Shown here: positions 1-64,000 of the stretch, piece after piece | Numbering within the stretch: position 1 is the stretch's first letter | Layout of the letters: every line of letters begins with the position of its first letter | Assembly (NCBI GenBank): GCA_000004985.1 | Contig: GG738866.1 | From: Naegleria gruberi | Taxonomy: Eukaryota | Reading direction: 5' to 3' (one strand) | Length of the DNA: 64,000 nt | Program-made: the position numbers and the translations under genes | The notes under the pieces: model-generated | The model's input: only the letters and a program-made list of their open reading frames with translations | Told to the model about the DNA's origin: nothing | The model's database searches: none

Positions 1-3000
1 NNNNNNNNNNNNNNNNNNNNNNNNNNNNNNNNNNNNNNNNNNNNNNNNNNNNNNNNNNNNNNNNNNNNNNNNNNNNNNNNNNNNNNNNNNNNNNNNNNNN
101 NNNNNNNNNNNNNNNNNNNNNNNNNNNNNNNNNNNNNNNNNNNNNNNNNNNNNNNNNNNNNNNNNNNNNNNNNNNNNNNNNNNNNNNNNNNNNNNNNNNN
201 NNNNNNNNNNNNNNNNNNNNNNNNNNNNNNNNNNNNNNNNNNNNNNNNNNNNNNNNNNNNNNNNNNNNNNNNNNNNNNNNNNNNNNNNNNNNNNNNNNNN
301 NNNNNNNNNNNNNNNNNNNNNNNNNNNNNNNNNNNNNNNNNNNNNNNNNNNNNNNNNNNNNNNNNNNNNNNNNNNNNNNNNNNNNNNNNNNNNNNNNNNN
401 NNNNNNNNNNNNNNNNNNNNNNNNNNNNNNNNNNNNNNNNNNNNNNNNNNNNNNNNNNNNNNNNNNNNNNNNNNNNNNNNNNNNNNNNNNNNNNNNNNNN
501 NNNNNNNNNNNNNNNNNNNNNNNNNNNNNNNNNNNNNNNNNNNNNNNNNNNNNNNNNNNNNNNNNNNNNNNNNNNNNNNNNNNNNNNNNNNNNNNNNNNN
601 NNNNNNNNNNNNNNNNNNNNNNNNNNNNNNNNNNNNNNNNNNNNNNNNNNNNNNNNNNNNNNNNNNNNNNNNNNNNNNNNNNNNNNNNNNNNNNNNNNNN
701 NNNNNNNNNNNNNNNNNNNNNNNNNNNNNNNNNNNNNNNNNNNNNNNNNNNNNNNNNNNNNNNNNNNNNNNNNNNNNNNNNNNNNNNNNNNNNNNNNNNN
801 NNNNNNNNNNNNNNNNNNNNNNNNNNNNNNNNNNNNNNNNNNNNNNNNNNNNNNNNNNNNNNNNNNNNNNNNNNNNNNNNNNNNNNNNNNNNNNNNNNNN
901 NNNNNNNNNNNNNNNNNNNNNNNNNNNNNNNNNNNNNNNNNNNNNNNNNNNNNNNNNNNNNNNNNNNNNNNNNNNNNNNNNNNNNNNNNNNNNNNNNNNN
1001 NNNNNNNNNNNNNNNNNNNNNNNNNNNNNNNNNNNNNNNNNNNNNNNNNNNNNNNNNNNNNNNNNNNNNNNNNNNNNNNNNNNNNNNNNNNNNNNNNNNN
1101 NNNNNNNNNNNNNNNNNNNNNNNNNNNNNNNNNNNNNNNNNNNNNNNNNNNNNNNNNNNNNNNNNNNNNNNNNNNNNNNNNNNNNNNNNNNNNNNNNNNN
1201 NNNNNNNNNNNNNNNNNNNNNNNNNNNNNNNNNNNNNNNNNNNNNNNNNNNNNNNNNNNNNNNNNNNNNNNNNNNNNNNNNNNNNNNNNNNNNNNNNNNN
1301 NNNNNNNNNNNNNNNNNNNNNNNNNNNNNNNNNNNNNNNNNNNNNNNNNNNNNNNNNNNNNNNNNNNNNNNNNNNNNNNNNNNNNNNNNNNNNNNNNNNN
1401 NNNNNNNNNNNNNNNNNNNNNNNNNNNNNNNNNNNNNNNNNNNNNNNNNNNNNNNNNNNNNNNNNNNNNNNNNNNNNNNNNNNNNNNNNNNNNNNNNNNN
1501 NNNNNNNNNNNNNNNNNNNNNNNNNNNNNNNNNNNNNNNNNNNNNNNNNNNNNNNNNNNNNNNNNNNNNNNNNNNNNNNNNNNNNNNNNNNNNNNNNNNN
1601 NNNNNNNNNNNNNNNNNNNNNNNNNNNNNNNNNNNNNNNNNNNNNNNNNNNNNNNNNNNNNNNNNNNNNNNNNNNNNNNNNNNNNNNNNNNNNNNNNNNN
1701 NNNNNNNNNNNNNNNNNNNNNNNNNNNNNNNNNNNNNNNNNNNNNNNNNNNNNNNNNNNNNNNNNNNNNNNNNNNNNNNNNNNNNNNNNNNNNNNNNNNN
1801 NNNNNNNNNNNNNNNNNNNNNNNNNNNNNNNNNNNNNNNNNNNNNNNNNNNNNNNNNNNNNNNNNNNNNNNNNNNNNNNNNNNNNNNNNNNNNNNNNNNN
1901 NNNNNNNNNNNNNNNNNNNNNNNNNNNNNNNNNNNNNNNNNNNNNNNNNNNNNNNNNNNNNNNNNNNNNNNNNNNNNNNNNNNNNNNNNNNNNNNNNNNN
2001 NNNNNNNNNNNNNNNNNNNNNNNNNNNNNNNNNNNNNNNNNNNNNNNNNNNNNNNNNNNNNNNNNNNNNNNNNNNNNNNNNNNNNNNNNNNNNNNNNNNN
2101 NNNNNNNNNNNNNNNNNNNNNNNNNNNNNNNNNNNNNNNNNNNNNNNNNNNNNNNNNNNNNNNNNNNNNNNNNNNNNNNNNNNNNNNNNNNNNNNNNNNN
2201 NNNNNNNNNNNNNNNNNNNNNNNNNNNNNNNNNNNNNNNNNNNNNNNNNNNNNNNNNNNNNNNNNNNNNNNNNNNNNNNNNNNNNNNNNNNNNNNNNNNN
2301 NNNNNNNNNNNNNNNNNNNNNNNNNNNNNNNNNNNNNNNNNNNNNNNNNNNNNNNNNNNNNNNNNNNNNNNNNNNNNNNNNNNNNNNNNNNNNNNNNNNN
2401 NNNNNNNNNNNNNNNNNNNNNNNNNNNNNNNNNNNNNNNNNNNNNNNNNNNNNNNNNNNNNNNNNNNNNNNNNNNNNNNNNNNNNNNNNNNNNNNNNNNN
2501 NNNNNNNNNNNNNNNNNNNNNNNNNNNNNNNNNNNNNNNNNNNNNNNNNNNNNNNNNNNNNNNNNNNNNNNNNNNNNNNNNNNNNNNNNNNNNNNNNNNN
2601 NNNNNNNNNNNNNNNNNNNNNNNNNNNNNNNNNNNNNNNNNNNNNNNNNNNNNNNNNNNNNNNNNNNNNNNNNNNNNNNNNNNNNNNNNNNNNNNNNNNN
2701 NNNNNNNNNNNNNNNNNNNNNNNNNNNNNNNNNNNNNNNNNNNNNNNNNNNNNNNNNNNNNNNNNNNNNNNNNNNNNNNNNNNNNNNNNNNNNNNNNNNN
2801 NNNNNNNNNNNNNNNNNNNNNNNNNNNNNNNNNNNNNNNNNNNNNNNNNNNNNNNNNNNNNNNNNNNNNNNNNNNNNNNNNNNNNNNNNNNNNNNNNNNN
2901 NNNNNNNNNNNNNNNNNNNNNNNNNNNNNNNNNNNNNNNNNNNNNNNNNNNNNNNNNNNNNNNNNNNNNNNNNNNNNNNNNNNNNNNNNNNNNNNNNNNN

Positions 3001-6000
3001 NNNNNNNNNNNNNNNNNNNNNNNNNNNNNNNNNNNNNNNNNNNNNNNNNNNNNNNNNNNNNNNNNNNNNNNNNNNNNNNNNNNNNNNNNNNNNNNNNNNN
3101 NNNNNNNNNNNNNNNNNNNNNNNNNNNNNNNNNNNNNNNNNNNNNNNNNNNNNNNNNNNNNNNNNNNNNNNNNNNNNNNNNNNNNNNNNNNNNNNNNNNN
3201 NNNNNNNNNNNNNNNNNNNNNNNNNNNNNNNNNNNNNNNNNNNNNNNNNNNNNNNNNNNNNNNNNNNNNNNNNNNNNNNNNNNNNNNNNNNNNNNNNNNN
3301 NNNNNNNNNNNNNNNNNNNNNNNNNNNNNNNNNNNNNNNNNNNNNNNNNNNNNNNNNNNNNNNNNNNNNNNNNNNNNNNNNNNNNNNNNNNNNNNNNNNN
3401 NNNNNNNNNNNNNNNNNNNNNNNNNNNNNNNNNNNNNNNNNNNNNNNNNNNNNNNNNNNNNNNNNNNNNNNNNNNNNNNNNNNNNNNNNNNNNNNNNNNN
3501 NNNNNNNNNNNNNNNNNNNNNNNNNNNNNNNNNNNNNNNNNNNNNNNNNNNNNNNNNNNNNNNNNNNNNNNNNNNNNNNNNNNNNNNNNNNNNNNNNNNN
3601 NNNNNNNNNNNNNNNNNNNNNNNNNNNNNNNNNNNNNNNNNNNNNNNNNNNNNNNNNNNNNNNNNNNNNNNNNNNNNNNNNNNNNNNNNNNNNNNNNNNN
3701 NNNNNNNNNNNNNNNNNNNNNNNNNNNNNNNNNNNNNNNNNNNNNNNNNNNNNNNNNNNNNNNNNNNNNNNNNNNNNNNNNNNNNNNNNNNNNNNNNNNN
3801 NNNNNNNNNNNNNNNNNNNNNNNNNNNNNNNNNNNNNNNNNNNNNNNNNNNNNNNNNNNNNNNNNNNNNNNNNNNNNNNNNNNNNNNNNNNNNNNNNNNN
3901 NNNNNNNNNNNNNNNNNNNNNNNNNNNNNNNNNNNNNNNNNNNNNNNNNNNNNNNNNNNNNNNNNNNNNNNNNNNNNNNNNNNNNNNNNNNNNNNNNNNN
4001 NNNNNNNNNNNNNNNNNNNNNNNNNNNNNNNNNNNNNNNNNNNNNNNNNNNNNNNNNNNNNNNNNNNNNNNNNNNNNNNNNNNNNNNNNNNNNNNNNNNN
4101 NNNNNNNNNNNNNNNNNNNNNNNNNNNNNNNNNNNNNNNNNNNNNNNNNNNNNNNNNNNNNNNNNNNNNNNNNNNNNNNNNNNNNNNNNNNNNNNNNNNN
4201 NNNNNNNNNNNNNNNNNNNNNNNNNNNNNNNNNNNNNNNNNNNNNNNNNNNNNNNNNNNNNNNNNNNNNNNNNNNNNNNNNNNNNNNNNNNNNNNNNNNN
4301 NNNNNNNNNNNNNNNNNNNNNNNNNNNNNNNNNNNNNNNNNNNNNNNNNNNNNNNNNNNNNNNNNNNNNNNNNNNNNNNNNNNNNNNNNNNNNNNNNNNN
4401 NNNNNNNNNNNNNNNNNNNNNNNNNNNNNNNNNNNNNNNNNNNNNNNNNNNNNNNNNNNNNNNNNNNNNNNNNNNNNNNNNNNNNNNNNNNNNNNNNNNN
4501 NNNNNNNNNNNNNNNNNNNNNNNNNNNNNNNNNNNNNNNNNNNNNNNNNNNNNNNNNNNNNNNNNNNNNNNNNNNNNNNNNNNNNNNNNNNNNNNNNNNN
4601 NNNNNNNNNNNNNNNNNNNNNNNNNNNNNNNNNNNNNNNNNNNNNNNNNNNNNNNNNNNNNNNNNNNNNNNNNNNNNNNNNNNNNNNNNNNNNNNNNNNN
4701 NNNNNNNNNNNNNNNNNNNNNNNNNNNNNNNNNNNNNNNNNNNNNNNNNNNNNNNNNNNNNNNNNNNNNNNNNNNNNNNNNNNNNNNNNNNNNNNNNNNN
4801 NNNNNNNNNNNNNNNNNNNNNNNNNNNNNNNNNNNNNNNNNNNNNNNNNNNNNNNNNNNNNNNNNNNNNNNNNNNNNNNNNNNNNNNNNNNNNNNNNNNN
4901 NNNNNNNNNNNNNNNNNNNNNNNNNNNNNNNNNNNNNNNNNNNNNNNNNNNNNNNNNNNNNNNNNNNNNNNNNNNNNNNNNNNNNNNNNNNNNNNNNNNN
5001 NNNNNNNNNNNNNNNNNNNNNNNNNNNNNNNNNNNNNNNNNNNNNNNNNNNNNNNNNNNNNNNNNNNNNNNNNNNNNNNNNNNNNNNNNNNNNNNNNNNN
5101 NNNNNNNNNNNNNNNNNNNNNNNNNNNNNNNNNNNNNNNNNNNNNNNNNNNNNNNNNNNNNNNNNNNNNNNNNNNNNNNNNNNNNNNNNNNNNNNNNNNN
5201 NNNNNNNNNNNNNNNNNNNNNNNNNNNNNNNNNNNNNNNNNNNNNNNNNNNNNNNNNNNNNNNNNNNNNNNNNNNNNNNNNNNNNNNNNNNNNNNNNNNN
5301 NNNNNNNNNNNNNNNNNNNNNNNNNNNNNNNNNNNNNNNNNNNNNNNNNNNNNNNNNNNNNNNNNNNNNNNNNNNNNNNNNNNNNNNNNNNNNNNNNNNN
5401 NNNNNNNNNNNNNNNNNNNNNNNNNNNNNNNNNNNNNNNNNNNNNNNNNNNNNNNNNNNNNNNNNNNNNNNNNNNNNNNNNNNNNNNNNNNNNNNNNNNN
5501 NNNNNNNNNNNNNNNNNNNNNNNNNNNNNNNNNNNNNNNNNNNNNNNNNNNNNNNNNNNNNNNNNNNNNNNNNNNNNNNNNNNNNNNNNNNNNNNNNNNN
5601 NNNNNNNNNNNNNNNNNNNNNNNNNNNNNNNNNNNNNNNNNNNNNNNNNNNNNNNNNNNNNNNNNNNNNNNNNNNNNNNNNNNNNNNNNNNNNNNNNNNN
5701 NNNNNNNNNNNNNNNNNNNNNNNNNNNNNNNNNNNNNNNNNNNNNNNNNNNNNNNNNNNNNNNNNNNNNNNNNNNNNNNNNNNNNNNNNNNNNNNNNNNN
5801 NNNNNNNNNNNNNNNNNNNNNNNNNNNNNNNNNNNNNNNNNNNNNNNNNNNNNNNNNNNNNNNNNNNNNNNNNNNNNNNNNNNNNNNNNNNNNNNNNNNN
5901 NNNNNNNNNNNNNNNNNNNNNNNNNNNNNNNNNNNNNNNNNNNNNNNNNNNNNNNNNNNNNNNNNNNNNNNNNNNNNNNNNNNNNNNNNNNNNNNNNNNN

Positions 6001-9000
6001 NNNNNNNNNNNNNNNNNNNNNNNNNNNNNNNNNNNNNNNNNNNNNNNNNNNNNNNNNNNNNNNNNNNNNNNNNNNNNNNNNNNNNNNNNNNNNNNNNNNN
6101 NNNNNNNNNNNNNNNNNNNNNNNNNNNNNNNNNNNNNNNNNNNNNNNNNNNNNNNNNNNNNNNNNNNNNNNNNNNNNNNNNNNNNNNNNNNNNNNNNNNN
6201 NNNNNNNNNNNNNNNNNNNNNNNNNNNNNNNNNNNNNNNNNNNNNNNNNNNNNNNNNNNNNNNNNNNNNNNNNNNNNNNNNNNNNNNNNNNNNNNNNNNN
6301 NNNNNNNNNNNNNNNNNNNNNNNNNNNNNNNNNNNNNNNNNNNNNNNNNNNNNNNNNNNNNNNNNNNNNNNNNNNNNNNNNNNNNNNNNNNNNNNNNNNN
6401 NNNNNNNNNNNNNNNNNNNNNNNNNNNNNNNNNNNNNNNNNNNNNNNNNNNNNNNNNNNNNNNNNNNNNNNNNNNNNNNNNNNNNNNNNNNNNNNNNNNN
6501 NNNNNNNNNNNNNNNNNNNNNNNNNNNNNNNNNNNNNNNNNNNNNNNNNNNNNNNNNNNNNNNNNNNNNNNNNNNNNNNNNNNNNNNNNNNNNNNNNNNN
6601 NNNNNNNNNNNNNNNNNNNNNNNNNNNNNNNNNNNNNNNNNNNNNNNNNNNNNNNNNNNNNNNNNNNNNNNNNNNNNNNNNNNNNNNNNNNNNNNNNNNN
6701 NNNNNNNNNNNNNNNNNNNNNNNNNNNNNNNNNNNNNNNNNNNNNNNNNNNNNNNNNNNNNNNNNNNNNNNNNNNNNNNNNNNNNNNNNNNNNNNNNNNN
6801 NNNNNNNNNNNNNNNNNNNNNNNNNNNNNNNNNNNNNNNNNNNNNNNNNNNNNNNNNNNNNNNNNNNNNNNNNNNNNNNNNNNNNNNNNNNNNNNNNNNN
6901 NNNNNNNNNNNNNNNNNNNNNNNNNNNNNNNNNNNNNNNNNNNNNNNNNNNNNNNNNNNNNNNNNNNNNNNNNNNNNNNNNNNNNNNNNNNNNNNNNNNN
7001 NNNNNNNNNNNNNNNNNNNNNNNNNNNNNNNNNNNNNNNNNNNNNNNNNNNNNNNNNNNNNNNNNNNNNNNNNNNNNNNNNNNNNNNNNNNNNNNNNNNN
7101 NNNNNNNNNNNNNNNNNNNNNNNNNNNNNNNNNNNNNNNNNNNNNNNNNNNNNNNNNNNNNNNNNNNNNNNNNNNNNNNNNNNNNNNNNNNNNNNNNNNN
7201 NNNNNNNNNNNNNNNNNNNNNNNNNNNNNNNNNNNNNNNNNNNNNNNNNNNNNNNNNNNNNNNNNNNNNNNNNNNNNNNNNNNNNNNNNNNNNNNNNNNN
7301 NNNNNNNNNNNNNNNNNNNNNNNNNNNNNNNNNNNNNNNNNNNNNNNNNNNNNNNNNNNNNNNNNNNNNNNNNNNNNNNNNNNNNNNNNNNNNNNNNNNN
7401 NNNNNNNNNNNNNNNNNNNNNNNNNNNNNNNNNNNNNNNNNNNNNNNNNNNNNNNNNNNNNNNNNNNNNNNNNNNNNNNNNNNNNNNNNNNNNNNNNNNN
7501 NNNNNNNNNNNNNNNNNNNNNNNNNNNNNNNNNNNNNNNNNNNNNNNNNNNNNNNNNNNNNNNNNNNNNNNNNNNNNNNNNNNNNNNNNNNNNNNNNNNN
7601 NNNNNNNNNNNNNNNNNNNNNNNNNNNNNNNNNNNNNNNNNNNNNNNNNNNNNNNNNNNNNNNNNNNNNNNNNNNNNNNNNNNNNNNNNNNNNNNNNNNN
7701 NNNNNNNNNNNNNNNNNNNNNNNNNNNNNNNNNNNNNNNNNNNNNNNNNNNNNNNNNNNNNNNNNNNNNNNNNNNNNNNNNNNNNNNNNNNNNNNNNNNN
7801 NNNNNNNNNNNNNNNNNNNNNNNNNNNNNNNNNNNNNNNNNNNNNNNNNNNNNNNNNNNNNNNNNNNNNNNNNNNNNNNNNNNNNNNNNNNNNNNNNNNN
7901 NNNNNNNNNNNNNNNNNNNNNNNNNNNNNNNNNNNNNNNNNNNNNNNNNNNNNNNNNNNNNNNNNNNNNNNNNNNNNNNNNNNNNNNNNNNNNNNNNNNN
8001 NNNNNNNNNNNNNNNNNNNNNNNNNNNNNNNNNNNNNNNNNNNNNNNNNNNNNNNNNNNNNNNNNNNNNNNNNNNNNNNNNNNNNNNNNNNNNNNNNNNN
8101 NNNNNNNNNNNNNNNNNNNNNNNNNNNNNNNNNNNNNNNNNNNNNNNNNNNNNNNNNNNNNNNNNNNNNNNNNNNNNNNNNNNNNNNNNNNNNNNNNNNN
8201 NNNNNNNNNNNNNNNNNNNNNNNNNNNNNNNNNNNNNNNNNNNNNNNNNNNNNNNNNNNNNNNNNNNNNNNNNNNNNNNNNNNNNNNNNNNNNNNNNNNN
8301 NNNNNNNNNNNNNNNNNNNNNNNNNNNNNNNNNNNNNNNNNNNNNNNNNNNNNNNNNNNNNNNNNNNNNNNNNNNNNNNNNNNNNNNNNNNNNNNNNNNN
8401 NNNNNNNNNNNNNNNNNNNNNNNNNNNNNNNNNNNNNNNNNNNNNNNNNNNNNNNNNNNNNNNNNNNNNNNNNNNNNNNNNNNNNNNNNNNNNNNNNNNN
8501 NNNNNNNNNNNNNNNNNNNNNNNNNNNNNNNNNNNNNNNNNNNNNNNNNNNNNNNNNNNNNNNNNNNNNNNNNNNNNNNNNNNNNNNNNNNNNNNNNNNN
8601 NNNNNNNNNNNNNNNNNNNNNNNNNNNNNNNNNNNNNNNNNNNNNNNNNNNNNNNNNNNNNNNNNNNNNNNNNNNNNNNNNNNNNNNNNNNNNNNNNNNN
8701 NNNNNNNNNNNNNNNNNNNNNNNNNNNNNNNNNNNNNNNNNNNNNNNNNNNNNNNNNNNNNNNNNNNNNNNNNNNNNNNNNNNNNNNNNNNNNNNNNNNN
8801 NNNNNNNNNNNNNNNNNNNNNNNNNNNNNNNNNNNNNNNNNNNNNNNNNNNNNNNNNNNNNNNNNNNNNNNNNNNNNNNNNNNNNNNNNNNNNNNNNNNN
8901 NNNNNNNNNNNNNNNNNNNNNNNNNNNNNNNNNNNNNNNNNNNNNNNNNNNNNNNNNNNNNNNNNNNNNNNNNNNNNNNNNNNNNNNNNNNNNNNNNNNN

Positions 9001-12000
9001 NNNNNNNNNNNNNNNNNNNNNNNNNNNNNNNNNNNNNNNNNNNNNNNNNNNNNNNNNNNNNNNNNNNNNNNNNNNNNNNNNNNNNNNNNNNNNNNNNNNN
9101 NNNNNNNNNNNNNNNNNNNNNNNNNNNNNNNNNNNNNNNNNNNNNNNNNNNNNNNNNNNNNNNNNNNNNNNNNNNNNNNNNNNNNNNNNNNNNNNNNNNN
9201 NNNNNNNNNNNNNNNNNNNNNNNNNNNNNNNNNNNNNNNNNNNNNNNNNNNNNNNNNNNNNNNNNNNNNNNNNNNNNNNNNNNNNNNNNNNNNNNNNNNN
9301 NNNNNNNNNNNNNNNNNNNNNNNNNNNNNNNNNNNNNNNNNNNNNNNNNNNNNNNNNNNNNNNNNNNNNNNNNNNNNNNNNNNNNNNNNNNNNNNNNNNN
9401 NNNNNNNNNNNNNNNNNNNNNNNNNNNNNNNNNNNNNNNNNNNNNNNNNNNNNNNNNNNNNNNNNNNNNNNNNNNNNNNNNNNNNNNNNNNNNNNNNNNN
9501 NNNNNNNNNNNNNNNNNNNNNNNNNNNNNNNNNNNNNNNNNNNNNNNNNNNNNNNNNNNNNNNNNNNNNNNNNNNNNNNNNNNNNNNNNNNNNNNNNNNN
9601 NNNNNNNNNNNNNNNNNNNNNNNNNNNNNNNNNNNNNNNNNNNNNNNNNNNNNNNNNNNNNNNNNNNNNNNNNNNNNNNNNNNNNNNNNNNNNNNNNNNN
9701 NNNNNNNNNNNNNNNNNNNNNNNNNNNNNNNNNNNNNNNNNNNNNNNNNNNNNNNNNNNNNNNNNNNNNNNNNNNNNNNNNNNNNNNNNNNNNNNNNNNN
9801 NNNNNNNNNNNNNNNNNNNNNNNNNNNNNNNNNNNNNNNNNNNNNNNNNNNNNNNNNNNNNNNNNNNNNNNNNNNNNNNNNNNNNNNNNNNNNNNNNNNN
9901 NNNNNNNNNNNNNNNNNNNNNNNNNNNNNNNNNNNNNNNNNNNNNNNNNNNNNNNNNNNNNNNNNNNNNNNNNNNNNNNNNNNNNNNNNNNNNNNNNNNN
10001 NNNNNNNNNNNNNNNNNNNNNNNNNNNNNNNNNNNNNNNNNNNNNNNNNNNNNNNNNNNNNNNNNNNNNNNNNNNNNNNNNNNNNNNNNNNNNNNNNNNN
10101 NNNNNNNNNNNNNNNNNNNNNNNNNNNNNNNNNNNNNNNNNNNNNNNNNNNNNNNNNNNNNNNNNNNNNNNNNNNNNNNNNNNNNNNNNNNNNNNNNNNN
10201 NNNNNNNNNNNNNNNNNNNNNNNNNNNNNNNNNNNNNNNNNNNNNNNNNNNNNNNNNNNNNNNNNNNNNNNNNNNNNNNNNNNNNNNNNNNNNNNNNNNN
10301 NNNNNNNNNNNNNNNNNNNNNNNNNNNNNNNNNNNNNNNNNNNNNNNNNNNNNNNNNNNNNNNNNNNNNNNNNNNNNNNNNNNNNNNNNNNNNNNNNNNN
10401 NNNNNNNNNNNNNNNNNNNNNNNNNNNNNNNNNNNNNNNNNNNNNNNNNNNNNNNNNNNNNNNNNNNNNNNNNNNNNNNNNNNNNNNNNNNNNNNNNNNN
10501 NNNNNNNNNNNNNNNNNNNNNNNNNNNNNNNNNNNNNNNNNNNNNNNNNNNNNNNNNNNNNNNNNNNNNNNNNNNNNNNNNNNNNNNNNNNNNNNNNNNN
10601 NNNNNNNNNNNNNNNNNNNNNNNNNNNNNNNNNNNNNNNNNNNNNNNNNNNNNNNNNNNNNNNNNNNNNNNNNNNNNNNNNNNNNNNNNNNNNNNNNNNN
10701 NNNNNNNNNNNNNNNNNNNNNNNNNNNNNNNNNNNNNNNNNNNNNNNNNNNNNNNNNNNNNNNNNNNNNNNNNNNNNNNNNNNNNNNNNNNNNNNNNNNN
10801 NNNNNNNNNNNNNNNNNNNNNNNNNNNNNNNNNNNNNNNNNNNNNNNNNNNNNNNNNNNNNNNNNNNNNNNNNNNNNNNNNNNNNNNNNNNNNNNNNNNN
10901 NNNNNNNNNNNNNNNNNNNNNNNNNNNNNNNNNNNNNNNNNNNNNNNNNNNNNNNNNNNNNNNNNNNNNNNNNNNNNNNNNNNNNNNNNNNNNNNNNNNN
11001 NNNNNNNNNNNNNNNNNNNNNNNNNNNNNNNNNNNNNNNNNNNNNNNNNNNNNNNNNNNNNNNNNNNNNNNNNNNNNNNNNNNNNNNNNNNNNNNNNNNN
11101 NNNNNNNNNNNNNNNNNNNNNNNNNNNNNNNNNNNNNNNNNNNNNNNNNNNNNNNNNNNNNNNNNNNNNNNNNNNNNNNNNNNNNNNNNNNNNNNNNNNN
11201 NNNNNNNNNNNNNNNNNNNNNNNNNNNNNNNNNNNNNNNNNNNNNNNNNNNNNNNNNNNNNNNNNNNNNNNNNNNNNNNNNNNNNNNNNNNNNNNNNNNN
11301 NNNNNNNNNNNNNNNNNNNNNNNNNNNNNNNNNNNNNNNNNNNNNNNNNNNNNNNNNNNNNNNNNNNNNNNNNNNNNNNNNNNNNNNNNNNNNNNNNNNN
11401 NNNNNNNNNNNNNNNNNNNNNNNNNNNNNNNNNNNNNNNNNNNNNNNNNNNNNNNNNNNNNNNNNNNNNNNNNNNNNNNNNNNNNNNNNNNNNNNNNNNN
11501 NNNNNNNNNNNNNNNNNNNNNNNNNNNNNNNNNNNNNNNNNNNNNNNNNNNNNNNNNNNNNNNNNNNNNNNNNNNNNNNNNNNNNNNNNNNNNNNNNNNN
11601 NNNNNNNNNNNNNNNNNNNNNNNNNNNNNNNNNNNNNNNNNNNNNNNNNNNNNNNNNNNNNNNNNNNNNNNNNNNNNNNNNNNNNNNNNNNNNNNNNNNN
11701 NNNNNNNNNNNNNNNNNNNNNNNNNNNNNNNNNNNNNNNNNNNNNNNNNNNNNNNNNNNNNNNNNNNNNNNNNNNNNNNNNNNNNNNNNNNNNNNNNNNN
11801 NNNNNNNNNNNNNNNNNNNNNNNNNNNNNNNNNNNNNNNNNNNNNNNNNNNNNNNNNNNNNNNNNNNNNNNNNNNNNNNNNNNNNNNNNNNNNNNNNNNN
11901 NNNNNNNNNNNNNNNNNNNNNNNNNNNNNNNNNNNNNNNNNNNNNNNNNNNNNNNNNNNNNNNNNNNNNNNNNNNNNNNNNNNNNNNNNNNNNNNNNNNN

Positions 12001-14783
12001 NNNNNNNNNNNNNNNNNNNNNNNNNNNNNNNNNNNNNNNNNNNNNNNNNNNNNNNNNNNNNNNNNNNNNNNNNNNNNNNNNNNNNNNNNNNNNNNNNNNN
12101 NNNNNNNNNNNNNNNNNNNNNNNNNNNNNNNNNNNNNNNNNNNNNNNNNNNNNNNNNNNNNNNNNNNNNNNNNNNNNNNNNNNNNNNNNNNNNNNNNNNN
12201 NNNNNNNNNNNNNNNNNNNNNNNNNNNNNNNNNNNNNNNNNNNNNNNNNNNNNNNNNNNNNNNNNNNNNNNNNNNNNNNNNNNNNNNNNNNNNNNNNNNN
12301 NNNNNNNNNNNNNNNNNNNNNNNNNNNNNNNNNNNNNNNNNNNNNNNNNNNNNNNNNNNNNNNNNNNNNNNNNNNNNNNNNNNNNNNNNNNNNNNNNNNN
12401 NNNNNNNNNNNNNNNNNNNNNNNNNNNNNNNNNNNNNNNNNNNNNNNNNNNNNNNNNNNNNNNNNNNNNNNNNNNNNNNNNNNNNNNNNNNNNNNNNNNN
12501 NNNNNNNNNNNNNNNNNNNNNNNNNNNNNNNNNNNNNNNNNNNNNNNNNNNNNNNNNNNNNNNNNNNNNNNNNNNNNNNNNNNNNNNNNNNNNNNNNNNN
12601 NNNNNNNNNNNNNNNNNNNNNNNNNNNNNNNNNNNNNNNNNNNNNNNNNNNNNNNNNNNNNNNNNNNNNNNNNNNNNNNNNNNNNNNNNNNNNNNNNNNN
12701 NNNNNNNNNNNNNNNNNNNNNNNNNNNNNNNNNNNNNNNNNNNNNNNNNNNNNNNNNNNNNNNNNNNNNNNNNNNNNNNNNNNNNNNNNNNNNNNNNNNN
12801 NNNNNNNNNNNNNNNNNNNNNNNNNNNNNNNNNNNNNNNNNNNNNNNNNNNNNNNNNNNNNNNNNNNNNNNNNNNNNNNNNNNNNNNNNNNNNNNNNNNN
12901 NNNNNNNNNNNNNNNNNNNNNNNNNNNNNNNNNNNNNNNNNNNNNNNNNNNNNNNNNNNNNNNNNNNNNNNNNNNNNNNNNNNNNNNNNNNNNNNNNNNN
13001 NNNNNNNNNNNNNNNNNNNNNNNNNNNNNNNNNNNNNNNNNNNNNNNNNNNNNNNNNNNNNNNNNNNNNNNNNNNNNNNNNNNNNNNNNNNNNNNNNNNN
13101 NNNNNNNNNNNNNNNNNNNNNNNNNNNNNNNNNNNNNNNNNNNNNNNNNNNNNNNNNNNNNNNNNNNNNNNNNNNNNNNNNNNNNNNNNNNNNNNNNNNN
13201 NNNNNNNNNNNNNNNNNNNNNNNNNNNNNNNNNNNNNNNNNNNNNNNNNNNNNNNNNNNNNNNNNNNNNNNNNNNNNNNNNNNNNNNNNNNNNNNNNNNN
13301 NNNNNNNNNNNNNNNNNNNNNNNNNNNNNNNNNNNNNNNNNNNNNNNNNNNNNNNNNNNNNNNNNNNNNNNNNNNNNNNNNNNNNNNNNNNNNNNNNNNN
13401 NNNNNNNNNNNNNNNNNNNNNNNNNNNNNNNNNNNNNNNNNNNNNNNNNNNNNNNNNNNNNNNNNNNNNNNNNNNNNNNNNNNNNNNNNNNNNNNNNNNN
13501 NNNNNNNNNNNNNNNNNNNNNNNNNNNNNNNNNNNNNNNNNNNNNNNNNNNNNNNNNNNNNNNNNNNNNNNNNNNNNNNNNNNNNNNNNNNNNNNNNNNN
13601 NNNNNNNNNNNNNNNNNNNNNNNNNNNNNNNNNNNNNNNNNNNNNNNNNNNNNNNNNNNNNNNNNNNNNNNNNNNNNNNNNNNNNNNNNNNNNNNNNNNN
13701 NNNNNNNNNNNNNNNNNNNNNNNNNNNNNNNNNNNNNNNNNNNNNNNNNNNNNNNNNNNNNNNNNNNNNNNNNNNNNNNNNNNNNNNNNNNNNNNNNNNN
13801 NNNNNNNNNNNNNNNNNNNNNNNNNNNNNNNNNNNNNNNNNNNNNNNNNNNNNNNNNNNNNNNNNNNNNNNNNNNNNNNNNNNNNNNNNNNNNNNNNNNN
13901 NNNNNNNNNNNNNNNNNNNNNNNNNNNNNNNNNNNNNNNNNNNNNNNNNNNNNNNNNNNNNNNNNNNNNNNNNNNNNNNNNNNNNNNNNNNNNNNNNNNN
14001 NNNNNNNNNNNNNNNNNNNNNNNNNNNNNNNNNNNNNNNNNNNNNNNNNNNNNNNNNNNNNNNNNNNNNNNNNNNNNNNNNNNNNNNNNNNNNNNNNNNN
14101 NNNNNNNNNNNNNNNNNNNNNNNNNNNNNNNNNNNNNNNNNNNNNNNNNNNNNNNNNNNNNNNNNNNNNNNNNNNNNNNNNNNNNNNNNNNNNNNNNNNN
14201 NNNNNNNNNNNNNNNNNNNNNNNNNNNNNNNNNNNNNNNNNNNNNNNNNNNNNNNNNNNNNNNNNNNNNNNNNNNNNNNNNNNNNNNNNNNNNNNNNNNN
14301 NNNNNNNNNNNNNNNNNNNNNNNNNNNNNNNNNNNNNNNNNNNNNNNNNNNNNNNNNNNNNNNNNNNNNNNNNNNNNNNNNNNNNNNNNNNNNNNNNNNN
14401 NNNNNNNNNNNNNNNNNNNNNNNNNNNNNNNNNNNNNNNNNNNNNNNNNNNNNNNNNNNNNNNNNNNNNNNNNNNNNNNNNNNNNNNNNNNNNNNNNNNN
14501 NNNNNNNNNNNNNNNNNNNNNNNNNNNNNNNNNNNNNNNNNNNNNNNNNNNNNNNNNNNNNNNNNNNNNNNNNNNNNNNNNNNNNNNNNNNNNNNNNNNN
14601 NNNNNNNNNNNNNNNNNNNNNNNNNNNNNNNNNNNNNNNNNNNNNNNNNNNNNNNNNNNNNNNNNNNNNNNNNNNNNNNNNNNNNNNNNNNNNNNNNNNN
14701 NNNNNNNNNNNNNNNNNNNNNNNNNNNNNNNNNNNNNNNNNNNNNNNNNNNNNNNNNNNNNNNNNNNNNNNNNNNNNNNNNNN
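1..14783. other. Assembly gap (run of N)
   Basis: Uninterrupted n characters from 1 to 14783; real sequence starts at 14784. Confidence 0.99.
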
Positions 14784-15716
14784 GGATAGAGTCAGCATAC
14801 GCAAGTAGATAGATTATTTCCAAGAATACTTACTTCGGAATAAGTGGAGACGACTCATCACTTCCACCTTAGGTTCTCTAGTCTTTTATGAAATTCATGA
14901 ACCTTAAGACTGATGAACCAGCTAGTTTATAATGAGTGATTGAGACAAAAGATGTCAATGCCATACGGCTTACCAAACCTATACTTTGAGACCTTAATAG
15001 GTTCGAATAAGACAATGACTCCAACCACAATTATATTTACTCATTGCCTTATTCGATTTGATCTTTGATGAAAAATCGTTTAGGCGAATCAGATTTTAAT
15101 TGAATGAAATGTCATTTTCATGCAAGCTCAATATATTCGAAAAGGTCACTAAACTGCGCTATTCGAAATGTATTGACTTTTTACTATTGTGAAAGGTTTG
15201 AAACAGTGTCAAAAAAGTAGTTTCAAATAGATGTTTCTAAAGTCGCCAAAGATTGAAGAACTTGATAACCACTTGGTTAATATTTCAAATTGTTAATTGT
15301 TTAGGATGATATTTGGGATTCCAATGCCAGGTTTTGAGATAATGGTGGGCTTAGAATTTAACGAAAATGGTTTACCTGTTGTTTGCCTTCTTGACGTGTT
15401 TTGAAGCTTGGGAATACACTACAATTTCCTTTTTTATCTCAAAACGCGGCATAAAAATGAGTTTACGTCTGATTCCAATAATTCCAACAATGAACTGCTC
15501 GACGCATGTCATGCATCCAAAATAATACCCCATTTAGTCTAATCAACCCAAGAAACTAAACGAAAGGATTTTACTTAATTTCAGATGCGTCATTAGCTGT
15601 TGATGCACATGGAGATAATCTTGGCAAGATGAAAGGTTAGGTCTTTTAAAACGTTGTGTTCTAAACTTTTTACTCTTTTCAAGAAACATGCTTTCTTCTA
15701 TATTATGAACTAAAGG

Positions 15717-18700
15717 CTAATTTATTTTATTACTAAACCATGAATCAAAGTCTTCTTCTTCTTCATTATTAGATTGAGCAGTAGTGGATGATGTATTGAT
15801 AGGCACATTCTTAATGCTTGCATTTGATAGCCTCTTGGTCTTGTTTGATCCAGTATTCTCGGTCTTTCTGAAGAATTGTGAAATTGTTTGCAACTTTTCA
15901 GCCTCTTCCATAATCGATTGTTGTTGTTGAGATTTGGAGGTATGATCTTCGAAATTAGGTTGTGGACTTGTAGCTTCTGATGATTGTGGCGAGTTCAAGT
16001 CTTCCTCTTCCTTGTAGGATTGTTTTAATTGATTGAAAAGATAACTCTGTTGATGTTCTGGAAGTACAACCTTATGAGTTGGTATTTCTTCCTTATTGTG
16101 AGGTTCAGTATTTGGTGACTGTACTGAACTTGTATTACTGACATCTTCGAAAATTCTATTGTTGGATGTCTTTTCAACACTATATTTTGCATCGTCTTCA
16201 TCGTCACTGCTATTATTATTACTTGCAAGGATTTGATTTGATACAGTGCTTCGGAAATCAAACTTTGGCTGGTGAGTATTTACATTGCTTGGTGCAATAT
16301 TTTGAGTGGAGTGAGATTGGCTTTCTGGGAATTCGTCACTATCAGATGATTCTTCCTTTGGAGAGAGTAAATCTTTCAATTCATTTTGTCTTTCCAAAGT
16401 TGAGAAGCTCATTGTTGGTTTTCTTTCCACAAGTGGAGAATCGAGAGGAGACTTTTTGAATGGCAACAAAACGGCTACCTTTGTTATTTGAGAAAGGAAT
16501 GTTTCCTTCTTCCCAACAGTGGATTCTTCTGCTGTGGAATCATCTGAAGGAGTGTTGACTCCGTCCCTTGAGGGCATATTGCCCAGTGGTGTATTGGTTT
16601 TCATGGCCATATCCCTGTACTTTTTCTCGACACCTTCCATACGTCTTCTCAGGGTGCTGAAGGTGCTCTCTTCATTTTCATCATCATCCACTGCATCTTC
16701 TTCATCTGCAGTTGGAGGTCTTCTCAGTTTAATCTTGTTAAAAACATATCCTGTCAATACAAGAATTTGAGAGAAGAAGAAGAGTAAAAAGGCCAACAAG
16801 TAAAATACCCACTCCTTAAGCTTGGTTGATATTCTAGCACTGTGCATTGAGTTGACCTTATTTTCCAATTCCTTGAGTCTACTTTCGTAGAGCTTGATAT
16901 CCTCTTCATGACTGGTTACTTTATCCTTAGTGATGGCTTGGGCTGAGTTCAACTGTAAGACAATAGTCGACAGGTGATTCATTCTTGACTCGATTTTTTC
17001 CACCTTATTCTTTAACTTATCAACAGTGACGTTCTTGTCAGTCATTTGCAGTCTTGATTGTTCGTGAGCATCATTAACTCTCTTCTTGGTATCCAGCAAG
17101 TCCAACTTGAGATTGTGAATTTCATTCATCAAGGTCTTTTCAGTGCATTGTAATTCCTCCTTTACCTTTTGAACAGCACTTGTTTGTTCCTTATGACCTG
17201 AGGAATACAATAAGCCATCATAAAGAGCGTATGATCGTGGAGTTTGTGAGACAAAAGTAGATTGTGAAATATCAGTAGAACTATCTCCTTCTATAGTGGA
17301 TTGGAAAACTCTTCCAGAGAGTAAATCATCTGAAACATCAATATTGAGGGAGTCTAGGAGAGTTTTACGTTCTGGCTTGTCGCGTGGTGTTAATTGAGAT
17401 GGTATACTTGGATTCAGACTCATACGATCCAGCAACTCTAAATCCTTTGCGGAGAAGGCAGGATTCTGGTAAGGAATGTATTGGAAACGAAGATGTACTT
17501 GAGAGAACGTTTTGGTACCTAGTGGCGTAATTAGACAGAACCAATCATCTAGAATTCTATCCTTGGCCAGTTTAACTCGAGAAATTGGAATTGAAACAAA
17601 TCCCAGACACATAATCTCATTCTTAGATTTAGGCTTTGGTGGACTGTGGAAAATTTCAATAGAGATTGAGCTAGATTCATCAGAAACGTAGAATTTAAAT
17701 TCCTCTTGCCACTTGAGTTTCTTGTTTAGATAGGCCCCACCAAGATTCATTGTTGTGTGCTTCTTTCCCTCACATAAAATTTCACAATACGTCACATAGT
17801 CTTCCAGTAGGATATTTTCTGTATTCTCCTCTTCATTTCCCAAAGCGTCCATTGATTGTAAGGATTTGACTCGCTTTTGAAGTGGTTGACCAGAGACTGA
17901 TGTATTCAGTGCTGACTCATTGGTATTATATCCCTCAACGGATTTCAAGTTTCTAGTCTGAACGTCAGTCACATACAGTTCTCCAATAGCCTCTCGCTTC
18001 TGCTCTTCCGGTGGAACATATACATAATCATAACTCTCAATATCTAGTGACATTCTATCGTTCTCTCCTCTCACCTTTGGTTGTGCCAGATAGTTTGGAA
18101 TAATTTTCTTTGGCACTGACTTGATAAAGGATGGAGCATTCTTCACTGTCGAAACGCCCTTCTTCACTTCATCTCTGATATTTTTCTTAAATTCCTTAAA
18201 ACTGTGCTTTATAGCGTGGGCAGGATTGGTGGTATTGGCGTATTCAGGGTTTCCAATTCCTTTAAATTTGTTACTAGTAGAAGAATTATTTGGTGTGATC
18301 CAATTTGTTGGAAAAGGTTTCTTGACACCACTACTAGAAGCTCTAGAAGGAAGACTATGTACATGAAAATGACCTTTTGAGTCCTCACTTGGTTGAGTCG
18401 TGCTTGTGGTTGGTTGAGCATGATCCCCTATTGTTGAATCTTCCGAATTAAGGTACTTTTCTGCATCCTCTGATTGACTTCTTTTCGGAGACGGTTTTCG
18501 GAATAAACTTTCACCACTGAGTTGAAACTTTTCTCTTTGGTGATGTCTAATAGACCCAGCTCGCTTATGTGATTTTTCTTGTTTTCCATGTTCATCCTCA
18601 ATAATAATTTCCGTACATATAGAAACAGCAGCTGAATTTTCATCGAAAGAATTGCTTCTCTTTTTCACCATTGGAGTTAAATCAGTTGGCGAAGGAGGTG

Positions 18701-19346
18701 ACAAGGCATTGAGAGGTTTTGAATTATTTACAAATGAATTGACTGTTGCTGGTCGATGAATTGAATCACTAGTGAGATTATTTCTATTTACATTCCCACT
18801 AATATTATTACTTGATGGAATTTCGAATGATATATTATTTGTATGTAATGCTGCTGTTGCACTAAGTGGGCTTCCACTACTACCTGATCGATTTCTCGGA
18901 GAAGATTGCATATTTATCTTTAAATCAGATTCTAAAGATGATGAAGTTGGAACAGTTGGTTCCTGTTTGTATAGTTTGTATTTCCTCTCCTTGTACGAAT
19001 TTACAATGGCTAAAGGTGATTTTTCCAAAGAGTTTCGTTTTATATCTAGATTGATAGTATTATTATTAGGTATGCTTATATTCATTGGTTTAGTACTGCT
19101 ATTACTTTGTCCAGCATTGGATGACATTGTATTGTTTGTTTCTTGATTGATTCTCGGAGAATTATTCAATGTCGTTGAAGATACAAGTTGTTGTTGATTA
19201 TTTACACCTACAGTAGTTGTTGTCGTTGAAGAATTATTATTAACCACCACTGTCGAACTAGTATTATTATTATTAGATGTTGTTTGTTGTTGATGCGCCG
19301 AACCACCTACCAACAATTCTCTTGGTGGTGTTGATGAGAAAGGCAT
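15717..19346 (-). CDS. Large Ser/Asn/Thr-rich protein with a C2-like beta-sandwich region, a long coiled-coil, one transmembrane helix and an acidic Ser/Asp/Glu-rich C-terminal tail; function unknown
   Basis: Single 1209-aa ORF. C2-like stretch around 'FKFYVSDESSSISIEIFH...DDWFCLITPLGTKTFSQVHLRFQYIPY'. Heptad-rich stretch 'LQCTEKTLMNEIHNLKLDLLDTKKRV...'. Hydrophobic helix 'WVFYLLAFLLFFFSQILVLTGYVF'. Overlapping small ORFs on either strand are low-complexity artefacts. Confidence 0.6.
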   Translation of the reverse strand: MPFSSTPPRELLVGGSAHQQQTTSNNNNTSSTVVVNNNSSTTTTTVGVNNQQQLVSSTTLNNSPRINQETNNTMSSNAGQSNSSTKPMNISIPNNNTINLDIKRNSLEKSPLAIVNSYKERKYKLYKQEPTVPTSSSLESDLKINMQSSPRNRSGSSGSPLSATAALHTNNISFEIPSSNNISGNVNRNNLTSDSIHRPATVNSFVNNSKPLNALSPPSPTDLTPMVKKRSNSFDENSAAVSICTEIIIEDEHGKQEKSHKRAGSIRHHQREKFQLSGESLFRKPSPKRSQSEDAEKYLNSEDSTIGDHAQPTTSTTQPSEDSKGHFHVHSLPSRASSSGVKKPFPTNWITPNNSSTSNKFKGIGNPEYANTTNPAHAIKHSFKEFKKNIRDEVKKGVSTVKNAPSFIKSVPKKIIPNYLAQPKVRGENDRMSLDIESYDYVYVPPEEQKREAIGELYVTDVQTRNLKSVEGYNTNESALNTSVSGQPLQKRVKSLQSMDALGNEEENTENILLEDYVTYCEILCEGKKHTTMNLGGAYLNKKLKWQEEFKFYVSDESSSISIEIFHSPPKPKSKNEIMCLGFVSIPISRVKLAKDRILDDWFCLITPLGTKTFSQVHLRFQYIPYQNPAFSAKDLELLDRMSLNPSIPSQLTPRDKPERKTLLDSLNIDVSDDLLSGRVFQSTIEGDSSTDISQSTFVSQTPRSYALYDGLLYSSGHKEQTSAVQKVKEELQCTEKTLMNEIHNLKLDLLDTKKRVNDAHEQSRLQMTDKNVTVDKLKNKVEKIESRMNHLSTIVLQLNSAQAITKDKVTSHEEDIKLYESRLKELENKVNSMHSARISTKLKEWVFYLLAFLLFFFSQILVLTGYVFNKIKLRRPPTADEEDAVDDDENEESTFSTLRRRMEGVEKKYRDMAMKTNTPLGNMPSRDGVNTPSDDSTAEESTVGKKETFLSQITKVAVLLPFKKSPLDSPLVERKPTMSFSTLERQNELKDLLSPKEESSDSDEFPESQSHSTQNIAPSNVNTHQPKFDFRSTVSNQILASNNNSSDDEDDAKYSVEKTSNNRIFEDVSNTSSVQSPNTEPHNKEEIPTHKVVLPEHQQSYLFNQLKQSYKEEEDLNSPQSSEATSPQPNFEDHTSKSQQQQSIMEEAEKLQTISQFFRKTENTGSNKTKRLSNASIKNVPINTSSTTAQSNNEEEEDFDSWFSNKIN

Positions 19347-19588
19347 TAGAGCTGTTGTTGAGTTATTTTTTTGGTGGGAAGTGAATGAAGCGATTTATCA
19401 CTTGCATTTGGGGATAAGAATTTATTTGGGAAGTTTACAACGAATCTTGGAAAATCTTAATTTCTTATTGTTAAATACTATACTGTGCTCAATTGAATGG
19501 GTGCGTAGGATTACCAACGTTTCTGGTGGTTGTTGTTGATAGACCGATTCGGATACAAGGTTTCGGAAAAAGAGTCGTTGTGAATGAT

Positions 19589-20665
19589 TCAATTTGAATT
19601 CTTGTGAGGAAGAATTTCTATAATGTTGGGTGTCTTAATTCGCGTATCGGAGTGAGTGAGTACTGAAGCTGCATTCGAATAAATGAGAGGCTTTGGAGTG
19701 TCCTTAGTCTGTGGCTCTATTGCAGTTGCATGGAATTCGTGGACATGACCATATAAATGGGCCTGCAGCCTTCCATTGGAATTCAACTCAATGACCTTAT
19801 TTCTCAAATGATTATCACCCCAGTGACCTCTGTATTTATGTTCCTTTTTACAATATTCACAATAGTAAGGATCGTCCCTTGTGGAGGCGAGGTCCATAAT
19901 TCCAAATGGTGGCATGTGAGTGATTAGGACATCAGTATTGAGAGGAATTTTATCCCACTTGGTTTTGATAATCTTCCAAGAGATGGAGAACCCCATTCTT
20001 GAACTAGTTGTCCAAGGACTGCCGTACAATCTCAATAATTCAGTACCTCTATAATTGATCAGTAATGATTGATCTTGCAAATAAATAACATTCTTCAACA
20101 CTCGTTTTTGAATAAACTCAGGACTCAATCCATTAAATCCAATTTCATGATTTCCAGCAATTACAATTTTAATCTTGTGTGGTAATTTTCCAATCCATTC
20201 ATTAAATGAAATAATACTAGGAACTGATTCGTACATTTCCTCTCTATTAACATTTGGATTTGTTTGTACAGCATTCTCAATCCTGTCCTCAAGATCATAC
20301 CATTCACTTTTGTGAGAAATATCACCACTGTGTATGAAAATGTCACCATCAGGAACTGTTTTTAAATACTGATGAGAAATATGACTATCACTCATATGAA
20401 CAATTGTAATTTTTCCCTCGGGATGTTCTTCCATCATTGGTAAACTATCAATGGAAATTTCTCTATCAGCAGTCGATTCACTCGGTTTGTTCTTATTACT
20501 AGAAGATGATGCTGATTGTTTCATTATTTGCTTGTTATCAGTTGTTGATGGATCCACTTTGGAAGGAATTTCGAATTGTTTTGTTTCTTCTTCATCTCCA
20601 CATCTATCGGAAGAAGAACTCATCAATCCACTAAGCCATTTACTAAATGATGATGATGCTGACAT
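19589..20665 (-). CDS. Calcineurin-like metallophosphoesterase (MPPED/239FB-like)
   Basis: 358-aa ORF. Metallophosphatase motif series present: 'VHMSDSH' (D-x-H), 'IHSGDISH' (GD), 'IAGNHE' (GNHE), 'ITHMPPFG', 'GHVHEFH'. Ser-rich N-terminal extension. Confidence 0.8.
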   Translation of the reverse strand: MSASSSFSKWLSGLMSSSSDRCGDEEETKQFEIPSKVDPSTTDNKQIMKQSASSSSNKNKPSESTADREISIDSLPMMEEHPEGKITIVHMSDSHISHQYLKTVPDGDIFIHSGDISHKSEWYDLEDRIENAVQTNPNVNREEMYESVPSIISFNEWIGKLPHKIKIVIAGNHEIGFNGLSPEFIQKRVLKNVIYLQDQSLLINYRGTELLRLYGSPWTTSSRMGFSISWKIIKTKWDKIPLNTDVLITHMPPFGIMDLASTRDDPYYCEYCKKEHKYRGHWGDNHLRNKVIELNSNGRLQAHLYGHVHEFHATAIEPQTKDTPKPLIYSNAASVLTHSDTRIKTPNIIEILPHKNSN

Positions 20666-20811
20666 TTTTTAAATATATTTTCTTTCAAATAAAATTCAAT
20701 AAAAGTTACAAACCAGAAGTTTTCTTGTTCAATGTTCATAATACTGTAATTGTTAGCATTAAAAATGGCGCCAAATTCTTTAGATTTTTTTAAAAACATT
20801 AAAAATAAAAA

Positions 20812-22905
20812 ATGGATGATTCGGAAGTGAATAATCAGTCATCATTGCAGAGAATGAATATTATTAATTCATCGTTGGCTGTTCGGGGAGTGTGGATTTT
20901 GGATGAAGAGAGGAAGAATTTGTTATTTTCGAGGAGATTTCCGACAGTGGAAAAGAGAGCACAGACGCTTTATCAATCGGGAGATGATTTAGAATTGAAT
21001 AATTGTAGGTGATAATCAATATTTTGTGGAATTAATATTTTATATTGGAATTTATTGGAAATATCAATTAGCACCTATTAATCATGAAAAATTCAAAAAA
21101 TCTATTCAACACTTTTCGTCAAGTATTCAAAATTATGATGATGGATTTATTTTGGAATATTTTAGAAATTGTAAGAAACAATATGATATTCTGTCTTGCA
21201 ATTTGTCGAGTCAACAAACACTGTCCTTGACAGATTCTAATAATAATGTGAGACCAAAAAATTCAACTTCATCATTCTTTGATAATGCGGAAATTACTGA
21301 TAATGAAGAAATGGGCAAGATTGCCTTTAAATTACAGGAGGAAAATTTTTCACTCTTTTCCATTCAAACAAAATTCATTCAGAAATACATGGATGATCTA
21401 TTGGCCATGTCAACACCTGATATCATATCTGCAGAGGATGAGGACTTGTCGCTTTTACTTCCTATTGAAGTATCTGCCATCAATACTAGCAATCCAACTC
21501 TGAAAGTAAAAACTTCATCCAATGATAAGCTCAAACCAAATGCTAAAAAGGCTGGACTTAAATCACCAAGCTCCAAGAAACTGACCTCCTTCGCAAGAAA
21601 TAACTCTTCAAAAAGTTTACCAAATTCTCCTTCCCTTAATTCCACCACTGATTCTCTCGTTCCACCTCGTATTTTCCCATTCGTATCGATTGTAATGAGT
21701 GGTGTTACTTTCATTACTTTGCCTCTCATTGTTCCTCCATCCAGTCCTTCCCCAATTGATTTTTCCAAATTGGAAAATTGTGTTGAGTATCCTTGTATTT
21801 CTGGAGCATTTTGCTTACTGCAAGATTTGGCCTCCAACTTTTTCCTTGCAAACCAAAAACATCAAAAATCTGCAGAAGTCACAAATTATCTTCACATGTA
21901 TTTGAGTCAAGCAATGCCTTTTGGAAGACCTATAGACACGTAAGTTTAATCTTGAAAAGCAATATGAATAATCTTTCATTAATTTAAATATCAAGTGCTC
22001 CAAGTAATGTTCATCACCTCTTGACAAAATCCTTTCCAGCTCAAGATCCAGAATTGACTTCCTGTAGAAGACCATCTTGGAAAGCTCACTCCCTCTCATT
22101 TGATCAGCAAAGAATTCACTTTATCATTAGAGAAAATGTCCTGTCAGCTCAATTCGACAAGAAGGATATTAGTGATGAAATTTCATGTTTTGGATCTGTT
22201 TTATGTAGTGCAGAAGTGGATGGATTCTCTGATGTGACTGTTTCCCTCAGTGAACTCAATAATGTCAAGCAAATGTCTGTTCACTACTGTTGCAGAGATC
22301 ATCCAGATGAAATGATCAATCCAGGAGAGTTTGCTAGTCTTTCATTTTCACCACCATCAGGAGCTTTTGTTCTTTGTAAATATAATATTGAAAATTTAAA
22401 GAAACCACCAGTGAGAGGATACTATCAGATGAGAGAGTTGGCCGATAATAAGATTGAATTTTTATTGCAACTTGGAATAGACTCATTGGATTCTCAATTT
22501 GATTACTGTAATGCTCTGTTACCATTCCCCAATAGAAGTGAAATTTCTGACATTTCCTATCAAGCTTCTCAAGGTCAATTGACAAAAGGAAAGGGAAGAA
22601 ATACACTCGTTTGGACTATTGGAAATAAGTGGAAAACAACTGAAATGTCGCTCAGTGCAACACTCACCTTCAATTCGGCTGAATTTGTTAAGGATGTCTC
22701 TGATCCATTCTTTGTCAATAAGAATTCTCTTGTTCGATTGCAGTACAAATTGATTGGAAATACTGTTAGTGGTCTCATTATTGATCCAAAGACTGTCTCT
22801 CTCAACTCATCTCTCAAACTAGAATCCATAACAATCAAGAAAGAAGTAGTCTCTGAGGATTGTGTGATTTACAATTCCCGAGGTGATGTAAGACACGTTC
22901 AATAA
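20812..22905 (+). CDS. AP5M1: AP-5 adaptor complex mu subunit (AP5M1/MUDENG ortholog), 3 exons
   Basis: Proposed exons 20812..21004, 21072..21939, 21996..22905. N-terminal 'AVRGVWILDEERKNLLFSRRFPTVEKRAQTLY' matches the AP5M1 signature 'FSRRYPTVEKRA'. C-terminal mu-homology domain: 'GYYQMRELADNKIEFLLQL...FDYCNALLPFPNRSEISDISYQASQGQLTKGKGRNTLVWTIGNKWKTTEMSLSATLTF'. Intron 1 is 21005..21071 (GTAGGT...TTAG, phase 1). Intron 2 is 21940..21995 (GTAAGT...CAAG, phase 2); an alternative in-frame acceptor ends at 22067. Both junctions keep frame with the downstream ORFs. Confidence 0.75.
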
Positions 22906-23456
22906 AAATTGTACTGAATCGCTGATGTGACTTGATAATGTTTCACAATAGATGAAACACTCCACTTCTTCTTCCTCTTGTAAGGCTAGCCTTTAGTTTC
23001 GCTTTGTATCGCAACAGGAAAGCCTCCAAGTTCAAAAATCAATTCTGGTGTTAAATAATTACAATACTTTTATCGCTTCCTTATTACAAAACAAATGTCA
23101 CCACTTATATCACTACCACCCAAGTTGTGGTTTTCTCACAATCTACGAATTAAAAAAAAATGTGAAAGACAGTTCCAATATTTCAAATATTGAAACTGAT
23201 TTTGAGAAATGTCTCATCATGTAATTCGTATTTAAAATAAGTAAGTGATCATTGTATTCAGCTATATCGTTTTCAATGCAATTGACTTTTTAATGAGTTG
23301 TTACTGAATGACTAGTGCACCATTTTCCTTCTCAACATACAATCTCAAATTACAAATCAATTTGAAAGATAGTTAGATTTATTCAATATATATATACTCG
23401 TGTTGTTTTTGTAAAGAATTGTGTCTAAAAAACCATAATAAATGGCTACTAGTTAT

Positions 23457-24969
23457 TTAAACAATAATGTCAGAACCGAGAGCCTTAACCAAGTTGGCAA
23501 CAGCAGCCATTTGAGAACCTTGCTTGTTAGCAAAGTTTTGACCACTGTAAGCAAACCAATCCCAACACCCATTAGGATTGGAGAACATTTGACCACTTGA
23601 AACTTGTGGATAGACTACAATGATATTACTTCTTTCAGCAACTTCATTCAAACCAGTGTGTTGAACGAATTGTTCTTGAACATAAGAAGCACCTTGCTCA
23701 CAACCGTGGAAAGAAACGTGAATCTTACATTGAGTATTTTGTTGACAAGCAGTTGGAATGTAAATATAACCCTTGCTGTCCATGTCAGTGCCAGAGAAGG
23801 AATTAGATTGGTCATAAGTGAACAAGTTAGAATCTTGAGCCTTACCAACAGTAACGTTACCATAGATGGCACCCAAAACACGTTGACCACCTGGGAAGTT
23901 ACAATTGTTAATCCATGGGCTTTGAGTAATTGAACAATCATTACCATAGTCATTGGTAATCCAAGCGTGACCAGCTGGAACAGTGAAAGTAGCATTAATG
24001 TTAGCAGCAGGAACACCCAACTTTCTATATTGTTCAAAGAGAGCCTTCATGACAGATGGGTTGACAGTATTGTCAGAGGTACCACTGAACATAAAGACTT
24101 TGTGATTCTTAATGTTGGCAATTGGATCAATGACATTTTGAGAAGCATATTGTTGCAAGGTTTGTTGCAAAGAATCCAAATCAATTGGGAGAGCAGCATA
24201 CATACATTGGTCAAAAGCATAGGCCATTTGTCCTTGAGAACAGAAGAATGGACCACCTTTGAATTGTTAAAAGCCAAAATTAAATTCATCACCACACAGT
24301 AACCATTTTCACACAGCACAGTAAGGACAAACAAGAGAATCAATTGAATTTCCAATACATGGAGTAACATATTCAGTGATGGACAAATACAGAGAAATTC
24401 ACGAATAAAGTTTCAATTACATTTTGAGACAGCAGTGAGCAAAAACGCGAAATTCCAAAATATGGACAATTTTCATACAACCCAGACCACATCAAAAAAA
24501 CAGAATCATTCACCATTAAAAAATTGAATCAACACACATTGTCATTCATGTAATTGAAAAGATGACAAAAAGATGACAGTGAGAGTGAAGGAAATGAGAG
24601 AAGGATGTAGGATAAGGATATGAGAAAACATATCATCATAATAGTGAAATAATACGAAATATATTATAATATTCAATTGAATATTTGTTAATCATCATTA
24701 CTAATAACAAACTTACCAGCAAAAACACCAGCACCAACAATAGCAGCAGAATAAGCCATTTGGAATTGAACAGCCATGAAGCCTCCGCTAGAAATACCAC
24801 TAACAGACAATGAATGTGGTTGAATATTAAGTTTTTTAATAACAACATTTGATCTTCCGGCCATTGGTGAAGAAGTCTTTTGGATGTTCAACTTTAAAGC
24901 ACTTGTCATGGATACCACCATCAACAAGACAAGCACGAGAGCAAAAACAGCGAATGATGAAACTTTCAT
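23457..24969 (-). CDS. Secreted esterase of the PHB-depolymerase family (Esterase_PHB-like), 2 exons
   Basis: Proposed exons (minus strand) 24969..24717 and 24256..23457. Exon 1 has a signal peptide 'MKVSSFAVFALVLVLLMVVSMTSA' and the nucleophile elbow 'GISSGG' (GxSxG). Donor GTAAGT falls right after '...AGVFAG' (phase 1). Exon 2 carries 'NPNGCWDWFAYSG' and other family motifs. The acceptor I prefer gives the junction '...VFAG|GPFFCSQGQMAYAFD', with a ~460-nt intron; an alternative in-frame acceptor lies 24 nt further downstream. Confidence 0.65.
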
Positions 24970-25563
24970 ATTTTTTAAAACGTTTTTTTTATGATTTCGC
25001 GTTTGTATTCGTTTTTCGCCATAAATGATGCTTGAATATTCGCTTTGGAAAGAAGAAACAAAGTTATTGGATTGGAAAGAAGATTGTGGAATAAAGGAAA
25101 GAGAAGGTTATATAATATTGTTGGAGATTGATATTTTAACTAATAATATTTATTTTAAAGATATGTTGAACCGGTAGTTAGGAGTTGAAACTCCTGTTGT
25201 GGTTCCCTAAGGACTTATAATCATCAGAAAAGATCACTTATACAGCCTTAATAAAAATGTTCAAATGTATTCTACAAATAATATTCTACAAAACTCTCTT
25301 GCTATTCTATAAAAACATGATACTTCTCATTATAAATTGTAAATTGTTGGGTGAAACTTTTCAAAAAGCGGATGGATCGGTTAGAGGCGATTTGATTTTG
25401 CTAGAATAAGATCAAATTGTTGTGTCATGAAATTACTAGTATTTAATACTGGAGTCATATAGATAGGAGGAATAGTACACCAGAAGGTGTTGAAATCCTT
25501 CCGATATCCTACCACATTAATATCATCACAATTAAAACAAAGATACCGAAAAAAACGATCATC

Positions 25564-27435
25564 ATGAGCAGTAATAATACTACGCACTCACCAGAATCAT
25601 CATCATCTTCTCCTAACGGCAATATTCATCCGATTGCTTGTATTGCTTGTAGAAAAAGCCATCGGTATGTATTATACAGAATTAACAATTAATTTAAATA
25701 ATAATGAATAACACTATTAATATTTAAATTAATCGTTAATAATATTACATTACGTTATATATTAATAATACTATTTAAATAATAATTATATAGTAAATGT
25801 GACCGATCACTACCAATATGTAAAGAATGTAAATCACGAGGAAGAGAATGTTGCTATCCACCACCCATGAAGAAAGGTCCTCAGCCTAAAACCTCATCAC
25901 CCGAACAACACTCACCTTCTTCATCAGCCTCTTCTCTTGATAAAACCTCTCATCAAGTTTATAATACTTCTTCTTCATCATCATCAATTAAATCAACAAG
26001 TTTATCATCACATAGACACAATCCCTATCAAACAACAACACCTTCATCATTACCTTCCTCTCATTATGACATTTCTAATAATTCATCAGAACCTGCACCA
26101 TTCAATTATCAAATCATTGATTTATACTTTGATGTTGTGAGTGTTGGTTGTCCTGTTTTACAAAGAGATGCCATGTTGATGATTTGTTCGAAAAGACCTG
26201 AGGAAAATTCAAAGGCTGAGGAAGTGGCAATGCTCTATGCTATTCAAGCATTGTGTTATCAAAGATTGGGAAGAAAACTGGAAGGAAGGGCATCTTTCAA
26301 AATGGCAAGAAAATTCCTGTCGGATGTTTTTGACATTTTGGATAATTTTCAAATTGCTGCTACATTTCTATATCTTGCAAATTTTTGTATTGGAGAAGGA
26401 GAACCAAATCAGGCCAAGTATTATTTGAATAGTGTTCAATTTTTCATTGATCAAAATAAGGAACAATTGGCAAATGATGAATTGTTTGGAAATTTGTGTA
26501 AAATGTTCATGTATATTGGATTGTTAATGAAGGAGGATGCTGTTATCTTCTCCAATGATGAAGGTCTTCAAGAAGGGGTTGGCACAGATTTAAAGAAACA
26601 ACTCATTCTTTCAGAGAAGGCTCTTGTAGTCATTTATCAATTCTTTGTCTTTTTCACACAACATATTTCAGATGGTGAGTGTGGAAAGACAGTTCCACCA
26701 TCTACTTCTGAAAGTATTTTACAGGAATACATTCTAACAATCAATAGTCAGGCAATACAATACAATAGATATCAATTGGAGAGCTCTCCAGCCAAATCAA
26801 GTGTTCACAAACTTTTACACTTGTTTATCATTGATGGATTGAGATTGGGAATATTATTGAAATCACCTAATAATGCTGATGACGCTATCATTGAAATTGC
26901 CAACAGAGTCACCAATTATTCCACCTTAATGTACTTTCCTTATTTACCTTCCCATATTATCTCTGTTGTCGCTAATGCAGCAAGAGTTCACCTGGCAATT
27001 GTAAAACAAATACAAAGAAGGGAGCGATTTGATAATGGCGTGGATTACCATGACATTATTAGGAAAGATCACAGAGCTTTAACCATACTCGCTGACAGAT
27101 ATACCATTGCAGAAAACAAGGCAAGAACTCTTGTTAAACAATTACGTGATGAGTTGGTAGAACGTGAAAATCAATTGGCTAGAATGTACCGACAACCAAC
27201 CCAGCAACAATCTCTGCCTCAATATTCTGCCATTGATTTGCCAAATGTAATTCCAAATGATGAGGAATCTTCACAAAGACTTGAAGAAATGCTTGCCAAT
27301 AATCCTGGTATTGATAAATTGCCACCACTTCCATCATCAAATGAGGAGCAAGCATCTAGTCCATTCCTAGATTTTGACTTTTTCACCCCATCCAATAGTG
27401 AGAATTTCTACACTGACCCACAAATGTTACTGTAA
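25564..27435 (+). CDS. Zn(II)2Cys6 binuclear-cluster transcription factor with fungal-type middle homology region, 2 exons
   Basis: Exons 25564..25664 and 25794..27435; intron 25665..25793 (GTATGT...TATAG, phase 2). The spliced product reads 'ACIACRKSHRKCDRSLPICKECKSRGREC', an exact C-x2-C-x6-C-x6-C-x2-C-x6-C Zn2Cys6 signature. Downstream 'LMICSKRPEE...MLYAIQALCYQRLGRKLEG...AATFLYLANFCIGEG' resembles the Fungal_trans region. Confidence 0.85.
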
Positions 27436-27976
27436 ATATCTTCTTAATTAACATTGCTCTTCTTCCGTTTTAAAACATTCATAAATTTACTGTTTCTTTA
27501 TGCAGAAACCGTTACATATACCCCATTACAAAGTGGCCTCTCATGAGTGGGGAAGGTTCATAAATATTTTAACAATGTCCAATTACAGAAGACATAGTTG
27601 CTATTTGCTTAATTTCACCATATACGGACGCTCTGAAGCAGTCCAGTAAGGAGGGAAACTGAAAACAGATCTAGGAAATACTGGTTTTTTGAACTTTGCA
27701 AAAATAACGTTCCCTTCTTGACATTTCATTTTAACACATTTCACAATTAAGAATTATCATTTATTTTCTTTAATACATCTTCTTTTTAAATACTGGTTCA
27801 TCATTTGCTGGAGAGAGGGTTGTACAAAGAGTTCATCCTGCTTCTCTCAAAAGACCATTAAGGTCCAATTCTGATAACAGGGAAGAACTTTTTAGAGCAG
27901 TAATGGTAATACAGGGAGATAGAGAACCAATTTGAATACTTGTCATGAGAAACAACTGGGTAATGAAATACTTAGT

Positions 27977-28639
27977 TTACTCATCTAATTGTAACATGTG
28001 CGCAAAGTCATTCATCATTTCATTCTCAAAGTCTTCCTCTCTCAATATTACTTTCCTTCGTTCAATCTCTTTTCTCTTCCTAATGTACAAGTACAAGCTA
28101 ATAGCAACAATCATTAAACACAGCACCAGCGATCCAACGATAAGCACCAATCCGAGAAATGAAAAGCCAACAATCTTACCAGTAAGATTTTCATGTATCG
28201 TATGTTGATTCTTTCCTTCTCCCTCTTGATTTCCAATGCTCTGTGATACATTGACATTAATCACCGAGCTATTAGAGGTTGATGGTGAAGGAAGAACCTC
28301 CAGCGTTGATCTAGTATTGGCATTCATCATTCTTCTAAGGAAGGTGTTCTCGCTAGAGTTTGTCTTACTGGGTGTTAGGGCAGAGTTGCTACTTGTTCTG
28401 TACCTCAGTGTTGTATCTCTTGTGGACATGGTAATGTAATTGGAGTGAAACGACGAGTATGATGGGGATGAGGATATGATATTCTTCTTCTTCATTGTTA
28501 TGGTCGAGGACATTGAAGTAAAATATTCGCACCTCACACATGTAGAGTGGAATTGTATAAAGAAAAATATTAAGAGCGACATAATTATGATGGAGTGGTT
28601 AAAGTTCCTCTGAGAGGCTTGTAGGGATCCTATCTTCAT
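27977..28639 (-). CDS. Small type I membrane protein (N-terminal hydrophobic segment, Ser/Thr-rich ectodomain, single TM, short charged tail); function unknown
   Basis: 220-aa ORF. N-terminal hydrophobic 'IIIMSLLIFFFIQF'. Ser/Thr/Asn-rich middle. TM 'IVGFSFLGLVLIVGSLVLCLMIVAISLYLYI' followed by 'RKRKEIERRK'. No recognisable catalytic domain. Confidence 0.45.
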   Translation of the reverse strand: MKIGSLQASQRNFNHSIIIMSLLIFFFIQFHSTCVRCEYFTSMSSTITMKKKNIISSSPSYSSFHSNYITMSTRDTTLRYRTSSNSALTPSKTNSSENTFLRRMMNANTRSTLEVLPSPSTSNSSVINVNVSQSIGNQEGEGKNQHTIHENLTGKIVGFSFLGLVLIVGSLVLCLMIVAISLYLYIRKRKEIERRKVILREEDFENEMMNDFAHMLQLDE

Positions 28640-28849
28640 TCTTAGTGTGGGAGGAGGTTATAAATTATTGTTGTTGTGGTTCAGGAAGTTGTTGGTCGTT
28701 GTAGAACCAAAAAATATTAAGGAGGTGGTCTATTGATGTTCTTTAATTTTTTTTTGACGTTAGAAAAAACCTCAAACCACTGTGGTTTCTCTTCTTCATA
28801 AGCATCCAAAAAAAGAAATGTGAAATATTTATTTGGACGTTTTTAAGGG

Positions 28850-31800
28850 TCATTCTTGTGCTCTGATTGCAGAAATTATTGCCTGATTCAGATCGTCTTT
28901 AGAAATTGGCTTGTTGAGGCACGAATCAATAGAGTCCATATTATTAAACTTGTCCATTAGGGCATCAGCCGTTAAGAGAATAATTTTGACCTTATCACCA
29001 TTTGGCAAGGATCGAATCTCATTTGCTGCGTCAATTCCATTAATGATGGGCATGTGAAGATCCGTTACAATTATAGGGTGATACTCCTTCCTGAAGGCCT
29101 CAATCAACTCGAAACCATTGGCACTTGTTGTGATATTTTTGAATCCACCTTTTTGTAATAGTTTTTTAAGTACAGAAAGATTGATAGGATTGTCCTCAGC
29201 AAGTAATATCTTAGTTTCAAAGATATCAATGCAACCTGTAACGGTGACGGAACTCGTGTTTTCCGTAGTGTTGGTTGTTGTGGTCGTAGTGCTTGTAGTA
29301 ATGGATCCCGTAGAATCTTGTAGAGAATGTTTTGGCGAGGCAGTAGTACTGCTCTTTGATTGTCTCTTCTTCATCATGTACAATTCCTTATGGAGGAGGT
29401 GAGTTTTTTGAATTTCGCTATCAATATTATTTAGAGCATTTGGTATGGTGCCCAAATCATCACTCTTCTTAATGTGAGAGTCGAGCAAAATGGTACTGGC
29501 ACCAGAAGATGAGGTCATACTCTCAGTACTCATCGATTGATTCACAATTGGATTTGTTCTGAGGATTTCTTCAATTTGTTTGAGGGAATTCTTCTTCTTT
29601 TTATCAGGAAGTTGGAATGGAATTGAAATGCAAAATGTAGTACCATGATTTGGTGATGGTTCACAAAGGGTTCTATAGCTAATGCCACCTTTCATGTTGA
29701 TAATAATCTTTCTAAGAATGGTCAATCCAAGGCCTGTGCCAATCACACTACCATCACCATTGTGATTGTGACTGGAGAAGGGTTTGAAGAGTAATTTTTG
29801 AATATCCTTCTGAATACCACATCCATGATCGATAACCTTGAAAACAACAGTCTTGATGGTTGGAGTTTCTTGTTGGAGGAGTGTTTGTGCTGATGATTCA
29901 GTACTGGTGGTACTTGTTGGCTCAATGGATAGATCCTTCCTCTTGACTACTACAATTTCCTTAGCGCTTGATCTTCCATCATCAATGATATCTTCTGGAT
30001 TATCATCCTCGAGTACTTCAACTGCGAGGGTAACAACTTGATTTCTCGAAGAAGCCTTAATTGAGTTGGTTAATAAATTGATAAGAACTTGTTGCAAACG
30101 AACACTCTCTCCCAAAACATAGGACGGAAGGAATTTGCTCGTCACAAAATCAATGGTCACATCAAAGTTAGAAGCATACGAGCTGGCAATGCTTCTCACA
30201 TGTTGTAAACAATCGAAGAGGGAAAAGACAGTCTTGTGGTTTTCAACCTTTTCTTCATTAGTTGTATTTTTACCAAGCATTGAATTGGTGGCAATTTCCA
30301 TGTTTGTCTTTTCAAGTTTTGAATATTGTAAAATATCTTCAATCAGGGTTAACAAGATTGAGGAACAACTTCCAATAGTTTTGATGTAATTAATTTGTTC
30401 AGCATTTAGAGTTGTATCCAATAAGAGTTCAATGCTTCCAGAAATACTCATCTATATTTTTGCATTCAGCAGTGATATATTTGAAATATATTGTTAAATA
30501 TATGATTAGTTTCAAAGGTAGAAAAATATTTGAATCGGGTTATAAAGTTTAAACATACCAATGGAGATCTAAACTCATGAGAAATGGAACTGACAAGTGC
30601 ATTCTTGGAACGATTAGCTTCCTTCAGTTTGCTTGTCATTAACTTCATAGTATTGAGTCTGTTCATTAACTTGTAACTCACCGAATTGAGCATAAAGTTC
30701 AAAACAGTAAGCAAGCAAAAAGTACCAAATGCTTCAACATATCGATTATGGACCACTGACAAAATGATGGCAATACCCACCGAAACAATGTGTTGTGAGA
30801 GGATAACCCACATGATAGCCTCATATGAGTGTACCCTGCAATCCACAAGTGCATTCTGAAGAATAATGTATGAATAATTGTGCACAGTGCTCGAGAGGAA
30901 TCCAATCATTAGCCATCCAACAGTATAATCCTTTGTGCACAACAAAAGTCTAAGGAAGAACACTGCAATATTCACTACAATCATAACTTTGCAAGTGTAG
31001 ACTTCCAACAACCGTTGTTTCTTTGCTGCCAAATAGGAAGCATCTACAGGTGTTCCACTTGAGGAAGAAGAGGATGCTCTCGTGGTGGTGGAGGATGTCG
31101 ACGATGAGCCAACACTTCCAAATCTCCAAAAATCACTTGATGAATAGAATGGAACAGTGTTTGGTTCCTTTTGTCCTTCAGATGTTGATGATGATGGGGG
31201 TAGGGGTGTTGTGAGTGGAATTACACTCTGATCAGAATTGCCACCAACAATATCTTCATGTTCTACAATTTCTCCTAGTGTGGCTGCATCCCTGGATAGA
31301 TGTTTTATGAGCCAAACAACCAATCGTTGTTGTACCAAATTTCTAACATATTTAAAATTGATAACAATGGCAATAATGCATAAAAAGCTCATGCTAATTG
31401 GATAGTCGGTCGAGTAGACAATCAAATAAGCATAACAAAGGAAAAGACAAATCGGAAGGAAGATTTGGTGCAACTTTTCATTCAAGATCATAGCCGAATC
31501 ACCTTGCATAAAGCTTGTATTATTTGATGATTGATTGAGTTGTGGTGAAGTTGCAGAAGGTGGTTCTGTTGGCGAGCCAAAAATACTATTTCTTCTGTCT
31601 TCAATGTTTGCATTGTTACTAATTGCAGGATTATCAGAAACAGACACTCGAACCTTTTTTGATGAAGTTTCTGTTGTTGGTACATTTGTATTATTTCCAG
31701 AGGATTGATAGGTTGATGTTGTTGTAGTTGAAGGGGTGGTAGAAGTATGTACATTGTTAGTAGAAGAAGAATTGTAGTGAGGTGATGTAAAATTAGAGGC

Positions 31801-32409
31801 TGATAAAGAGGAAGCCAGTTCGTCAGCATTGATGGTTGCTCCTGTTGTTGTATCAGGAGAGGATTTTCCAGAACTTGATAAACTCTCATTAGAAGAACAA
31901 GTTGATGAAGTGGAAAGGCTATCATTTCCCGAATCCTTTCTATTGGTATTAATACTTGTTGTTGATGTTTCCACTGTTGGTGAATTTCCTCCAACTAATT
32001 GTGAGGAAGTAGAAGAAGTGTGGCTAATGTGATGATGTTGTATCATGTCTGCTGTTGTGAGTGTAGTTGCACCACCTTCCACTATCGAGGAGGCAACAGA
32101 TTGATCACTGGGCATGATACGATTATTGTTACTTGCTACTTGTGCAGCTCCACTCATCTGGGTGTTTTTCTTTAGTTTTGCATCTATTTGAAGGGTTTCA
32201 AGGAAGTCGTCTTTATGCTTCAACATGTTCTCTTTTGGAGAAAGTTCGTTCAAGGCAAATTTGTTATCGGAATGTACAGTTGAGGGTTTTGTAATATTAA
32301 TTTTTTCTGTCGATTGTAAGTCCCTCATAATGATGAGTTGTTGCTTTCCAATTTGAGGTACAACTAGTGGTGTTATTTTCTTGGGTTGAGTTGCTTGATT
32401 ATTAACCAT
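28850..32409 (-). CDS. Hybrid sensor histidine kinase (multi-TM N-terminal region, HisKA, HATPase_c, C-terminal receiver domain), 2 exons
   Basis: Exons (minus) 32409..30559 and 30451..28850; intron 30452..30558 (107 nt, GTATGT...TATAG, phase 0). The splice rebuilds the H-box: '...SISHEFRSPL|MSISGSIELLLDTTLNAEQ...IEDILQYSKLE'. N-box 'LINLLTNSIK', G1 'VIDHGCGI', G2 'GTGLGLTI'. Receiver domain 'KILLAEDNPINLSVLKKLL...IVTDLHMPIINGIDAANEIR...KIILLTADA'. The N-terminal ~300 aa are Ser/Thr/Asn-rich, followed by 5-6 hydrophobic helices. Confidence 0.85.
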
Positions 32410-32731
32410 CCGATTTGATTAATTTTTCTAATAGGGTGGTATTCTATTCAGAGAACGAGAGAGACGAAGATGTTCAACTGGTAGCTGTATTAAATTGGAT
32501 GAGGTGCTACCGGGAGTTTGAGACTTTTCAAAATTCAACTAAGGAAAAGAGATGATAACCACGAAATTGATTCAAGCACCACCGATGGGAATAACTATTT
32601 CGCTTGGTATTAAAACAAATTTTTAAAAGATGATGGAAATGCAAAGGATATTTGGTGATTGTTATTGAGAGACTTTTTTAGTTTGTTAGAGTCCCTCCAA
32701 AACAATTAAGAGAGATCAAGCCCAATTAAAA

Positions 32732-32765
32732 AAAGAAGGCGGGAAACATAAATAAGTCCAAATAT
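32732..32765. repeat. Copy A of a ~34-nt imperfect direct repeat in the intergenic region
   Basis: 'aaagaaggcgggaaacataaataagtccaaatat' recurs about 320 nt downstream (copy B) with 30 of 34 positions identical. Confidence 0.6.
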
Positions 32766-33055
32766 TTACGAGTTCTCTTTTTACAGAATTCTTTGCAAGT
32801 TTACAAGTTTTGAAAAAAATAGAGGACCTGACAAGTGGTTTTGGGTGTTATTCAAGCATATGGAATAAAATCTGAAATTAAAACATATGAAGTTGTTGGT
32901 GACAATTAGCAACGAACAGAAGAATTAGACAAGTATTCATAATTATCAATTTATAAAGAAGTTTTTTGAAAGGCATTGATAATCTTAATCAAAGACATCA
33001 TTTCGACATGAATTATTTTACAAATGATTCTTTTGCATCCTTCTATAAGTTTAAA

Positions 33056-33089
33056 AAAGAAGGTGAGAAATATAAATAAGGCCAAATAT
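33056..33089. repeat. Copy B of the ~34-nt imperfect direct repeat
   Basis: 'aaagaaggtgagaaatataaataaggccaaatat'. Both copies lie between the start of the histidine-kinase gene and the stop of the sulfiredoxin gene. Confidence 0.6.
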
Positions 33090-33116
33090 GAGCTCAATAA
33101 TTTAGGTTTGATTTAT

Positions 33117-33539
33117 TTACACTTGTTCTTGTTGTTTTTCTTGTAATTGTTTCTTATAATTTTCCTCTTCCACCAAATAACTTGCTCCCAAATACATTTG
33201 CAACATCATTGGTGTGGCATCTCTGATATTCAATTTGATTTGATTCTTTCCGAGTCTACGATGAGCTTCATATCTGTGACAACCTCCAAATACATAGAGT
33301 TTACCAGATGGAGAACGTAATGCTTCCAGTGGTGGTACTTTATCATAATCAGTTTCAATTGTGTTCATGAGTGAGTCAACTTTGCACAGATCCAATTCCG
33401 GGAAGACTGGTCGAGAAATACTATCAATATCTACCATTTGCACATTTTGATAGGTAATATTCATTCGGGATAAGTGATTTAAATTATTGGTGGCTGATTC
33501 ATTAGAAGAGGATGATGGTGAAGATTCTTGTTGAGACAT
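33117..33539 (-). CDS. SRX1: Sulfiredoxin
   Basis: 140-aa ORF with the sulfiredoxin/ParB-like core 'ISRPVFPELDLCKVDSLMNTIETDYDKVPPLEALRSPSGKLYVFGGCHRYEAHRRLGKNQIKLNIRDATPMMLQMYLGAS'. This includes the catalytic 'FGGCHRY' motif. Confidence 0.85.
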   Translation of the reverse strand: MSQQESSPSSSSNESATNNLNHLSRMNITYQNVQMVDIDSISRPVFPELDLCKVDSLMNTIETDYDKVPPLEALRSPSGKLYVFGGCHRYEAHRRLGKNQIKLNIRDATPMMLQMYLGASYLVEEENYKKQLQEKQQEQV

Positions 33540-33839
33540 TTTTCTTAGTGTTGTTATGCTATTTCAACTCCCATTAGTTTGAAGTTTTTAAATAACTCTG
33601 TTACTGTGCAAGGACATGAAAGTCCATCCTTGAGATCGTACGATTTTTACATTTTTACTTCATCATCATGCTCGGAAAATTTAAAGCTAAAAAAATTCTT
33701 CATCATCATTGGAGTTGTTGATAATTTATTATTACCATCATTGACGTCATAATCGGAATAAGAATAGGGACGTTGTTTGATATTCTGGAACAATTTGTAA
33801 ATATATAAATAATTAGAAGAAGAAGAGAAATTTTAGAAA

Positions 33840-34298
33840 ATGTCTTTCGCAGGTGATGATAGATTTTCGGCCACCAATTCTCTCCGAAGGGAATACGATT
33901 CACTTCTTGAACATAAACAATACTTGCTGAAAGAAAATCAAGATCTTAGAGAATTTGATAGACAAATGAATCAAAAATTAACTTCTCATCACGAAGTGTT
34001 GAGAATGTTAACGACCAACATCCAAAGTGTTAAATTGGAAATTCAAAAATTGGAAGGTATCAAGGCACAACTGTTAAATGAGCAATCTTCTAAACTTGTA
34101 CAAGATGCTGAATCTGGCACTAGTGGGAATACTAATAATTTGGATAATCGGCAAGAATCAACAAATAATAATAATAAGGTAACACTGCAGGAAATATTAT
34201 TAACATCATACACCGAGGAAATATTATCCTCCATGGATCATAAGGATATTCTCCACATCATCCAAACACTACAACAAGCAACCAATCAAACAAAGTAA
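33840..34298 (+). CDS. Small coiled-coil protein, function unknown
   Basis: 152-aa ORF with an ATG start. Heptad-like 'LLEHKQYLLKENQDLREFDRQMNQKL...IQSVKLEIQKLEGIKAQLLNEQ'. Asn-rich tail. No recognisable domain. Confidence 0.4.
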   Translation: MSFAGDDRFSATNSLRREYDSLLEHKQYLLKENQDLREFDRQMNQKLTSHHEVLRMLTTNIQSVKLEIQKLEGIKAQLLNEQSSKLVQDAESGTSGNTNNLDNRQESTNNNNKVTLQEILLTSYTEEILSSMDHKDILHIIQTLQQATNQTK

Positions 34299-34356
34299 AG
34301 TGAATTTTTGGAAGTAGAACATCTCAGTTTTGAATGGATTTCAAAATGAATGTAAA

Positions 34357-34430
34357 GCCTTCCTAGCTCAGTTGGCAGTAGCGCTGTCCTAGTAAGACAG
34401 AGGTCTTGGGTTCGATTCCCAAGGGAGGCA
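34357..34430 (+). tRNA. tRNA-Thr (anticodon AGU)
   Basis: 74-nt cloverleaf folded by hand. Acceptor stem GCCTTCC/GGGAGGC (one G-U pair), U8, D-arm with a G18G19-type loop 'AGTTGG', anticodon stem CTGTC/GACAG, loop C-T-AGT-A-A (U33, anticodon AGT), 5-nt variable loop, T-stem TTGGG/CCCAA with loop TTCGATT, discriminator A. The A box 'TAGCTCAGTTGG' and B box 'GGTTCGATTCC' are embedded. No CCA is encoded, which fits a eukaryotic nuclear tRNA. Confidence 0.9.
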
Positions 34431-34433
34431 ATG

Positions 34434-34437
34434 TTTT
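34434..34437 (+). terminator. Oligo-T Pol III termination signal immediately 3' of tRNA-Thr
   Basis: TTTT run 4 nt after the discriminator base ('A atg TTTT gg'). Confidence 0.4.
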
Positions 34438-34727
34438 GGATGTTTAAATTACTTGATCACAATTCTAAGGTTGTAAGGATCCACTTTTTGGACAATGTTT
34501 CTTTTATGTTACACAATCTGTTTTAGAATTTCCCATTATGGAGCGTTCGCTTCAAATTTCAAATCTATCAAAGCAAGTTCACAACAAACAATGGCCACAG
34601 CAACAATGTTGAATCGCTCATTGTTGGTGCAGTTGCATTTTGACCTTTCAGAAATAACTTGATTATTTCGTCGTACTCCACAACCTCACAATTCTCCCAC
34701 ACAGAAACCAAGAACACTTATTAAAAA

Positions 34728-35408
34728 ATGGTTTGTGTCATTTTGCTATTGGATGTCAATAACACAGAATTGACCAACTCAACAGAAGAACACAGACGTT
34801 TATCTGCCAAGCTAAAGGATAAATATCAAACAACAGCCAAGTTGACCATCTTTGCACACTATTCCATCGATGATTCCAACAAACCTCAACATTATTTCAG
34901 CAGAAGAGATCCTTCATTCTCTCACAGCAGCTTACTAACTATGCCAGAATCTTCGTTCATCACAAACATTCTCCGATTTTATCCCAAAGCTCTAAAATAT
35001 GCACCTCCAGAATATAGAAATAATCAAGTTATAGTTTTGACAGCAGTTCGACATTATGATAGTTGTTTGGAATATGCTGGGGAGGAATTGTTGAATAGTT
35101 TACAGTTTGCTATGCGATTGGTGAGTGAGAGAGGTCTGTATTATAGATATTTACCTGAAAATGTCAAGTGTGAAAGACAAGTGGCAAGACAAGCTGTTAT
35201 GCAAAATGGGCACGTGTATCAGTTCCTATCTCAAGAATTGAGACAAGATGGAGAACTGTTAGTATTGGCAATGAAAACGAATAGTCAAGCCATTTCGTAT
35301 GCTCATCCTAAACTGTTATCTGAAATTAATAATCAAGAATTCAAGAGAGATTATTCTATACTATCTGAGAATAGAGATCATTTAAATGATTTGGCTATAA
35401 ATCCATAA
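34728..35408 (+). CDS. DUF4116 repeat-containing protein
   Basis: 226-aa ORF. C-terminal two-thirds match the DUF4116 repeat pattern: 'LKYAPPEYRNNQVIVLTAVRHYDSCLEYAGEELLNSLQFAMRLV' and 'YRYLPENVKCERQVARQAVMQNGHVYQFLSQELRQDGELLVLAMKTNSQAISYAHPKLLSE'. The true start may be an internal Met. Confidence 0.6.
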   Translation: MVCVILLLDVNNTELTNSTEEHRRLSAKLKDKYQTTAKLTIFAHYSIDDSNKPQHYFSRRDPSFSHSSLLTMPESSFITNILRFYPKALKYAPPEYRNNQVIVLTAVRHYDSCLEYAGEELLNSLQFAMRLVSERGLYYRYLPENVKCERQVARQAVMQNGHVYQFLSQELRQDGELLVLAMKTNSQAISYAHPKLLSEINNQEFKRDYSILSENRDHLNDLAINP

Positions 35409-35578
35409 CAGAAAGCTAACAAGATTTCGAATAAAAAGTACAACAATTATTAGTCTCTTTAGTAGAATGTATGGAGATGTTTCAAATAAAGTCACTGATC
35501 GACACTACATACAATGATGTTTCGGCAACTTTCGTTATCTCCATCAGTTGACTTTTCCAAGTTTAAAAAAAATATTCA

Positions 35579-37542
35579 ATGCAGCAAAATCGAAAGAATA
35601 GTAGGCAAGATCCAATTACATTGGAAAGGGTATACTTCTCTCCGGTATCATTGCAAAGTGATACTGAAAAACCATCATTATTCGAAAAAACTATTCGAAA
35701 GGAAAATCGTATTCATAATTTTTTCCTTAGTATTCGCATGAGTATTTGTACTTTCAATTTTATCATCTTTTTCATACTTGTTATAGTTTGTACATTAACT
35801 TTTGCTTTTTCCTTTCGCGATTCCTTTCGAATAGTTGAGAAGAAACAATCTGATGATTATTCGAAACAAACCATCAACGCTTTTCGAGATGAATTCTTAA
35901 ATCTTAATGACAAAATAGCCAACTATGCAATATGGGACAATATATACGAAATGGTCCATTCATCAAATGCTGCCAATCAAGTTTCTCTCTTCTTCCAAAC
36001 TTACTATCCCTGTTATTTCATGGAGAGAATGTCATTGAATTATATTGCAATGTATTATCCGAATGGTACCCTACTACATTACAAATCATGTTGGAATTTG
36101 GACGAAATTAATGGACTGATTGATGAATTAATTCATTTAGATTCGTTTTATTTAAGGAATTGGAATGATTCTTCAATGAGAGTGAATTCAATTTTGATAC
36201 CCAAACAGAAAATCAACAAGAAAACTTTCGAGTTGGAAATTCTTCCGCCAATTCAATTTAAAAATCATGCAAATCTTACGTATGAGGAAATTCTATTAAT
36301 TTCTGGAACCCCAATTCAAACTTTGAATACAAGTATGGCAGATGGGTTTATTATTTATGGAAGATATTTGGAAAGGGATGTTTTGAATGAAATTGCATTG
36401 AGAACTGGTCATTGCTTTACTGTTTATAATATGGATGATTTGACAGATGTGTCACAACTCAAAATTGATATGGATTTACAAAATGTGAATGGATTGAATG
36501 ATTCCCAAGTAGTATTTGAGTATTTAGAGAATGCCAATTATCATAATTTTGAATCTACTTTGAATGAATATTCATCTTTTTTTGATAGACACGAAATAGA
36601 AAGTTCAAGTTTTCTTACCAAAGTTTCACAAGTTTATTCATATGAAGATAGAACATGTCCTTCATACTTTGGAGTTTCAAATCCATCTACATCATCTGTT
36701 GGAACAAGATTAGTTAACTTTCTCTTATTCAGAGATTTTAAAAACAAGGCAGTAATGGTTGTGAGAATTGATGATGAGCGAAGGAATGAATCGATAATTA
36801 TTGGAGGATCCGCTTCAATCTATGTCTTCTTTGCACTTCTTTCCACAATCTTGAGTTTAGCATTGCAGGGATTTTTTGAAATTGGTATTATTCTAAGGGT
36901 TTCATCCATCCAAAAAATAATTAAGAAAGTCACACAAGACAATGACCCAACACTAAGAATACCCCCTCCAAAACACCAACTCCACGAAAAAGATGAAATT
37001 GGACAATTAGAAATCAACCTAAACGAAATGCTTCGAGCATTAGAATTGGTGCAACACAAACTCTCAAAAGATAACGAAATGATGAAAACAATTTTGGAGA
37101 GAATTACTGTAGAGGGAGAGAAATGTAAGGCAGTGATGAATAGTATTCAGGATTTTATATTTATTGTGGAGTGTGAGAGTGGAAAGTTGATTAGTTCGAA
37201 TGAAACATTTGAAAGAAAGGTTTCCAATGGTTCAAAAAATGTTTTGTGAATCAAATTATTTGTAATGAGAAGGATTTCATATCATTGGAAGAATCATTGC
37301 TAACTTTGGAATATTTATCTCAAAATCAGAATTGTGAAAGATATTTGGCCATACTCATTACGAATCCACTTGCTGAGAATGATAATCCATGGGATGACGA
37401 AACAATTCGAATAAGAAATGACATTCGTTCCAAGCACAACATTCCCATCACCTTATCAGTTGCCAAATCAAGAATTGTGTTATCGAAAGATACCATTGGA
37501 GATGCCTTTATCATTCTCGCTAAACCTCTCTTGGCGGTTTAA
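35579..37542 (+). CDS. Membrane sensor protein: TM - ~330-aa extracytoplasmic domain - TM - HAMP - PAS; no obvious output domain. The reading frame breaks near 37210-37330, from an intron or a frameshift.
   Basis: ORF 35579..37249 has TM1 'ICTFNFIIFFILVIVCTLTFAF' and TM2 'SASIYVFFALLSTILSLALQGFF'. HAMP-like 'DEIGQLEINLNEMLRALELV'. PAS start 'MMKTILERITVEGEKCKAVMNSIQDFIFIVECESGKLISSNETFERK'. ORF 37246..37542 starts with GTG and continues PAS-like ('...NCERYLAILIT...IPITLSVAKSRIVLSKDTIGDAFIIL') in another frame. A weak-donor intron 37241..37329 (GTTTTG...ATCAG, 89 nt) would join them in frame; a +1 frameshift is the alternative. Confidence 0.55.
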
Positions 37543-37888
37543 TTTTCCTCATGTTTCATTATATTATAACGTAATTAATTGTGAGAATCATCTAAGCAAA
37601 TTTCGGGTAATTAAACCCTTATTAGGCCACTAAATGCGCGATCATTGCATTGCGGTTGCCAGCGAGAACTTATTATTAAGGAAACTCGAAACTATTAAGG
37701 GAAAGCATTGAAAAATTGCATCTCCACAATTTAAAAACAAAATAACCACGTTCCAACTTGATACTCACACACACTATATATTTGCCTTATTATATTTTTT
37801 TCAAGCGAGCAATAGGCAAAAAATTCAACAAACAATAAGACAATCCAAAGGTTCAAGTTAATAATAATATACAATATATAAGAATACC

Positions 37889-40644
37889 ATGAAGAATAAG
37901 GTAATTCCACAAGGTGAGGATAATACTCATCAACAAACACCTTCATCATCCACTTCATCAACAACACGAATGGCACTCCCAAACAAAACCTCCTCTAATA
38001 GCAGTATTGTTGTTGGGGGAGTGTCTCCTGTTGCCACATCTCCAGTAATGACCACCACCAACACCAACAACAAAACGACAAAACAAGATTCTTCCCAATC
38101 ATTCTCTATACAGGCAAGTGGGAAGGAGAGTGGTAAGGATTTAAAGGCCAGTTATCAAAGTTATCATTTTCATCCTAATCATGAGGATGAAAACGCCTCA
38201 ACCACCTCACATATGATGGAAATAGCCTATGGTGGAGGAATGTGTTTCAGATCAATAAGTTGCTGTTTGGTGGGGATTATATCTTCGTTGGTGATATTGT
38301 CGGTAGTTACATTGACTAGTATTTGGATATCAACTACTGTTCCAACATTAGCTGTGATGAGTTCGCAATTGAGAGTTGAGCAATTTTCAACAGTTGTAAA
38401 TAATATTAATCAAACGATACAGAATTTGGTCATTGGTATGTTTTTACTTTACCTTAATATACAAATAATACTTTTTCTAATTATAATTTAATATCTTGAT
38501 GGTATTTTTTATAGTATCTGAAACAACGAAAAGACTGTTAACAGAAGATTTTAATTTTTCAGATCCCTCCCTCATTGAAAAGACAATGTATAATTTGTAT
38601 AAGAGTGAAATGGCTCTAGGGCGATCTGAAATTACAATAACGCTGTATATTGGTGATACAGTGGGAAATTGTTGGGGGATTTATAGATCTGGTGATTCTG
38701 TCTTTTATCTAGATGTGAACAAACAACAGGGGCAGAAAATGTACCTTTGTGAAGATGTACAACACTCGGATTATTGCAAGAGAAATCTTGTGAATGCAAC
38801 TGTTGAACTGCCACCATTTGATCTTTCTCCATTGGTCACACATTCTCATGAGCATAGTGGAAGACCGTCATTTTCATTGAGTTATGTAGATTCGACAGTA
38901 CCTAGTGTGACTTTCCTTACACTCCTTAACACTTTCAATTCATCAAGAGTGAGCAATTTCAATTTCAATTATTATTTTGGTTATGATGTGACTTCAGCTT
39001 CAATTTCTTCTTTTCTAGAGAAACAAACCAAATCTGTTGATGGATCAGTTGCGTTTGTAATTGAAACTAAAACAGAATTCTTGATAGCATGTAGTGATAC
39101 TGCCCATCCCCTTGTTGAAGTTAATGAATCAAATGGAGAGGTGATCAGAAAAACTGGATTAACTTTTGCAGATGAATTAACATTCAAAATCGCTCAATTC
39201 ATGTATCATAGTGTAAATAATAATCTGAGCTCCCTAACTTGCGGAAAGGTTCTGTTGGCAGAGGGATCGTTGTACTATATCAATGCTATGAGAGTTTGTT
39301 CAGAACAGGATTTGGACTGGATTATCGTTTGGGCAACACCTCAGAATAGATATACTCAGAGTACAGTAATTGCATTGACAGTGTCTGGAATTTCAAGTAT
39401 TATCATTATCAGTGTTGCTCTCATTGTTGGATTTTTAGCATCCAAGTCAATTGTAAAACCATTTCACAAATTTATGCAGGCAGCAGAATCAATATCAAAT
39501 ATGGAATTGGAATCCTTTTCATTCTCAGATACTCGTATTATTGAAGTGGAAAAGCTGCAAAAAATGTTTGTCATGTTGGCAAATCGATTGAAAACCTACA
39601 GAAGTTTCCTACCTTCTAACGTCTTACTTGAAATTGATAATGGTGGAAAGGATATTAATGCCAATTCAAGTTATCACACCAAAGAATCTCATTTGGGATC
39701 ATTCCTAGTTGGAGGACATAGTAGAGGTTCAAGTTCTTTCAGCTTTAAGAAGAACAAACTGGCTTTAAGATTGGAAAAGAGACAAGTGACAATGTGTGGA
39801 ATTTATATTGAAGGATTTGATTATTGCATACATCATTTGGATTATCACGATATTATTATCATGTTGAGTGATTTATTTGACTCGATTCATAAAACTAGTC
39901 TGACTTCAGCTGCAGAAGTTGGACAATTCGATAACGAGCTCATCACTTTGGCCTGGAACTCCCTGGCTGATCAACCAAACCACATCTTTAGAGGAATTTC
40001 AAATTGTCACATTCTTAGAGATAAACTCTTGAAATCCCTTGAAAAATGGAATGCCAGAGAAGATATTGATCAAGCTCTCAATATTCGAATGTCGCTCCAC
40101 ACTCAAGAATCAATTGTTGGAAATATAGGTACGAGAGAAGCAAAGAGTCATGCCTCCATAGGAAGTTGCCATGCCAACATGAAGAAACTTTCCAAAACTT
40201 GTTCCAGCTTCTCAATTTCACTTCTGGTAACTGAACCAATTCACAAGGAATCTTCCGAATCATTCCTTACAAGATATATCGACACTATTCGATTGTTCCG
40301 TCAAAATGACTGCAGTATTAATATGAGTGAGGAAAAAACAGAAGATGTTGCAGTGTACGAAATTGGAAATAGAAATGATGTTAAAATGGATGGTAAGTAA
40401 TGCAAATATTATTGGCTTAACTAAACTATTTAAATTTCTAATAGAATGGATGTATGAATTGAAGGAAAGGGGAGAGAAAACCAAATGGGATCGATACATT
40501 CTAGGATGTCAATATTTCCACAATGAAGATTACAAAGAAGCTTTCGAATTTTTCGAAGATTATGAAACAATTTTCGAGGAAAGATATGGTCGCTCTGATT
40601 TACCAACTCTAAATCTAATGGCCAAGTGTAAATTGCATTTATAA
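37889..40644 (+). CDS. Receptor-type protein: N-terminal TM, ~380-aa extracytoplasmic domain, TM, HAMP-like linker, class III nucleotidyl-cyclase homology domain with a substituted metal-binding residue (probable pseudo-cyclase); 3 exons
   Basis: Exons 37889..38435, 38515..40392, 40445..40644. Intron 1 is 38436..38514 (GTATGT...TTATAG, phase 1); intron 2 is 40393..40444 (GTAAGT...CTAATAG, phase 1). Both join three track ORFs in frame. TMs 'CCLVGIISSLVILSVVTLTSIWI' and 'VIALTVSGISSIIIISVALIVGFLA'. The cyclase-homology domain spans about 39760..40250: 'RQVTMCGIYIEGFDYC' aligns to 'VTxLFADIVGFT' with D replaced by Y; 'GQFDNELITLAW' aligns to 'IGDxYMA'; 'RMSLHTQESIVGNIGTREAKSHASIGSCHANMKKL' aligns to 'GxHxGxVxAGVIGxxRxxYxxxGxxVNxAxR'. 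Confidence 0.75.
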
Positions 40645-40676
40645 ACAGATAATTTCTTAGTGTTTCAGTAGTTCAT

Positions 40677-41810
40677 ATGTTTTCAAAAATTTGGAAGGCT
40701 TCTCTGACCTGTCATGATCTAAATATAAAGATTACAAAAAAAATGGGCAACAAGCAACCTTCCAACACTCCAGCCTTGCCTGCTGGTTATTCAAAGTCTT
40801 CATCATCGTGTACACCATCGAAGAGTAGTGGCCACTCTTTAATTACTGATTATTTTTCTACCAATTGTAAATTAATTAGAATTAGTGATGCTGATCGGAA
40901 ACAAGAATTGGAAAGTATGAATAGAAACAAAATTAAATATTCAAGTAAATTGGAAAATAATTTACCAGAGGAAATGATCATTCACATTTTGGATTATTTA
41001 CCCATTAGAAATTTAGTATTATTGCAACAAGTTTCGAAAAATTTCAAAATCTATTGGACTCTGTTTCCAGAATTGTGGACTAAATTTTCTGCTCCAATGA
41101 TGTACATGCCAGACAATAACGGAAATTGGACTAGCAGTTATATTCTCTTTCAACAATTCAAATTCAAATTGATGAATTCTTTTGTGAAGGATAAGAAAAC
41201 TCCTAATTTAGAAGGAAAAATTTCAAGAATTGCAGTGTTGGGTGATGATAAAATTGGAAAGACAATCCTTCATCATAGAGCATTTGGAGGTGAACCATTT
41301 TCAGAGATTTACACTTGGACCATTGGTGTCGAGTTTTTCAATCGAATTAATACTCAAAATTTATTGAGAATGCATTCGTGGGATTCTGGTGGTAATGAAC
41401 GATTTAGGGAAATTGTTTGGGGATATCACAAGACTGTAAAGAGTCACTTTTATTGTTTTGATTTGAATAATCACAATTCTTTTGAGAATGCCAAGAAATT
41501 ATTCTACTCTTGGAAGGAAAGATTTTTACAAACTGAAACTGTCGAGTCATTTTTGCAAAGTAATGAATCGTGCATTCTTCTACTGGGATTGAAATCAGAT
41601 TTGGAGCATAAAGTGACTCGAGATGAAATTCATGAATTTTTGGAAGATATTGAGCCACTTAAAAACAAGACACTTCACACCAGCAAAGTTCAATATTTTG
41701 AATTGAGCTCTAAATTAGATTCTGAATCGGATCTGCTTTTCCCATTTATTTATGCATGTTCGGTGGCGATTGAAAGGCCTCTTTTTTCTTCTTTTGGAGG
41801 TTCTAAATAG
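40677..41810 (+). CDS. F-box domain fused to a Rab/Ras-like small GTPase domain
   Basis: 377-aa ORF. An internal ATG at 40743 is an alternative start. F-box 'LPEEMIIHILDYLPIRNLVLLQQVSKNFKIYWTLFPELW'. GTPase motifs: G1 'VLGDDKIGKT', switch I 'TWTIGVEFF', G3 'WDSGGNERF', G4 'GLKSDL', G5 'ELSSK'. Starts only 32 nt after the stop of the upstream gene. Confidence 0.75.
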   Translation: MFSKIWKASLTCHDLNIKITKKMGNKQPSNTPALPAGYSKSSSSCTPSKSSGHSLITDYFSTNCKLIRISDADRKQELESMNRNKIKYSSKLENNLPEEMIIHILDYLPIRNLVLLQQVSKNFKIYWTLFPELWTKFSAPMMYMPDNNGNWTSSYILFQQFKFKLMNSFVKDKKTPNLEGKISRIAVLGDDKIGKTILHHRAFGGEPFSEIYTWTIGVEFFNRINTQNLLRMHSWDSGGNERFREIVWGYHKTVKSHFYCFDLNNHNSFENAKKLFYSWKERFLQTETVESFLQSNESCILLLGLKSDLEHKVTRDEIHEFLEDIEPLKNKTLHTSKVQYFELSSKLDSESDLLFPFIYACSVAIERPLFSSFGGSK

Positions 41811-41852
41811 TTTTTCATGTACAAGTAGTGAAAAAGGTTTTCCAATCAATAA

Positions 41853-42725
41853 CTATTGAGTAGTATCTTCACACAAAGTAAACTTTCCAATGGTTAATCT
41901 CTCATTGGAACGATCTTTAGAAATTATATCTCCCTTCCACACTAGCTCATTTAACATATTTTCTCCTTTTACATAAAGAGTACAGCAAACGTCATCATCC
42001 AAGTTATAATACCTCTCTTGGAGAGTTGCTCCTAACATTCCACTACCAATTTCAAATAAGAGTTTTCCCTTTTCAAATAACATTTCAATATCAATCTCTC
42101 CATTTGAATCCGATGCCTTAAGAATCAAACATTCTTTCATGTCATCTCTAATTGTCATCACTTGCTGGAGCTTATATGTATCAACATCCCCCTCCTTCAA
42201 TATTCTGAACATGTTACCAACTGAAATAATTGAGCTCTTTGAAAACTCTGTATCATTTCTCCTTATTAAAACAGTATTTGGGCTATCCAAGCACCTATCA
42301 TCCGAGTTGTAGTGTACATTCCCTTCCACATCTTTCACTAAATGTTGTTCCATATAAAAATTAAAATTCATAATCTTGTATGATCTAGGTTCCTTAAACT
42401 CTGCATAGTAATCCTTCACATCCACTCTCGAACCAACAGAAAATGAAACAGAATGTGTGAGTGGTAAACAACTCTCAGAAATCCAATCATTAGGAGAGTG
42501 ATACTCCAAAGTAAGTCGCATTCTTTTTCCTATCAAATCCCTACCACTAGCAAACATTAAACACTTCTCCTTCTCATATTTGAACCGATCTTTCAAAAAT
42601 CCTCTCAATCTACCATCAGCAGCATCAGCCGTGTGGTTATTTACAAAATCCAACAACTCACAAGTTACTAAGAACTCTTCAATTTTTTTTAAATCTTTTG
42701 GGTAATGAATAATATTCAAGTTCAT
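41853..42725 (-). CDS. Hypothetical protein
   Basis: 290-aa uninterrupted ORF, ordinary composition, no recognisable motif. Ends 42 nt from the stop of the convergent F-box/Rab gene. Confidence 0.5.
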   Translation of the reverse strand: MNLNIIHYPKDLKKIEEFLVTCELLDFVNNHTADAADGRLRGFLKDRFKYEKEKCLMFASGRDLIGKRMRLTLEYHSPNDWISESCLPLTHSVSFSVGSRVDVKDYYAEFKEPRSYKIMNFNFYMEQHLVKDVEGNVHYNSDDRCLDSPNTVLIRRNDTEFSKSSIISVGNMFRILKEGDVDTYKLQQVMTIRDDMKECLILKASDSNGEIDIEMLFEKGKLLFEIGSGMLGATLQERYYNLDDDVCCTLYVKGENMLNELVWKGDIISKDRSNERLTIGKFTLCEDTTQ

Positions 42726-42966
42726 GATGTTTTACAGTGTGCGATTCAACACCTTTTCAAAGTTAAAAAAAAATATTCAATAGTTTTGTATTTTAAGAGA
42801 TGAACGGATTCTTCCAAGGAGGAACACCAAGGTGGTTGCCTGTTGGTTTTCAAGTTGTATGTTTTTTGAATGATAATGACGATGATGAATTTTAAATATC
42901 GGAATAATGATGATAAAATTGATGAAATACCGTTAATTGGATGTCATGAATATATAGCCACAACAA

Positions 42967-44134
42967 ATGATGACCAATCAACAACAATTTGTTAATCAAG
43001 CAACAATGGTTTATTATCGATATGATAAGGATAGAAATGGAGTTTTGAAGAAGAAGGAATTCAAGAAGGCTATGCAAGGTTTGTTTTTATATTTTGATAT
43101 CTTTGTTCCTAAAATGTGTCTTTTTCAAATTGTGGATGACAATGATGACGAATTTTCTCACTCTTGCATTTGTTCTACACCAATTAATTGCAATTACAAT
43201 TTTAGAAATGGGAGCTCATAAAGGTGAAACTAAGCATCTCTTCAAAATGGTTGATACTGATCACAATAAGGTCATCACTCTTAATGGTAAGTTTATTTAA
43301 CAACCGAGTGTAGGGTTTATTTACGCATGATGATTTTAGAATTTATTAATGGTATGTTTAAGCAATATTATGATTAGCTCATTAATTTTAGCATTCTTAT
43401 TCTTACAAAGTGGAGGTATGAGATATAAAGGAACTGGATATAGCGGAGCTTATGGAACTTTGGGATCAACAACCACAACCGTAACTTATACTGGAAAACC
43501 AGTGATGCAATCAGGAATGCAACCTCAAACAGGTTATGGTATGCCTCAAACAATGGCGGGCCAATATCCACCATCTCAACAATACCCTCCTCAACAAGGC
43601 TATCCACAACAAGGAATGACTAGCACTACCATGACAATGAATGGTCACCAATATCCACCTCAATATCCACCTCAATATCCACCACAACAAGGAATGCAAC
43701 CAGGTATGAATCCTCCAAGTTATCCACCACAACAAGGAATGCAACAACCTGGAATGTATAATCCTCAAACAAGTCAATATCCGCCTCAATCTGGAATGCA
43801 ACCACAACAAGGAATGTACGTTCCACAAACTGGTCAATATCCTCCACAACAACAAGGAATGCAACCAGGTATGAATCCTCCAAGTTATCCACAACAAGGA
43901 ATGTATACCCCTCAACAAGGAATGCAACCACAACAAGGCATGTATAATCCACAATCTGGCCAATACCCACCACAACAACAAGGAATGCCTCAACCTGGAA
44001 TGCAACCACAACAACAAGGAATGCAATATCCACAACAAGGCATGTACACTCCTCAAACTGGCCAATACCCACCACAACAACAAGGACAACAAGGAATGCA
44101 ATATCCACCTCAATATCCACCATCTCAACAATAA
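42967..44134 (+). CDS. Two-EF-hand calcium-binding protein with a long C-terminal Pro/Gln-rich 'YPPQQGMQ' repeat tail; proposed 4 exons including a 12-nt micro-exon
   Basis: Proposed exons 42967..43078, 43206..43286, 43340..43351, 43392..44134. EF-hand 1 '[14 protein letters not shown]'. EF-hand 2 '[12 protein letters not shown]|EFIN' (the glutamate at loop position 12 comes from the micro-exon). Introns 43079..43205 (GTTTGT...TTTTAG), 43287..43339 (GTAAGT...TTTTAG), 43352..43391 (GTATGT...TTTTAG, 40 nt) all keep frame. Alternative: the EF-hand protein ends at TAG 43375..43377, and 43349..44134 is a separate gene starting with a signal-peptide-like '[23 protein letters not shown]'. Confidence 0.5.
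43560..44130 (+). repeat. Coding tandem repeat (imperfect ~21-30-nt units encoding [15 protein letters not shown])
   Basis: Recurrent 'cctccacaacaaggaatgcaacca' / 'caatatccacctcaa' units. Translation '[57 protein letters not shown]...'. Confidence 0.75.
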
Positions 44135-44256
44135 TTGTAATTTAAGGTTTTCGTCTGTGGTGTTAACACCAACAAAGAAAATAAAAAAAATTGTCCAAAA
44201 GTGAAATCTCTACACTGCATTAATTAGACAAAATGCTTAAACCGAAACTCAATCAA

Positions 44257-45672
44257 CTACAGACCAATTTTTATTGCGTCAATTCTTGGAACTTTTTCTC
44301 TCAAAATGTAGAGCTTGTTATTTTGGGCTGCTACGATTTGAGTGTCTTCATCAATACTTCCTTGATCCTCAATGTTGACTTGTTGGAATATTTTACCCTT
44401 TGATGTTTCAACAAGGAGAATGGATTGGTCACAAACCACAGAAACAAATCTAGAGTTGGTATCAACAACACTGATTTGAAGCGAACATTGTTGTGAGACA
44501 GCTCCTTCAGAATTGATATTCAAAGTCCAAGTTCTTTCAATATCTTCAGCCTTACTCTTGAGGCCAAAGAGTTGGTAATTGCTACTTTTTGTACGACACA
44601 AAATTACAAACTCATCACCAACAGTGGCAATTGCATTGGAACAAACTGATGCCTTATCTGTCAAACCAATTGAAAGGGAGGAACTAGTCAAATTATTCTT
44701 GTCAAAAGTTGTTGCAAACACCATGAATCCATCAAGAGTTCTAAACTGTGAGAGAGCAAGCATTCTTGTTTTGAGAGAACTGAGATGGTATGGAACGAGA
44801 GAGGCTCCAGAACGTGATTGAGTAACAACTATACCAGTTTCGAGTTCGAATTTAATCAAACCACCATAAATTGAAGCAAAAGCGTATGGGCTGTTGGAGT
44901 CTCTAATGAGTTGACCAAAATATCCTTGTTCACTTGGAATCATGAAATTAATTGTCTTGGTAATGGTATCGATGGAAATAATATTTCTACTGGTTGAGAG
45001 AACGATTGAAGATTCGCCATATCTTTCAAAGATTAATAAACCGTGCATGATATCCATCACACCATCTGATTCATACATTGTGGTCCATTTCCAACTTGGT
45101 GAAATCTTGATGAGAACATTACTTCCCTTAGTGATATTCTTTCTGACAAGGAAATAATTTCCCTTACTATCGACAACTGGAGTTGGCATTACTGTATCAT
45201 AATCATTTTCCTGCAATTCAGCTGGAAGCATGAATTGTGAAATGGTTGAGTAGGAACCATCTTCCAAATTGACAGCTCCCATCAAGGTCATTGTTGGATG
45301 AGCAGATGGTTCAAACTGATCAGATCCTTTCATAAATGGATGAAGCAATACCAGCAATTGCTTCCCCACACTGTCTAACACAAGGGAGGAGGTTTCTATG
45401 GCCGATAATGACCATTCTCTCAAAATTAATGAAAAACTATCATGACGATAGTCAAAGGTGGAAAATCTCGATTGAGAACTATTTAAATTGACTTGTGTCC
45501 AAGGTGCATTATTTACATTACTATTTGTCTGTACATTTTGTGGAGTGGTAGTGGTAGTGGCTTTAATCTTATTGATGGCTATCGAAAGTGATTGAATAGG
45601 TTGTATCGTCAGCAGGGTGTTGATGACTAATATTATTGCTAGCAAAATTAATTGTACGGCTTGTTTCTTCAT
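44257..45672 (-). CDS. Secreted hypothetical protein (signal peptide, no recognisable domain)
   Basis: ORF 44257..45738. The likely start is ATG at 45672, giving 'MKKQAVQLILLAIILVINTLLTIQPIQSL' (signal peptide). The remaining ~440 aa are mixed-composition and beta-rich-looking. Confidence 0.55.
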   Translation of the reverse strand: MKKQAVQLILLAIILVINTLLTIQPIQSLSIAINKIKATTTTTPQNVQTNSNVNNAPWTQVNLNSSQSRFSTFDYRHDSFSLILREWSLSAIETSSLVLDSVGKQLLVLLHPFMKGSDQFEPSAHPTMTLMGAVNLEDGSYSTISQFMLPAELQENDYDTVMPTPVVDSKGNYFLVRKNITKGSNVLIKISPSWKWTTMYESDGVMDIMHGLLIFERYGESSIVLSTSRNIISIDTITKTINFMIPSEQGYFGQLIRDSNSPYAFASIYGGLIKFELETGIVVTQSRSGASLVPYHLSSLKTRMLALSQFRTLDGFMVFATTFDKNNLTSSSLSIGLTDKASVCSNAIATVGDEFVILCRTKSSNYQLFGLKSKAEDIERTWTLNINSEGAVSQQCSLQISVVDTNSRFVSVVCDQSILLVETSKGKIFQQVNIEDQGSIDEDTQIVAAQNNKLYILREKVPRIDAIKIGL

Positions 45673-46231
45673 CTTATTGTTTTTTTCAACTTGTCGGAAG
45701 GTTTTAATAAACAAGCCTTTTCTTCTTATATAAAACAAAGGCTTGTTCTCTCTCTGATGGTAGTTAGTACCTGGTGTCCATGGTCGATTATCCGAAGCTT
45801 AGGTAGCTACCGAAGAAAATAAGCAAGGAGATATCATCAAACAAGTACTAGTGGCTGCATTTTTTTTGGAAGTGTTTATTATTTTGGCGCGCTTTCCAAT
45901 TTGGATGAATATAATTTATTTGAAAAAAGCCAAAGGATTAGGAAAATTGGCTATCAGCACACAATTAAGAGATGGCATTTCCACTTGAAAATTCATACAT
46001 GCAAATACTTCAAACAAATTTTACAAGAAGTTGTTGTAAAAATAAAAATTTAATCATCCCTTTCAATGAGAAGATTCCTTATTCTTTGAATTTCGTGCGG
46101 GGATGACTATTGATTTTCCAAAAATTTATTCAAGTGTTTACAATAAAGTCACTTGTCACGAAACCAAATGGAAATCTCTAAATGGAAATTAAAATAATTC
46201 TAAATGAATTTAATGTACAATTTTTTGTTAA

Positions 46232-49200
46232 TTACTTTTTCTTCTTTCTACTCTTTTGTTCTTCATCAATTTGTCTCTTTGAGGCCAATGTCTTTTTATC
46301 GGCATACTGTATAAGAATGTCAATTATTTCTGATTGCGAAATTTCGAGACAATTCTTTCCTTGTGAATTTCTCAAACTCATATCTGTGTTTGGAGCCAGA
46401 GATTTGACCAAATTCTTGAAATCGGCTCTGATGGCAGCAAAGATTGGAGTTTCATGGTTGTCGTCTAATAAGTTCAATACTTTCTTTTTGGAAGCAGCAG
46501 AAAGTTTGGAGAGTAATGAAACAATAAGAGAATGCTTGTATGAGTGCAATTCTCTCTTTTCCACTCGGAAATAAACTGGCAAGGAACTATCACACAATAA
46601 ATGCATAATTGTTTTGCCTGATTTCTTATCCATTCTCGACAAGAATTGAAGAATTTCCTTCTCTGTTGTCAACTTTTCTTGAATTTTTTTAAGGGGATAA
46701 CCTTTCAACGCACAAACCTCCAACATGCTTAATTGATAAGTAACAGGCTCCTGAACGCAACTGTACATTTTCCCAATATACTTGATGGTAGAAGGATTGC
46801 TTGTGTTCCCGTAGTTATTAAGAAATTCAGTCAATTCTCTATTTTCATCTCTATTCACAAGTTGTACGATACACTTTTGTTCCAACAAATCTGAATCAAT
46901 TAAATCCTCAACTGGCTCTAATTCTGAAAAGTCACCAAAAGGAGTAAAATTGAAAATATAGCCTGAAATCAATTTCTTATCATCTCCTACTAGATTTTTT
47001 TCTTTAAGCTTACGCTTCAAAGACTCTTCTAAAATGTGATATTGCAAGTTTGCAGAAGCCAGTTCATTGATAGTTGACTCGCATTCGTCTAATGGTTTAC
47101 CTAAATAATGTATAATTTTTTTAGCCACCCTGTAATGACCATATTTCACTGCTAACTTCCAAGAATTTAATTTGGTAATACTGCTCTCCTCCTCATATAA
47201 CTTCGAATTGACACAATACTCATTATAAATTCCATTCATTGCTTGAAGAGCATAGTAATTTATCATTCCTTCATTTTCGTCTGTATAATTCCCATAATCC
47301 ACTGACCCATTCACTATGTACCTCTTTCTTGTAATCAAGCCAAGATCAGCAATAGTTTGAGTTTCAATACCAAGCATTAAATATGTATGTACAGGAGTTA
47401 GATTAACTACTCCAAGTGTTTCAGAACTCATTGTAATCTCAATCTCAAGACACTTTTTTAAAACCTCCTTACTCTTGTTCAAAATAGAAAAATAATTAAT
47501 GGAGCGTGCAAAAGCATAATACAAAAGTAATTTGGCTCCATTGATGTATGGTTCCCCCTTTTTTAACTCGAAAAATTCTGATTTGAACGGAACATTGGAA
47601 AGGGCATATTCCAAATCACAACCCCGTTCAACAAGCAAACTACTTAGCCGCTCAGAATCAAGGAGAGATTTGCAGAGTAGAGTTTGCCCATTTGCATCTC
47701 TCGAATTTAACTCCTCTAATTTTAATGATGCAAGCAATGTACTACTCCACATACTGGAATTCACAACAAACAATGCTGGTATTTCATCATTATTCTTGTG
47801 GCTGATATCAACGCCCAAAGTTGTAATAGCATAATCAGTAAGTGTGCTTGGTGCACGTGACAAAATATGGAGCAGATTACCACCATTAGAGCTTCTAAAG
47901 TCTTTCAATTCTTTGCCATTTCTTTGATATATTTTGTTGAAAAACTTTAAAAATTCCATACTGTTATAAGAACCAAATTGTCTTAATCGTGAGGCCCAAT
48001 TTTCTATTGCATTTAATCCATTAGAATTTGTTTTTTCTAAAGTTTCCAATTCAATATTCTCGAAGAGTGACAAACTTCCAGCACTATAATCTGAGATATA
48101 ACTTAAAATAGATCCTTCTGAACAGGTATAATTAAGGTCCACTCCAAGGTCTATTAAAGATTTGACTATATCGAATGGAATTGGGGAATAACTGTATACA
48201 TTCGACTTGAATAAACAGTAAAGAAGATTCATGTTTGCAGCATTACCCTCTATTATTCCATTACTATTTCCCAAATTTAACAATGTAGGCTCTCTTTCTA
48301 AAGCCTTTTTAAGTAATGTTATTTTCCGATTATTCACCAGGCATGTCAACGGGTTATATGCGCCTTCGATTATTAGTGGTATTTCTTTGTTCTCTATAAC
48401 TAGATTCAACAGATGATCATTTCCATTTTGAAATATTCTATTTAACATGTAACGGTCCATTTTGTATCTCAAATGAGGTTCTAGATCAGTATTAGCAACA
48501 AATTTTTTGTAAAATTCGTCAAACAATAAATCACTACGCGCCAATTCTGATTCAAATTCTGATATCTGGACAGGAATGTCTTGAGCCTTTGCATATTCAA
48601 TTATTACATCATATAGATCGTCATTTTTCAACTCTACAAGCTTGAATGGGTGCAATAGATTCCAATTAATATTTTCCTCATAAACCAGCATATCCCAAAA
48701 CTCTAGCACATTATCATATTCAGTGATAGGGTTATCAGCCTTTACCTTTTTCAATCGTGTCAGAAGTTGTTCTGATGTATTATGATACTTCAAATTAATT
48801 GTTTCTAGAGAGCTCATGGGAGTTTCTTTCTTATTGTGCAATCCATTCAAGTAGTTAATTATTTTGTTCTTGTCTGTGCCAAAATAGATGTAACCATTTT
48901 CAGAAGTTCCATAAATATTGACAGTCTTTAGATCTGAAGAGTGTTTGTTATTCTTGTGACAGTCCACTAAAACATCCAAAAATTCAAAAAGCCCAGTTGC
49001 CAAAGCAACACATTCCAAATCAAAAAATTCAAATGTTTCAATCTTGTTAGGTTGTTGAAAAAAGGCCTCCCAACCACTTTGACAAACTCTCAACTTGGTA
49101 AAATTTGGAAAATAACTAGCCATCTGTTTCAACTTGGTACTTTTAAACTTTTCAATTTGATTCTTTTCTCTGGTCAACAAATCAAGAACTTTCACCTTTG

Positions 49201-49543
49201 GAAAGAACACCTTCTCCAACTTGTTCTTCCAAAATCTATTCGTTGCTCTCATATTCAACAAATCAGGATAAACCGGTACAAAATCCAAAATATATTGCAT
49301 CAAATCTTCATTCACCTCTTGTCCCCACAAATTAAAGTAAAATTCTTGATCTTGTTGCGAATCGTCGTTGATTTCCATCACCGTTGGAGCAACAACATCT
49401 TTACCACCTCTCTTAGAGGAGGTTGATTTTGTTTGTTTCCTCTTCTTTTGCACTTTGACATTATCACCCGATGATGATGTTGATGATTTTGATTTCTTCG
49501 AAGTCTTCTTGTCCTCTTCTGTTCTTGCGCGGCGTGGAGGCAT
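46232..49543 (-). CDS. Large protein with basic Ser/Lys-rich N-terminus, F-box-like motif and degenerate ankyrin-like repeats
   Basis: 1103-aa uninterrupted ORF. N-terminal 'PPRRARTEEDKKTSKKSKSS...KKRKQTK' is NLS-like. F-box-like 'DLMQYILDFVPVYPDLLNMRATNRFWKNKL'. Ankyrin-like stretches, e.g. 'NGGNLLHILSRAPSTLTDYAITTLGVDISHKNNDEIPALF' and 'DNHETPIFAAIRADFKNLVKSLAPNTDMSLRNSQGKNCLEIS'. Confidence 0.55.
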   Translation of the reverse strand: MPPRRARTEEDKKTSKKSKSSTSSSGDNVKVQKKRKQTKSTSSKRGGKDVVAPTVMEINDDSQQDQEFYFNLWGQEVNEDLMQYILDFVPVYPDLLNMRATNRFWKNKLEKVFFPKVKVLDLLTREKNQIEKFKSTKLKQMASYFPNFTKLRVCQSGWEAFFQQPNKIETFEFFDLECVALATGLFEFLDVLVDCHKNNKHSSDLKTVNIYGTSENGYIYFGTDKNKIINYLNGLHNKKETPMSSLETINLKYHNTSEQLLTRLKKVKADNPITEYDNVLEFWDMLVYEENINWNLLHPFKLVELKNDDLYDVIIEYAKAQDIPVQISEFESELARSDLLFDEFYKKFVANTDLEPHLRYKMDRYMLNRIFQNGNDHLLNLVIENKEIPLIIEGAYNPLTCLVNNRKITLLKKALEREPTLLNLGNSNGIIEGNAANMNLLYCLFKSNVYSYSPIPFDIVKSLIDLGVDLNYTCSEGSILSYISDYSAGSLSLFENIELETLEKTNSNGLNAIENWASRLRQFGSYNSMEFLKFFNKIYQRNGKELKDFRSSNGGNLLHILSRAPSTLTDYAITTLGVDISHKNNDEIPALFVVNSSMWSSTLLASLKLEELNSRDANGQTLLCKSLLDSERLSSLLVERGCDLEYALSNVPFKSEFFELKKGEPYINGAKLLLYYAFARSINYFSILNKSKEVLKKCLEIEITMSSETLGVVNLTPVHTYLMLGIETQTIADLGLITRKRYIVNGSVDYGNYTDENEGMINYYALQAMNGIYNEYCVNSKLYEEESSITKLNSWKLAVKYGHYRVAKKIIHYLGKPLDECESTINELASANLQYHILEESLKRKLKEKNLVGDDKKLISGYIFNFTPFGDFSELEPVEDLIDSDLLEQKCIVQLVNRDENRELTEFLNNYGNTSNPSTIKYIGKMYSCVQEPVTYQLSMLEVCALKGYPLKKIQEKLTTEKEILQFLSRMDKKSGKTIMHLLCDSSLPVYFRVEKRELHSYKHSLIVSLLSKLSAASKKKVLNLLDDNHETPIFAAIRADFKNLVKSLAPNTDMSLRNSQGKNCLEISQSEIIDILIQYADKKTLASKRQIDEEQKSRKKKK

Positions 49544-49976
49544 TTTTTTTTATCTTTGTGGGGGGATAAGTGGAAATTGTAAACTATGAAATTATTAAGA
49601 TAGTATCAACAACTTGCAGGTAAAAATTGTAAAGTATTGAAATGAACAAAGGACTCTAACTATTAAGAATGTGAACATTCGGCTTGTACAAGTTGATTAA
49701 AATTTTATGTAGTGATATGAGAATGTCAAGTATAGTATTATATAGTATTATACAAAGAGTCTTTTTGTTGACTTGTGAAAAAATTTGTCGATTTGGGACT
49801 GTGAGATTTGTTATCTGAGGTTGTACTTTTGAAAAAATCTAATTTATTTGTGATGGTTTCAAATTCAATACTAGCCGTTACACAATTTGGCGCCACTTCT
49901 TTTTAACTGCCAGTTATCAATTATAAATTCAAAAAAAAATAACTTTACTAGGCCACTCACACTTCCACTAGGAAAA

Positions 49977-51830
49977 ATGGTTAGATCCTTCTTTCAAAAA
50001 CTCTTTAGAACAGAATCTTCCTCGACAGCTTCCAATGTAACGCTGACATCAGCTCTTGGCCTGCCACCTGTCGAAGAAGAACCAAGACGTGCAACAATTA
50101 GTGCATCTACATCAAATCTGGATACTTCCTCACCTAACAAACGTAAAAGAACAGCTCTAGCTGATGATACTTTGCATGACATGTTAGAATCATATTCACC
50201 AAACTCACAAAAGAGAGCCACTACACCTGACAGATCAAAACAATTGAAATTAACACCACCTTCACAGAAAGGTAGTGTTGCTACACCTATATCTGATAAG
50301 ACACCAGTTAAAGGATTACATGCCAGAAGTCAATCATTAATCATGACACCTAAATCTGACATGAGCTCTCCAAGATTACCTTCTTCACCATTAACAAGTA
50401 ACAAGACAATCTCTTCCAGTTTTGATGTTTTCCCACAAGTATACAAAGGTTTGGAACCTTTTTGTATAGAAAATTCACTTCCAAAATTGGGAAAAAAATT
50501 CAATGAAATGATTTACAAACAAACTGAGAGTTGGGTTTCGAATACTAATGATGATGCTCAATTGAAAGAAGCATCTTCTAATATGAAATTTACTAGAGAT
50601 TTGTTAAGAATGTCACATAGTATGACAATTGATGCTTTTGAACCTGTCAGACAACAATCTGTCAGAAATAATAATCCAACAAGTGGAAAATTTAAAACTA
50701 TTCATAATTTTGCAACTATTGAGGATCCTACTCTAAGAATGATTGATATCATTAACACTGTTCATGACATGTTTGAAATGACAACTGGCATTGCCAAACC
50801 TTCCCATTTAGGTAAATTCTGCACACTTGCTTGTTATCAAGATTTGACCAATACATTCACCTCTTGCAACGTTCAACCTGAAGATTTGGTAAATGTTTTC
50901 AGAACTTTGTGCGTTAAGAGAAATGAAAATTCAATTCCACATCCAATGCTCAAGGTTTTGTCACTTGTCGATCAATCCATTGTGGTTGGTACACTTGGAC
51001 AAGTTGCTCAATGTATCATGACTTTGAAAAATTCTATTCAACAATTGCCTAATAAGGAGTCCACAATTACAATTGACCAATTTAAGGATATCAGAGGAAC
51101 TTGGAAAGTTTCATTCCGTGACTATGGACCAACCTCTAGTAATGGTGGTGGCTTAAGCGTTGTCCATCAACGTAGTGATTGTATGCTCACAAAGAATAAT
51201 CCAAAACTCTTCCCTGCATCTGTGTCCACACCTTCCAAAAATGGCATTCCTCAACCAAGACAAGAATTTGTTGAATTGTTCCATATTACATGGCAAGTAG
51301 AACTCTTCATGGATTCGAGAGAAACTCCAAAATACATCAAGGCAATTGAAGTTTCCTTGAAGGAAATTGATTGGACTTGTTCAGGAAGTCGATCATTGGA
51401 GAATTCAGTTTTTTCATTCTTGACTCCAGAGCAAAGATTTGAAGCTGAGAGAATTTGTAGATTATTCTTCTCTGTGAAGAATGAAATGAAACGTGCTACT
51501 GGTGGTATTATTGAAGATTCAAGTCGTTTCACTCAACCTGTAAAAGTCAGAGTTGATAATATTCAACCTTACATTCCACCAGTTGCTTTGACAAGTAGTA
51601 CTAGCTCTGCAAATTTAATGTCACCACGTAGAGGTTCTGTTGCTCATGATCGTTCAGTGAGTAATGATGAAAACATGTTGAGTCCAAGAAAAAGAGCTAC
51701 CGATTCCATTCGATTGGGTTATAATTGGTTCACTAAATTATTCTCATCCAATTCAAATTCTATTGAGGATGTTTTGGCTGAATATGTTCATCCAGCCAGT
51801 GCAAGTACCAGTAATTCTCTGAGTAAGTAA
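49977..51830 (+). CDS. Hypothetical Ser-rich protein
   Basis: The ORF track starts at a TTG (49887). The first ATG is at 49977 ('MVRSFFQKLF...'). Ser/Thr/Pro-rich N-terminal third, then ordinary-composition sequence; no motif recognised. Confidence 0.5.
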   Translation: MVRSFFQKLFRTESSSTASNVTLTSALGLPPVEEEPRRATISASTSNLDTSSPNKRKRTALADDTLHDMLESYSPNSQKRATTPDRSKQLKLTPPSQKGSVATPISDKTPVKGLHARSQSLIMTPKSDMSSPRLPSSPLTSNKTISSSFDVFPQVYKGLEPFCIENSLPKLGKKFNEMIYKQTESWVSNTNDDAQLKEASSNMKFTRDLLRMSHSMTIDAFEPVRQQSVRNNNPTSGKFKTIHNFATIEDPTLRMIDIINTVHDMFEMTTGIAKPSHLGKFCTLACYQDLTNTFTSCNVQPEDLVNVFRTLCVKRNENSIPHPMLKVLSLVDQSIVVGTLGQVAQCIMTLKNSIQQLPNKESTITIDQFKDIRGTWKVSFRDYGPTSSNGGGLSVVHQRSDCMLTKNNPKLFPASVSTPSKNGIPQPRQEFVELFHITWQVELFMDSRETPKYIKAIEVSLKEIDWTCSGSRSLENSVFSFLTPEQRFEAERICRLFFSVKNEMKRATGGIIEDSSRFTQPVKVRVDNIQPYIPPVALTSSTSSANLMSPRRGSVAHDRSVSNDENMLSPRKRATDSIRLGYNWFTKLFSSNSNSIEDVLAEYVHPASASTSNSLSK

Positions 51831-52319
51831 ATTACTTGGTCTTGCAGTCATTCAAGAGAGTACAAATAAAATCATTTTGTAAATATCAAACAGATAATAA
51901 TCGATTGTTTTCTAGTCTTTTGAATATGTTTCAATTAATTTACAGGTTTTATTATTAACAGGGTGGAAAAGTTCTATCTCCTTGGAAATGGAATGGAATA
52001 ACCTCCAAAGGAACACAATTTTGAAGGAGTTTTCAAAGGTTGGAATTTGGTGCTATTTCCAAAATCCCCAAAAGCCAAATCGAAAGCTCTCAAAAGTGAA
52101 AAGGTAAAGTTTGGTTCCTTAACTGTCTTGACATTAATCTTGGTGGTGAGAGTGGCAAAATCATCCAATGCTTTCTGAGAGGAAAATTTAATAAAAACAA
52201 ATTTCTCATCATTTGTAATGTTTGATTTTATCATTTCCACATCCAATCTATTTTCATTCAATATAGTATTCCACCAATTTTAATATTTTCATAAATATTC
52301 CAATAAAAAGATTAAAAAC

Positions 52320-53919
52320 TTACACTGTTGTGGATGAATTCATTTCATCTTCAAAAATGGCATTCAAAAGAGTTTGTCTCAATTCTTCATTCAAAACATA
52401 TTCAGGTTGGGTCAGTAATTTGTACCACATTGAGGTTGAAATAGAGATCCACGTTCCAAAATATCCATAATTCAAGTATGGTGAAAATGCTTGTTTGATC
52501 TTGGTTCTCTTCTTCTTCTTTGGTTCTGTAGCATCATAAAATCTGTTATGATTAATCACAGACATGATACTGATTCTGTGTAACAAATCAACAACAAAGT
52601 GTTGTTGATTAGTCTTTTTAGCATCGTATTTTCTCGTAGCAGACCATTCACAACATACTTTTGAAACTGTATTGAATACAGAATCAATTTCATACATTGT
52701 GTAAACAGTCTCTATTTCTATAAGTTCTGACATGGAAATATCCTTCCTACGAACACAGGCAATTCCACTCTCACTCCAATCAATACAGAATGGACCAATA
52801 ACTATGGAAAAGTAGAAGGCTCCAAGTGGATACTCTTCATCGGTGAGATCCTTTCTGTGATTCAGTAATAATTGTACAGTGATGAAAGGTTTTTCAGTGT
52901 CATCATCAACAGATACGCTTGAATCTGGATTCATGTAGAAAAATTTAAATCTCTCTGGAATGGCCAAGTTTTGAGCAATTTCCTCAAGTTTGGATTCATC
53001 TGTTAAACATGAAAGAGAATTAATATTTTTCAATTTCTTTACAATATTTTCAATGGAATGTGCTTCTTGTGGTGTCAGTTTTGTGAATTTTGGAAGATCT
53101 TTAGAAAAATCATGAATCTCATCAGAGGATTGGCAGAAAGGGAATTCTATATCTCTTCCAATCGATCTATCTAGCATGCTACCACAATATGTGACAGGAA
53201 TTTCATGAAATCTCTTTCTCTGCAATGATAAAAATGTTTCAATAATATTCAAATCCCATTCTCTTTCCACTATTGCTGATGTTGTAGGGTTTGATTTCCT
53301 CTTTTCATCCTGTTCTACTATTGATTTTTCATTACTATTCATCGATTGTTGTTCAATAACATCCACTTGAGAAGAGGTTGTAAGATTCTTATGTCTTGAA
53401 ATGCTCTTGAGAGTTTCTGTCATGTCCTCAACTCTGGTAATTTTAACTGATTCTGCTGTTTTAATACATTCATCAATATCATCCATTCCGACCATATCAA
53501 AAATCAAAGGGTGATCACTTGCAAGAGTATTTATCACATTAATAGCTGCATCATTCGGAATGACCATTACCAAATCATACAATCCAAGCTTGGTATAATC
53601 CTGAATTTCATCAAATACCATACTCTCCTGAATGGCTTTTAAAAATCAACCAAATAATCAATTATTCATCAATCACAACGTTCATTACAAATTCCGATGA
53701 TCAAATAATCAATTCTTTCAAAATATTCAACCTACCATCCACAATACTCTGATCAAACTCCTTCTCCTTCAACCACAATACAAATTGCTCCTTCCTCCAC
53801 TCTTCAATAGGACCAGTTGATAGAGTCTCCTCACCACTCCGAGAACCAGAAAAAAACGCTTTGAAGAATTTTCGCATTTTTTCAAGATTTTTATTTTCTG
53901 TTGCCACAAATTTATTCAT
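52320..53919 (-). CDS. Hypothetical protein, 2 exons
   Basis: Exons (minus) 53919..53736 and 53635..52320; intron 53636..53735 (100 nt, GTAGGT...TAAAAG, phase 1). This joins two track ORFs in frame: '...EKEFDQSIVD|AIQESMVFDEIQDYTKL...'. No recognisable domain. Confidence 0.5.
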
Positions 53920-54176
53920 CTCACTAAATTGTCAATTTAGAAATGGAGAACAATTGTTTCAGGTCATGGGCTCATGTTGGTTGTGGTGATATAGTTTAGA
54001 TGAGGATCTTTACAGCAACAGCAGCTTAGGGTTAAGGAGAGCAGTTTGATAATGAAATTGGTGAGGGTTTTATTTTGTTTGGAATGCACAAATCAACCTT
54101 AAAAAAGGAAGATTTAAGCGGGTGGATTAATGTTACATGGGATAAGATGTGGACTATGGTTATGGATGCACAATGG

Positions 54177-54431
54177 TTATTTCCTGTAGGTCTTGTTTGC
54201 AAACTCTTCAAATTCTTTCTTGTATTCTGCTAGAGTTGTATTCATTTCTCTAAGGATGATATAGGAAGAAGAAACTCCCTTCTTTGAGTGTTCTAGTTGT
54301 GATCGAAGCTGTGTTACATTCTTTGAGAAGGATTGAAGACCCTTCCCCATTTCTTTAAGCTCTGCACTAATATCATGAGCAATCATGAGATTATGGGAAG
54401 GTGAAATATACTTGTTCGGTGATTGATTCAT
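54177..54431 (-). CDS. Small (84 aa) coiled-coil protein, function unknown
   Basis: ORF 'MNQSPNKYISPSHNLMIAHDISAELKEMGKGLQSFSKNVTQLRSQLEHSKK...LAEYKKEFEEFANKTYRK'. Amphipathic helices; resembles small BLOC/BORC-type subunits only in the most general sense. Confidence 0.35.
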   Translation of the reverse strand: MNQSPNKYISPSHNLMIAHDISAELKEMGKGLQSFSKNVTQLRSQLEHSKKGVSSSYIILREMNTTLAEYKKEFEEFANKTYRK

Positions 54432-54665
54432 TGATGAATAAAGGTGATAAGTGGAATTTTTGGATCAGGAATAATAATCGGAGAGATTGTTTGTCAACGA
54501 CTGATAATGATGAAATCTTTGGATAACAAGAAGGTAGACCCATAAAGAACAATAACTTCTTTCCAAAGTCTCACTGTAATAGTGATGATGATGTCTTGTT
54601 TTTTTATTAAGATTGAGAATTTGGAATGAACAGAGATTATTGCCTCCCGCCCTTCAAGCACAATT

Positions 54666-55543
54666 TTATTGCCCCTTTCTCTTGATCAAATCAGTCACTG
54701 CTTGCCTTACTTCCTTCTTGTCAAATGCTCCGAATTCATCAAAAAGATCATTCACATACCAGGAGTGATGGACTGTGCAGGAAGATGCTTTATACTTGGA
54801 GAAGAGCGAGTTTAAGGTTGGGAAATGAACCGAAATTTGATATTTTGGACAATTTCTCTTTTGAGCTTCTTCTTCATCTTCATCATAGACATCACTTTCA
54901 ATTCTCACATATCCGTATTGCATTGAGTAAGCCAAAAGGAATGTACCTTGTTCGAAAAAGTAACCATTGAGTGTGAGGGAGAATATAACAGTTACATAAC
55001 TATTGATTTTGTAAAAATTCAAATAGATCGAGAACAATTTTAAATTATTATTAAATTCAATGAGAATAATTATTAAATAATATTAATATTAATAATATCA
55101 ACAATAAATCAATTCATGCGTGAATATAAATTTCCAACAATAATTCATCCATTATTATTATAAAATTAATCAACTCGTAAAGATACATACGCAATACATA
55201 AAAACAAAGCATAGAGTGGATTTTTAGTAAAATAGGCTGTAACAGCACCTCCACAAGCCAAAAATCCAACAATTAATTTAATATTACTCAAAGTAGTATC
55301 CTCCTTGAATCCCTTTTCTTCCAAAAGAATCGATCGGACAGCAGAATCCAATGTATATTTAATAGAATACAAATCATAGACATTTAAAATTGGTTTCCTC
55401 TCCTGTTGTTCAACAATTGGTGTTGTTGAGGTTGGTGATGAGGTAGATGAATCGCCACTTGTTGTTGCTACACCACCTGATGGTATGACTGGAGTCTGAT
55501 CCTCTTCATTCAATGCAAAACCTTGTCGTTGTTGGAGTTCCAT
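54666..55543 (-). CDS. SPCS2: Signal peptidase complex subunit 2 (SPC25/SPCS2), 2 exons
   Basis: Exons (minus) 55543..55191 and 54999..54666; intron 55000..55190 (191 nt, GTATGT...CAATAG, phase 2). This merges two track ORFs. The product aligns along its length with SPC25: 'IKYTLDSAVRSILLEEKGFKEDTTLSNIKLIVGFLACGGAVTA' to '[43 protein letters not shown]'; 'NPLYALFLCIAYVTVIFSLTLNGYFFEQGTFLLA' to '[34 protein letters not shown]'; 'KYQISVHF' to 'KYTLKLTF'. Two TM helices. The start I use is the ATG at 55543 ('MELQQ'). Confidence 0.8.
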
Positions 55544-55832
55544 TCTCTTTGTGTGTTTGCTGATTGGTTTTTTTAATTTAAATTTTTTGAAAATTGTTTT
55601 AAAAAAATAATTGAAAAACTGTTTACCATCTTTTGCCACGCATTGTTCTTCTCCTTCGCCTACACGTGTTCCACAACCAAAAACACGATCTGAGAGACAA
55701 TTTTGACCTACTTTAAAAATCAACCAATATTATAATTGTGTTGTAATATCCGAATAATTTCTTATCGTATAATAGAGTGAAAAACGTTTTGCATTCTTCT
55801 ACGTATTTTTGTAAATTAAATTGATCATCAAC

Positions 55833-56861
55833 ATGTCCAATAATAATTTGAGAAAGACGAGTGAGGATCCAAAGAAGAGTGTGCAACCATCTTCATCCAA
55901 ATCCACTCCAAAACCTAATCCGATGACAAAAACCTCATCTTCCTCTTCATTGAATGCATCATCTTCCTCTGCTGCAAAAAAGAAGGAACAACCAACAAAT
56001 TCATCTAGCAAACCATCTTCATCCTCCTCATCCAATTCAACATCTTCATCCTCTAGGAAACCTCCAAGTGGTGCCTCATCCACCACTTCTGCTGCTCCTT
56101 TGAAAAAACAAACCAGTTCCAATTCCTTGTCATCTTCATCCTCTCAAAAATCCTCTTCCACCACAAGTAATAACAGCAGCAACACTTCCACCAAGAAATC
56201 CACCACCAATAATTCAGAATCAAGCTCTAGCAAATCAACTAGTTCTGGAACAACACCTAGAAAATCCAAGGACGACAAGACTATTCCACCATCCCCATCA
56301 AGAAGAAAATCAGCAACATCAGCCTCTTCATCATCCCCAATGAATGGAGTTAAAAGAAAGAGAATTACAGATTCTTCCTCCGAATTACAAGGATTGAAGG
56401 GTGAAGTTGCTCGTGGTCGTTCAGACAAGATTTCCAATCTTCTTGGAGATTCCATCGAAGAAAAGAAACGTAAAAAAACTAAAATTATTGATGACGATGA
56501 AACCAATGAGGATAAATCTGAAGTCAAGAAGAATTCCTCCAATAATAAGGACACTAGTAGCAGCAGTGGCAATAATAGTGAAAATAAGAAATCTAGCACT
56601 ACCACTAGTCATAAGAAATCCTCTTCTCATGTCAGTAGTGTGAGACCTCAATCATCATCAAGTCAAACTAAGGAATTGAAACACCATCAAAGAAAAACTC
56701 AAAACTCTATCAAGAAACATTTCATTTCAGTAGATAGACCAGATTTAGAAAATGATTTTCCAGACAATGATCTCACAACTGATTCCTCTGTTGTTCTATT
56801 CGATAATCAAATGTATTTGAGAACTGTTTATGAAATAATAAAGGAAAAGAGAAAATTGTAA
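55833..56861 (+). CDS. Ser-rich low-complexity protein, function unknown
   Basis: The track ORF begins at a TTG (55821); ATG at 55833 ('MSNNNLRKTSEDPKK'). About 250 aa are dominated by Ser/Thr/Lys. The ordinary-composition C-terminus is 'KKHFISVDRPDLENDFPDNDLTTDSSVVLFDNQMYLRTVYEIIKEKRKL'. Confidence 0.5.
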   Translation: MSNNNLRKTSEDPKKSVQPSSSKSTPKPNPMTKTSSSSSLNASSSSAAKKKEQPTNSSSKPSSSSSSNSTSSSSRKPPSGASSTTSAAPLKKQTSSNSLSSSSSQKSSSTTSNNSSNTSTKKSTTNNSESSSSKSTSSGTTPRKSKDDKTIPPSPSRRKSATSASSSSPMNGVKRKRITDSSSELQGLKGEVARGRSDKISNLLGDSIEEKKRKKTKIIDDDETNEDKSEVKKNSSNNKDTSSSSGNNSENKKSSTTTSHKKSSSHVSSVRPQSSSSQTKELKHHQRKTQNSIKKHFISVDRPDLENDFPDNDLTTDSSVVLFDNQMYLRTVYEIIKEKRKL

Positions 56862-57850
56862 GGGAGATTCACCTATTTGTATGATTTTGTAAATTCAATT
56901 AACACGTGTTGTGTTCTGTCATTCAGTACGGAATTGTTTCCGTCAATATTAAACATTATAAAGCAATAATGCACTCACAACTTGTGATTGTATTCTGAAA
57001 TGAAACACTCAATCTTTTTGTGTCGATTTACTCTTTGATTTTGAAACATCATCAGAATTCGGTACTCTTGGAACTTGTCCAATAGTATGAGAGGATGATA
57101 GGAATTGGATTATAATTATGCTGTAATACATTATTATCGTTGTTTCAATTGGTTACATCAATAAATTGAAAGTGGCTAATCATCCACATGCCTTGAATTG
57201 TTGAAAGGCAATTACATGAAATGGATGGCAGTCAATCAATTCATTCAATGATAATGTTATTATTGCAGCTTGTGTGCTGACGTTAGAACTTTATTGTAAA
57301 TTGTGTAGGCTCATGTTAATAAAATCCATCACTGAACATCCATCTTTCTACAATTTGTATTACACATCCCATTCAAAAGAGAGGTGCAATTTTAATGTAG
57401 AATCACCAATTAGTTGTTTCATACAAAGTTCTCTGTGTATTAAAGTTTTGCTTGACATCGCTGCTGCTGGAATCATCAACGGTACGATAAAGGAACGCAT
57501 ACACAAGCAACGTTTTGTAAAGAACACAAAAAAACAAAGCATTAAAAAAAAATTCTTCAAGCTCCTTCTCAACTAAGAGCCAAAGAAAACAGGCGTAGTA
57601 TCTTATACATTATTAACTTCGCGCAATCTAGCACAATCCAGAATCTTTTTGATTTGTTTGAAGCAAAAGCTGTCTTTTTTCCCATTGATAGCTATCAAAA
57701 TATTATCAAGTATTATTAACAAGTAATAGTTTATTATTATTCGTTCTACTACAAAGCTAATCTATACAAAGTAGTAGCAAAAACTATTTCCTACAACAAA
57801 ATTTTCTCAACCATATTGCAATTATCCACCTCATCTTGTAAATACAGAAA

Positions 57851-59707
57851 ATGAGTACAAGCACGAACAGAACCCATCCTGTTATTCAGCAGCCACCATC
57901 TGATCAAAAAAGTAGTTCTAGACCACCATCAAAACAACCAGGTGGATCAAGAGGAGGTAAACAAACAGTCTATAGCAGCAGTAACAGTACTTCTAGCACC
58001 AACACAACAAGTAGCGCCAATACAACCAATAATTCTACTAACAATGTGGCCAGTAACGGTTCAGGTAGCAATAACAACAGCAGAAATAGAAGATACTATA
58101 ACAACAATACAACCAATAACAATTCTAACTCCTCAGCAAGTAATTTAAACAACAACAATAATAATAATCAAAATAGAAACAACCAAAACACCAACAATAA
58201 TCAAAGTAATACCAACAATAATAACAACAATAGAGGAGGAAGATTCAATTCAAAGCAATCATACAACCATCATCGTAATCTCCTGGAGAATATGAACAAA
58301 GTTAATGAGAATCTCCACCAAGAAATACCTCAACAATCAACAACCACTCCATCCACCTCCGTCCCTACCACTTCTCCAACTACCGCTCCAAAATTGTCAT
58401 ATTCAGCAATTGTTGGTGGACAAACAGTCACTGACGATATCAACGAACTAGATACTCATAAACCATCCAACTTGGCTATTGCTAAAGAATTGGTTCAAGA
58501 CGAATTATGGAAAGATAAGCTTAGTTTGCCACCTAGAGATGACCGTATGCAAACTGAAGATGTTACACTTACCAAAGGTTCTGACTTTGAAGAATTCGGC
58601 TTAAAGAGAGAATTATTGATGGGTATCTTTGAAAAGGGTTTCGAAAGACCATCTCCCATCCAAGAACAAACTGTCCCATTAGCTCTTTTCGGTAGAGACA
58701 TTTTGGCCAGAGCCAAGAACGGTACTGGTAAGACTGCTGCTTTCATTATTCCTTGTCTTGAAAGAGTTGATACTTCAAAGAATCAAATCCAAATTTTGAT
58801 TTTGGTTCCAACAAGAGAATTGGCTTTGCAAACAAGTCATGTTTGTAAAGAAATCGGAAAGTACCTCAACGTTGAAGTCATGGTTACCACAGGTGGTACT
58901 TCTTTGAAAGATGATATTGTTAGACTTTACAAGCCTGTTCACATTCTCGTAGGTACACCAGGTAGAATTATCGATCTTGCTAGCAAGGGTGTTGCTAACT
59001 TGAACAATGTTTCCATGTTGGTCATGGATGAAGCTGACAAACTTTTGAGTCCTGAATTTGTTCCATTGATTGAAAAACTTATTTCATTCGTTCCTCCATC
59101 TCGTCAAATCCTCTTATTCTCTGCTACCTTCCCAATTACTGTTAAGGACTTTAGAGACAAATGGCTCACCAAACCATACGAAATCAATTTGATGGACGAG
59201 TTAACACTCAAAGGTGTAACCCAATACTATGCCTTTGTCGAAGAAAGACAAAAAGTTCACTGTCTTAACACTTTATTCTCTAAGCTACAAATCAACCAAT
59301 CTATTATCTTCTGTAACTCTGTTAACAGAGTTGAATTGTTGGCCAAGAAGATTACTGAACTTGGTTATAGTTGTTTCTACATCCATGCCAAGATGCCACA
59401 AGATTTGAGAAACCGTGTCTTCCACGACTTTAGAAATGGTGCTTGCAGAAACTTGGTGTCTTCCGACTTGTTCACCAGAGGTATCGATATTCAAGCTGTT
59501 AACGTTGTTATCAACTTTGACTTCCCAAAGAACTCTGAAACCTATCTCCACAGAATCGGTAGATCTGGTAGATATGGTCACTTGGGTTTGGCAATTAACT
59601 TTGTTACCTATGAAGACAGATTTAACTTGTACAAGATTGAACAAGAATTGGGTACTGAAATTAAGCCAATACCTCCAACTATTGACAAGAATTTGTATGT
59701 CGCTTAA
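57851..59707 (+). CDS. DDX6: DEAD-box ATP-dependent RNA helicase of the DDX6/Dhh1/Me31B family with a ~230-aa Asn/Ser/Thr-rich N-terminal extension
   Basis: 618-aa single-exon ORF. Q-motif '[28 protein letters not shown]', I '[11 protein letters not shown]', Ia 'PTRELALQ', II '[10 protein letters not shown]', III 'SAT', VI '[42 protein letters not shown]'. The helicase core is near-identical in motif content to the Dhh1/DDX6 subfamily. Confidence 0.9.
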
Positions 59708-60251
59708 GCTGATTTAATTTATTATCAAACAGCCCTAAGAGTTGTTTCTCTCAAAAGGAGACAATTTTCCTCCCACCAAATCTTTTCTCCCTCCAAATTT
59801 GTATTACATGGTTCCTTTCTATAAGCTCTCAACGCCATAACCTAATCAATATTTCACTATTATTCAAACAGTGTCATATTTTGAACCATGTGAGTCTTAA
59901 ATATCCGAGAGCTTGGGCATTCTTTGCTCCTATTCATATTATTGGTGCTAATAAATGTTTCTTCACCAAGTTTTTTATTATCTTATTCTCTTCATGAAAA
60001 ACAATTCACTTTTGCAGTAGAAATGAAATTGATACAACATTCTTCTACAGAATAGATTTATTTCATAATTTGAAAATTATTTTTAAATTTCAATTACAAA
60101 TATCAAATGCCTTTTATAACTACATGGAAAGAACCAGGTGGTAATATTAAGGGCAAACGTAATTATTGTAAATAATAACAATGAATCCAATTTAACCTTC
60201 CAATTCACATCAAATTAGAATCCAACACAATTAACAAAAAATCAAAAAAAA

Positions 60252-62246
60252 ATGGGCGACATGATTTTCGATCAGTTGGAAGACTTGGGAAACGATACCT
60301 TCTCAGAGTTTGAACCAGTCGGTTTTAATACCTCCTCCATATCTATCAATTGTGGAAGTTCGAATGGTGCTCCATCTAGTCCATACTATTACGGGTCCGA
60401 TTATATTAGTAACGGAAGTGTAGAGGCTGAAGATTCATCCATGATGATGGCTTTCGATGGTGCTACTACTAATAATAATGGAAATTCAGCTAGTGGATCA
60501 AATTCTCTATCATCCAGTTATAATAGTAGTGGTATGATGATGCCATATCATACAGCTCCTCCATCACCTTCAAATTATTCTCATGATGGAAGTTATCAAA
60601 ATATGCCTTCCGAATATAATAGCATGATGGATCATCATGGTTATTCTGATTCTAATTATTCAAATAATCAATCAATGAATTCATCTGCTCATCATCATCA
60701 ATATCAACAACACTATCAACAACAACAACAAAATTCATATAGACACTCTGATATTGTATATAATAATAATGAATCATTTGAGTTTGTAGAGAGAAAGCAA
60801 ACATTGCCATCTATTAGTGGTCAATATCATCCATCGACAGTTCCAATGGGTCAATTACCACCAAATGTTTTGGGAGATTTATTGGTAAAGAATGTTTTCA
60901 TTCAAGATCATACAGGAAAGAATTTAGATAGTACTTCTATCAGTAATTGCATTTTGAAATGTCAATCTGGGTTTTTTGGTATGGTTTTTGAAGATAGCTT
61001 TTATGGACCTTCCATTTCTCAATTCTATCCAAGTGATATTGTAACTGTTGTAAGACAATGTGATAGAATTGGTGTTTATGTTCAATTTAGAAGATTTTTA
61101 ACTTGTAAAAATGTAGCAATGGATGGACTCAAATCAAGATTTCCATCACTTCAAGATTATCAATGGGCCAATTATGCTGATGAACATACTTGGACAGATT
61201 CTAGAGCTCAATTCTATAAGGACAGTCCTTTGAGTACTTGTCTCTATTTAATGATTGAATTTTACAATGATAATCAAATTCAATATTTATTCCACTATTT
61301 TGAAAATTCGATAAGACTCTTGGAGTGTCTCAAGATGGTCTATCCACAATGGATGTTTTGCGCTCATTTCTGTACATCGAATGATGTTCAACTCATTTGT
61401 TTGGCAGTTCAAAATAAGCAATTCTCTAAGGAAATTGACAATTATGTTAGTGTGCAGGCAAGTGAATCGAGTGTACATGATCAAACAGTTGAAAGTTCTA
61501 TACTTCCTGATTTGAATGAAAAGCAGGAACCAATCTCTTCAAGAACTGGATTCACAGCCAAGTGGGCTAAGAAGGCCAACTCTAATGTTCAAGTGGGAGT
61601 TCTGACCACCATGAAGCAATATCACTTTAAGAATAAGAATACTAAATCTTCTTCATCAAGAAATAGAAGATCTATGATTGACTTTAAGAAGATTGAACTT
61701 GTTGTACCTCCAAACTTTTACAATATGGCTCTTGAGGTTAGAAAGTTCTGTGAAGAGCTTCTTGTTGGTGGTAGAATTTTACCTTATCAATTGAGTGTTG
61801 GATTGTGTAGTACACTTGCCATTGCCCAAACCGATCAAGCCAAGGTTAGAGCTCAACAAGTTCTCAAATCTCTCTCCAAGCATCCAAATGTTCAATTGAA
61901 GAACATGTCAGCCATTGCAAGATTTATTTTATCATCTAACGAAAAGTCTACTCCTAACTTGAAAGAACAAACAAAAATACCATCTTCCAACTCTTCTACC
62001 ACACTTGTTACAAGCTCCTCGTCTTCTTCCCTCATCGAACATACTCCACAAAGAAAGAAGAGCATTTCTAACTATGATGAAACGCTCAATCTTTTCAGTA
62101 AGCTGCGTCTGACAAATAATGAACAATCAGAGTATGGTAAGAATTCATCCTCCTCCTCAGCTAGCTCACAAGTTACAAGAAGAAACAGCTCAGCTTCAAG
62201 TAATGGCTTGAAAAATGCTGAAAGAGATGGCTGCATCATTTCATAA
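60252..62246 (+). CDS. Hypothetical protein (Ser/Asn/Tyr/His-rich N-terminal region, Cys-containing central region)
   Basis: 664-aa uninterrupted ORF with an ATG start. Central ordinary-composition region 'LGDLLVKNVFIQDHTGKNLD...CDRIGVYVQFRRFLTCKNVAMDGLKSRF...YLMIEFYNDNQIQYLFHYFENSIRLLECLKMVYPQWMFCAHFC'. No motif recognised. Confidence 0.5.
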   Translation: MGDMIFDQLEDLGNDTFSEFEPVGFNTSSISINCGSSNGAPSSPYYYGSDYISNGSVEAEDSSMMMAFDGATTNNNGNSASGSNSLSSSYNSSGMMMPYHTAPPSPSNYSHDGSYQNMPSEYNSMMDHHGYSDSNYSNNQSMNSSAHHHQYQQHYQQQQQNSYRHSDIVYNNNESFEFVERKQTLPSISGQYHPSTVPMGQLPPNVLGDLLVKNVFIQDHTGKNLDSTSISNCILKCQSGFFGMVFEDSFYGPSISQFYPSDIVTVVRQCDRIGVYVQFRRFLTCKNVAMDGLKSRFPSLQDYQWANYADEHTWTDSRAQFYKDSPLSTCLYLMIEFYNDNQIQYLFHYFENSIRLLECLKMVYPQWMFCAHFCTSNDVQLICLAVQNKQFSKEIDNYVSVQASESSVHDQTVESSILPDLNEKQEPISSRTGFTAKWAKKANSNVQVGVLTTMKQYHFKNKNTKSSSSRNRRSMIDFKKIELVVPPNFYNMALEVRKFCEELLVGGRILPYQLSVGLCSTLAIAQTDQAKVRAQQVLKSLSKHPNVQLKNMSAIARFILSSNEKSTPNLKEQTKIPSSNSSTTLVTSSSSSSLIEHTPQRKKSISNYDETLNLFSKLRLTNNEQSEYGKNSSSSSASSQVTRRNSSASSNGLKNAERDGCIIS

Positions 62247-62406
62247 TACACCAATTAAAGAACATTGTAAATAATTTAAATGTAAAATCCAGATCTTCTA
62301 TCAATAGGATTCAGTCCCTTACTATGAAATTCATTTTCTATTTATTCAAATCCTTTTGTAAAACTCTTTATTTCAAAGGAAGTAAAAGTAAATATACACA
62401 TTTATT

Positions 62407-63966
62407 TTATGAGACAACATTTCTTAGCAGGTTTTCCAATAATTTATCGTTTTGAATGACAGTACTCTTCAGCGAGTTGATCTTTTCCAATTTATCCAAA
62501 ATATTTTGCTCCAATTCTCTCAGTTGAGCTTGGACTGAGGAAACTTCTTGGTCAGTTTTCAGTCTTTCTTCTATTAATCGCTGTCTCTGAACTTCCACTT
62601 CCTTTCTCCACATGTCATGTTCTCTTTGCATACTGTCTAAATCTTCTTGAATGTAATCCATAGTTTTACCAAGAGGATTCACCTTGGAAACAATTGTTTG
62701 AATTTGTTCTCTCAAACTTGATAATTCTGTTGTTGTTTGTTCTTTATCCTTTTCCTTCTTACCAGTTTGCAGAACAATTCCCTTTACAGGTTCGTCACTG
62801 CTCTTTTGAGGAACAGTCTTACCTTGGGATCGTTTCTTTTCAATATCATTCTCATTTTCCATCAATTTACTCATCAAACTACCCTTTTGTTCGGTTGTAA
62901 CTTGCACAGATGATCGAACTGCATTCTTTTCAATGATAATTTGTTCCTCTTCCTTTTCTTCAGTATCATCAGTGATTAAGCCTTCAGCCCCTTTTGGTTC
63001 AATTTGGGCCTTCTCTGTTGGCATTTCCTGAGTATCAATAGTTCTTACATTGGTCTTAATTTTTGGTGGAGCTCTTCTTGCAGATTGACCTCTAGATGAG
63101 AAAGGTCTGGAATATTGAGCGAGATTTGGGTCATCCATTTGTCCTTGCATTTGCTCCTCTTGATTGCTGGGCGTAGAAGGTTTAGAAACTTCTCTTCCAG
63201 AACTTGGTCTAGAGTTGTTAGCAGGTTTTGGTTGTTGCATATCGATTGATGTTGGGGTTGTTGATCTATCATCTTTAGATGGTGTTGGTGGTTTTGTTTG
63301 AACTGGTTGTTGAGGTTTTGATGTTGACTCATTTTGTGGATTTACAGTAGTTGGAGATGTTGGTGATGGTTGTTGTGATTGTTGAGTTTGTTGAGTTTGT
63401 TGTGTTGTAGGTCTTGCTTGACCTGTTGTTTGTTGTGTTGTAGGCCTTGCTCCAGCTCCTTCAGGTGCTGAATCTTCACGTTCAGTAACATCCTTGTATT
63501 TTCCAGATTTAATTCTTTCAATTGCCTCCTTATATTTGTATTTATCCTTATTTCCAGCAGCTGTAGCAAGAGCTTTGAAGAATAAACAAGTGTTTTTTGG
63601 ATTTTCCTTTCCTTTGATTAATAAATCAACTTTTACATTCACATTCTTTCTGATGGTATGAACTACAACGTTAATTAATTGTTTTAAGAATAACGTTTTT
63701 TCGTCGGTGTTCTAAATTTCAAGATCAACAATTTTTGAATTCATCAAACTGCTTACCATTTCCTTTTTTAAAAACTCATCATCAAACAATCCTTCAGGAT
63801 AACCCGTTTCCTTTTTCAAATGAAAAACAACAGCGGCAATAAACTTGGTTGGAGGTTTTGCCAAATGTTTTTCCTGAATAGGTGGTTTGGAAATGAGAGC
63901 TTCAAGTTCTTGTTTTGTCTTTGAGAGAGCCTTCTTAGTCTCCTCATCATAGTTTTCATCACTCAT
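62407..63966 (-). CDS. IFT54: Intraflagellar transport protein 54 (IFT54/TRAF3IP1/MIP-T3 ortholog), 2 exons
   Basis: Exons (minus) 63966..63757 and 63645..62407; intron 63646..63756 (111 nt, GTAAGC...GAAAG, phase 0). The N-terminal domain matches MIP-T3: 'LISKPPIQEKHLAKPPTKFIAAVVFHLKKETGYPEGLFDDEFLKKEM|NVNVKVDLLIKGKENPKNTCLFFKALATAAG', compared with human '[54 protein letters not shown]'. Middle region is Thr/Gln/Pro-rich. C-terminal coiled-coil 'LSSLREQIQTIVSKV...LDSMQREHDMWRKEVEVQRQRLIEERLK'. Confidence 0.8.
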
Positions 63967-64000
63967 TTTTTTTCAGTTAATGAGTTGTACTTTTCGTTGG

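What the first reader, a model, noticed from the sequence alone, without database searches (positions are those of the whole stretch)
39760..40250. Class III cyclase homology domain with substituted metal-binding Asp and transition-state Arg (candidate pseudo-cyclase)
Hand alignment to the class III consensus puts Tyr where the first metal-binding Asp sits ('VTMCGIYIEGFD' against 'VTxLFADIVGFT'). The hallmark 'GxHxGxVxAGVIG' is kept as 'LHTQESIVGNIG', and Asn is kept in 'HAN'. The final Arg of 'VNxAxR' appears to be Lys. That pattern is typical of regulatory or heterodimerising pseudo-cyclase halves rather than an active homodimeric cyclase.
Basis: inference. Interest (0 to 1): 0.6.

Follow-up and report, generated by a model that had tools for sequence, protein, structure and literature searches.

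The report
Dead adenylate-cyclase domain in Naegleria receptor
This stretch of the Naegleria gruberi genome encodes a real but almost certainly catalytically dead copy of the cAMP-making cyclase domain, inside a bacterial-style membrane receptor; it belongs to a previously undescribed family of such dead-cyclase receptors in Naegleria and its relatives.

Summary
Window 39756-40373 (+) encodes a class III cyclase homology domain (CHD) inside an 874-aa, three-exon gene. My model is identical to N. gruberi XP_002677490.1 / D2VE73, annotated "predicted protein". Pfam PF00211 does not detect the domain. A profile of its relatives hits only solved class III cyclases (E 1.6e-9). hhalign to canonical bacterial cyclases gives 100% probability (E 2e-48). 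An AlphaFold model (pLDDT 92.9) matches only CHD structures (CyaB, E 4.8e-13).

All six canonical catalytic positions are substituted: Y613, E657 (metal Asp), Q653, A729 (substrate Lys/Thr), A736, K740 (transition-state Asn/Arg). Because both half-sites are lost, this is a fully dead pseudo-cyclase, not a complementing heterodimer half.

The trait is family-wide. At least 46 sequence clusters (50% identity) from Naegleria and Willaertia never have Asp at the first metal site or Lys at the substrate site. The protein keeps a bacterial receptor layout: dCache ectodomain, HAMP-like segment, CHD and a TPR-like tail. A 40-residue Ser-rich insert breaks the normally fixed-length link into the CHD.

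The likely role is non-catalytic signalling or dimerisation; this part is inferred. New variant of a known kind; moderate interest.

The parts
37889..40644 (+). Whole gene. Exons 37889..38435, 38515..40392 and 40445..40644 (stop included). Introns 38436..38514 (gtatg...tatag) and 40393..40444 (gtaagt...aatag). The 874-aa product is N. gruberi NAEGRDRAFT_67177 / XP_002677490.1 / D2VE73, annotated 'predicted protein'.
   Evidence: Splice sites read from the sequence. Assembled. The exact sequence was found in the protein collection. The exon 2/3 junction recreates the family-conserved motif DEWMYEL.
38246..38332 (+). Transmembrane helix 1 (about aa 120-148), after a low-complexity Ser/Thr/Asn-rich cytosolic N-terminus (aa 1-117).
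   Evidence: Kyte-Doolittle hydropathy segments at 117-152.
38336..39362 (+). Extracellular double-PDC (dCache-type) sensor domain, aa ~150-465. It spans intron 1.
   Evidence: AF2 model pLDDT 93.2. The top 50 Foldseek PDB hits are all dCache ligand-binding domains of chemoreceptors or histidine kinases (PctD 7prq 4.3e-8, Tlp3 4xmr, TlpQ 6fu4, vpHK1S-Z8 3lid). Pfam itself finds nothing here.
39363..39443 (+). Transmembrane helix 2 (about aa 466-492).
   Evidence: Hydropathy segment 463-499. It is aligned to the TM segment of the bacterial relatives by hhalign.
39444..39635 (+). HAMP-like segment ending in a cyclase-transducer-element-like motif (aa 493-556; ...VKPFHKF...LKTYRSFLPSNVLLEI).
   Evidence: hhalign aligns it to the post-TM linker and the [FY][IVL]P motif of canonical bacterial HAMP-cyclases. 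Pfam HAMP does not hit this protein, so this is HAMP-like only.
39636..39755 (+). Ser/Gly/Lys-rich low-complexity insert of 40 aa (aa 557-596, DNGGKD...SSSFSFKKN). It lies between the transducer motif and the CHD.
   Evidence: The distance from the motif to the CHD is 18-22 aa in 22 canonical relatives. It is roughly 46-84 aa in most of the 25 family members that the motif search matched (median 65; a few values of 8, 12 and 230 look like spurious pattern matches). The query itself was not among those matched; its 40-aa insert and 51-residue spacing were measured directly on the sequence. The first 10 residues of the AF2 segment have pLDDT 53. Composition.
39756..40373 (+). Degenerate class III cyclase homology domain (pseudo-CHD), aa 597-802.
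   Evidence: The secondary-structure order is beta-alpha-alpha-beta-beta-alpha-beta-beta-alpha-beta-alpha-beta-beta.
39804..39806 (+). Y613, in the column of the first metal-binding Asp.
   Evidence: Family 0/46 Asp (Y16, H10, L6, K6, F4...). Canonical relatives 44/45 Asp.
39924..39938 (+). Q653 in the column of the adenine-specifying Lys, and E657 in the column of the second metal Asp (peptide QFDNE).
   Evidence: Lys: family 0/46, canonical 42/45. Asp2: family D 22, N 8, E 7, G 7, Q 2; canonical 45/45.
40152..40187 (+). A729 (substrate Thr/Asp column), A736 (transition-state Asn column), N737 (family-conserved Asn one residue out of register) and K740 (transition-state Arg column).
   Evidence: Gap-free alignment from G732 to E756 in both MAFFT and hhalign. 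Family counts: Thr 26/46, Asn 2/46, Asn at +1 42/46, Arg 7/46. Canonical counts: 41/45, 43/45, 45/45.
40445..40641 (+). C-terminal helical TPR-like tail (aa 809-874, exon 3).
   Evidence: Weak Pfam TPR_2 / ANAPC3 hits (E 0.04 / 0.009). hhalign aligns it to the C-terminal extension of the canonical bacterial relatives (consensus).

Best explanation
The region encodes the cyclase homology domain of a receptor-type pseudo-cyclase.

Shown here: the gene product has the full layout of bacterial class IIIb receptor adenylate cyclases. In order, these are TM1, a dCache ectodomain, TM2, a HAMP-like segment with a transducer motif, the CHD and a TPR-like tail. The CHD keeps its fold and keeps the residues around the beta4-beta5 tongue (GN.G, K/R, F/Y). 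It has lost every canonical catalytic residue: both metal Asp (Y613, E657), the substrate Lys/Thr pair (Q653, A729), and the transition-state Asn/Arg pair (A736, K740). It has also lost the conserved Arg at column 725 (an Ala here, variable in the family) and the VKGK turn. The normally fixed-length connection from the transducer motif to the CHD is broken by a 40-aa Ser-rich insert. The same losses occur across a heterolobosean family found in N. gruberi, N. lovaniensis, N. fowleri and Willaertia magna.

Inferred: the protein cannot make cAMP or cGMP, either as a homodimer or as a complementing half. The CHD is probably retained as a dimerising, conformation-relaying scaffold. Ligand binding at the dCache domain would then be read out through protein-protein contacts of the pseudo-CHD and TPR-like tail, possibly tuned by phosphorylation of the Ser-rich linker, rather than through second-messenger synthesis.
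For: - CHD homology and fold.
- Catalytic columns in the query and in 46 family members against 45 canonical relatives.
- Loss of further canonical-only positions (F611, F617/T618, E622, G656, G709, G713, R725, D733, E742, K746, G789).
- Positions conserved in both groups (L600, L633, H672, G718, N719, G721, R769, E798). This argues that the fold and interface are kept.
- Architecture shared with bacterial relatives carrying dCache_1 or CHASE2 plus Guanylate_cyc.
- Linker insertion.
- The CTE and linker length matter for regulating class III cyclases: PMC5995499.
- Not a decaying gene: the 874-aa ORF is intact with conserved splice junctions. Family-invariant residues are N664, G718, N719, G721, N737 and R769. 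An environmental N. gruberi-like contig (98.8% nucleotide identity) shows 14 synonymous against 6 nonsynonymous differences in this gene.
- Taxonomic spread of the family.
Against: - No biochemical data exist.
- No model coordinates were available, so I could not check whether N737 and K740 still point into the old active-site cleft.
- About half of the family keeps the second metal Asp and the substrate Thr. This hints at some residual constraint on the old pocket, perhaps nucleotide binding.
- Dimerisation was not modelled.
- The proposed protein-protein output has no identified partner.
- Within the CHD itself the strain comparison has only one difference (L645Q), so purifying selection is shown for the gene, not for this domain.
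- The canonical set used for comparison was selected by similarity to the query. The 106-bit score is therefore inflated.
Confidence: 0.75

Rival explanations
1. Complementing heterodimer half. The domain pairs with a second CHD that supplies the missing residues, giving one active and one regulatory site, as in mammalian C1/C2 or soluble guanylate cyclase alpha/beta.
For: CHDs act as dimers, and half-degenerate partners are well known (established knowledge of class III cyclases). The tongue region is conserved. Naegleria encodes at least 81 cyclases that could be partners (PMC9928731).
Against: Both complementary residue sets are lost in the same chain. In a heterodimer, site A would lack Lys/Thr/Asn/Arg and site B would lack the metal Asp pair. 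The first metal Asp and the Lys are absent in 46/46 family members. No CHD partner lies in the window.
Confidence: 0.06
2. Dominant-negative or allosteric regulator. The dead CHD heterodimerises with active cyclase paralogues and silences or tunes them in response to the dCache ligand.
For: The fold and tongue residues are preserved. There is a large cyclase repertoire in the same genome (PMC9928731). A fully dead partner would cripple both sites of a heterodimer (inference from the class III mechanism).
Against: The nearest canonical relatives among the 150 best hits appear to be bacterial, not Naegleria, cyclases. Only P0049 and P0055 were actually looked up; the remaining hits were classed as canonical from their motifs alone, so their source is assumed. 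This gives no sign of a co-evolving active paralogue of the same subtype. Each family member has its own sensor domain, which fits autonomous receptors better. Nothing here was tested directly.
Confidence: 0.13
3. The vestigial pocket has a new job. It may bind a nucleotide or another small ligand without turnover, or catalyse non-canonical chemistry using family-specific invariant residues (N656, N664, N719, K726, N737, R769).
For: Several polar residues are invariant or nearly so in the family, including Asn at +1 of the old transition-state Asn (42/46) and Asn replacing the Gly before the second metal Asp. The second metal Asp or Glu is kept in 29/46 and Thr in 26/46.
Against: Most family-conserved residues are also conserved in canonical relatives, so they are probably structural. 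The first metal ligand, the base-contacting Lys and the phosphate-binding Arg/KGK are gone, which makes ATP or GTP binding unlikely.
Confidence: 0.1
4. Non-functional relic: a gene or domain decaying after loss of activity.
For: All catalytic residues are lost. A disordered insert is present. The environmental contig carries a 1-nt indel at window 38774.
Against: The reference has an intact 874-aa ORF with two correctly spliced introns. The AF2 model is high-confidence. The family is conserved across two genera with invariant residues. Differences between strains are 14 synonymous against 6 nonsynonymous. The indel may be an assembly error.
Confidence: 0.03

Closest known systems
Bacterial class IIIb receptor adenylate cyclases with dCache_1 or CHASE2 sensor, HAMP/CTE, CHD and a C-terminal TPR-like extension (the canonical hits P0049-P0150; solved CHDs: P. 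aeruginosa CyaB 3r5g, Synechocystis Cya2 2w01)
   Same: The whole domain order is shared. hhalign gives 100% probability over 460 columns, from the ectodomain end through TM2, the HAMP-like segment, the CHD and the tail. The CHD fold is shared (TM 0.71/0.80 to 3r5g), as is the dCache fold. The GN[IV]G tongue motif, H672 and R769 are shared.
   Different: All six catalytic residues are replaced, whereas they are present in 41-45 of 45 relatives. A 40-aa Ser-rich insert sits where the relatives have a fixed 18-22-aa connection. PF00211 scores 109 bits on P0106 and gives nothing on this protein. The host is a eukaryote and the gene has introns.
Half-degenerate CHD pairs: mammalian membrane adenylate cyclase C1/C2 and soluble guanylate cyclase alpha/beta (own knowledge of the class III literature; sGC structures 4ni2 and 3uvj appear among the fold hits)
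   Same: A CHD fold is retained after loss of catalytic residues. The dimer contains a non-catalytic pseudo-site with a regulatory role.
   Different: In those proteins each chain keeps one complete complementary residue set, so the heterodimer has one working site. Here both sets are lost in one chain, so no working site can be assembled.
Heterolobosean paralogues, all annotated 'predicted', 'hypothetical' or by automatic naming: N. gruberi D2VHG7, D2V827, D2V927, D2VB72, D2VHB3; N. lovaniensis XP_044550760, XP_044555078, XP_044542527; N. fowleri XP_044560960, XP_044565730; several Willaertia magna KAL96... proteins
   Same: 25-33% identity over the CHD. Shared motifs are F.L.LE.K.VT, FEN, HEEK, CGN.GT, K.FT and N.L, plus the DEWMYE junction into the TPR-like tail. 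None has Asp at the first metal site or Lys at the substrate site. All carry the Ser-rich linker.
   Different: This member is among the more degenerate. It has E rather than D at the second metal position, Ala rather than Thr at 729, and V rather than C before GNIG. Some paralogues carry NIT rather than dCache sensors, or extra domains such as BTB.

Membership tests
Class III nucleotidyl cyclase catalytic domain (CHD, Pfam PF00211 Guanylate_cyc) | Scores above the Pfam PF00211 gathering threshold (21.9 bits) | tested here: not met
   No PF00211 hit at E<=1 on the ORF or at E<=0.01 on the 222-aa segment. Only 11/46 family members hit, best E 2.9e-4.
Class III nucleotidyl cyclase catalytic domain (CHD, Pfam PF00211 Guanylate_cyc) | Statistically significant homology to bona fide CHDs | tested here: met
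   The family profile against PDB hits only class III cyclases, with E from 1.6e-9 to 3.8e-4. hhalign to canonical relatives gives probability 100%, E 2e-48.
Class III nucleotidyl cyclase catalytic domain (CHD, Pfam PF00211 Guanylate_cyc) | CHD fold (beta-alpha-alpha-beta-beta-alpha-beta core with the beta4-beta5 arm) | tested here: met
   AF2 pLDDT 92.9, pTM 0.88. The top 50 Foldseek PDB hits are all CHDs; 3r5g has E 4.8e-13 and TM 0.71/0.80.
Catalytically competent class III cyclase | Two metal-binding Asp | tested here: not met
   Y613 and E657 occupy the two columns.
Catalytically competent class III cyclase | Substrate-specifying pair (Lys plus Asp/Thr for ATP, Glu plus Cys/Ser for GTP) | tested here: not met
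   Q653 and A729. This is neither the AC nor the GC pattern.
Catalytically competent class III cyclase | Transition-state Asn and Arg on helix alpha4 (N-x-x-x-R) | tested here: not met
   A736 and K740 in the gap-free alignment. The spacing from G732 to E756 is identical to the canonical relatives, so N737 is at +1 rather than in the Asn column.
Catalytically competent class III cyclase | Cyclase activity in vitro | not testable with these tools
   Requires an enzyme assay.
Complementing pseudo-half (C1-like or C2-like CHD) | Retains one complete complementary residue set (both metal Asp, or Lys + Asp/Thr + Asn + Arg) | tested here: not met
   Both sets are incomplete in the same chain. The same holds family-wide for the first metal Asp and the Lys (0/46).
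Complementing pseudo-half (C1-like or C2-like CHD) | A partner CHD with the complementary residues | tested here: inconclusive
   None in the readable 49 kb of the window (hmmsearch of six-frame ORFs with canonical and family HMMs). The rest of the genome could not be searched with these tools.
Bacterial-type dCache/CHASE2-HAMP-CHD receptor cyclase architecture (class IIIb) | Two-TM topology with an extracytoplasmic dCache sensor | tested here: met
   Hydropathy. AF2 pLDDT 93.2 and Foldseek hits to dCache ligand-binding domains.
Bacterial-type dCache/CHASE2-HAMP-CHD receptor cyclase architecture (class IIIb) | Short, fixed-length transducer connection from the [FY][IVL]P motif to CHD strand beta1 | tested here: not met
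   18-22 aa in canonical relatives. In the query the spacing is 51 aa to the family anchor, because of a 40-aa insert (measured directly). It is about 46-84 aa in most of the family.
Heterolobosean degenerate-CHD family (defined here) | Non-acidic residue at the first metal Asp, no substrate Lys, the motifs FxN / CGNxGT-like / N at +1, R769, and a DEWMYE junction into the TPR-like tail | tested here: met
   The query has Y613, Q653, FDN, VGNIGT, N737, R769 and DEWMYEL. phmmer E-values to members run from about 1e-27 down to 1e-12.

The most novel reading that the evidence does not exclude
Naegleria and Willaertia have turned a bacterial-type dCache/NIT-HAMP adenylate cyclase into an expanded family of enzyme-dead receptors. 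The family has at least 46 clusters at 50% identity. It would be the cyclase counterpart of pseudokinase receptors. In this reading the pseudo-CHD has acquired a new, conserved function built on family-invariant polar residues (N656, N664, N719, K726, N737, R769): either ligand or nucleotide sensing, or a dedicated protein-docking surface. Signalling would run through the Ser-rich linker and the TPR-like tail instead of through cAMP.
Probability: 0.15. Interest if true: 0.7.

Novelty: new variant of a known kind. Interest (0 to 1): 0.45.

Why it matters
Degenerate cyclase domains are usually discussed as one half of a working heterodimer. Here a whole lineage-specific receptor family has lost both half-sites and the rigid sensor-to-enzyme coupling, yet keeps the fold, the sensor and the tail, and the gene as a whole looks selectively constrained.

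There are three practical consequences:
- Cyclase counts for Naegleria based on domain hits mix live and dead enzymes, and they also miss members like this one that Pfam cannot see.
- The family offers a natural system for asking what a CHD dimer can do besides catalysis.
- Members occur in N. fowleri, where cAMP and receptor signalling are of drug-target interest. It is useful to know which 'cyclases' there cannot make cAMP.

Tried and rejected
- **Pfam on the ORF and on the CHD segment:** no PF00211 hit. Pfam alone would have wrongly refuted the finding.
- **First word-indexed protein search, full-length protein:** returned only a 99% identical fragment, probably because the candidate list was swamped by the low-complexity N-terminus.
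- **Third word-indexed search, trimmed family alignment:** returned only 2 hits. Orthologues above 50% identity in other Naegleria species therefore could not be listed, and no domain-level dN/dS was possible.
- **Spliced protein sequence:** I used the contiguous exon-2 segment instead.
- **Literature searches** for pseudo-cyclase, inactive cyclase domain, and Naegleria cyclases: nothing describes this family. The only relevant statement is the count of at least 81 cyclases.
- **One-residue loop insertion that would put N737 in the canonical Asn column:** considered and rejected. The G732-to-E756 spacing and the hydrophobic pattern (L741, F748, I752) match the canonical relatives without a gap.
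- **Chance resemblance, and a decaying pseudogene:** both rejected; see the rival explanations.
- **Partner CHD in the window:** none found.
- **Model coordinates:** not retrievable, so no residue-level superposition on a substrate-bound cyclase could be made.
Full report
**What is at the coordinates**

Canonical GT...AG introns flank this ORF. Joining 37889..38435, 38515..40392 and 40445..40644 gives an 874-aa protein. That exact sequence is in the public collection as Naegleria gruberi XP_002677490.1 / EFC44746.1 / UniProt D2VE73, "predicted protein", NAEGRDRAFT_67177.

The window is therefore N. gruberi. Consistent with that, its DEAD-box helicase (57851..59704) is 100% identical to the N. 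gruberi protein, and 81% and 79% identical to those of N. lovaniensis and N. fowleri. The first 14,783 bases of the window are N.

**Is it a cyclase homology domain?**

Pfam says no. There is no PF00211 hit at E<=1 on the ORF, nor on the isolated segment. More sensitive evidence overrides it:

- Single-sequence phmmer against PDB sequences ranks P. aeruginosa CyaB first (E 0.033) and Cya2 fourth (E 1.2). The alignments already place Tyr and Glu on the two metal Asp.
- An exhaustive phmmer search with the exon-2 segment 39726..40391 found 944 proteins at E<=1e-3. The best ~47 are 25-33% identical proteins from N. gruberi, N. lovaniensis, N. fowleri, Willaertia magna and environmental contigs. 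The rest look like canonical bacterial adenylate cyclases. Only two of these (P0049, P0055) were looked up by source; the others were judged from their motifs.
- A profile of the 46-member family (A1) hits only class III cyclases in the PDB: 2w01 1.6e-9, 3r5g 7.4e-9, 6fht 1.5e-8, and 1wc1 and 1wc0.
- hhalign of the family against 45 canonical relatives (A2) gives 100% probability, E 2e-48, over 460 columns.
- AlphaFold2 on the segment with the family alignment gives pLDDT 92.9 and pTM 0.88, with the CHD secondary-structure order.
- All top 50 Foldseek PDB matches are class III cyclase domains. The best is CyaB 3r5g, E 4.8e-13, TM 0.71/0.80.

By the model, the domain spans aa 597-802, which is nt 39756-40373.

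**The catalytic positions**

MAFFT, HMMER and hhalign agree, and there are no gaps around the motifs. The score is inflated, because the canonical set was chosen by similarity to the query.

| Canonical position | This protein | Family (n=46) | Canonical relatives (n=45) |
|---|---|---|---|
| Metal Asp 1 | Y613 | 0 Asp (Y16, H10, L6, K6, F4...) | 44 |
| Adenine-specifying Lys | Q653 | 0 | 42 |
| Metal Asp 2 | E657 | D22, N8, E7, G7, Q2 | 45 |
| Substrate Thr (class IIIb equivalent of Asp) | A729 | 26 | 41 |
| Transition-state Asn | A736 | 2 | 43 |
| Transition-state Arg | K740 | R7, K7 | 45 |

The claim that Asn is kept in "HAN" is not right in register. The Asn (N737, present in 42/46 of the family) sits one residue after the canonical column. 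The spacing from G732 to E756 is identical to that in canonical relatives, so a compensating loop insertion is unlikely.

Other residues conserved only in the canonical group are also gone: F611, F617/T618, E622, G656, G709, G713, R725, D733, E742, K746 and the Gly of the VKGK turn. Residues conserved in both groups are L600, L633, H672, G718, N719, G721, R769 and E798. These include the beta4-beta5 tongue, which in cyclase structures contacts the transducer element and shapes the dimer (PMC5995499).

**The rest of the protein**

- Hydropathy gives two TM segments, about aa 120-148 and 466-492.
- The part between them folds with pLDDT 93.2 into a long helix plus two alpha/beta modules. Its top 50 PDB matches are all dCache ligand-binding domains: PctD, Tlp3, TlpQ, TlpA, Mlp24 and vpHK1S-Z8.
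- After TM2 comes a HAMP-like segment ending in YRSFLPSNVLLEI. hhalign aligns this to the [FY][IVL]P transducer motif of the canonical relatives.
- In 22 canonical relatives that motif lies 18-22 residues before the GGE.R lead-in of the CHD. In most of the 25 family members matched by the motif search, the distance is about 46-84 residues. In the query, a 40-aa stretch rich in Ser, Gly and Lys (aa 557-596) fills it (measured directly).
- The C-terminal exon encodes a TPR-like helical tail that is also present in the bacterial relatives.
- The canonical relatives carry Guanylate_cyc (44/45) with dCache_1 (24) or CHASE2 (17) sensors.

The whole bacterial class IIIb receptor-cyclase layout is therefore conserved. 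The exceptions are the chemistry and the rigid coupling.

**How it most likely works**

Shown: the fold and the sensor architecture are kept, every catalytic residue is lost, the coupling segment is loosened, and the pattern is family-wide.

Inferred from the established two-metal mechanism of class III cyclases: the active sites lie at the dimer interface. One chain supplies the two Asp, and the other supplies Lys, Asp/Thr, Asn and Arg. This protein has neither set. It therefore cannot form an active site as a homodimer, and it cannot complement a partner.

I conclude it is a fully dead pseudo-cyclase. I estimate about 0.9 for the absence of cyclase activity.

The retained tongue and core residues suggest that dimerisation survives. 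The most economical function is then a dCache-regulated, non-catalytic signalling or scaffolding module. Its output would be protein-protein interaction through the pseudo-CHD and the TPR-like tail. The Ser-rich linker may be a phosphorylation target. This part is speculative.

The rivals are dominant-negative pairing with active cyclases, a re-used ligand pocket, complementation, and decay.

Decay is unlikely. The ORF and its introns are intact. The family has invariant residues across two genera. A 98.8%-identical environmental contig differs by 14 synonymous against 6 nonsynonymous changes in this gene. That contig also carries a 1-nt indel at 38774, and only one of the changes falls in the CHD.

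**Comparison with what is known**

The closest characterised relatives are bacterial class IIIb CHDs (CyaB, Cya2). The closest concept is the half-degenerate CHD of mammalian C1/C2 or soluble guanylate cyclase. This protein differs from both: it has lost both half-sites and the fixed transducer connection.

The paralogues are annotated only as predicted or hypothetical proteins, or by automatic naming as "Guanylate cyclase domain-containing". Literature searches found no description of them. A Naegleria pangenome paper simply counts at least 81 cyclases (PMC9928731).

The nearest canonical sequences among the best 150 hits appear to be bacterial rather than Naegleria cyclases. This is compatible with a bacterial origin of the clade, but I did not test it with a phylogeny.

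**Verdict**

I rate it a new variant of a known kind and of moderate interest. Its value lies mainly in exposing an unrecognised, Pfam-invisible family of enzyme-dead dCache receptors in Heterolobosea, including N. fowleri.

Noticed in passing
window 35579-37542 (+): The gene immediately upstream on the same strand encodes a sensor with CHASE4 (E 4.7e-11), a TM segment, a weak HAMP hit and a PAS-like C-terminus (SIQDFIFIVE...AFIILAKP). It seems to end without any output domain. The ORF is split at 37246-37249, probably by a short intron or frame change. So a sensor with no output sits next to a sensor with a dead output.
   Followed up: partly
window 40677-41810 (+): The downstream gene combines an F-box (E 2.7e-7) with a Ras/Roc/Arf-like small GTPase domain (Ras E 1e-16) in one 377-aa ORF. 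This is an unusual domain pairing.
   Followed up: no
window 28850-32409 (-): A hybrid histidine kinase (HisKA, HATPase_c, receiver) is directly preceded by a 647-aa ORF (30466-32409) with no Pfam hit. That ORF may be the sensor part of the same gene.
   Followed up: no
window 1-14783: The first 14,783 bases are a run of N (an assembly gap or masked sequence). Only about 49 kb of the window is readable.
   Followed up: yes
L001 (ENA ERZ929261, PRJEB11402 metagenome contig k127_78694), aligned to window 38498-41366: An environmental contig is 98.8% identical to the N. gruberi reference. It has 33 substitutions and a 1-nt deletion at window 38774, which would break the reading frame in the dCache domain. 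A prokaryotic gene caller split the gene there. This is either an assembly error or a strain with a disrupted copy.
   Followed up: partly
family members P0033/P0289 (N. fowleri XP_044565730) and others in A1: Some paralogues of the dead-CHD family carry a NIT (nitrate/nitrite-sensing) ectodomain instead of dCache (2 of 46, best E 1.1e-30). One carries a BTB domain. The dead output is therefore combined with several different sensors.
   Followed up: no
window 15717-19346 (-), 46232-49543 (-), 49887-51830 (+), 60252-62246 (+): Several long ORFs (1209, 1103, 647 and 664 aa) have no Pfam hit, or only a marginal one (a weak ankyrin hit on the 1103-aa ORF). They were not examined further.
   Followed up: no

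Follow-up and report, generated by a model that had tools for sequence, protein, structure and literature searches.

An F-box–Rab-like GTPase gene of a lineage-specific family in Naegleria gruberi

On the + strand of a 64,000-nt stretch of the Naegleria gruberi genome (the window), one reading frame appears to encode an F-box followed by a small GTPase. Is this one gene or two neighbors read as one, could the GTPase part still bind and hydrolyze nucleotide, and what would a protein so built do? The answer that we favor, at a probability of roughly three in four, is an F-box–Rab-like gene of a lineage-specific family, whose F-box would engage an SCF ubiquitin ligase and whose G domain would bind a partner. 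As a discovery it carries small weight, since the gene and its F-box were already catalogued in 2021 (Herman et al.); neither the fusion nor this exact gene is new. What is added here to that work is the set of relatives in Willaertia magna and in metagenomes, the Met-Gly start at Met23, the systematic loss of the catalytic Gln and the missing prenylation Cys in the clade, and a confident structure model. The start, the lost Gln, the missing prenyl anchor and the model are testable features for the family.

Gene model and start codon

The frame is single and uninterrupted, running from the ATG at 40677 to the stop codon at 41808-41810, and gives a complete intron-less ORF (40677..41810; all features below are likewise on the + strand) of 377 aa plus stop. 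By string comparison it is identical, over the 377 aa and the stop, to the sequence for XP_002677491.1 in Table S8 (sheet N.gruberi) of Herman et al. 2021 (PMC8296547), a manually corrected model that is assigned there to class "Rab" with the additional domain "F-box" and carries no pseudogene flag. Judged by its sequence, the ORF is a nuclear protein-coding gene of this amoeboflagellate, RefSeq XP_002677491.1. The RefSeq model under that accession (EFC44747.1; P0014 in our alignment) is only a 136-aa partial fragment without the F-box, and matches ORF aa 181-316 at 100% identity. A tblastn search with the protein found no second copy in the whole window, and the gene is therefore not part of a local tandem family.

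The first ATG of the ORF is probably not the one used. Among the 21 full-length or near-full-length relatives that could be compared (all alignment rows except the RefSeq fragment), 18 have a Met-Gly start aligned exactly to Met23-Gly24 of the ORF, and the real start therefore probably lies at Met23 (40743..40745), giving an N-terminus MGNKQPS; aa 1-22 would then probably be 5' leader. M23 is conserved in at least 90% of the family alignment, and the paralog P0001 begins MGNNQQP at this position. The RefSeq model hides the F-box, and the 377-aa or the 355-aa product should replace it.

A Met-Gly start raises the matter of N-myristoylation, for which we used the PROSITE pattern (a Met-Gly start followed by G-{EDRKHPFYW}-x-x-[STAGCN]-{P}). 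The pattern is matched in 12 relatives, and many relatives may be N-myristoylated. Read from Met23, the ORF protein does not match it, because in MGNKQPS a Pro occupies the [STAGCN] position; Gly2 itself is conserved, so this protein too may be myristoylated.

Domain architecture

The sequence-only reading of this stretch had placed an F-box N-terminal to a Rab/Ras-like G domain, with no stop between the two. Profile searches, an alignment of 22 sequences and the AlphaFold model (whole-chain pLDDT 77, pTM 0.73) all agree with it: both domains score above the curated Pfam cut-offs, neither stop nor frameshift lies between them, and in the model a helical F-box and linker precede a Rab fold predicted with confidence.

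The N-terminal region (aa 1-52, 40677..40832) is Ser/Pro-rich and predicted to be disordered (pLDDT <50), and apart from its MG start is weakly conserved in the family. It is followed by a structured segment (aa 55-94, 40839..40958; pLDDT 70-83) for which AlphaFold gives secondary structure, with a YF..NCKLIR strand and a helix at aa 71-87; its residues Y59, F60, N63, C64, K65, L66, I67 and R68 are shared with P0001. The F-box itself covers aa 95-129 (40959..41063), with the string LPEEMIIHILDYLPIRNLVLLQQVSKNFKIYW at aa 96-127, and is hit by both PF00646 (E 2.7e-7, 30.7 bits against a cut-off of 20.5, aa 95-129) and the F-box-like profile PF12937 (E 1.7e-6, 28.1 bits against 24.3). Its three short helices are modeled at aa 98-106, 110-119 and 121-127. 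A phmmer search of the N-terminal 128-aa segment against the PDB gave nothing significant (best FtsQ, E 0.19; FBXW8, E 0.36), so that the F-box call rests on profiles and not on pairwise similarity. The pattern LP..I..IL.YL....L..L..VSK.F..YW is conserved in the family, and the consensus positions that contact Skp1 (LP, I/L, L, VSK.F/W) are kept across sequences that are merely 22-50% identical. The linker to the G domain (aa 130-180, 41064..41216; pLDDT about 60-84) comprises a helix (131-135), a strand (143-145) and a second helix (151-166), and its motifs ..LW.. and MMY.P are conserved with close paralogs.

The small-GTPase domain occupies aa 181-364 (41217..41768) and is detected by the Ras profile PF00071 at aa 185-350 (E 1e-16, 61.3 bits against a cut-off of 21.6). 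Among the families of the Ras superfamily, Rabs are its best matches in both sequence and structure. The earlier description of a complete but divergent G1-G5 series, with WDSGGNE in place of WDTAGQE and LKSD in place of NKxD, stands in every part. G1, the P-loop GDDKIGKT (aa 189-196, 41241..41264), is intact, its G189, G194 and K195 being invariant in the 22-sequence alignment. Switch I (G2) is TIGVEF (aa 215-220, 41319..41336), which holds the switch-I Thr and in alignments that included Ypt7 and Rab39B resembles the RabF1 motif IGVDF. In G3, WDSGGNE (aa 235-241, 41379..41399), DxxG is intact and the catalytic Gln has become Asn240 (41394-41396). G4 is LKSD (aa 305-308, 41589..41600), with the Asn of NKxD replaced by Leu and the Lys and Asp kept; K306 is conserved in at least 90% of the family, whose motif here is G[LMTF]K[SRKMCLT][DE]. 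G5, SSK (aa 344-346, 41706..41714), falls within a family-specific C-terminal signature, VQYFELSSK.D....LLFPF.Y, in which Y340 and E342 are likewise conserved in at least 90%. Across the family, then, the nucleotide-contact residues of G1, G3, G4 and G5 are conserved but the catalytic Gln is not: that position holds N, D, H, S, G, E, I, T or P, and Q in one environmental sequence only. Of the five RabF motifs (IGVDF, KLQIWD, RFRSIT, YYRGA, LVYDIT), IGVEF and RFREIV are recognizable in the alignment with Ypt7 and Rab39B, while RMHSWD, YHKTV and YCFDLN are partly similar or degenerate.

The C-terminal tail (aa 365-377, 41769..41807; pLDDT <50 for aa 368-377) ends in ...ERPLFSSFGGSK and has no cysteine. 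Hence none of the prenylation motifs sought in it (CC, CXC, CCXX, CaaX) is present. The last five residues lack Cys in the ORF and in 17 of the 21 other aligned sequences.

Family and origin

Searching 1.84 billion representative proteins gave 16 matches below 1e-30, and 22 sequences made up the family alignment. The Ras domain is found in all 22 and the F-box in 21, always in the same order; the one sequence without F-box is the truncated RefSeq model of the ORF's own gene. Relatives sharing the fusion, which the earlier reading had proposed looking for, do exist, and by these counts the co-occurrence of F-box and GTPase across the family is far beyond chance. Named two-domain relatives come solely from N. 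gruberi, N. fowleri, N. lovaniensis and Willaertia magna, the remaining two-domain matches being metagenome contigs; the family therefore extends past the genus Naegleria into Willaertia, which is also heterolobosean. Some relatives have no switch-I or G3 motif at all (e.g. P0028, P0067).

In a crude NJ tree, the ORF gene and XP_002672750 pair as in-paralogs within N. gruberi, and a single N. lovaniensis gene is their sister. The ORF and its paralog have 49% amino-acid identity, and their synonymous sites are saturated.

These relationships fit what has been reported for the genus. Divergent Rab-like clades with an N-terminal F-box occur in Naegleria, orthologues outside Heterolobosea being absent, and birth-and-death evolution and disrupted copies are reported, some family members being decaying pseudogenes (Herman et al. 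2021, PMC8296547). The ORF belongs to such a lineage-specific family, expanded through birth-and-death evolution. In the first part of Table S8 alone, the "Rab + F-box" genes of N. gruberi number at least 19, this one included (PMC8296547). The coupling had been called unusual in the sequence-only reading, which is fair for eukaryotes generally but not for Naegleria, where no other additional domain occurs as often on GTPases of the Ras superfamily (Rab, Rho, Ran, G-alpha; PMC8296547).

Possible function

The elements for binding guanine nucleotide are all kept in the ORF protein (P-loop, switch-I Thr, DxxG, G4 Lys and Asp, SSK), and since neither the catalytic Gln nor the Asn of G4 is present, the domain is probably a slow or non-hydrolyzing binder. 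F-box proteins bind Skp1 and position their C-terminal domain as a substrate receptor. In the present protein the F-box would dock the chain on Skp1, and through it on a ubiquitin ligase of the Cul1 type; the G domain would sit where canonical F-box proteins carry a WD40, LRR or Kelch substrate receptor, and would therefore serve as a partner- or substrate-binding module. Such a G domain would not switch quickly but stay mostly in the GTP form, or need a GAP acting in trans. Without the catalytic Gln, a plain cycle between GTP and GDP is less assured, and the Gln and G4 Asn substitutions together could mean that nucleotide switching is wholly lost. Given the lack of a C-terminal prenyl cysteine, membrane attachment, if any, would need the conserved Met-Gly and N-myristoylation, a route for which many relatives fit the consensus but the ORF protein fits it poorly. 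With RhoBTB-Cul3 there is already a case of a cullin adaptor that contains an atypical GTPase domain, and the mechanism, if true, would provide a second independent small-GTPase-fold adaptor of a cullin ligase.

We put this specific picture, an F-box protein of SCF type whose partner-binding module is a Rab-like domain that hydrolyzes GTP slowly or not at all, at somewhat below even odds. A literature search for Naegleria Skp1/SCF returned nothing relevant. GTPase-dependent ubiquitination was already proposed by Herman et al., the same speculation as the functional part of the sequence-only reading, and the same authors held that a specific functional prediction for the family was not possible (PMC8296547). 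A bolder form of the idea, which we consider doubtful, sees in the Naegleria and Willaertia MG-F-box-Rab-like proteins a lineage-specific class of SCF substrate receptors, anchored to membranes by N-myristoylation, in which a GTP-locked Rab-like domain devoid of the catalytic Gln picks effector-like targets for ubiquitination; rapid gene birth and death would then diversify target specificity at the organism-environment interface. Only the architecture in this bolder form is already published.

Other explanations of the locus bear on different parts of this argument. The most basic is that an F-box gene and an adjoining small GTPase gene happen to lie in one frame with no stop between them, for which one may point to the RefSeq model, a GTPase fragment only. 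This is hardly credible: MG start, F-box, linker and GTPase follow one another in this order in over 20 homologues, drawn from four species and metagenomes, with linker motifs conserved, the pTM holds over the whole chain, and manual correction by specialists gave exactly the 377-aa product (PMC8296547). We rejected it because of that conserved colinearity. If the fusion is real, the GTPase might still be cargo and not receptor, the F-box bringing it to SCF or to auto-ubiquitination; a Rab-like GTPase of signaling or trafficking would in this way be kept at a low, dynamic level. Auto-ubiquitination within SCF is indeed common for F-box proteins. Self-regulated turnover was one option of the sequence-only reading and is allowed by Herman et al. 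(PMC8296547), and TbFRP, a FYVE-F-box-GTPase protein and the one F-box-GTPase with experimental work behind it, is rapidly proteolysed, its authors tentatively tying the F-box to this turnover and not to substrate recruitment (PMC3593210). We nonetheless consider it unlikely, as the G domain is placed exactly as a substrate-receptor domain is, and the conserved surface motifs peculiar to the family (VQYFELSSK..D..LLFPF, FCFDLN) hint that a binding partner, too, is conserved. Self-turnover and a substrate-receptor role are mutually compatible.

A further question is whether the Rab-like domain handles nucleotide at all. It might be a rigid interaction domain, neither cycling nor binding nucleotide, in a fast-evolving F-box family of which some members are becoming pseudogenes. 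The Gln-to-Asn and G4 Asn-to-Leu changes, the degenerate RabF4 and RabF5, the relatives that have lost switch I or G3 altogether (P0028, P0067) and the reported disrupted copies and birth-and-death evolution (PMC8296547) point that way, but GxxxxGKT, the switch-I Thr, DxxG, K.D and SSK are intact in the ORF, the three P-loop residues named above are invariant across the alignment, and the ORF is itself intact with no pseudogene flag in Table S8; we regard a pure scaffold as quite improbable. Even less probable is that the F-box recruits Skp1 without a cullin, for a role in membrane traffic instead of ubiquitination. The model for this is yeast Rcy1-Skp1 in Rab11-dependent endosomal recycling, where the F-box protein Rcy1 acts with Ypt31/32 independently of Cul1, and the analogy gains from the Rab-like character of the G domain here. 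Outside the F-box, however, there is no sequence similarity to Rcy1, and with no prenyl anchor and a poor myristoylation site, membrane association is itself only hypothetical. The receptor reading remains the one that we prefer.

Relation to known proteins

Canonical Rabs (Rab7/Ypt7, Rab1, Rab8, Rab33B, Rab39B) are the best matches to the G domain, and the ORF shares with them the RabF1-like IGVEF, the RabF3-like RFREI and the order of G1-G5. It differs from them in a 180-aa N-terminal extension with the F-box, in the changes of Gln to Asn, NKxD to LKSD and RabF4 YYRGA to YHKTV, in additional residues that separate alpha3 from beta5 and G4 from G5, and in having no C-terminal CC, CXC or CaaX. 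RhoBTB, in which an atypical, poorly hydrolyzing Rho domain is joined to BTB domains to make a Cul3 adaptor, offers a functional analogy only, that of a GTPase domain within a cullin-RING ligase adaptor. Its partners are BTB and Cul3 and not F-box, Skp1 and Cul1, its GTPase is Rho and not Rab-like, and its domain order is another; the two fusions are not homologous.

The Naegleria F-box Rab-like clade of Herman et al. 2021 (BMC Biol 19:142, Supplementary Material 4, Table S8) is the same family, with the same gene and the same architecture, and we see no substantive difference. Beyond Naegleria, published F-box-GTPase combinations come from Euglenozoa (TbFRP; PMC3593210) and from Legionella effectors (bioRxiv 10.1101/350777). 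TbFRP (Tb927.7.3790), from another discoban protist lineage, combines in a single chain an F-box and, after it, a Rab-like G domain whose closest match is TbRab18; the protein is set beside the ORF family here by description. TbFRP carries an N-terminal PI3P-binding FYVE domain that the ORF protein does not have: Pfam profiles gave no FYVE match in the ORF at E<=1, and the motif R[RK]HHCR is absent from all 165 retrieved proteins. Its authors found no N. gruberi orthologue (PMC3593210). The Legionella effectors, likened to the ORF by description, bring a Rab-like domain together with an F-box or U-box; they differ in being bacterial and translocated, with a Rab domain of variable position (Gomez-Valero et al., bioRxiv 10.1101/350777). 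Legionella parasitize amoebae including Naegleria (bioRxiv 10.1101/350777). In the bolder reading above, the Naegleria and Willaertia proteins might also share an ancestor with the F-box-GTPase module of euglenozoan FRP, or with the F-box-Rab effectors of Legionella.

Gene identity and domain architecture

A single reading frame at 40677-41810 (+), with 377 codons plus a stop, encodes an F-box followed by a Rab-like GTPase domain. In Pfam-A the F-box profile PF00646 matches aa 95-129 (E 2.7e-7, 30.7 bits; cut-off 20.5 bits), F-box-like PF12937 scores 28.1 bits (cut-off 24.3 bits), and Ras PF00071 matches aa 185-350 (E 1e-16, 61.3 bits; cut-off 21.6 bits), with weaker, overlapping Roc and Arf matches in the G domain. 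The fusion had been proposed by the sequence-only reading, and both domains do exceed their cut-offs within one ORF, the F-box and Ras profiles named there for checking being significant. The strings it quoted were all located (LPEEMIIHILDYLPIRNLVLLQQVSKNFKIYW at aa 96-127, WDSGGNE at aa 235-241, LKSD at aa 305-308), and the frame between the domains is uninterrupted as it had said, with no stop, frameshift or obvious intron. The architecture is real and was correctly interpreted.

The gene is not new. A full-text search found Herman et al. 2021 (BMC Biol 19:142, PMC8296547), in which the "N.gruberi" sheet of Table S8 (Additional file 10) lists XP_002677491.1 with a 377-aa "corrected protein sequence", annotated "Rab" with additional domain "F-box"; by string comparison, every residue and the stop are identical to our ORF. 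Thus the full fused model was already published by specialists, and the gene, the domain call and the same functional speculation as in the sequence-only reading are all in that paper. In its first part alone, Table S8 assigns an F-box to at least 19 Rab entries for N. gruberi, and the whole file mentions F-box 72 times; Supplementary Material 4 reports disrupted copies in the Naegleria family, under "dynamic birth-and-death evolution". The public model of XP_002677491.1 lacks the F-box: titled "rab family small GTPase, partial", it is a fragment of 136 aa (EFC44747.1, from a 469-kb scaffold) that agrees with ORF aa 181-316 (about 41217-41624) at 100% identity and covers part of the G domain only. 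These matches assign the window to N. gruberi NEG-M. Because the NCBI model is this fragment, the fusion is invisible in RefSeq and UniProt. Our additions are incremental, namely the Met-Gly start, relatives in Willaertia, the clade-wide loss of the catalytic Gln, the lack of a prenyl anchor and a structural model; in practical terms, the comparison also exposes RefSeq XP_002677491.1 as truncated.

In the published correction (PMC8296547, Table S8) translation begins at ATG 40677. Among 21 full-length or near-full-length relatives (the RefSeq fragment excluded), 18 open with a Met-Gly aligned exactly to Met23-Gly24 of the ORF; since they do, the true start is probably ATG 40743, with a 355-aa product and the first 22 codons probably untranslated. 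The PROSITE N-myristoylation pattern is matched by 12 relatives, and by neither the studied protein (MGNKQPS) nor its paralog (MGNNQQP). The stop of the preceding gene, at 40642-40644, is only 32 nt upstream of 40677.

Relatives of the fusion protein

The first homology search returned one close match, the N. gruberi "rab family small GTPase" XP_002672750.1 (P0001), 49% identical and likewise F-box plus Ras. A profile of these two proteins, run against 1.84 billion cluster representatives, gave 16 matches below 1e-30, the weaker ones being thousands of ordinary small GTPases. The two-domain matches that bear a name belong to four species alone, N. gruberi, N. fowleri, N. lovaniensis and Willaertia magna; metagenome contigs account for the rest. 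The Willaertia members carry the family outside the genus Naegleria, which adds modestly to what had been published. Relatives with the same fusion, which the sequence-only reading had suggested seeking, fill the 22-sequence family alignment: Ras is present in 22/22 and the F-box in 21/22, the exception being the RefSeq fragment of the studied gene (P0014). In a crude NJ tree the gene and XP_002672750, 53% identical in the columns that both occupy, form a pair of N. gruberi in-paralogs with N. lovaniensis XP_044554748 as sister, which agrees with a lineage-specific duplication; the window holds no second copy.

Of the 165 retrieved proteins, 31 contained the F-box according to a family-specific HMM, three of these being long and multidomain (765-954 aa). 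These three, N. gruberi XP_002676828.1 (P0081, 929 aa), N. fowleri XP_044565615.1 (P0113, 954 aa) and the metagenomic P0076 (765 aa), have a large N-terminal stretch of about 400-570 aa, followed by a family-type F-box (around aa 390-615) and, at the C-terminus, a G domain. An environmental relative on a Logan assembly contig (P0092, 552 aa) has a different, unannotated F-box-Rab architecture, with an Asp/Asn beta-hydroxylase domain as well as F-box and Rab; its Rab part is more canonical (WDTAGPE), and its last residues, CSLL, form a CaaX box.

Protein anatomy

The family alignment, and an AlphaFold2 model built with it (mean pLDDT 77, pTM 0.73), define the protein from N- to C-terminus. A predicted disordered N-terminus (aa 1-52) leads into a small structured element conserved with the paralog (aa 55-94), then the F-box (aa 95-129) with three short helices and conserved LP, I/L, L and VSK.F.YW positions, a linker that includes a long helix (aa 130-180), and the Rab-like G domain (aa 181-364). 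The G domain mostly has pLDDT 88-98, with a drop to 79-81 near aa 221-250. Against the PDB, Foldseek matched Rab7, Rab8, Sec4 and Rab9 (target TM about 0.8), and a PDB sequence search gave Rab/Ypt/Sec4 proteins for 60/60 of the matches listed.

The G motifs are present and divergent, as had been described. G1 (GDDKIGKT) is intact and contains G189, G194 and K195, the only invariant columns of the 22-sequence alignment; switch I has its Thr within a Rab-like TIGVEF. G3 keeps DxxG and has Asn240 for the catalytic Gln, a position held in relatives by N, D, H, S, G, E, I, T or P, with Gln in one environmental sequence only. G4 retains its Lys and Asp, and G5 (SSK) is intact inside a family signature, VQYFELSSK.D....LLFPF.Y. 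With no cysteine in its C-terminal tail, the protein cannot undergo Rab-type prenylation. By similarity the domain is Rab-like, yet it lacks two features that define Rabs, a prenylation motif and a catalytic Gln.

Genomic neighbourhood

GC content is about 35%; with the intron of the upstream gene and the neighbouring hybrid histidine kinase, CHASE4 and DEAD-box helicase genes, it points to a protist. Positions 1-14783 of the window are an unbroken run of N (assembly gap or masked), real sequence beginning at 14784. The upstream gene, 38496-40644 (+), has an apparent 52-nt GT..AG intron (GTAAGT at 40393, AATAG ending at 40444) whose removal would put a 634-aa ORF in frame with ORF 40327-40644; the latter has weak TPR/ANAPC3-like matches, and the large exon no Pfam domain. 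A hybrid histidine kinase (HisKA, HATPase_c, Response_reg) at 28850-30451 (-) probably runs on into 30466-32409 (-), a 647-aa ORF without a Pfam match that may be its sensor part. A 556-aa ORF at 35579-37249 (+), lying among eukaryotic signalling genes, has an extracellular sensor domain of the mostly bacterial CHASE4 type (E 4.7e-11). Elsewhere are a 261-aa low-complexity protein with P/Q/G/M-rich repeats and no Pfam match, at 43349-44134 (+), and an ordinary housekeeping gene for a DEAD-box RNA helicase (DEAD + Helicase_C), at 57851-59707 (+).

Possible function

Skp1 binding is a general property of the F-box motif, and the F-box here would be expected to share it. The G domain occupies the position of the substrate receptor in F-box proteins, which makes it the strongest candidate for a target-binding module. 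To judge from its motifs it looks nucleotide-binding-competent; because it has kept the nucleotide-contact residues but not the hydrolytic Gln or the G4 Asn, we favour a slow or non-hydrolysing domain that would be predominantly GTP-bound. Hydrolysis driven by a GAP could still occur, since TBC RabGAPs provide a Gln in trans. We give the protein a probability of roughly 0.4 of being a receptor of an SCF ubiquitin ligase.

The F-box and Rab-like domain are conserved in one polypeptide across proteins only 22-50% identical, and an artefact joining two genes is highly improbable. Self-turnover of the GTPase has been suggested for the euglenozoan protein TbFRP; for the Naegleria protein it is a somewhat doubtful alternative. 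A pseudoGTPase scaffold, acting independently of nucleotide, is unlikely beside a G domain with its contact residues kept, and a Skp1 complex working without cullin, like yeast Rcy1, is quite unlikely. Several of these readings, that of an SCF receptor included, can hold together.

Comparison with known systems

TbFRP is a published FYVE-F-box-GTPase of Euglenozoa, whose authors found no N. gruberi orthologue (PMC3593210). A motif search of the 165 retrieved proteins found no FYVE motif, and the studied protein is not an FRP because that domain is absent. Another published F-box-GTPase combination is that of the Legionella Rab-domain effectors with F-box domains (bioRxiv 10.1101/350777). Any resemblance to RhoBTB, a Cul3 adaptor, is by analogy only. 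The protein is Rab-like rather than a canonical Rab, and it is a member, and a listed entry, of the published Naegleria F-box-Rab-like group.

Follow-up and report, generated by a model that had tools for sequence, protein, structure and literature searches.

We analyzed a locus on the plus strand of a 64 000-nt stretch of the Naegleria gruberi genome (assembly GCA_000004985.1, contig GG738866.1; the whole stretch is referred to as the window). Judged from the sequence and its relatives, the locus very likely constitutes a single protein-coding gene of N. gruberi NEG-M, here called paralog A, in which five exons are separated by four short introns, all of them of the GT–AG type (Table 1). The predicted product has a length of 337 aa and is composed of an N-terminal W-L-P-x-x-F motif, a calmodulin-lobe-like EF-hand pair, a conserved GGM(R/K)YKGTGY...TTTT linker and a low-complexity tail.

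Table 1. Predicted features of paralog A (positions refer to the window)
Feature	Position	Strand	Length (nt)	Intron phase	Description
Exon 1	42800..42856	+	57		Start codon, MNGFFQGGTPRWLPVGFQV, conserved W(L/I/Q)PxxF motif
Intron 1	42857..42957	+	101	0	GTATGTTT...ATATAG; position kept in five other loci
Exon 2	42958..43078	+	121		EF-hand 1 loop at 43024-43059
Intron 2	43079..43205	+	127	1	GTTTGT...TTTTAG
Exon 3	43206..43286	+	81		EF-hand 2 loop positions 1-11 at 43253-43285
Intron 3	43287..43339	+	53	1	GTAAGT...TTTTAG
Micro-exon 4	43340..43351	+	12		AATTTATTAATG; completes EF-hand 2 Glu12, then F-I-N as start of the exiting helix
Intron 4	43352..43391	+	40	1	GTATGTTT...TTTTAG; in-frame TAG at 43375-43377
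Exon 5	43392..44134	+	743		Helix end AFLFLQSGG, conserved linker, ~215 aa of repeats, TAA at 44132-44134

Gene model and annotation

The original prediction placed the beginning of the gene at 42967 and overlooked the conserved upstream exon at 42800–42856 together with the 101-nt intron that follows it. Exon 1 shares its frame with exon 2, and an in-frame stop codon is located immediately upstream of it. Because of this extra exon the start codon is assigned to 42800 and not to 42967; joined without exon 1, the exons from 42967 on form an in-frame coding sequence of 948 nt. All exon, donor, acceptor and stop coordinates of the prediction were recovered, including the GTATGT donor behind the micro-exon, the ttttag acceptor 40 nt further on and the open frame up to the TAA at 44132–44134. 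Around the micro-exon the predicted splice junctions read ...CTTAATG/AATTTATTAATG/CATTCTT... and an mRNA that includes it would be recognized by the sequence AATGAATTTATTAATGCATTC or by the k-mer CTCTTAATGAATTTATTAATGCATTCTTATT, while the k-mers ACTCTTAATGCATTCTTATTC and TTATTAATGGTATGTTTAAGC are diagnostic of micro-exon skipping and of intron-4 retention, respectively.

In a second N. gruberi strain (L003) we observed an identical gene structure with a tail that differs in length and stays in frame. This strain diverges from the window by 0–2% everywhere, which is too near for comparing the conservation of exons and introns. A pseudogene was considered as well and was ruled out by the intact frame of 337 codons, the low dN/dS ratio (see below) and the in-frame difference in tail length between the strains.

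Nine alternative models of the locus were looked up as exact sequences in a collection of 15 billion proteins, and none was present; the set included the complete, the micro-exon-skipped, the intron-retained, the EF-hand-only and the tail-ORF products and took both possible start codons into account. Homology searches of protein collections returned no N. gruberi protein from this locus either, and the public protein set apparently does not include the gene. The GenBank/UniProt numbering implies one plus-strand model between the two flanking minus-strand genes, EFC44832 and EFC44834, and the apparently unannotated locus may have been modelled very differently. A correctly modelled gene is added here to a reference protist genome, which represents a useful annotation correction and contributes a predicted paralog-specific micro-exon; the gene stands for no new kind of biology and does not overturn current understanding.

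EF-hand pair and low-complexity tail

The Pfam profile EF-hand_7 (PF13499) matched residues 36–92 of the 337-aa product with 45.2 bits (cut-off 30), and EF-hand_6 (43.2 bits) and EF-hand_1 (40.0 bits) also passed their cut-offs. The loop of EF-hand 1 is fully canonical, with D1, D3, N/D5, G6, a hydrophobic residue at position 8 and E12 all in place. The loop of EF-hand 2 is canonical at every position except for Gly6, which is Lys, so that the claim of two canonical loops holds for EF-hand 1 and was slightly generous for EF-hand 2. The nearest homologues carry Lys or His at this position, and the more distant P0045, P0056, P0057 and P0066 carry Gly. The codon for Glu12 of EF-hand 2 is split as G/AA over 43286 and 43340 and hence, as had been proposed, it is the micro-exon that supplies this residue. 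Since the 12 nt encode Glu12 and the first helix turn, the 12-residue exiting helix of EF-hand 2 is assembled from three exons in this gene model.

For the fold we used the AlphaFold model of the second N. gruberi copy, paralog B, standing in for paralog A. Its pLDDT values, calculated as means of 10-residue blocks, amount to 86–95 over residues 11–70 and to 78 for residues 71–80. Helices span residues 2–19, 29–38, 43–53 and 63–74, the last of which is the confidently modelled exiting helix (MNEFLNAYLFLQ), and the four-helix fold with two helix–loop–helix units is present. Foldseek assigned this model with a probability of 1.0 to the calmodulin N-lobe, centrin, ALG-2 and polcalcin; among solved structures, the EF-hands of ALG-2 are some of the closest in both sequence and fold.

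The tail of paralog A comprises 238 aa (27% Q, 20% P, 14% G, 10.5% Y and 10% M) with 3 charged residues only. About 215 aa of it consist of imperfect YPPQQGMQ-type repeats, and this part is predicted to be disordered; in the AlphaFold model of paralog B the tail is disordered. The domain content, on which this assignment is based, suggests a Ca2+-sensor role for the protein, in which the EF-hand pair would be the sensor and the low-complexity tail attached to it would act as a multivalent region for binding partners or for self-association.

Homologues and paralog B

We found eight homologues in which the pattern ...(D/N)EF(I/L/M/V)N(A/G/S/V)(F/Y)L..GG and a low-complexity tail follow each other in a single frame: NAEGRDRAFT_52589, Willaertia magna ABK040_011000, N. 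lovaniensis C9374_007835 and the metagenome proteins P0004, P0015, P0045, P0066 and P0162. The DNA was read at six loci, namely L001 (paralog B), L002, L004, L005 (N. lovaniensis), L007 and W. magna. In paralog B ...VITMNEFLNAYLFLQAGGMKYKGTGYHGACGTVGSTTTT... and the PQ tail are located within one unbroken exon, in W. magna EFINGYLFLMSGG and the tail lie inside one exon, and the EF-hand pair and tail are likewise continuous in L002, L004, L005 and L007 as well as in the proteins P0066 and P0162. Four elements, i.e. the N-terminal W(L/I/Q)PxxF motif, EF-hand 1, the EFxNA(F/Y)LFLQxGG helix and the Q/P-rich tail, all align between paralog A, paralog B and L002, and the same four were found in P0015, P0056, P0057, P0066 and P0162.

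Paralog B (NAEGRDRAFT_52589, an EF-hand domain-containing protein of 184 aa) has the same architecture as paralog A, including the LFLQxGGM(R/K)YKGTGY..TTTT linker. An alignment of 166 aa of paralog A, which takes in the N-terminal region, the linker and the beginning of the tail, shows 71% identity to paralog B; in the top-scoring local BLASTP alignment the value is 78%, and the first two introns are common to both genes at identical positions and phases (intron 2 corresponds to L001 731–795). However, paralog B is located on a different scaffold of 309 kb, contains neither intron 3 nor intron 4 and hence no micro-exon, and has a tail of about half the length. The dS values of 0.9–1.8 indicate that the two genes are an old duplicate pair, and in the public model of NAEGRDRAFT_52589 the first coding exon is apparently absent. 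We also considered that the window might stem from a different Naegleria species with NAEGRDRAFT_52589 as the ortholog, which was ruled out by exact matches, all on one 469-kb scaffold of NEG-M, for 7 of the 10 ORFs in the window. Because these ORFs match NEG-M proteins exactly, NAEGRDRAFT_52589 is a paralog and not an ortholog.

The heterolobosean homologues (W. magna, 162 aa; N. lovaniensis, 235 aa; metagenome proteins) share with paralog A the domain order, the (D/N)EFxN(A/G/S/V)(F/Y)L..GG helix and Q/P/M/G-rich tails, but none of them has the micro-exon. The exon-1 motif is followed by a phase-0 intron in L001, L002, L004, L005 and L007, whereas in W. magna it is directly joined to the EF-hand pair; this gene has no 5′ intron and contains one 101-nt intron of phase 1, located 3 nt upstream of the intron 3 position. 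The N. lovaniensis protein differs by a degenerate EF-hand 1 and by an extra His-rich, hydrophobic N-terminus. When the family alignment was used to scan metagenome contigs of JGI, 600 pattern matches resulted, none of which was confirmed as a relative by tblastn. The proteins found here define a small heterolobosean family (WLPxxF motif, EF-hand pair and low-complexity tail), which is unnamed and of which no member has been studied.

The 12-nt segment: evidence, alternatives and known systems

The 12-nt segment at 43340–43351 lies between ttttag on its 5′ side and GTATGT on its 3′ side, has phase 1 at both ends and keeps the frame. Its residues (E)FIN fit the EF(I/L/M/V)N of all homologues, and the codons aligned to it in paralog B are GAA TTC TTG AAT. 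At the level of the genomic sequence, the length of at most 15 nt, the AG/GT flanks, the preserved frame and the conserved residues are those of a coding micro-exon. Based on composition, the chance expectation of the pattern AG/(G)AA-TTY-[I/L/M/V]-AAY-(G)/GT in the 105-nt interval is 1.5e-5. With the micro-exon the product reaches 45.2 bits for EF-hand_7 compared to 36.0 bits when it is skipped, a gain of 9 bits, although the profile does not separate the spliced form from the intron-4-retained one (45.2 versus 45.6 bits). Between paralogs A and B we obtained a dN/dS of 0.07 (84 codons) and, for the first 30 codons of exon 5, of 0.15, which indicates purifying selection on the reading frame across the junction. 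An intron after EFxN, corresponding to intron 4, is missing at all six homologous loci with DNA read, and five of them (paralog B, L002, L004, L005 and L007) lack intron 3 as well and thus both introns flanking the micro-exon. A 31-nt spliced-junction probe gave no match in the JGI metagenome contigs. The original prediction had offered one gene or two overlapping genes; the one-gene alternative is strongly supported by the colinearity with the eight homologues, the loci without an intron after EFxN and purifying selection, and from the comparison of homologous sequences the micro-exon reading appears well supported.

It is conceivable, though unlikely, that splicing at this locus is regulated and that, besides the full splice form, forms with a skipped micro-exon and/or a retained intron 4 are functional isoforms. 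A single excision of 105 nt, by which the micro-exon is skipped, stays in frame and drops EFIN and thus the Ca ligand Glu12 of EF-hand 2, while retention of intron 4 yields an EF-hand-only protein of 98 aa, which scores 45.6 bits with EF-hand_7 and, above the cut-off, 29.7 bits with EF-hand_8. Both intron retention and exon skipping have been detected in N. gruberi transcriptomes (PMC6142364), and a very short intron beside a 12-nt exon would probably be spliced inefficiently. However, neither the four-residue deletion nor an EF-only form occurs in any homologue, the retained form owes most of its good helix score to the donor consensus, because G/GTATGTT is read as G-M-F, and the retained-intron mRNA would extend ~760 nt beyond its stop codon. 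We regard it as quite unlikely that the micro-exon and the 40-nt intron act as a splicing switch, in which inclusion would give a Ca2+-competent tethered sensor, skipping a tailed protein without Glu12 of EF-hand 2 and retention the 98-aa EF-only protein. If such a switch existed, a unicellular, deep-branching eukaryote would tune a calcium sensor with a four-codon exon like animal neurons do.

A standard gene predictor would probably choose one 105-nt intron (43287–43391), whose donor at 43287 and acceptor at 43391 are both strong. That the 12-nt segment is no exon and that this intron is always removed is, in our view, very improbable: the resulting 333-aa protein without EFIN is in frame and with 36.0 bits still above the cut-off of EF-hand_7, but it would lack the invariant Glu12, Phe and Asn kept by every homologue. 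Moreover, the 12-mer still reads E-F-I-N in the right phase between AG and GT despite a dS of at least 0.9 between the paralogs, for which the low chance expectation given above applies, and the 333-aa model is also missing from the public protein collection. Two overlapping genes, an EF-hand protein ending at the TAG at 43377 and a secreted PQ-repeat protein beginning at the ATG at 43349, are hardly credible at all. It is correct that, with the last intron left in, the frame runs into the TAG (43375–43377) and that the ATG at 43349 opens an ORF of 261 aa. This ORF (43349–44134) is real, its first ~20 residues are hydrophobic, and exactly the same two fragments (P0003 and P0001) were called by a prokaryote-style gene finder on a metagenome contig of the same species. 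On the other hand, the EF-hand pair and the tail form one ORF in all eight homologues and not two independently conserved ORFs with starts and stops of their own: at the six loci there is neither a stop nor an internal start, P0066 and P0162 are continuous as proteins, and in no homologue does the frame end behind EF-hand 2 or the tail begin with a separate start codon. The supposed signal-peptide-like N-terminus turned out to be translated intron 4 followed by AFLFLQ, which forms the C-terminal half of the exiting helix of EF-hand 2, and from the start of exon 5 on the frame is kept with paralog B (dN/dS 0.15).

Returning to the single five-exon gene, its GTATGTTT/GTAAGTTT donors and TAG acceptors match those of four ORF-joining introns elsewhere in the window. 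The sequence GTATGTTT occurs only 4 times in the whole window, each time at an inferred donor. Intron 4 is the shortest of the 8 introns inferable in the window and contains a single strict YTRAY branch motif 7 nt from its 3′ end and a weaker aTGAT at 18 nt. A 44-nt intron at the conserved 5′ position of the relative L007 indicates that introns of ~40 nt are used in the family of paralog A. The introns of paralog A would be removed by intron definition. As vertebrate micro-exon studies have established, 12 nt are too short for a 3′ splice-site complex and a U1 snRNP together; because both complexes cannot be held at once, the two introns flanking the micro-exon are probably removed one after the other.

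So far, the intron pair creating the micro-exon was found in paralog A only. Since the 5′ introns are kept, the 3′ introns are missing elsewhere and W. magna has an intron 3 nt away, the sequence comparison makes a loss in the other copies slightly more likely than a double gain in paralog A. In a separate, less likely reading, introns 3 and 4 would have been gained recently and by this paralog only, in a lineage otherwise believed to lose introns for the most part. We also compared introns 3 and 4 with each other and with introns 1 and 2 as possible duplicates. The local alignment scores were no higher than those of shuffled sequences in which the splice consensus was retained (3 versus 4: p = 0.44), so that an origin by tandem duplication is not supported. 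Literature searches, whose scope did not include the genome paper (PMID 20211133), returned nothing on Naegleria micro-exons, NAEGRDRAFT_52589 or intron-length statistics of N. gruberi. Two paralogs that differ by two introns 12 nt apart, together with the near-coincident Willaertia intron, represent a clean natural case for the origin or loss of a micro-exon, and they bear on how an intron-defining spliceosome copes with an exon of 12 nt that is flanked by a 53-nt and a 40-nt intron.

A Ca2+-binding module fused to a disordered tail is shared by paralog A, the penta-EF-hand (PEF) proteins (ALG-2/PDCD6, peflin, sorcin and grancalcin) and annexins A7/A11. The tails of PEF proteins and of these annexins are rich in Gly, Tyr, Pro and Gln and disordered. 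However, PEF proteins possess five EF-hands, the fifth of which mediates dimerisation, and a Gly/Pro-rich tail at the N-terminus, whereas we detected two EF-hands and a C-terminal tail in paralog A, which places it outside this family, and annexin repeats (PF00191), which come after the PQY-rich tail in annexins A7/A11, gave no match in its product at E ≤ 1. The proposed resemblance of the tail to annexin VII/synexin holds in composition, with no annexin domain attached, and the likeness to both groups is one of composition and architecture and not of family membership.

In the S100 fused-type proteins (filaggrin, trichohyalin, repetin and hornerin) an N-terminal domain of two EF-hands precedes a long repetitive low-complexity region, as in paralog A. 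Their genes have an intron that splits the EF domain and a large last exon encoding the second EF-hand and all repeats (PMC2668185). Unlike paralog A, these proteins are vertebrate and epidermal, have an S100-type pseudo-EF-hand and no micro-exon, and are unrelated in sequence beyond the EF-hand fold; the S_100 profile did not match the paralog A product at E ≤ 1. As outlined in PMC8831610, coding micro-exons of at most 15 nt are a known class in plants and animals and are often mis-annotated, so the earlier remark that either outcome would be unusual was too strong. With the micro-exons described there, the predicted one of paralog A has in common that it is tiny, preserves the frame, encodes conserved residues within a domain and has canonical splice sites. 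It differs from them in its very short flanking introns (53 and 40 nt), in its occurrence in an intron-poor protist and in one of two paralogs, and in not being deeply conserved.

Exon structure and start of paralog A

We translated positions 42400-44700 in all frames and found every named feature of the EF-hand/PQ-tail gene (paralog A): the 12-nt segment between two introns, the 40-nt GT..AG interval and the open frame into the tail all lie where the original prediction had placed them (see the table; slashes mark splice junctions). Joined from the ATG at 42967, the CDS comprises 948 nt in frame. Glu12 of the second EF-hand loop depends on the micro-exon as claimed, its codon being split G/AA across 43286/43340. 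The elements of the competing model with two overlapping genes are present as well: omitting the last splice leads to a stop at TAG 43375-43377, and a 261-aa ORF begins at ATG 43349. Both EF-hand loops described as canonical were recovered, although position 6 of the second is Lys rather than Gly.

Upstream of the predicted ATG we observed a further exon. Its W(L/I)PxxFxV motif, followed by a phase-0 intron, also occurs upstream in five further loci: L001 (DNA with paralog B), L002 and L004 (two paralogs of one metagenome relative), Naegleria lovaniensis (L005) and L007 (from a metagenome relative). In Willaertia magna (L006) the motif (YWLPQNFTIPQ) runs directly into the EF pair, uninterrupted by any intron, and is therefore coding. 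In L004 the first ATG past the acceptor comes only after the conserved NRQAW, and the 5' intron of L007 (1447-1490) shows a clear ACTAAC branch-point motif. This conserved exon with its 101-nt intron displaces the predicted gene start from 42967 to 42800, giving a putative product of 337 aa. For paralog B, the public model begins only at MAMQGQ and probably lacks the first 20 codons.

Features of the paralog A locus, reference introns and the 5' end of paralog B (window coordinates unless L001 is named)
Feature	Position	Strand	Remarks
NAEGRDRAFT_48828, upstream neighbour	41853-42725	-	exact protein match
Exon 1, ATG…MNGFFQGGTPRWLPVGFQV/GTATGT	42800-42856	+	upstream of predicted ATG, in frame with next exon
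Intron 1	after 42856	+	101 nt; acceptor atatatag/CCA CAA CAA ATG ATG; frame kept
ATG of original prediction	42967	+	opens exon ending 43078 (…AMQ/gtttgt)
Intron 2	between 43078 and 43206	+	GT-AG, 127 nt; from translation of window DNA
Exon 3	43206-43286	+	3' end AATG/gtaagt
Intron 3	between 43286 and 43340	+	53 nt, 3' end ttttag; from translation of window DNA
Micro-exon (exon 4) AATTTATTAATG	43340-43351	+	12 nt; ttttag before, GTATGT after
Intron 4, GTATGT…TTTTAG	43352-43391	+	40 nt; from translation of window DNA
Open frame after intron 4	to 44132-44134	+	stop TAA; from translation of window DNA
NAEGRDRAFT_67181	46232-49543	-	exact protein match
Inferred intron	25665-25793		joins long ORFs
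Inferred intron	30452-30558	-	107 nt; joins long ORFs; splits hybrid histidine kinase
Inferred intron	38436-38514		joins long ORFs
Inferred intron	40393-40444		joins long ORFs
Paralog B, W(L/I)PxxFxV exon	L001 385-435		MSYFIGQPSWLPPNFQV
Paralog B, 5' intron	L001 436-609		phase 0, 174 nt; precedes public start MAMQGQ

Continuity of the EF-hand pair and the tail

Using the spliced N-terminus of paralog A (155 aa) as query, we obtained metagenome proteins and N. gruberi NAEGRDRAFT_52589 (184 aa, 78% identical, same architecture, on a separate 309 kb scaffold), which is a paralog (B) because the window itself is N. gruberi NEG-M. L001 is identical to paralog B over the C-terminal 123 aa, and here …ATTACCATGAATGAATTCTTGAATGCCTATCTGTTCTTACAG… forms a single unbroken exon from EF-hand 2 through the tail. 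The EF pair likewise continues into the tail in L002, L004, L007, N. lovaniensis C9374_007835 and the homologous proteins P0066 and P0162, and W. magna ABK040_011000 carries EFINGYLFLMSGG and the tail within one exon. The signature (D/N)-E-F-(I/L/M/V)-N-(A/G/S/V)-(F/Y)-L is kept in all homologues compared, and the micro-exon, (GAA) TTT ATT AAT, matches GAA TTC TTG AAT of paralog B codon for codon.

Between paralogs A and B, dN/dS was 0.07 over 84 codons from EF-hand 1 to the TTTT linker; for the 30 codons that open exon 5 it was 0.15 (dS 0.9-1.8). These 30 codons are the stretch named a signal peptide if a separate PQ-repeat gene starts at 43349, and they are conserved in the EF-hand frame. 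The AlphaFold model of paralog B shows one helix at residues 63-74 (MNEFLNAYLFLQ), with pLDDT near 90 through residue 70 and 78 for residues 71-80, and disorder for everything past about residue 78; modelled on this, the helix of paralog A would be assembled from LN of exon 3, EFIN of the micro-exon and AFLFLQ of exon 5. As the homologues are continuous, dN/dS at the junction is low and the helix spans it, we rejected the two overlapping genes. The pattern AG/(G)AA-TTY-[ILMV]-AAY-(G)/GT is expected by chance with a probability of 1.5e-5 in a 105-nt interval of the same composition, and the Pfam EF-hand_7 score is 45.2 bits when the micro-exon is included versus 36.0 bits when it is left out. 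On these comparative grounds we accept one gene in which the EF-hand pair is joined to the PQ tail, and infer that paralog A includes the micro-exon and removes the 40-nt intron; of the two outcomes originally predicted, the micro-exon thus appears right and the overlapping genes wrong. Paralog A may also be alternatively spliced, by micro-exon skipping or intron-4 retention: the retained form scores equally well against the EF-hand profile (45.6 bits), but this score follows mostly from the donor consensus, which reads G-M-F in translation.

Intron distribution and splice signals

We compared introns in seven loci (A, B, L002, L004, N. lovaniensis, L007 and W. magna). The 5' intron is absent only from W. 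magna, the intron after AMQ is present in A and B only, and the intron after EFxN occurs in A only, so that the micro-exon so far appears specific to paralog A. The EF-hand-2 loop is interrupted in A at codon 12 (phase 1) and in W. magna at codon 11, also in phase 1 and 3 nt farther upstream, and in none of the other five. Loci other than A retain 5' introns and miss 3' introns, a pattern that fits the established model of cDNA-mediated, 3'-biased intron loss; the near-coincident W. magna intron points in the same direction, i.e. to loss elsewhere. Introns 3 and 4 may instead have been gained in paralog A. Their mutual similarity was not above shuffled controls (p = 0.44), thus a duplication origin is without any indication. 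The W. magna intron (101 nt, L006 3263-3363), exactly 3 nt upstream of the intron 3 site, could reflect intron sliding or an independent insertion. As an annotation correction paralog A is sound, and it offers a neat protist example of a paralog-specific micro-exon; its general interest is modest.

The four other introns of the window, which we inferred from joining long ORFs, have GTATGT or GTAAGT donors, TAG acceptors and lengths of 52-129 nt. All four window copies of the octamer GTATGTTT lie at inferred donors, two of them within paralog A. At 40 nt, intron 4 is shorter than any other in this small set. Its sole strict YTRAY lies 7 nt from the 3' end, with a weaker aTGAT at 18 nt. Introns of about 40 nt appear to be in normal use in this group, since the L007 5' intron has only 44 nt.

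Protein product and genomic neighbourhood

The EF pair is of a generic calmodulin-lobe kind. Among solved sequences it comes closest to a CDPK regulatory domain, Physarum LAV1-2, calmodulin and ALG-2, and the nearest folds are the calmodulin N-lobe, centrin, ALG-2 and polcalcin. The tail (27% Q, 20% P, 14% G, 10.5% Y, 10% M) has three charged residues in total, all within the linker, and five PPxY motifs without conservation in homologues; its DNA is built from imperfect repeats of 12-, 21- and 63-nt period. In architecture the protein parallels annexin A7, PEF proteins and S100 fused-type proteins (PMC2668185); the defining features of these families are lacking. In the distant relatives P0016, P0017, P0083, P0151 and P0165 (JGI and Logan metagenomes) the order is reversed, a PQ/GY-rich N-terminus preceding the EF pair. 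These proteins have a conserved …VP.G.DP… motif before the EF pair, which ends EREF.EFWV, and some carry the whole unit twice in tandem.

L003 comes from another strain of N. gruberi (metagenome ERZ929261) and is ~99% identical to the window. In its tail, stretches of 12 and 204 nt are missing in frame (L003 ~1961-2318 versus window 43641-44134), owing either to genuine repeat-length polymorphism or to repeat collapse in assembly. ERZ929261 also contains paralog B (L001), with a tail differing from NEG-M by 8 residues. In N. lovaniensis C9374_007835 (L005 3568-3750) the annotated intron starts directly after KGTGFT; reading through yields GMSGVCYPTT…QVTTTTTTYHTT instead, a stretch similar to the linker of N. 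gruberi, and the annotated donor may be placed too early.

Seven of the 10 long window ORFs are exact NCBI N. gruberi NEG-M proteins, all on one scaffold (469,335 bp). None of nine candidate models of the paralog A locus was found in a 15-billion-protein collection, and neither the EF region nor the family profile nor the tail, each used as a homology query, retrieved an N. gruberi protein from the locus; they gave only the ORF fragments P0001 and P0003 of the L003 contig. Neighbour numbering in GenBank and UniProt (EFC44832/D2VE75, EFC44834/D2VE78) implies one minus- and one plus-strand model in 42726-46231; no segment of the 337-aa product retrieved the latter by homology. Either the locus has no model in this frame, or its model differs greatly.

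Positions 1-14783 are all N (scaffold gap or padding), leaving 49.2 kb of real sequence. One ORF (40677-41810, +) carries an F-box (residues 95-129) and, at residues 180-350, a Ras/Roc/Arf-like small GTPase domain; such a fusion is uncommon. The hybrid histidine kinase (HisKA, HATPase_c, receiver; 28850-32409, -) lies near an ORF (35579-37249, +) that encodes a CHASE4 sensor domain of bacterial type. A tRNA-Thr(AGT) gene at 34357-34430 (+) has a 91%-identical copy at L002 322-395 (-), ~200 nt upstream of the L002 EF-hand gene.
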